Assembly: GCA_043822705.1 (NCBI GenBank) | Contig: JBDRBK010000017.1 | Span: 1 to 22,485 of the forward strand | Length of the DNA stretch: 22,485 nucleotides | Reading direction: 5' to 3' | DNA from: Fidelibacterota bacterium | GTDB taxonomy: Bacteria > Fidelibacterota > Marinisomatia > Marinisomatales > TCS56 | Shown: piece after piece, positions 1-22,485 of the stretch | Numbering within the stretch: the first letter of the stretch is position 1 | Layout: every line of letters starts with the position of its first letter | Position numbers and translations under genes: made by a program | The notes under the pieces: generated by a model | What the model saw: only the letters and a program-made list of their open reading frames with translations | What the model was told of the DNA's origin: nothing | The model's database searches: none

Positions 1-603
1 CAAAATGAAAGTTGGACAACACCCCAGATTGTTCCCTTCAGCGGGCAAGGTACTGAACCTTACTATGATGATGTGCCGGTTGTATCACCGGATAATACAA
101 AACTATTCTTCTTGTCCAAAAGACCAATCGGGTATGCATCAACAAACCGGGAACATATCTGGTATGTGGAAAGAACATTAACAGGATGGTCAGAACCAAC
201 ACCCTTACCGCAGAATATAAATTCAACTCCGGATATTCACTGGCAAATATCTGTAACAAACGATGGGACATTATATTTTGGCGCGTTTGGCGGATTGTAC
301 TACTCGAGTCTCATCGATGGAGAGTATGCAAATCCAGAACCGTTCCAAATAATTAATGATTTTGGAAATGTAACATGTCCCTTTATGGCTCCTGATGAAT
401 CGTATATTATTTTTTGCAAAATAGTTGAAGGAAGAGGTTCTTTATATATCAGCTTTAATGACATGAATGGACAGTGGCTGCAGCCTCAACCATTAAACAA
501 CATTCCGGAAGTAACGTCATTCGTTTCCCGGGATGGTAAATACCTTTTTGCTTTCTATAATTGGATTTCAGCAGAGATTATTGAAGACCTGAGACCTGAA
601 TAG
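1..603 (+). CDS. TolB-like/PD40 (WD40-like) beta-propeller protein, 5'-partial
   Basis: Frame 1 is open from base 1 (QNESWTTPQIVPFSGQG...). PD40-type repeats: PVVSPDNTKLFFLS, WSEPTPLPQNIN, PFMAPDESYIIF, FVSRDGKYLF. Confidence 0.75.
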   Translation, partial: QNESWTTPQIVPFSGQGTEPYYDDVPVVSPDNTKLFFLSKRPIGYASTNREHIWYVERTLTGWSEPTPLPQNINSTPDIHWQISVTNDGTLYFGAFGGLYYSSLIDGEYANPEPFQIINDFGNVTCPFMAPDESYIIFCKIVEGRGSLYISFNDMNGQWLQPQPLNNIPEVTSFVSRDGKYLFAFYNWISAEIIEDLRPE

Positions 604-662
604 AATAAAGAGTTTATTAAAGCGCAGCAAATTAAAATAATTTGAGCCAAGGAGAAGACGCA

Positions 663-2198
663 ATGTTTGCTATTATTGATAATTATAAAACGTTTTTCAT
701 TGTCTTACTATTGGTATTCATTAGCATGTCCTGTTCGAAAAATCCTGCGGAAATTCAGAATACACCACAGGATAATTTCACTGCAAACAATCTCAGTATA
801 ACAGAAATAATTGTTGGTAGCTCAAACACTACCGGTAAATATCGGATGATAACATTTGACATAAAATGGGAGAATATTTGGACAAGCAGCGCTGCCGATA
901 ATTGGGACGCGGTTTGGGTTTTCATTAAATATAAAGCAGGCAGCGGAGAATGGAAACCTGCGACGCTGGCGACCCTTTCCACAGAACATATAGCGCCTGC
1001 CGAATCTTTCGTAACCCCGTCCTCGGACGGCAAAGGAGTATATATTTACCACGATGGAGATGGAACCGGCGCTCTTAACACCTCAGAGATATCCTTAAAA
1101 TGGAACTACGGACTGGATAACGTCGATGATGATGCTGTTGTAAATATAAAAGTTTTTGGAATAGAGATGGTCTATATTCCCGAAGGCAGTTTTTATGCCG
1201 GAGATAACGGATATAGTTTAGCGTCATTCACAAAAGGCTCAGACGATAACCGGCCTTGGTTCATTACCAGCGAAAACGCTATCGAAGTAACGAATACGGC
1301 ATCCAATGGTTATTATTATAAGTCCTCAAAGGATTATTGGAATGAAACGTGGAATGCCAGTGAAGACGTATCAGGCACAGCATTTACTATTCCAGCCGAT
1401 TTCCCAAAGGGGTATCGAGCAATATATTGTATGAAATATGAACTGACTCAACAGCAATATGCAGATTTTTTAAATACGTTAAATAGCACGCAATCTTTAA
1501 ATAGATACGATAGAGCTAATTTTAACAGGTTTGGATACACAATATCAGAAAATAATGGAGTGTATTCAACAGCTCACCCGGATAGGGCCTGTGGTTTTTT
1601 AAGTCCCGCAGATGGATTCGCTTATGCCGACTGGGCTGGAATAAGACCAATGAGCGAATTAGAGTTTGAAAAGATCTGCCGGGGAAGCGGCAACCCGGCG
1701 ATCAGCGGAGAATTCGCATGGGGAACAACGAATGCTAAAAACGCCCTATCGGTTAATGGAACGGAGAGCGATAGGGAATATATAACGACAAATGGAGCAA
1801 ATAGTTATTATCTGGAGTCCAATTTTCAACCTCAGTTTCCTTTGCTTGTCGGTATATTTGCCGGGCCGGGAAAATCGAGAGAACAAAACGGCGCTGCATA
1901 TTACGGTGTTATGGAAATGAGTACAAATTTAAGCGAAACATGCGTTTCTATTGGAAATGAATATGGAAGAGTATTTACATATCGAAACGGGGATGGTCAA
2001 TTGGCTGCGGATGGTTTTACAGATGAAAGTGACTGGCCGCTTAGCAATGGGATAGGCACTGGTTACCGGGGGGGCTGTTTTGGAAGAGAGAAGTATTTTA
2101 TGCAAGTCTCGAATCGCGAGGATGCTACTGTAGCTATAGATACAGATCACAGACATATCCCATTGGGTTTTCGAGGCGTCCGGACTGTATTGTTTTAG
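663..2198 (+). CDS. Lipoprotein with C-terminal FGE-sulfatase (SUMF1-like) domain
   Basis: ATG at 663 after GGAG. Hydrophobic signal then SMSC lipobox. FGE-type motifs EMVYIPEGSF, MKYELTQQQYADFLN, RPMSELEFEK, YGVMEMSTNLSE, GFRGVR. Confidence 0.8.
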   Translation: MFAIIDNYKTFFIVLLLVFISMSCSKNPAEIQNTPQDNFTANNLSITEIIVGSSNTTGKYRMITFDIKWENIWTSSAADNWDAVWVFIKYKAGSGEWKPATLATLSTEHIAPAESFVTPSSDGKGVYIYHDGDGTGALNTSEISLKWNYGLDNVDDDAVVNIKVFGIEMVYIPEGSFYAGDNGYSLASFTKGSDDNRPWFITSENAIEVTNTASNGYYYKSSKDYWNETWNASEDVSGTAFTIPADFPKGYRAIYCMKYELTQQQYADFLNTLNSTQSLNRYDRANFNRFGYTISENNGVYSTAHPDRACGFLSPADGFAYADWAGIRPMSELEFEKICRGSGNPAISGEFAWGTTNAKNALSVNGTESDREYITTNGANSYYLESNFQPQFPLLVGIFAGPGKSREQNGAAYYGVMEMSTNLSETCVSIGNEYGRVFTYRNGDGQLAADGFTDESDWPLSNGIGTGYRGGCFGREKYFMQVSNREDATVAIDTDHRHIPLGFRGVRTVLF

Positions 2199-2957
2199 TA
2201 GTCGAAACTTTGCTATCTGAAAATGGAGGAAATAATATATCCAAAATATTAGTCATTGGGGTAATTCCACTGGTAATTATTCATACTTTTGGTCGTCAAC
2301 GCAAAGATTCAGTCATGAAGACTGGGACTGGAAGTTTTTTTATAGAAATTCAGAAAATGTATGTGGCGGTGGCCAGAAGTATTTGGGGCAATCGATTCGC
2401 TGAATTAAAGATAATTAATAGCGCTAACTATTGTATGGAGATAATGGTTTGTGTTGTTCGACAAATTTTTAGTTTGGCGAGTTTTCAGAATATTATCGAG
2501 AAGTGAAAGCGAATCACTTCGAAAATCGCCATATCTCATACCTTGCCCGTTAATTAAATCCAAGAGTCTTTACAATGCATCAGGCCGTCTGCATTACAAG
2601 CTGAATAATCATTCCACTAAATGCTTAACCGGTTTCAGCTTTCCATCAAGCCGTTTGACAGAAGATTAAGATGCTTTTTCAATTCACGGAAATAATCGGC
2701 AGGATCAGTCCGGTTGTTCGGCAATCCGGTCAAATCATATAGGTGGATGTATAAATGGCTTGCCGGTTATCGCGAAGGAGTATTCAAAACCGGAAAATGA
2801 TTTTTTCAGTTACCAGAATCATTGCCGCATATACTTAAATTTCTAAATATAATATGAAAATGATATTACCATGCGGTCGTTTGATGACACTGACTGATTG
2901 ACCGACTGTCACACAATATGCAGCAATAAACCGCGCTCAGAAAAGGCCCTCCCCTAA

Positions 2958-2994
2958 AAAAGAAAAGTCCTCCGGTTGGTGGGCTTTTTCTTTT
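2958..2994. terminator. Putative intrinsic terminator-like hairpin
   Basis: AAAAGAAAAGTCC...GGGCTTTTTCTTTT imperfect inverted repeat with A- and T-tracts. Confidence 0.45.
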
Positions 2995-3232
2995 GTGCAA
3001 ATACATCTTCTACAAATAGCAGGCAATTATTGTTTTGCAGGCGAAGTTGGAACCCGCACTGGGAAGGAGTGGTCATCATTACATTAAGAGTTTTATCGAT
3101 TTGCTATGACCGGTAATGTTATCAGCGATTAGAATCTTATCGGTCATTGATAATATTCCGGTTGCATTAGTTAAATACAATGCTTAGACTTAGATTAACG
3201 GAGGGATACATTAAATGTGCAGAGGATTTTTT

Positions 3233-3315
3233 CCGACCGAGTTTCTCACATATAGGCTGTTACTCCACCGGGAGTCACTAAGTGCTCCAAGACGGATAAG
3301 CTTAAGCCAGAAGGG
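3233..3315 (-). mobile_element. Putative orphan IS110-family left-end non-coding region (no transposase follows)
   Basis: Minus strand reads TTGGAGCACTTAGTGACTCCCGGTGGAGTAACAGCCTATATGTGAGAAACTCGGTCGG, with a hairpin at 3271-3288. Resemblance to IS110 upstream ends is from memory and unverified. Confidence 0.4.
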
Positions 3316-3336
3316 ATAGTGTAATTAGATAATTGT

Positions 3337-4674
3337 ATGTATAAGATAATTAATATTCTGGCAATAGTTTTAATGATAGTGATCAATTCATGCCAAGATT
3401 CGACTGGTCCTAAAATAGAAGATGATGATTTGTACCTTGTTAAAATTTATGACCTGCAAATACCAGAAGAAATATTAGATCAGGAACCTTTTGAGATTGC
3501 ATTCTCAGCTTATATTGGTGATAATAATTGTTATTCCTTTTTTGAAATAGATACTATATGTGATCCTGGCAAAATCGATATTTATATTTGGGGAAAATAC
3601 GATTCGACATCCACCTGCACAACCGCGTCACAAATAATCGAAGATCAAATATTAACATTTAAACCACCTTTTACAAATCCTTTGATAATCAATTTTTACC
3701 AGCCGGATGACACAATTATCACAGATACAATTAATGTTCTATATATGTCTCAAGATCCAGATTGGATAAACTACACAAAGAACTCAAGCGTAATACCAAG
3801 CAATAATATTTATGCTTTGGCAATTGATTTGGATGATAATCTCTGGGTTGGAACAGAGGATTATGCGACCGGTATATTTAGATTTGATGGGATTGAGATT
3901 TTGGATTTTTCTGATCGAAGATTCGAACTAAACCAATACTATGTTGAATCAATTACTGTCGACAGGCATGGTAATATTTGGGTAGGATCATTCCTTCCTC
4001 CGGAAATTTCAAAATATGACGGCTCAGATTGGCAGGTATTTAATTTTAACCCTGAGATAGATCATGATGATGTGCACGCACTTGTTGTTGATCTAGACAA
4101 TAATTTATGGATTGGAACCCATCATTCTCATCTTTACCGTTTTGATGGCAATACCTTCACAGAAATTGACACAGTTAATTCAATTTATTCTGGATACATC
4201 GAGGCCTTAGATATTGACTCACAAAACAATCTTTGGTTTGGTTATTATCTTTGTACGGTTGGTAAGTATAACGACGATGAATTATTAATATTCAACGATT
4301 CCGATTTAGGCCTCTCGCAATATTACAATTTTATCAATGATTTGAAAATTGACAGCCACGACAGAGTTTTTATAACCACAAGCGGTAAGGGCCTATTGGT
4401 ATTTAATAATGATACTTGGGCTAATTATGACATGTCTAACTCAAATATCCCTACAAATAATTTGTATGATTTATGTATTGATTCTCAAGATAACATTTGG
4501 GTAGCTTCTGGGGTAGGATTATTAAAATTTGATGGGATTGAGTGGGTATTATATAATTATGAAAATTCAGGTTTAATAGATAATAGCATAACCTCTTTAG
4601 CTATTGACAGTAATGATCAAATATGGATCGGCAACTATACATACGGCATAACATTATTTAAAAACGGTAATTAA
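3337..4674 (+). CDS. Lipoprotein with two-component-regulator-propeller (Reg_prop) beta-propeller repeats
   Basis: INSC lipobox. Repeated blades IYALAIDLDDNLWVGT, SITVDRHGNIWVGS, ALVVDLDNNLWIGT, SLAIDSNDQIWIGN. Very AT-rich. Confidence 0.85.
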   Translation: MYKIINILAIVLMIVINSCQDSTGPKIEDDDLYLVKIYDLQIPEEILDQEPFEIAFSAYIGDNNCYSFFEIDTICDPGKIDIYIWGKYDSTSTCTTASQIIEDQILTFKPPFTNPLIINFYQPDDTIITDTINVLYMSQDPDWINYTKNSSVIPSNNIYALAIDLDDNLWVGTEDYATGIFRFDGIEILDFSDRRFELNQYYVESITVDRHGNIWVGSFLPPEISKYDGSDWQVFNFNPEIDHDDVHALVVDLDNNLWIGTHHSHLYRFDGNTFTEIDTVNSIYSGYIEALDIDSQNNLWFGYYLCTVGKYNDDELLIFNDSDLGLSQYYNFINDLKIDSHDRVFITTSGKGLLVFNNDTWANYDMSNSNIPTNNLYDLCIDSQDNIWVASGVGLLKFDGIEWVLYNYENSGLIDNSITSLAIDSNDQIWIGNYTYGITLFKNGN

Positions 4675-4927
4675 TTTCTCATTAAACGTGTATTCCTTCT
4701 AACAACCACTATACCGGTGCTTTTTGGGCTTGGAAACTGGAGATTGTTAACTGGAAATTTTAAAATGAATTGCACCGGTCAGGTTAGCCAATAAGCGGCT
4801 GACGGCATCATACATCTGCAATTTTAGCATCGGATTGAGAGACATTATATCTGGCTACTGGTGAGTAACATTAAGTATAATCAGCAGTGATACCTGATTG
4901 GTAAGTTTGAATCAAGAATCGGAAATC

Positions 4928-5611
4928 ATGAAACACAAAGTTAAAACACAGGTATTTTGGTTGACAGCAGGGCTGAGCGTCGGGCTGTCGTTTATGGGCG
5001 CATTGCGGCTGTCGACCGTCAAGCCTAATGCACTCACGCCCCTGGCAGGATATGCCACACCGGGGTATGTAATAATAACGGTCTTTTTCACGATATTGCT
5101 GGTACGGGCAGGATTACCCCACAATAAATTTGGCTTTGGAGCACAACCTGTCCTCCGCCAGATCATTCTGGCAATAGCGGCAATTATTGTGCTGCGCGTT
5201 TTCGCTGTGGCACTGAATCCGTTGCTCGAAGATATTCTTGGTGGTGGGCGTAACCTGGAACGCTTTTCGAATGTGGAGGGTTCGGCAGCGGCACTGGTGA
5301 TGCTATTGATGACAAATTGGACCCTGGCAGCATTCGGTGAAGAATTTGCTTACCGGATAGTCCTGATGCGGGGAATCTCTTTCTTATTTGATGATTCCCG
5401 CAACGGCCAAATTATCGCGCTGGTGTTACAGGCGCTGATGTTCGGTTTAATCCATGCCTATCAGGGACCTGCGGGAATCGTCGGCGCGACATTCAGCGGG
5501 CTGGTCTACGGTGCGGTTATAATTGCCGGGCGCTGGTCGATTTGGCCGGCAGCCCTGGCTCATGGCACTAACAACACTTTTGGTATTATCGCACTCTATC
5601 TTGGGCAATAA
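4928..5611 (+). CDS. CPBP family intramembrane glutamic endopeptidase (CAAX protease/Abi family)
   Basis: Multiple TM segments. Motifs EEFAYR (EExxxR), FGLIH (FxxxH) and AHGTNN (HxxxN). Confidence 0.9.
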   Translation: MKHKVKTQVFWLTAGLSVGLSFMGALRLSTVKPNALTPLAGYATPGYVIITVFFTILLVRAGLPHNKFGFGAQPVLRQIILAIAAIIVLRVFAVALNPLLEDILGGGRNLERFSNVEGSAAALVMLLMTNWTLAAFGEEFAYRIVLMRGISFLFDDSRNGQIIALVLQALMFGLIHAYQGPAGIVGATFSGLVYGAVIIAGRWSIWPAALAHGTNNTFGIIALYLGQ

Positions 5612-5806
5612 TGAACGTCCATCTATGCAATCAATGAACTGTGCCACATTAACTTGATTTGGCTCAATATGCAAATATCTGGGCGGACTCACAGGACAAA
5701 ACCGCCGCCGCCTACAACTGTGCTACGAGTTCTCAAAATTATTATTCGCCGGCGTGGCTAATTGACTGGACATCAACCACTTTAATTCAAGTTTGCAGAT
5801 ACAATT

Positions 5807-6298
5807 ATGAATATTAGAGACGCAACACCACTGGATCTGGCCACGATCGCAATTCTGGTCAGTGAGTCGAATAAGGATGTTGCGGTAAAATTCGGCCTGA
5901 ACGCCGACAACTGCCCGAAGCATCCGTCCTTCTGTACTGATGACTGGATCAGAGCCGATCTGGCGCACGGTGTGCGTTACTTCATCCTTGAAGAGAATAC
6001 AAAACCCGTTGCCTGTATCGCCTATGAAATACCAAGCCCAGGGCTGGCGTATTTGAATCGCCTGTCAGTTCTCCCGCCATATCGCAACCGCGGAATCGGG
6101 GCGCGCCTGGTTCGGCATATCGTTCAACTCGCCCGGACGGACGACATTCATACCATCAGCATTGGGATCATCGGCGAGCATGTTGATCTCCAACGCTGGT
6201 ACATAAAGCTTGGTTTTCGCAACGGTGAAACCAAACGTTTTCCGCACCTGCCGTTCTCGGTGATCTATATGTACTACACCATCGCCGACAACCAGTGA
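5807..6298 (+). CDS. GNAT family N-acetyltransferase
   Basis: MNIRDAT start, acetyl-CoA motif LSVLPPYRNRGIGARL, WYIKLGF. Confidence 0.9.
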   Translation: MNIRDATPLDLATIAILVSESNKDVAVKFGLNADNCPKHPSFCTDDWIRADLAHGVRYFILEENTKPVACIAYEIPSPGLAYLNRLSVLPPYRNRGIGARLVRHIVQLARTDDIHTISIGIIGEHVDLQRWYIKLGFRNGETKRFPHLPFSVIYMYYTIADNQ

Positions 6299-6409
6299 TA
6301 ACATTTACCAAATGCCAACTGACTCCGGCCACCGTTCCAGGCTATAAGTCTGTCACTTGATAATCGCGCAAGCGATTGGTTTTACGGGTAATTTGTGCGA
6401 ATTTCGACT

Positions 6410-6841
6410 ATGAAAATCGACGTCCGTAAAGTCAATACCACTATCGAAAAGGACCAGGCCCTGGCGCTCCGCCGGGAGGTATTCATTATCGAGCAGCAGG
6501 TACCGGAAGCGATTGAGATCGATGAATTCGAAGACAGCGCCCGGCATGTGCTGGCGCTGGTGGACGACCGACCGGCCGGGACAGCCCGTTGGCGCAGCAC
6601 CGCGGAGGGGATTAAGCTGGAACGGTTCGCCGTTAAAAAAGAATTTCGCTTCCAGGGCGTCGGTTCGGCACTGGTCAATTATCTGCTGGAACAGATGCCG
6701 GATGAAAATTTATTCCTGCTGCATGCTCAGGTATCGGTAATGCCATTCTATGCGAAATTTGGTTTCCGGCCGGTTGGGGAAATATTCCATGAGGCTTCTA
6801 TCCCCCACCGGAAAATGATTTTTAATCGGATGGTAAAATAA
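6410..6841 (+). CDS. GNAT family N-acetyltransferase (ElaA/YjcF-like)
   Basis: LRREVFIIEQQVP, ERFAVKKEFRFQGVG, LHAQ, FYAKFGF, EASIPHRKM. Confidence 0.9.
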   Translation: MKIDVRKVNTTIEKDQALALRREVFIIEQQVPEAIEIDEFEDSARHVLALVDDRPAGTARWRSTAEGIKLERFAVKKEFRFQGVGSALVNYLLEQMPDENLFLLHAQVSVMPFYAKFGFRPVGEIFHEASIPHRKMIFNRMVK

Positions 6842-6869
6842 AAAAGCCCGCACCAGGCGGGCTTTTTTT
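6840..6869. terminator. Bidirectional intrinsic terminator between convergent GNAT and porin genes
   Basis: AAAAAAGCCCGC-ACCAG-GCGGGCTTTTTTT: GC stem flanked by A- and T-tracts. Confidence 0.9.
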
Positions 6870-6885
6870 CCGATCATAACTCTTT

Positions 6886-7980
6886 TTAATGTAAATACAT
6901 CTGCCACATGAAATGGATCGTCAGCGGATCGACCGGATCCGATCCCTGGGCGGTTTTATAAGTCAGGCCCAGTTTGAACAGGGTGTCCATCCAGTGCTCC
7001 GGATCGGGAGCATAATTCAGGCCGAGCGAAATATTGGCCACGGCATCGTCATCGGCGTCGGTATTAACGTCCCAGGTTTCATAACGGCCGCCGACTTCAA
7101 TTTTATCGCAGATTTTGTACGCTCCCAACAGGGCAATGCCCGACTGGGTGATATCGGTGGCAGCGTCAGCGACGCGGGCGAAATCGATCTTGCCGCGGAT
7201 ACCGCCCTTCTGATAAACCTTGGGCGTGTAATAGGCGAATCCGGTCCAGGAAGATTTGTTGATCCGGTCTTCGTTGGCCGGACCGAAATGCAGACCGGTA
7301 CTGATCGCATCGCCCAGTTTCATTTCACCCATGAAATCCAGTTGCGGCAGCGTACCGGTATCGGTTCCGGAGCCACTGGAGGATGAATTATAGGGTTTGA
7401 AGTTCAGACTGCCGCTGCCGTTGTGGGCGGTTACCTCATATTTAAATTGGCTGATTTTACCCGCCACTGACATCCCGTAGGTCCGGTAATCGGAACGTCC
7501 TAGGGCACTGGCCCAGTTGCGGGCGACAATCGAGCGCTCGATAAAATCGATACTGGTGTGTCCGGTCCGGCCGCCGGCCTGCGAACCGGCACCGATGAAG
7601 CGCCCCATGCTCAGTTTCAGATTGTCGGAGAAATCGTAGTCCAGCCGGGCATCGAGCAACGTCGGCGTTCCGGCGGCTTCGAATTGCACGAAAGCGGTGG
7701 CCGGACCGTGACTCATCTTGCCCCGCAGCCGGGCACGGCGGATACCAAATCCCAGTTGAGTCGATTTGTAGGCGTCGACCGTACCGGCAGGGATCGTATA
7801 GATGGCGCCGGTGCTGGTATTGAAGGCATAGGATTGGGCCGTTGTCACCGCAGGATGGTCGTAGGTCGTGTATGATCCCCAGGATTGGAGACTGAACTGG
7901 AACGCAGCCTGGGCCGGCAACGCCCCCACCACTACCAGGCTCAGAATAATCAGAATGATTACATTGTATTGTTTTTTCAT
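6886..7980 (-). CDS. Outer-membrane porin, OprO/OprP (phosphate-selective porin)-like
   Basis: Signal peptide (..LPAQA). FGIRRARLRG, LLDARLDY, IDFIERS and GRYE motifs typical of Porin_O_P-like barrels. Amphipathic C-terminal strand. Confidence 0.75.
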   Translation of the reverse strand: MKKQYNVIILIILSLVVVGALPAQAAFQFSLQSWGSYTTYDHPAVTTAQSYAFNTSTGAIYTIPAGTVDAYKSTQLGFGIRRARLRGKMSHGPATAFVQFEAAGTPTLLDARLDYDFSDNLKLSMGRFIGAGSQAGGRTGHTSIDFIERSIVARNWASALGRSDYRTYGMSVAGKISQFKYEVTAHNGSGSLNFKPYNSSSSGSGTDTGTLPQLDFMGEMKLGDAISTGLHFGPANEDRINKSSWTGFAYYTPKVYQKGGIRGKIDFARVADAATDITQSGIALLGAYKICDKIEVGGRYETWDVNTDADDDAVANISLGLNYAPDPEHWMDTLFKLGLTYKTAQGSDPVDPLTIHFMWQMYLH

Positions 7981-7982
7981 TT

Positions 7983-9266
7983 TTAGGCCACTCTTTTAAC
8001 TTGATTACGTTCGAATTTCCAGACATAAATCAACATGAATGCTGCAAAAATAGCGCCAAATATCCAGAAGTAGAAAGCGGCGTCCCAACTGTACTTTTCA
8101 ATCAGAAATCCGGTGCCCACACCGGTGAGGCTGGCGCCCACATAGCCCATGGCATCGATGAAACCAGTGACCGATGAAGCAGCTTTGCGGGAACCCAGGT
8201 CGGCGGGCAAAGCACCTACGATCAGCACGTGGGGACCGAAGGTAAGGAAACCGATAAACAGCAGCAGTATCAGGCTGATCACCCAGTTTTCACCTGGTAC
8301 GATCCGATAGAGGTAGCAGAACACCGCCAGCAGCAACAGCATGATAACGGCCACCGGGGCGCGCCGGTTTTGAAACAACTTGTCCGAAGCCCAACCAGCG
8401 ACAATGGCACCCAGTCCACCAGCCACCGGGAAGGCCACCGCCTTGTACGCGGCCAGGGAAATAGTAGCACCCTGTTCCTCGAACATATAGGTGGGCGCCC
8501 AGCTCATAAATCCGTAGCGCACGATATTCAGGCCAAACAGACCGAAGGCGGCAAACCAGATATAGGGATTGCCCAGGGTGATTTTCAGCGTCTCTTTGAA
8601 ACCGATATGTTCGTCGGCAATGGCTTCGGTTCGGGCGATGCCCTGTTCCTGTTCTTCCAGACTGGGCAGACCGATTTCCTCCGGCGCATTGCGGGCCCGC
8701 AGGTACCAGTGAATGGCCAGTCCGGCCATGATCAGCGAAGGCAGCCAGAAGGTGAAGCGCCAGTTGAAATATTTGATGATCGTCCCCGCCAGCACCCACG
8801 AGAGCGCCCCGCCCAGGATGTAACTGGTGCCCAGCCGTCCGGATATTTTTCCTCTGACCTTGTGAGGGAACCAGTTGGCCATGGCCTTGACGGTCGGTCC
8901 CCAGCCCATTGATTGAAAATAACCATTCAATCCCCAGATCACAACCATCAGGCCGATAATGCCGCCGGTGAAACCGAAAAAGATATTCAACACGGCCGAT
9001 GTGAGCAGGCCGACGGTGATGATCCGACGGGAATTCAGTTTATCGCCCAACTGGCCGTTCACAAACTGCCCGATTGCATACATGGCAAACAAGGCACTCA
9101 GGACAACACCCAGGTTGGTTTTGGTCAGATTGAATTCTTCCATGATGGAAGGTAACGCCACGGAAATATTCACCCGTCCCAGATAGAAGGCGGCATAGGT
9201 GACCCACATGAGCCAAAACATTTTCTTTTGCCACTGCGCTATCCGCGGTTTAATTGAATCATTCAT
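7983..9266 (-). CDS. MFS transporter, organophosphate:Pi antiporter family (GlpT/UhpC/PgtP-like)
   Basis: YAAFYLGRVNIS, GQFVNGQLGDK, NGYFQSMGW, NWFPHKVRG, RYGFMSWAPTY, GWASDKLFQNRRAP, GFIDAMGYVG. About 12 TM segments. Start could be ATG 9266 or TTG 9305. Confidence 0.9.
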   Translation of the reverse strand: MNDSIKPRIAQWQKKMFWLMWVTYAAFYLGRVNISVALPSIMEEFNLTKTNLGVVLSALFAMYAIGQFVNGQLGDKLNSRRIITVGLLTSAVLNIFFGFTGGIIGLMVVIWGLNGYFQSMGWGPTVKAMANWFPHKVRGKISGRLGTSYILGGALSWVLAGTIIKYFNWRFTFWLPSLIMAGLAIHWYLRARNAPEEIGLPSLEEQEQGIARTEAIADEHIGFKETLKITLGNPYIWFAAFGLFGLNIVRYGFMSWAPTYMFEEQGATISLAAYKAVAFPVAGGLGAIVAGWASDKLFQNRRAPVAVIMLLLLAVFCYLYRIVPGENWVISLILLLFIGFLTFGPHVLIVGALPADLGSRKAASSVTGFIDAMGYVGASLTGVGTGFLIEKYSWDAAFYFWIFGAIFAAFMLIYVWKFERNQVKRVA

Positions 9267-9321
9267 GGTAATGTCTCGATCTTTTTTTGATAATTGTATT
9301 TTCAAATTTAACGTCGGGGGC

Positions 9322-9738
9322 TTACTTGTGGTTTTTTACCCGGTCCTTTATCCCCGTGGACGACTGCGGCGGGTAATAGGGTATAACGATCACCCGCCCA
9401 TTCAGGCTGTTCATCACTTCATGGGCCTCCTGGATGGCTTCGTCGCTGTGGCTGGAACTTTCCATGAGGATGTCCGGCCGGATCTTTTTAACATTGGGCA
9501 GCGGCGAATAGGTTTCCTGGGGTACTACCAGGTCCACATATTTGATGGCCGCGGCCAGGTCCATTCTTTCTTCAAAGGACAGCACCGGCCGGGCTTTCTT
9601 CTCCATGACCGCCTCATCGGTAAGAATGCCCACGATGAGTTTTCCATCCTCGCCGGCGATCGCCTTGGCATTTTTCATCATCAGTAAATGTCCCTTATGG
9701 ACGATATCCAGTACGTAGTAGGAATAAACGACTTTCAT
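9322..9738 (-). CDS. HxGH-type cytidylyltransferase (TagD-like; resembles the domain often fused to PEP mutase)
   Basis: ATG at 9738 after GGAG. MKVVYSYYVLDIVHKGHL, LIVGILTDEAV, FEER, SSTGIK. Confidence 0.85.
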   Translation of the reverse strand: MKVVYSYYVLDIVHKGHLLMMKNAKAIAGEDGKLIVGILTDEAVMEKKARPVLSFEERMDLAAAIKYVDLVVPQETYSPLPNVKKIRPDILMESSSHSDEAIQEAHEVMNSLNGRVIVIPYYPPQSSTGIKDRVKNHK

Positions 9739-9740
9739 TA

Positions 9741-10649
9741 TTAACTCCGCGTAATTTCGTTGAAAAGGTTCCAGGCGCGACGATAATCCTCGAAAGTATC
9801 TACGTCGATCCAGGTCCGCCAAATGTCCAGGCCGACGATTTTTTCGCCCCGCCGGATCAACTCCTGTATGAAATCTATGAACGATGCCGTCCGGATTTGG
9901 AGTGCATCGTGAAATGGTGCCTCGGGATCCGTGCCGTAATAATCACACGCCTCTCGTAACGATTCGGCGGCGTGGGACGACAGTTTTGCCAGTCCGATGA
10001 ATTCGGTAACCGCTTCGGAATCGGAAGCTTCCGTGGTCACGGCATCCACTCGAAGAGCGTTATCAGTTTCGGTGATGCTGACCAGTTCCGGGGGATTGGG
10101 GTGGGCTTCGCGACTGTCCTGATAATGTTGTTTCCAGCCCCGGTCGATGACCAGCGTGGTATGGTCGGGTGATTCCGCCAGTTTTTTCAGAATTTCACCA
10201 TCGAACAGGATGTCCCCGTAAATTACCACTGTCTCCTTCTGAATAAATTCCAGGGCGGAAAAAAGCGAGACCAGACTGCCGCTGGTTTGATAGTCATCGT
10301 TGTCGTAGTACTGCAATCCGGGGTAATCAATCCGGTCTTTCTGGAAACCACGGACTACGGCGATATCGGTAATCCCTGCCGATCGGAGCATTTCCACCTG
10401 CCACTGTAGAATTGTTTTGCCCTTGATATCGAGCAGCGCTTTCGGGATCGACTCGGTCAGCGGAAAAAGATGTTTGTCTTTTCCGGCCGCCAGGATCACG
10501 GCCCGCAAACGGGAATCCGGTCGCCGGGAGGTCCGCTGGATTTCTTCGTCCAGCCGGGCACGAACCCATTCGGAAAAATTGATTTTCTTGGATTGGAGCC
10601 AGGATTCGTGGCGGTCGGATATCTTGATTGTTTTGGCAATTTTGGGCAT
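9741..10649 (-). CDS. LicC/PntC-like NTP transferase with N-terminal ribbon-helix-helix-like extension
   Basis: Residues 1-45 (KTIKISDRHESWLQSKKINFSEWVRARLDEEI) have an RHH-like strand-helix-helix pattern. They are followed by AVILAAG..PLT..PKALL, YGDILF, EFIGLAK and WIDVDTFEDY. Confidence 0.8.
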   Translation of the reverse strand: MPKIAKTIKISDRHESWLQSKKINFSEWVRARLDEEIQRTSRRPDSRLRAVILAAGKDKHLFPLTESIPKALLDIKGKTILQWQVEMLRSAGITDIAVVRGFQKDRIDYPGLQYYDNDDYQTSGSLVSLFSALEFIQKETVVIYGDILFDGEILKKLAESPDHTTLVIDRGWKQHYQDSREAHPNPPELVSITETDNALRVDAVTTEASDSEAVTEFIGLAKLSSHAAESLREACDYYGTDPEAPFHDALQIRTASFIDFIQELIRRGEKIVGLDIWRTWIDVDTFEDYRRAWNLFNEITRS

Positions 10650-10665
10650 AACAAACTAATGGTGC

Positions 10666-10681
10666 GTATGTACGTGCATAC
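10666..10681. promoter_or_regulatory. Candidate operator palindrome GTATGTACGTGCATAC
   Basis: 14/16 self-complementary. Lies between the predicted -10 and the ATG at 10649. Confidence 0.6.
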
Positions 10682-10682
10682 A

Positions 10683-10711
10683 AAATTATGTCGAAAGCCA
10701 GTTTCAGTCAA
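10683..10711 (-). promoter_or_regulatory. Sigma70-type promoter for the minus-strand operon
   Basis: TTGACT (10711-10706), 17-bp spacer, TAATTT (10688-10683) on the minus strand. Confidence 0.65.
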
Positions 10712-10774
10712 CAGGATTTTATAGTTCGCAGTAAATGATAATGGACCGCTACAAATGCTTGCCGACTACCCAAT

Positions 10775-10963
10775 CGTCCGACTGAAGAATGGAGCCCCAT
10801 GGGCAAAGCCCGTGGTACCTCCAAAAAATACCCTCCTACGCCAAGGCTTCGGAGGGTTATCCGCAGCTGGCGACATCCGCCGTAGCAACAATACATCATT
10901 TTGGGATGATGCTTCAGCATTCATCCACGGGCAGAGCCCGTGGTTTTATGCGTAGGCGGATAA
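10775..10963. mobile_element. Small non-coding palindromic element (REP/MITE-like, possibly a non-autonomous IS200/IS605 derivative)
   Basis: Two near-identical hairpins CCATGGGC-AAA-GCCCGTGG (10797-10815) and CCACGGGC-AGA-GCCCGTGG (10925-10943). Internal hairpins ACCCTCC..GGAGGGT (10830-10857) and CATCAT..ATGATG. Boundaries approximate. Confidence 0.6.
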
Positions 10964-11063
10964 AGTTTACCCGGACTGCCTCCGGTCATTGAAGCTATAC
11001 GATTCTATTTGCTTGGCGCACCCGGTGGAATAAAGCCGGACATATTCAAGCTTGCCGCGATGG

Positions 11064-12326
11064 CTATTCCCAGAATTGACTGAACTGTCCTTCGGTTTTA
11101 GGTTTGTACTGCACACCCTCGTAAATTGCCAGATCGTCGAGACTGGAATCAAATTTTTCCACCGGTGTGCGCCAGTCACCGAATCTTTCTTCCAGATAGG
11201 TTTCGACATCGGAAGGAATTTTATACCGGTAATTCTCCCAATCAATGGTATCCAGCTGGTCGTGGAAGCAGGCCCGCACTCTTTTCACGGTGTGGCTGTC
11301 CATCCAGTAATAGTACTCATCAAAGCGATACTTGACGAAAATATCCAGATGCAATTCCTTGTGCTTTAATAGTCGGAGAAATTTTTTAGCCACCAATTTC
11401 ACTTTAATGGCGCGCAGACTGCCGGGTAGACGTCCGGTGTAATTATGGCGGATGCTGGTCCAGTATTTTCGCGGAAGCTTATGGATATTATCCAACAGCC
11501 GCTGCGAATCCCGGGCATCGATACAGATATCGGCATCGTGATCCCAGGGCAACAGATCGCCGTTCCGGATTATGCCCAGCAGGGTGCCGCAGTCAAGCCA
11601 GTAACGGATATTATATTCATCAAGAAAAGCCACGGTATCCGCCAGAATCATTTTAACGGCGGGCAGGTTTTTGCCGGTGAGAGCGACCCCCTTCCGGAAG
11701 CGTTTTGGTTTGGTCCAGCGGGTCTTGCGGGGGAGCTTGAACAACTCTTCTTTAGAAATAATTGCGCCGTCATCGGAGGTGGTGTGCCAGTACTGTACCG
11801 GTGTTTTCCAGTCGCCGTACCTTTCAGTTAAATAGGCCGCGGTATTACCGGGAATGGGGAAGGATACGGAGCCGATCTGCAGGGATCCCAGGTTTGAAAA
11901 ATAATCGGCGGAAATTTGCTTGCAGGCGATACCGCTGGCCCAACGGATATGGTCCCCATGGGGAAATTTAAGGGTGATATTCAACCCGAATTTATGGCGG
12001 CGGGTAAATCGTGGCACCAGGTAAATCTTGGTAACGTTGCCGTCGATCCATTCATAACCGGTGCGATCGTATTTGAACGTCATTATATACCAGGGTGAGA
12101 AAGCCGCTTTCAACTTGAGAATTGCTTCATAATCCCGGCTGAAGATTCCAACTGTTTGATTCTTCAGGTTTGGGAGAATCCGCTGATCCCGGTACAAACT
12201 CAGCAGTGTTCCCGAATCCAACCAGAAGGGGATTCCGTTCTTTTCCAGAATATTTTTCGTTTTCAGGAGCAATCGGAGCGCTCCCTTAGCGTTGTAATTA
12301 CGTGGCGTCTTTATTTTTGTAGTCAA
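11064..12326 (-). CDS. LicD-family phosphotransferase with two tandem LicD domains
   Basis: TTG start after GAGGGG. Domain 1: FWLDSGTLL..R and YLTERYGDWKTP. Domain 2: YWLDCGTLLGIIR..LLPWDHDAD, LDIF and YLEERFGDWRTP. Confidence 0.85.
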   Translation of the reverse strand: MTTKIKTPRNYNAKGALRLLLKTKNILEKNGIPFWLDSGTLLSLYRDQRILPNLKNQTVGIFSRDYEAILKLKAAFSPWYIMTFKYDRTGYEWIDGNVTKIYLVPRFTRRHKFGLNITLKFPHGDHIRWASGIACKQISADYFSNLGSLQIGSVSFPIPGNTAAYLTERYGDWKTPVQYWHTTSDDGAIISKEELFKLPRKTRWTKPKRFRKGVALTGKNLPAVKMILADTVAFLDEYNIRYWLDCGTLLGIIRNGDLLPWDHDADICIDARDSQRLLDNIHKLPRKYWTSIRHNYTGRLPGSLRAIKVKLVAKKFLRLLKHKELHLDIFVKYRFDEYYYWMDSHTVKRVRACFHDQLDTIDWENYRYKIPSDVETYLEERFGDWRTPVEKFDSSLDDLAIYEGVQYKPKTEGQFSQFWE

Positions 12327-12518
12327 GTAATCCCCTCTTCTACACAGGCTGTGATTTAGTAAGTTGCTGGTGTTGATTTCGATTTTTACTGTCTAATAAA
12401 AATACGCTGTCCACGGGAAAAACAGTCAATGGAACTGCGAAAGCTGCAACATCGATCATTAGTAATGTAAATTTAAAGCTAAATTAATTAAGTTCTGTTA
12501 ATAATTCCCCTGAAGCGC

Positions 12519-14366
12519 ATGGCACGATCGACCTACAAACGCATTATCGGTCTGGTATTCCAATACTGGCCCAGCCTCCTGGTAGCTACACTGGCGGCCT
12601 TTGTCTTTGTAGCCCTCAAGGGCGCATCGGTCTGGTTGACTGCCTCGCTCATCAACAACCTGCTGACTGATTTCGATGAACTGCTCCATGAGAGCGAACG
12701 CATCCTTGCCAGTCAGGCGCCCAGCATCAATGATCAGTTGAAGCTGTGGACCAACCAGTTGATCCTGCGCCCCACTCCGGTCGAGACCCTCAAGGTTCTT
12801 TGTATAACGATTCTGGTTACCTTCATTGCCAAGAATATCTTCCTGTACATCAAGAATATTTTACTTTCGATTATCCAGTACAAATTGATCACCCGGTTGC
12901 GGGAGGATTTGTATCAGCATTACCACACCCTTTCCCTGTCCTTCTTCAATTCGCGGAAATCAGGTGTATTATCTTCCATTCTGATCAACGACATCGCCAA
13001 CATGCGCCGCACCTTCGCTACCAGCTTTCACAAATTGTTTGTGGAACCGATCAATATCCTGTTTATGGTCGGTCTGCTTTTTGTGATTAGTTGGAAGCTC
13101 ACTTTAATCGCCGTACTGGTAGTCCCGTTGGCCGGTGTCAGTATAATTTCGGTAGGACGCAGCATTCGCCGTAAATCGCATCGCACGTCCGTTAAAATAG
13201 CCGGGATTATGAACATCATCAATGAGACTTTCACGTCCATGCGGATCGTCAAAGCCTTCGTCATGGAAAAATACGAGGTCGGCCGCTTCAAACGTGAAAC
13301 CGGCAAGTATTACCAACTGCTCATGCGGCGGGCCCGTCTCCGTCATTTATCTTCCCCGATCACAGAAACGCTGGGCGTCCTTATCGGTGTCACTATCCTA
13401 TGGTTCGGGGGCCTGGAGGTGTTCAGTCATCAGGGTATCACGGCGGAAGATTTTATCCGCTTCGTCATGATCATGTTTTCCATCCTGACCCCGATTAAAT
13501 CGCTGAGTCAAGTCAACATTGATATTCAGATCGGCATCGCATCCGCCGATCGAATCTTTAAGATTTTAGACACGGAACCTTCCATCAGGGAAGTCCCGGA
13601 CGCAACCGAGAAAACGGCATTCGACACCAGCATCAGTTACAATAGTGTTTCCTTTCACTATCAGGAGGGCGACGAGCGCGTTCTCAGCGATGTCAGCTTT
13701 ACACTGCACAAGGGGCAGGTGGTGGCCCTGGTGGGGCCCAGTGGCGCCGGTAAATCCACCATCGCGGACCTGATCCCGCGTTTTTATGACGTGGAGTCGG
13801 GATCGATCACGATCGACAACATTGATATTCGTCAGATGACCCTGAATTCCCTGCGCAGTCTCATGGGAATTGTAACTCAGGATACCATTCTCTTCAATGA
13901 TACCATCCGGGCCAATATTGCCTACGGTCTGCCGGATGTACCACAGGAAGCTATCCAGGCCGCTGCCGAAACGGCCAATGCGTTGGAATTTATCGAACGG
14001 TTGCCCAACGGATTCGATACGATGGTTGGTGAAAAAGGAGTAAAATTTTCCGGCGGGCAACGACAGCGTCTGGCAATCGCACGTGCGGTTCTGAAAAATC
14101 CACCAATTCTAATCCTGGACGAAGCCACCTCGTCGCTGGATACGGAGTCAGAGCTGAAAGTACAAACGGCAATCGAATCGCTGATGCGGGACCGCACTAC
14201 GCTGGTCATTGCGCACCGGCTGTCAACGGTCCAGAACGCCGACAAAATTATAGTGCTGGAACACGGTCGAATAGTCGGCTCCGGTACCCACAATGAGTTA
14301 ATAGAAATTGACGGACTGTACAAATATCTGTATTCGATTCAATTTCAAGATCCCCGACTGAAGTGA
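12519..14366 (+). CDS. ABC exporter, fused TMD-NBD, MsbA/PglK-like glycolipid flippase
   Basis: N-terminal TM domain, Walker A GPSGAGKST, signature FSGGQRQR, Walker B ILILDEATS, H-loop IAHRLST. Confidence 0.92.
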   Translation: MARSTYKRIIGLVFQYWPSLLVATLAAFVFVALKGASVWLTASLINNLLTDFDELLHESERILASQAPSINDQLKLWTNQLILRPTPVETLKVLCITILVTFIAKNIFLYIKNILLSIIQYKLITRLREDLYQHYHTLSLSFFNSRKSGVLSSILINDIANMRRTFATSFHKLFVEPINILFMVGLLFVISWKLTLIAVLVVPLAGVSIISVGRSIRRKSHRTSVKIAGIMNIINETFTSMRIVKAFVMEKYEVGRFKRETGKYYQLLMRRARLRHLSSPITETLGVLIGVTILWFGGLEVFSHQGITAEDFIRFVMIMFSILTPIKSLSQVNIDIQIGIASADRIFKILDTEPSIREVPDATEKTAFDTSISYNSVSFHYQEGDERVLSDVSFTLHKGQVVALVGPSGAGKSTIADLIPRFYDVESGSITIDNIDIRQMTLNSLRSLMGIVTQDTILFNDTIRANIAYGLPDVPQEAIQAAAETANALEFIERLPNGFDTMVGEKGVKFSGGQRQRLAIARAVLKNPPILILDEATSSLDTESELKVQTAIESLMRDRTTLVIAHRLSTVQNADKIIVLEHGRIVGSGTHNELIEIDGLYKYLYSIQFQDPRLK

Positions 14367-15406
14367 GTTTCTATTACATCAGCAATCAGATTTATCAGTT
14401 TCTGTATTCCGAGCCCGTTTATCGGGAATTGGGCGGAACCTTCCTGACCTGGAAATACCGTACTTATCTGCGGCTGAAGAAACAATTTTTTCTGAATCGC
14501 TTAAAAAATCCCCAAGATCCGTACCCGCCGATCCGGCATGTGAACCGCTACAACATCACCGGCGACGACGGCGTACTTATTGCCAACAGCCTGCACCGGA
14601 TCGGGTATGATCGAACCAGGCATAAGCTGATACTTATGTACCATGGTACCTCTGATAAAATCCCCCGGGTATCCGCCCAGGTGGCCGGCCAGTTCGACTA
14701 TTACTTCCTGACCGGACCGAAGAACGAACAAAAACTGGCCGGGGCAGCCGGGATTAATTGGGATTCGGAGCGGCTGATTCGAACTGGCAACTGGATGTTT
14801 GACAGTATTGTAAACAATAACTATGACGTCGACGAAATTCGACGAAAATATGATATTACGGATACCTCCCGGCCGACAGTTTTATATGCGCCGACCTGGA
14901 GTTACGGCGGCGGTACGCTATTTAACAATTTTGAAAATTTCATAACAACCATTCCCGAGCAATATAACCTGATTATCCGGCCGCATTATGCCGAAAGAAA
15001 GTATATCCCGAAATTAGCTCGGATGGTGCCGGCGAAGTTTAAACAAAGGGTCAGTTTTGTCAATTCGGCCAATATTTTTAAATACCATTTCATGGAGAAC
15101 CTGTTTATTGCCGACCTGCTGCTGAGCGATACATCTTCGATGGTATATGAATATTTAATCATGCGGCGCCCATTAATTATCTGCGCTACCGAATCGCCGG
15201 AAGTTTCACAAAATGATTATGGGACGAATATTGCCGATCAGGTCGACAAGTATCGGCCGGGCGATGATGTTATGAAAATGATCAAGAAAAATCTGGATGA
15301 TAAATCAATCCGCAATGATATGGATAAGCTGCTCCATCATTTCTTTTACTTTAACGATGGAAAATCGACACAGCGTTGTATTGATTTTTTAAAGACTGTG
15401 TCATAG
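14363..15406 (+). CDS. CDP-glycerol:glycerophosphotransferase (TagF-like) family protein 1
   Basis: GTG start overlaps the ABC stop (GTGA). MYHGTSDK, VLYAPTW, IRPH, SDTSSMVYEY, DGKSTQR. Confidence 0.8.
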   Translation: MSFYYISNQIYQFLYSEPVYRELGGTFLTWKYRTYLRLKKQFFLNRLKNPQDPYPPIRHVNRYNITGDDGVLIANSLHRIGYDRTRHKLILMYHGTSDKIPRVSAQVAGQFDYYFLTGPKNEQKLAGAAGINWDSERLIRTGNWMFDSIVNNNYDVDEIRRKYDITDTSRPTVLYAPTWSYGGGTLFNNFENFITTIPEQYNLIIRPHYAERKYIPKLARMVPAKFKQRVSFVNSANIFKYHFMENLFIADLLLSDTSSMVYEYLIMRRPLIICATESPEVSQNDYGTNIADQVDKYRPGDDVMKMIKKNLDDKSIRNDMDKLLHHFFYFNDGKSTQRCIDFLKTVS

Positions 15407-15456
15407 GCGGAGCACTATTGGTTTTTTTTATGCAACCGAAATAAACTTGTGCCACT

Positions 15457-16584
15457 ATGATTAAACCAGTTAAAATTGTTTTTGATACATTTCACCTTTA
15501 CCATTTACCGCAGTTCGATCCAATAATCGAATTGTTACGGCAAGATAATCGCTTCGAAATATATCTTACCTGTTCTTCCTCCATCGATAAAGTCGAATAT
15601 CAATTAGCACAAAAAATAATTCGGAATCGGGGCCTGAAGTTCATCGCCGCCGATTCAGAACAGCAACGGAAAGAAAAAATCCGTGGATTAAATCCAGCGG
15701 TATTCATTTGCGGGTGGTCCCGGTATCCGATCAGTGAATACGTTCCTGATTCCACCCTGGTGGGAATGGTGTACCACGGAATCGGCGTTAAACCATCCTA
15801 CTGGCGCGATAATAGCAAACGACTTGATATCAGGTTTGTCGAAGGCAGTTTTCGTGAAAAACAACTAAAGGATTATGGGATACAAACTGAACTGGCCATA
15901 GCCGGTTATGCCAAACTCGATCCCCTTTTCAATGGCAGTTTACCACCCCGGGATCAATTATTAAGGGAATGGGGGCTGGCACCGGAAAAACCGACCCTGT
16001 TATATGCCCCGACTTTTTATCCCAGTTCCCTTGAAAAATTTGGTGAAAGACTGGCGCTGGATACCCGGGAATTCAATCTGATAATCAAGCCGCATATGTG
16101 GGTATATTTTCTGGATCGTTTTGGCGGGGTTAATCTCAAACCCCAACGACAATTGTTGAAGAAATTTGAAAAATACCGTCACATCTACATCCCGCCCCCG
16201 GAGGTCTACAATATCGTGCCATTCTATCATGCCAGCGATCTGTTGATCACCGAGGCTTCTTCGACCATCTATGAAATGATGGCACTAGATAAACCGGTAA
16301 TACTGTGTAAATTTTTCAAACTCAAATTGGGACACCGAATCTTCAAAAATCGCCTATATAAACGGCGCCTCGACAAGAATATGAGCATGGAATTGAATGA
16401 CTTTTGCCTGGATTTGGCAAAACCCGGTATGTTGAAATCTGTAGTAAGACAGGCACTCAGTGGAATTGATCCGAATCCAGCCTTAAGAGAGAAATATAAA
16501 GCAGAAATGCTGTATCAATTAGATGGCAAAGCGGCGGAACGAATCCGTGCAGTTATTCTTAAAAAATTATCAATCATCAATTGA
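15457..16584 (+). CDS. TagF-like glycerophosphotransferase family protein 2
   Basis: VYHGIG, GYAKLD, LLYAPTF, IKPH, TEASSTIYE, DGKAAERI. Confidence 0.82.
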   Translation: MIKPVKIVFDTFHLYHLPQFDPIIELLRQDNRFEIYLTCSSSIDKVEYQLAQKIIRNRGLKFIAADSEQQRKEKIRGLNPAVFICGWSRYPISEYVPDSTLVGMVYHGIGVKPSYWRDNSKRLDIRFVEGSFREKQLKDYGIQTELAIAGYAKLDPLFNGSLPPRDQLLREWGLAPEKPTLLYAPTFYPSSLEKFGERLALDTREFNLIIKPHMWVYFLDRFGGVNLKPQRQLLKKFEKYRHIYIPPPEVYNIVPFYHASDLLITEASSTIYEMMALDKPVILCKFFKLKLGHRIFKNRLYKRRLDKNMSMELNDFCLDLAKPGMLKSVVRQALSGIDPNPALREKYKAEMLYQLDGKAAERIRAVILKKLSIIN

Positions 16585-16804
16585 TTTATTCCAAATAATT
16601 AATGGCAATAACTATTGAAGATCACGCAATCGGTTGCTGGCAATAGTATGAAATTGATATCACTGACCAAAGATCGCCCGTTTGTTTTAGCACCGGCGTT
16701 GATCGTAAAGGACCGCAACAAAGTCTCCGAGTGTATCCGGGTAGAGAAACTCCAGTTGTTGAAATGGATTCCGGAATAACCGCAGGCGCTTATCGGTGAA
16801 TTGA

Positions 16805-17410
16805 ATGAGTGGCAAAATTAAACTGCAAGGCCGGTATCGCCGAATCGCTGAAAAACTGTTAAAAAGGATCACCGGCGTCCTGTATAGCTGCGGCATTCCC
16901 TATTGGCTGGATTATGGCACCCTGCTGGGAATTGTGCGCGAACAGCGGCTACTGCCCTGGGACAGTGACATGGATATCTCGATTGCCAGAAAGGATCTTG
17001 ACCGGCTGCTGGCGAACCTGTGGCGATTCCGAATTCGCGGGTACAAAGTTCGTATCCGCTACCATCGCCAGGATGACCACCCGCTGAAAAAAGGATCAGT
17101 GCGCCTGATTAAAATTTTCAACCGTAAATACCTGGTAGCCCGAGGTGATGTGATGCTGGATATCTTTGTTAATACCAGAGTCGAAGAAGCTTACACCCTG
17201 GTAATGGGAATTAAAAACTATACCAGATTTTCCGTCCCGGCCCATTATTTCGACAATCTGGGCACGATCCGGTTTCGCGATCGTCCCTATTCCGTACCGG
17301 CTGAATATGAAGAATATCTCGCCTACCGCTACGGTGATTGGAGAACTCCCCGGGAAGATTGGAATTTCTACAAAGATGATTTAGCAATCAGCAACAGTGA
17401 TCAAACCTGA
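16805..17410 (+). CDS. LicD-family phosphotransferase
   Basis: YWLDYGTLLGIVRE..LLPWDSDMDI, LDIF, YLAYRYGDWRTP. Confidence 0.88.
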   Translation: MSGKIKLQGRYRRIAEKLLKRITGVLYSCGIPYWLDYGTLLGIVREQRLLPWDSDMDISIARKDLDRLLANLWRFRIRGYKVRIRYHRQDDHPLKKGSVRLIKIFNRKYLVARGDVMLDIFVNTRVEEAYTLVMGIKNYTRFSVPAHYFDNLGTIRFRDRPYSVPAEYEEYLAYRYGDWRTPREDWNFYKDDLAISNSDQT

Positions 17411-17437
17411 TACGCGGAATTCAGTAAGGGTCCACCA

Positions 17438-18463
17438 ACGAAATATCTATTTTTCATAACGAAACCTTATTCGGTGCCAATCCTGGAACCAATTCAGGAC
17501 TATATCGACGCTACCGGTATAGGTGTTGTTCGCTGGTTTGCCGCCAGTTCGGCCAGAAAAGTTGAACTTCCCGGCGAACAGTTAAAAAACACGCCCGAAG
17601 TAATCGATTATAATCCCGATGCCGTAATCGTCCCTGGTAATGTCGTACCCCATTTCTGGCCCGGTCTGAAAGTGCAGATATTTCACGGTCTCGGTGAGGA
17701 TAAGAAAGGTCATTACCGGATTACCGGTTTTTTCGATCTGTACTGCACCCCGGGTCCTTTCATCACCTCCCGGTTCGAAGCGCTGGCCCGCCGTCACCAC
17801 AACTTTCTGGTGCGGGAAACGGGCTGGCCCAAACTGGATCGCCTGGTGAATCCGCCGCCCCGCGCCGAACTGAAAAAACAAATGGGATTCGCGCCCGATC
17901 TACCACTGATCCTGTATGCCCCTACATTCAGCCCAAAATATTCATCCGCTGGCGAATTGGCCGGCGCCATCGGCCGACTACAGGGTCGTCCCTGGCAGTG
18001 GCTGATTAAATTCCATGACCTGATGGACAAATCGGTAATAGAAAACTATCGTAAGCTGGAATCAGGGTTGCTGCGAATCAGCACCGACGACGATATCATC
18101 CCCCTGTTGCAGGCCACCGACGTACTTGTTTCGGATACATCGTCAGTGACTTATGAATACCTTATGCTCGACCGTCCGATTATAACTTACCGGGCGGCGG
18201 TCCGTACGGATCAGGGCATCAATATTTTTGAACCGCTGCAACTGGAGGCGGCCGTCGAGAGTGCCTTAACCAATCCCGCCGCTTATCAGGAACAGCGAAA
18301 ACACTACCTGAACGATCTGCATCCTTACCGGGACGGTCAGTCATCTCGGCAGGTGCTTGAAGCAATCGAATGGGCGCTGGATGCTGACCGGCTGGAAAAC
18401 CTCCGCCGTAAACCGCTTAACCTGCTGCGCAAGCGACAGATACGAAAGATCGTGTCATGGTAA
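17438..18463 (+). CDS. TagF-like glycerophosphotransferase family protein 3 (start uncertain: ACG 17438 or GTG 17474)
   Basis: QIFHGLG, GWPKLD, ILYAPTF, IKFH, SDTSSVTYEY, DGQSSRQV. In-frame KYLFFITKPYS lies upstream of the GTG. Confidence 0.8.
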   Translation, partial: TKYLFFITKPYSVPILEPIQDYIDATGIGVVRWFAASSARKVELPGEQLKNTPEVIDYNPDAVIVPGNVVPHFWPGLKVQIFHGLGEDKKGHYRITGFFDLYCTPGPFITSRFEALARRHHNFLVRETGWPKLDRLVNPPPRAELKKQMGFAPDLPLILYAPTFSPKYSSAGELAGAIGRLQGRPWQWLIKFHDLMDKSVIENYRKLESGLLRISTDDDIIPLLQATDVLVSDTSSVTYEYLMLDRPIITYRAAVRTDQGINIFEPLQLEAAVESALTNPAAYQEQRKHYLNDLHPYRDGQSSRQVLEAIEWALDADRLENLRRKPLNLLRKRQIRKIVSW

Positions 18464-19548
18464 AGGTCCTCTTCGAGTGCCAGCACTTGTATTACCTGCC
18501 GCAGTTCCTGCCGATCATCAGCGAATTGCAGCGGCGTGGCGGTTATGACATCGCCCTCTCATTGTCCCGAAAAACGACACCATCCGAGCAGGTTTCGTTC
18601 CGGCAGGTGACCGGCGGATTGAATATCACGGTTATCGATGCCCCCGCTGAGGCAGCCCGCCAGGAAAAACTAGCCATCGGCACTTACGATGTTATTTTTA
18701 TCGGTAATGTCGGGGGCATCAGAAATATCGCCGGACCCAAATCACTGGTGGTGATGGTTTACCACGGGATCGGCCTCAAGCAATCCTACTACCGTGACAT
18801 GGACGAGCGGGTCGATCTGCGGGCGGTGGAATCGGAAGCGCGGCTGCACGATCTGCAGGAAGCGGGCGCCGAAAATCTGGTCCTGACCGGCTTCACCAAG
18901 CTCGATCCCCTGGCAAATGCCATAAACACGCCCGACTTGACGACTGCTGATTTTGACCTCGACCACAGCCGCAAGACCCTGTTGTATGCTCCCACCTTCT
19001 ATCCGTCCTCGTTCGGAAAATTACTGCCGGTGTTGCCCCGACTCACGGATCACTTCAACATCCTGATCAAGTTGCATGCATTCGGCTGGCACCATCGCCG
19101 CTACCGCTGGCAGAGTCGGCAGGCCGCCAAGATCAGCGGAAGCAACGACCGGATCAGACTGGTCCCGCCGGATTTTTTCAACATCCTGCCCCTTTACCGG
19201 ATGGCGGACGGATTGATCTCGGGCCTGTCATCGACAATATTCGAGTACCTGGCGCTGGATCGGCCGATTGTCAAGACCGAATTCCATTCGCTGCGCCTGA
19301 AACACCGCCTGTTCCCGGCCCTGATCCGCCGGCGTTTGGACCGGAAGCGGGCGGCCGCCATCGATTTTACCTATCATCTGTACGATCCGGCCGAATTGCC
19401 GATGCTGACGACGGCTATTTTCCGGGGCAACGATGACCTGTCCCCACAGCGACGGCAGGCGGCTGAACGCTATCTGTACAAGCTGGACGGCCGCGCTTCG
19501 CAACGCCTGATCGACGCCGTGGAACAGCAGTTGATAAAGCGTAAATAA
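18457..19548 (+). CDS. TagF-like glycerophosphotransferase family protein 4
   Basis: VYHGIG, GFTKLD, LLYAPTF, IKLH, SSTIFEY, DGRASQRL. Overlaps the previous gene by 7 bp. Confidence 0.82.
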   Translation: MVKVLFECQHLYYLPQFLPIISELQRRGGYDIALSLSRKTTPSEQVSFRQVTGGLNITVIDAPAEAARQEKLAIGTYDVIFIGNVGGIRNIAGPKSLVVMVYHGIGLKQSYYRDMDERVDLRAVESEARLHDLQEAGAENLVLTGFTKLDPLANAINTPDLTTADFDLDHSRKTLLYAPTFYPSSFGKLLPVLPRLTDHFNILIKLHAFGWHHRRYRWQSRQAAKISGSNDRIRLVPPDFFNILPLYRMADGLISGLSSTIFEYLALDRPIVKTEFHSLRLKHRLFPALIRRRLDRKRAAAIDFTYHLYDPAELPMLTTAIFRGNDDLSPQRRQAAERYLYKLDGRASQRLIDAVEQQLIKRK

Positions 19549-19622
19549 AAAAATCGAGGTTTGATTTGTTCCTGATTGTGGTTGTTGCGTGTTATCATTT
19601 TCCGCTAATTTGGTGACCAATT

Positions 19623-20363
19623 ATGAAAGCAATCATTTTAGCCGCGGGCGTATCCCGTCGATTATACCCGGTAACCTACAACACTCCCAAATGCCTGCTG
19701 GAACTGGGCGGACGGGCGATCATCGATTACCAGCTCGAAGCGCTGCGTGAAAACGGCGTCACCGATATCACGATCGTCACCGGCTACCACCGGGAAAAAC
19801 TGGCGGCCTTTCTTGCCGCCAATTATTCCGATCTCCGGTTTGATTACGTGATCAACCAGCATTTTTTCGAAACCAACACCTCCTATTCGGTTTATTTGTG
19901 CGCGGACGTGATGAAATCCAGTGACACGATTTTGATGAACGCCGACGTACTGTATCCGCCGGAGGTACTGCGGCGGATCATCGCCAGCGCCAAACCAAAC
20001 GTGCTAGCGGTTGAAATCGTCGAATGCGACCGTGAAGAAGTGAAGGTAATCGAAGGAGCCGACCGGCGCATCGTGGCGATCGGTAAAGAACTGATCCCGG
20101 AAAACTGTCTCGGTGAATTCATCGGCGTCGCCAAATTTTCCGCTGCTTTCAACCGCAAATTCGCCGCCTCGCTGGAAAAACTGATCGATGCCGGCGGTAA
20201 AGCCGATTATTTCGAGGCCGCGATTCATCCTCTGCTGGCGGATAATCACGTGCACTATGTCGACATTTCCGATTTACCCTGCATCGAGATCGATTTTATC
20301 GAAGATTATCACCGCGCCAAACAGTTGGCTCAATCGAATCTTTTTGCCCCCGCTGATAATTAA
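19623..20363 (+). CDS. Phosphocholine cytidylyltransferase-like (LicC/PntC-like) NTP transferase
   Basis: MKAIILAAGVSRRL..T..PKCLL, NADVLY, EEVKV, GEFIGVAKF, IEIDFIEDY. Confidence 0.85.
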   Translation: MKAIILAAGVSRRLYPVTYNTPKCLLELGGRAIIDYQLEALRENGVTDITIVTGYHREKLAAFLAANYSDLRFDYVINQHFFETNTSYSVYLCADVMKSSDTILMNADVLYPPEVLRRIIASAKPNVLAVEIVECDREEVKVIEGADRRIVAIGKELIPENCLGEFIGVAKFSAAFNRKFAASLEKLIDAGGKADYFEAAIHPLLADNHVHYVDISDLPCIEIDFIEDYHRAKQLAQSNLFAPADN

Positions 20364-20383
20364 CAACAAATTGAGACTTTTCC

Positions 20384-21607
20384 TTGCCTGAGATTTACCC
20401 CTTCCGTGGCTGGTATTATAACCAATCCCTGATAAACGACCTGAGCAGCGTCGTCACACCGCCCTACGATAATATCGCCGCCGAGGACGAACAGAACTAC
20501 CGCGACGCCTCGGAATTCAATTTCATCCACCTGATTCTCAATGACGCCCCCGGTGAAGCGCGCTATCCTGCCGCCGCCCGGGTGCTGGCGGACTGGACCA
20601 CCCGGAACATCCTGGTTCGGGACGAAACACCGGCTTTATACCTGCTAGCCCAGACCTGCCGCCGGGACGGCCGGGAGGTCACACGTACCGGCGTGATCGC
20701 CGAATTGCAATTAGAGGAATTGGGAACCGGTGTTCTGCCCCACGAACGGACTTTCCCCAAACACATTCTGGACCGCTATCGCCTGATGGAAACCACCAGC
20801 GCCAACTTGGGACAGATTTTCATGAGTTACCGGGATCCGCAGCGGGCGCTGGGCCAGGTTGCCGCTGAGCAGGCCGGTATAACGCCTATGCTGGATTTTT
20901 ACCTGGATAATATCCATTTCCAGGTGTGGCGAATCACCGACCTTGGCGCAATCGACCGGATTCAGACGGCGGTCCGTCGCGGTCCAGCCATCATTGCCGA
21001 CGGGCACCATCGCTACAAAACCGCCCTGCAATTTTACCACGACCATCCGAATATGGCGGGCGCCGACCGGGTCATGGTCACGCTGGTCAACGCCTACGAT
21101 CCGGGAATGGAGATTCTGCCAATTCACCGGCTTGTCAAGGAGGTCACGCTCCCCCCGGCCCGCCTGCGTCAGGAGTTGGCGGAGCGCTTCCGCCTGACGG
21201 AATTTGACTCGGTGGCCAATTTAGCCGATGCCCTGGAAACGCCTGCCACCGGTCAAACACGCATTGGCCTGCATGACTGCCGGAATGGCGCCAGCCTGCT
21301 GCTGGAGCGTAGCGCCGCTCCCGATACCCTGGACGCGGTCGTTCTGCACGGACAGATCCTGCACGATCTGCTGGGGATCGAAACCGGTGACAGCTCCGCC
21401 CCCGATCAGGTGACCTATCTGCGTGGCACTGCGATTCTCGATCACATGGACCGGCATGGTCGGGATTACGATCTGGTGGCCCTGCTGCGAACGCCGGATT
21501 TGGACCTGGTATTCCGCCTGGCAGAACAGGGACGCGTAATGCCGCAAAAAACCACTTTCTTCTTTCCCAAGGTCTACTCGGGGTTAATCATTCGTCGCTT
21601 CAACTGA
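20384..21607 (+). CDS. DUF1015 family protein
   Basis: TTG start. IYPFRG, PPYD, PHERT, IIADGHHRY and MPQKTTFFFPK are characteristic of DUF1015. Confidence 0.88.
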   Translation: MPEIYPFRGWYYNQSLINDLSSVVTPPYDNIAAEDEQNYRDASEFNFIHLILNDAPGEARYPAAARVLADWTTRNILVRDETPALYLLAQTCRRDGREVTRTGVIAELQLEELGTGVLPHERTFPKHILDRYRLMETTSANLGQIFMSYRDPQRALGQVAAEQAGITPMLDFYLDNIHFQVWRITDLGAIDRIQTAVRRGPAIIADGHHRYKTALQFYHDHPNMAGADRVMVTLVNAYDPGMEILPIHRLVKEVTLPPARLRQELAERFRLTEFDSVANLADALETPATGQTRIGLHDCRNGASLLLERSAAPDTLDAVVLHGQILHDLLGIETGDSSAPDQVTYLRGTAILDHMDRHGRDYDLVALLRTPDLDLVFRLAEQGRVMPQKTTFFFPKVYSGLIIRRFN

Positions 21608-21853
21608 AAAACAACTTTGTTTTTCTCGCTTACAACCGGATACTACCTGTAATTTTCAGGCAACAGGCATGTTAATTATGCACAGATTGTTGAAAACAAA
21701 CAGCGGTAAACACCACCAACTCATATAGTTTACGGCGATGAACTGTATCCTCCGCCCGACTCGCTATTCTTTTCGCAGCCTAAATTTTTCAATTTCAGGC
21801 CGACCCCAGGTTCCGGCCGGCAAAATCATCCAATCCCCTTCAAGGAGCAAACT

Positions 21854-22485
21854 ATGAGTATCGATCTCAAACTCGAAAATCTGGACCAATTGTTTCCCGC
21901 CAGTTTCAGCCAGGAACAGATCGCCAAGGCGAAAACACTGTTCCTGAAACATTTGGCCTACAGTGCCCACAAATTTTACGGTGGCAAGATGCAGACTATA
22001 CCCAAGGCCGGCGTTTTCGGCTTCAACTGGTTCAATGTCTGGTACACACCCGGCGTCTCCAAGATTTCGACTACTATCCGCGATGACAACGACACCAGTT
22101 TCGATTTGAGTAACCGCGGCAATCTGGTGGCGGTGGTCAGCGATTCTACCCGCGTGCTGGGCGACGGCAATTGCACACCCCCCGGCGGCCTCGGTGTCAT
22201 GGAAGGCAAAGCTTTCTTGATGAAATACCTGGGCGGCGTCGATGCCACCGCCCTGTGCATGGACAGTCGCAACGCAAAAGGCGAACACGATCCCGATACA
22301 ATTATCGAATTCGTGAAACGGCTGCAACCCAGCTTCGGCGCTATTAATCTGGAAGATATTTCCCAGCCCAATTGCTACAAGGTGCTGGATACGCTGCGCG
22401 AAGAATGTGATATCCCGGTCTGGCATGATGACGCCCAGGGCACCGGTTCGGTCACCCTGGCCGGATTGATCAACGCCCTGAAAGT
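21854..22485 (+). CDS. Malic enzyme (malate dehydrogenase, decarboxylating), 3'-partial
   Basis: AAGGAG then ATG 21854; frame open to the window end. YTPGV, VAVVSDSTRVLGDG, VMEGKA, INLEDI, WHDDAQGTG..TLAGLINALK. Absent from the ORF track because there is no stop. Confidence 0.92.
   Translation, partial: MSIDLKLENLDQLFPASFSQEQIAKAKTLFLKHLAYSAHKFYGGKMQTIPKAGVFGFNWFNVWYTPGVSKISTTIRDDNDTSFDLSNRGNLVAVVSDSTRVLGDGNCTPPGGLGVMEGKAFLMKYLGGVDATALCMDSRNAKGEHDPDTIIEFVKRLQPSFGAINLEDISQPNCYKVLDTLREECDIPVWHDDAQGTGSVTLAGLINALK

Follow-up and report, generated by a model that had tools for sequence, protein, structure and literature searches.

The Lic phosphocholine pathway, with the LicB permease, the LicA kinase, LicC and LicD, follows a logic of import, CTP activation and transfer by LicD. 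Activation of a phosphonate is described for the Pnt pathway, in which Ppm-Ppd acts with PntC or a Fom1-type cytidylyltransferase (CyTase) (Rice et al. 2019, PMC6697681, where LicC and LicD are also cited); the main text of that paper does not contain the words uptake, transport or scaveng-. The Fom1 CyTase makes CMP-HEP and PhpC-like Fe-ADH makes HEP (2-hydroxyethylphosphonate), in the parts of the sources consulted (PMC6697681 and PMC9088020; PMC8942020). In the sections of the literature covered, phosphonate producers are counted by pepM and uptake is treated as the first step of breakdown, and our literature search found no description of a module that imports and activates a phosphonate.

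The operon described here shares with the Pnt pathway, as far as that paper presents it (PMC6697681), a CMP-activated phosphonate for the cell surface (predicted here), LicD-like neighbours and the combination of PF01467 with PF12804. It differs from it in that supply would come from import instead of PEP mutase, in that the predicted activating enzyme stands alone, in a clade separate from the PepM-fused CyTases, and in that its PF12804 domain is degenerate and joined to a DNA-binding domain. The predicted logic of import, CTP activation and LicD transfer is also that of the Lic pathway; however, the operon has no kinase, and in this genome, which is 93% complete, no LicA (PF01633) exceeded the cut-off. 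Import would fall to an OPA-family MFS protein or PhnCDE, and activation is predicted for an HxGH-type enzyme and not for LicC.

Organization of the operon

The window (the whole stretch of DNA that was analysed, 22,485 nucleotides) contains four minus-strand ORFs in one operon, whose starts and stops were checked and which are spaced by 2, 55 and 2 bp; their assignments include PF12804, PF01467 and MFS_1 (Pfam). Gene 1 (10649-9741, 302 aa) joins a ribbon-helix-helix (RHH) domain to a PntC/LicC-fold domain and is a predicted sensing repressor; gene 2 (9738-9322, 138 aa) is a stand-alone HxGH cytidylyltransferase (PF01467), predicted to be a phosphonate:CTP cytidylyltransferase; gene 3 (9266-7983, 427 aa) is an OPA-family MFS carrier and the predicted importer; and gene 4 (7980-6886, 364 aa) is an outer-membrane porin of the OprO/P type whose N-terminus looks like a signal peptide. 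The initial annotation had described four co-oriented, tightly packed genes, including neither a kinase nor a PEP mutase and ending at a bidirectional terminator, and all of this was borne out: neither gene is among the ORFs, and the intrinsic terminator at 6840-6868 (AAAAAAGCCCGC-N5-GCGGGCTTTTTT), common to the operon and a convergent GNAT gene, has arms that are 100% complementary. The sigma70 promoter in the same description is plausible, not canonical. Its putative boxes (10685..10711, minus strand; TTGACT at 10711-10706 and CATAAT at 10690-10685) are separated by a short spacer of 15 bp, so that it is absent from a scan for 16-18 bp spacers (8 matches, in line with the shuffle mean of 8.8), and homologous RHH genes have TTGACA or TTGACT at a comparable distance. 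An RNA run with a 0.13 share of words gave short low-depth contigs over parts of the porin, the MFS and other genes, a coverage that cannot show transcription.

The porin had no direct Pfam match, but is OprO/P-like (PF07396), as initially proposed, by Atlas features (0.97) and model TM (0.75-0.79), and the aligned PF07396 models reach the Atlas naming bar. At 33 of the 160 loci it adjoins the module, and it is a frequent partner; we rejected it as an obligatory part because it also occurs without the module in three genomes (G004, G005 and G046).

Predicted activating enzyme

Gene 2 carries the motif HKGH, matches PF01467 with 56 bits and has the Fom1 CyTase as its best PDB match (5x3d, E 8e-15), with the RfaE-like 5x9q scoring almost equally. 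Whether this enzyme is a plain TagD, a point raised in the initial annotation, can be answered in the negative: it scores 50.3 bits against the TagD profile TIGR01518 (cut-off 165.4 bits), the TagD motifs GDDW and RTxxISTT are replaced, and in a quick tree (169 rows, 136 columns) its clade is separate from that of TagD (SH-aLRT 99 and 98). The clade of PepM-fused CyTases (support 96) also excludes gene 2 in this quick tree, the deep branches of which are not resolved, and ESxSH stands in place of the HGDDW of the PepM-fused domains. Median identities of the gene 2 clade (33% to PepM-fused domains, 32% to RfaE and 28% to TagD) do not discriminate between them. Fom1 CyTase is thus the best solved relative, and its product, CMP-HEP, is the one predicted here; unlike the stand-alone HxGH gene, it is fused to PepM and belongs to an antibiotic (fosfomycin) pathway. 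Origin of the HxGH gene as a split-off Fom1-type domain finds no support in the quick tree of 136 columns.

Predicted importer

An intact importer adjoins the HxGH gene in 123 of the 135 loci with enough flank. It is usually a non-GlpT MFS and sometimes PhnCDE, which stands in place of, or alongside, the MFS in 6 loci. The MFS had been called GlpT-type; its best matches lie in the OPA family and it keeps both helix arginines (281 against a cut-off of 408 for TIGR00881), but it is not a plain GlpT, although GlpT is its best solved relative (234 bits against TIGR00712, cut-off 632.55 bits). In GlpT numbering, K80, W161, H165, Y266 and E299, mapped by alignment, are all replaced (K80 and H165 by Gln and Tyr). 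The pocket is unlike that of GlpT in 47/47 family rows, whereas a second carrier of the same genome retains the GlpT residues. OPA-family carriers exchange their substrates with phosphate. One phosphonate carrier of the OPA family is already known, AepP (likened here by its description only), which feeds catabolism according to the part of the source consulted (PMC8316502). At their cap, the PhnD proteins carry Ala/Ser where phosphite binders have Tyr, and the Asp that binds AEP is missing as well (residues as given in the consulted part of PMC5700983), which makes phosphite an unlikely substrate as judged from these residues, even though their closest solved relatives are phosphite binders.

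These transporters could also serve phosphorus nutrition or detoxification through phosphonate or phosphite breakdown, with the placement in a surface locus incidental: catabolic roles are known for OprO/P porins, for PhnCDE and for an AEP permease of the OPA family (consulted part of PMC8316502), and the relatives of PhnD bind phosphite. We consider this very improbable, given that, of the breakdown genes searched for in this genome (phnJ, phnX and phnW/aepZ), none was found above cut-off, that phnJ was not found in 45 pepM-less module genomes either, that the PhnD proteins lack the phosphite Tyr cap, and that LicD, CDP-alcohol or TagF-like genes are present in 38 of 49 long loci.

Distribution of the module and its relation to pepM

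The module genes co-occur across many phyla, a point on which the initial annotation had made its reading depend, but the unit of four genes is variable: its order recurs in only 12 of 160 loci, and the core of the module is the HxGH enzyme with an importer. The search of this genome (93% complete) for pepM, as the initial annotation had proposed, gave no PF13714 above cut-off, and neither ppd nor choline kinase (PF01633) exceeded it. Orthologous loci of relatives carry pepM-ppd-Fe-ADH, and the window is orthologous to the pepM loci of G002 and G006 (its nearest relatives among genomes with the module, both of them also pepM-positive) but is without the trio.

The cleanest exchange is between G046 (L219) and L158, which are 96.4% identical over 6,413 bp upstream and 91.9% identical over 1,286 bp downstream of a slot that holds either CyTase-pepM/ppd/Fe-ADH (4,042 bp) or RHH-NTP/HxGH/PhnD/PhnC/PhnD-E (4,989 bp), the HxGH enzyme occupying the place of CyTase-pepM in G046; this clean swap is one pair, has PhnCDE and not the MFS, and includes a metagenome contig on one side. 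Scars of pepM were found elsewhere: a truncated CyTase-pepM directly precedes HxGH and MFS in L188 and in L204/L205 (one organism), and Fe-ADH remnants remain in L188 and L181. In the pepM-positive Smithella-type loci, which represent one clade, the MFS is a remnant of 41-46 codons (3 loci) or undetected (4 loci) and HxGH is intact. Among genomes that are nearly all incomplete MAGs, pepM is present in 7/56 with an intact importer and in 7/9 without one. The proposal that uptake replaces the mutase is therefore supported by the cassette swap and the scars, but not as a strict exclusion, which we rejected on account of those 7/56 genomes. Fe-ADH (score 246, cut-off 424) follows ppd in 21/22 complete pepM loci, and by analogy with the PhpC-like Fe-ADH the de novo trio would be predicted to yield CMP-2-hydroxyethylphosphonate.

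Surface-polymer neighbours

Upstream on the same strand lies a double-LicD phosphotransferase (11064..12326, minus strand), followed by a divergent surface-polymer locus (12519..21607, plus strand) that is orthologous to the relatives' loci with pepM-ppd-Fe-ADH and serves here as context only; it encodes an ABC exporter, four TagF-like proteins, LicD, an intact LicC-type NTP transferase and DUF1015. Double-LicD tracks pepM (25/28 genomes with double-LicD vs 12/204 without). The initial annotation had the activated group handed to LicD/TagF-like neighbours; double-LicD is the better candidate to accept the predicted CMP-phosphonate, and the TagF-like protein that was tested is not phosphonate-specific. 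This protein, TagF3, was rejected as a phosphonate-specific acceptor because 38/67 genomes with TagF3 have no pepM.

This locus swaps unrelated head-group cassettes (inositol-type, LicD+NTP and the pepM trio), and the pepM exchanges could accordingly be read as interchangeable cassettes at a variable locus, with the operon importing a phosphate monoester (glycerol-3-phosphate, phosphoethanolamine or phosphocholine) and making a CDP-alcohol for TagF/LicD decoration. The relation of the MFS to GlpT would agree with this, as would the scarcity of TagD (above cut-off in only 2/45 module genomes, with none here), although few genomes of the phylum have TagD in any case (11/151). An amine substrate would agree with a methyltransferase present in 22/160 loci, whose similarity to phosphoethanolamine N-methyltransferases is weak (best E 4e-9). 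The HxGH enzyme, however, lies outside the TagD clade without GDDW and RTxxISTT, the MFS pocket departs from GlpT throughout the family, and a monoester does not predict the PhnCDE substitution, the pepM scars or the decay of the MFS with HxGH kept in pepM-positive loci. A monoester substrate is therefore improbable in our estimate.

The first gene and its predicted operator

Gene 1 consists of an RHH domain (about residues 1-43), overlooked in the initial annotation together with the palindrome described below, and a PntC/LicC-fold domain. The fold aligns with PntC (6pd1; Z 28.4, rmsd 2.1, 226 aligned) and with 1jyk (Z 27.2), in agreement with Foldseek; a viral fold search returned generic nucleotidyltransferases only, and the homodimer prediction scored 0.20. 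The RHH motif is present in 116/120 homologues. By structure comparison (48,161 chains) the top rows for the whole RHH domain were DinJ, CopASO, omega, ORF56, PutA52 and NikR, with Z of only 3.3-4.1; Atlas gave TM 0.77 to CcdA/RHH_12, below its naming bar, the RHH alignment gave weak matches only to Pfam and none to PDB sequences, and Foldseek returned no significant match for the domain. The closest longer relatives of gene 1 are C-terminal domains of PEP-mutase-like proteins.

The GXG(T/S)R loop reads GKDKH in gene 1, with the catalytic Arg gone. This Arg of the pyrophosphate loop is found in 0/80 of the closest homologues and in 40/40 more distant ones, the second Gly of the loop is Asp in 80/80 of the closest, and the PK-motif Lys is conserved in 120/120. 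The two cytidylyltransferases of the initial annotation are thus reduced to one: gene 1 probably encodes, from its sequence, a transcription factor whose enzyme domain has degenerated. Were it instead both a working cytidylyltransferase and a repressor, the operon would activate two head groups; the intact fold, the nearly invariant Lys70, Asp146, Glu216 and Asp284 and the Arg of the 40 more distant homologues speak for such a protein. We regard it as unlikely in view of the loop substitutions in all 80 closest homologues, of the activity left in PntC R15A (<10%), and of the presence of the RHH-NTP gene in only 27/160 module loci, from which it follows that gene 1 is dispensable for the chemistry.

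A 16-bp near-palindrome (10666..10681) lies just downstream of the -10 box. It is present at 23/24 loci with the RHH gene vs 1/121 without, is unique in the 3.34-Mb genome at up to 3 mismatches and, at three archaeal loci, precedes the MFS, which is the first gene there; lying over the gene's own promoter, it is the predicted operator of the RHH protein. In the regulators NikR and PutA, RHH is combined with a domain for sensing or catalysis. Gene 1 resembles them in its N-terminal RHH domain, its ligand-binding or enzyme domain and its predicted site at its own promoter, and differs in that RHH is joined here to a domain of the nucleotidyltransferase fold, with relatives among PEP-mutase-like fusions; our literature search found no relevant publication on a fusion of RHH with this fold.

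Proposed route and significance

We read the operon as a likely salvage route that would import a small phosphonate, activate it with CTP for a surface glycan or glycolipid, and regulate itself through the RHH protein. Under this salvage reading HEP is the likely substrate, with another phosphonate the less likely choice. HEP would enter through the porin and then the MFS, probably in exchange for phosphate, and the HxGH enzyme would convert HEP and CTP into CMP-HEP, no kinase being needed because a phosphonate already carries phosphorus. The adjacent double-LicD would transfer the group, a role that CDP-alcohol transferases may fill in other lineages. Since Lys70 and the three acidic residues are kept and the pyrophosphate-loop Arg is lost, the PntC-like domain would take the CMP product as its ligand and determine DNA binding. 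Behind this reading stand features established at the level of sequence: how the operon is built, which genes occur together, the swapped cassette and the scars, the lost motif, and an operator distributed along with the RHH gene.

If so, uptake would serve building, with cells importing a phosphonate and wearing it, and strains would change between making and scavenging through the swap of one cassette. More tentatively, and at somewhat less than even chances, the module may be a mobile, cross-domain salvage system by which bacteria and archaea without PEP mutase take up HEP made by neighbours and display it. Some lineages would sense the CMP-phosphonate through a PntC-like domain that has lost its activity and has relatives among PEP-mutase-like fusions. 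In that case, counting producers by pepM would overlook a class of organisms coated with phosphonate, and with it an anabolic sink within the phosphorus redox cycle. The module supplies three small testable proteins of hitherto unassigned function: an HxGH enzyme of a new clade, an OPA carrier that is likewise new, and an RHH pseudo-enzyme for which a 16-bp site is defined. It also suggests that, among the many PEP-mutase-like proteins with a fused PF12804 domain, some use this domain for regulation and not for catalysis.

Organization and conservation of the module

The four minus-strand genes at 10649-6886 encode an RHH plus PntC/LicC-like fusion (gene 1, 302 aa), an HxGH protein (gene 2, PF01467, 138 aa), an OPA-type MFS carrier (gene 3) and an OprO/P-like porin (gene 4). 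Their annotated gaps of 2, 55 and 2 bp and the bidirectional terminator were borne out in the window sequence; a plausible sigma70-like promoter has a 15-bp spacer, and its boxes were passed over by the promoter scan. Neighbourhoods were surveyed in the best 80 of 85 genome loci and the best 80 of 286 metagenome loci. An intact importer adjoins the HxGH gene in 57/67 genome and 66/68 metagenome loci with enough flank (25 loci cut by contig ends were left out); the full four-gene order was found in 12 of 160. The gene 2 family extends through Marinimicrobia, Cloacimonadota, deltaproteobacterial lineages, Planctomycetota, Patescibacteria and Thermoplasmata, with identities of 58-87%. We rather favour the reading that HxGH gene and importer form a real, conserved and mobile salvage unit, most likely for a phosphonate; it probably comes with an autoregulator.

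The module would follow the known logic of the Pnt and Lic pathways in a variant fed by import. A full-text search of openly accessible papers turned up the Pnt pathway, AepP and marine surveys; neither phosphonate tailoring supplied by import nor a fusion of RHH and nucleotidyltransferase domains was found described there.

Gene 2 and associated enzymes

Gene 2 is not a plain TagD: its score of 50 bits falls short of the 165-bit cut-off, and a quick tree built from 169 domains sets its clade apart from TagD, RfaE and PepM-fused CyTases. Because its best solved relative, the Fom1 CyTase, stands only narrowly above an RfaE-like protein and the clade lies apart, its substrate cannot be named from sequence alone. 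In Cloacimonadota loci (L039:5275-6075, L080:9737-10537 and others) a 266-aa paralogue, possibly a degenerate copy, adjoins the normal HxGH gene and has HKGL, not HKGH, in its first domain. Several loci, both bacterial and archaeal (e.g. L092:12469-12990, L096:4463-4990), have a NUDIX hydrolase next to the module that could remove surplus CMP-conjugate. A SAM methyltransferase that may methylate the head group is inserted in 22/160 loci, either by itself or as a fusion with an intact NTP transferase (L046:9273-10004, L080:11166-11912, L048:8434-9945, L144:6449-7948); it weakly resembles phosphoethanolamine methyltransferases, so AEP or a phosphoester may instead be the substrate.

Gene 1 as a probable regulator

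Two cytidylyltransferases had been annotated. Residues 46-302 of gene 1 do have the PntC/LicC fold (structure comparison, Z 28.4), but the pyrophosphate loop reads GKDKH and its catalytic arginine, found in 40/40 more distant homologues, occurs in 0/80 of the closest. Rice et al. (PMC6697681) give the PntC pyrophosphate site as GXG(T/S)R and report that R15A has <10% activity. In gene 1 homologues a lysine and three acidic positions hardly vary. Residues 1-43 are conserved in 116/120 homologues, and the top matches of their predicted model among 48,161 chains were RHH proteins at low Z (3.3-4.1); three of the titles name the fold, and we take the remaining matches to be RHH proteins as well. 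Gene 1 is thus probably a regulator.

A 16-bp near-palindrome lies directly 3' of the -10 box, the sole site in the host genome at ≤3 mismatches. Loci with the RHH gene have it upstream of the unit in 23/24 cases, loci lacking that gene in 1/121, a count that excludes 15 loci without upstream DNA, uses a consensus derived from some of the counted loci and includes non-independent kin. The RHH gene is present in 27/160 loci; in three archaeal ones, ordered MFS, RHH, HxGH, the palindrome precedes MFS and therefore follows the operon start, not the RHH gene. Short N-terminal extensions, one MerR-type by Pfam, are carried by members of the same or sister HxGH clade (L102:4571-5176, L103:2028-2612, P0246, P0248, P0258, P0260); they may bind DNA, and suggest that regulators were recruited repeatedly.

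Every one of the 120 best longer homologues of the enzyme-like domain is joined to a PF13714 protein, and in a quick tree their domains and that of gene 1 intermingle. The fusion proteins have EDNxFPKRCS-type motifs instead of the canonical one, and none of 10 scored reached the PEP mutase cut-off. This large PEP-mutase-like group (P0393-P0512), whose fused PF12804 domain is mostly degenerate, has EDKXXXXXNS in 0/120 and would thus be dropped by motif-filtered surveys; its members may be uncounted mutases or enzymes of other activity.

Transport

The "GlpT-type" carrier keeps both GlpT arginines, but K80, W161, H165, Y266 and E299 are replaced (GlpT numbering, mapped by alignment) by a set nearly fixed in 47 neighbours at identities down to 30%. 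The host's second carrier retains R45, K80, W161, H165, Y266 and R269. AepP (PMC8316502) provides a precedent for an OPA-family permease carrying a phosphonate. The importer is or includes PhnCDE in 6 loci, with PhnC and PhnE over cut-off in 3/3 loci scored and PhnD in 1/5. The PhnD cap position in these loci is Ala or Ser, compared with Tyr in phosphite binders and Asp in the AEP binder of E. coli (PMC5700983); Ala/Ser suits an uncharged group bigger than hydrogen. The porin also occurs without the module, beside the ABC gene in G004 and G005 and 3' of the pepM trio (CyTase-pepM, ppd, Fe-ADH) in G046, all three being other genomes, and is therefore probably an older resident of the surface-polymer locus.

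Proposed uptake in place of synthesis

At profile cut-offs, the host genome (completeness 93%, contamination 6%) contained no PEP mutase, ppd, phnJ, phnX, phnW/aepZ, choline kinase or TagD. One relative of the same family carries the label Candidatus Neomarinimicrobiota.

The proposed replacement of the mutase by uptake is illustrated by G046 and contig L158, which share 6,413 bp upstream at 96.4% and 1,286 bp downstream at 91.9%. Between these flanks lie CyTase-pepM, ppd and Fe-ADH in G046 and RHH-NTP, HxGH and PhnCDE in L158, a swap seen in a single pair, which may have run in either direction. A truncated CyTase-pepM stands immediately 5' of HxGH and MFS in L188 and L204/L205, and Fe-ADH remnants occur in L188 and L181. 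Seven pepM-positive Smithella-type loci have an intact HxGH gene and an MFS remnant or undetected MFS; an eighth (L083) kept the MFS. Across 75 distinct genomes, pepM was found in 7/56 with an intact importer, 7/9 without and 1/10 whose locus was truncated (five loci from genomes already counted are left out, and the MAGs are incomplete). The locus on the plus strand of the window has orthologues in G002 and G006, where the pepM trio, absent there in the window, sits between the ABC gene and TagF3. Replacement is not strict, as G002 and G006 hold both routes. The module would hence be salvage beside synthesis in some genomes and sole supply in others. In loci L243-L253, sampled across the order, the slot 3' of the ABC exporter is filled by one of several exchangeable head-group cassettes: a CDP-alcohol transferase with an inositol-phosphate-synthase-like gene, an NTP transferase with LicD, or the pepM trio.

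Compound and acceptor

The swapped pepM cassette most likely supplies CMP-HEP (HEP, 2-hydroxyethylphosphonate), since Fe-ADH lies 3' of ppd in 21/22 complete pepM loci (3 more are cut by contig ends), PhpC-like enzymes reduce phosphonoacetaldehyde to HEP (PMC8942020) and the product of the Fom1 PF01467 domain is CMP-HEP. Of the LicD/TagF-like enzymes proposed by the initial annotation, the double-LicD (11064-12326, minus strand) is the better acceptor candidate: it tracks pepM in 232 other genomes of the order (25/28 with it versus 12/204 without), and the four double-LicDs closest to it (50-56%) are all in pepM genomes, whereas of the genomes with TagF3 only 29/67 have pepM. The window's TagF4 and second NTP transferase correspond to a type of locus that lacks pepM, and their donor is probably a different one. 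This second, LicC-type NTP transferase (19623-20363) has its Arg intact, in a host genome where no choline kinase was found, and accompanies TagF4 and DUF1015 in examined relatives' loci without the pepM trio at that spot.

Window positions 1-4900, with FGE-sulfatase-like and beta-propeller genes, have a GC of 0.34-0.42 versus ~0.50 elsewhere in the window and are possibly a separate acquisition. The palindrome-rich intergenic stretch at 10781-10970 recurs on contig C40 at 95%, with similar elements in public runs, and presumably resembles REP or IS200/605 ends.
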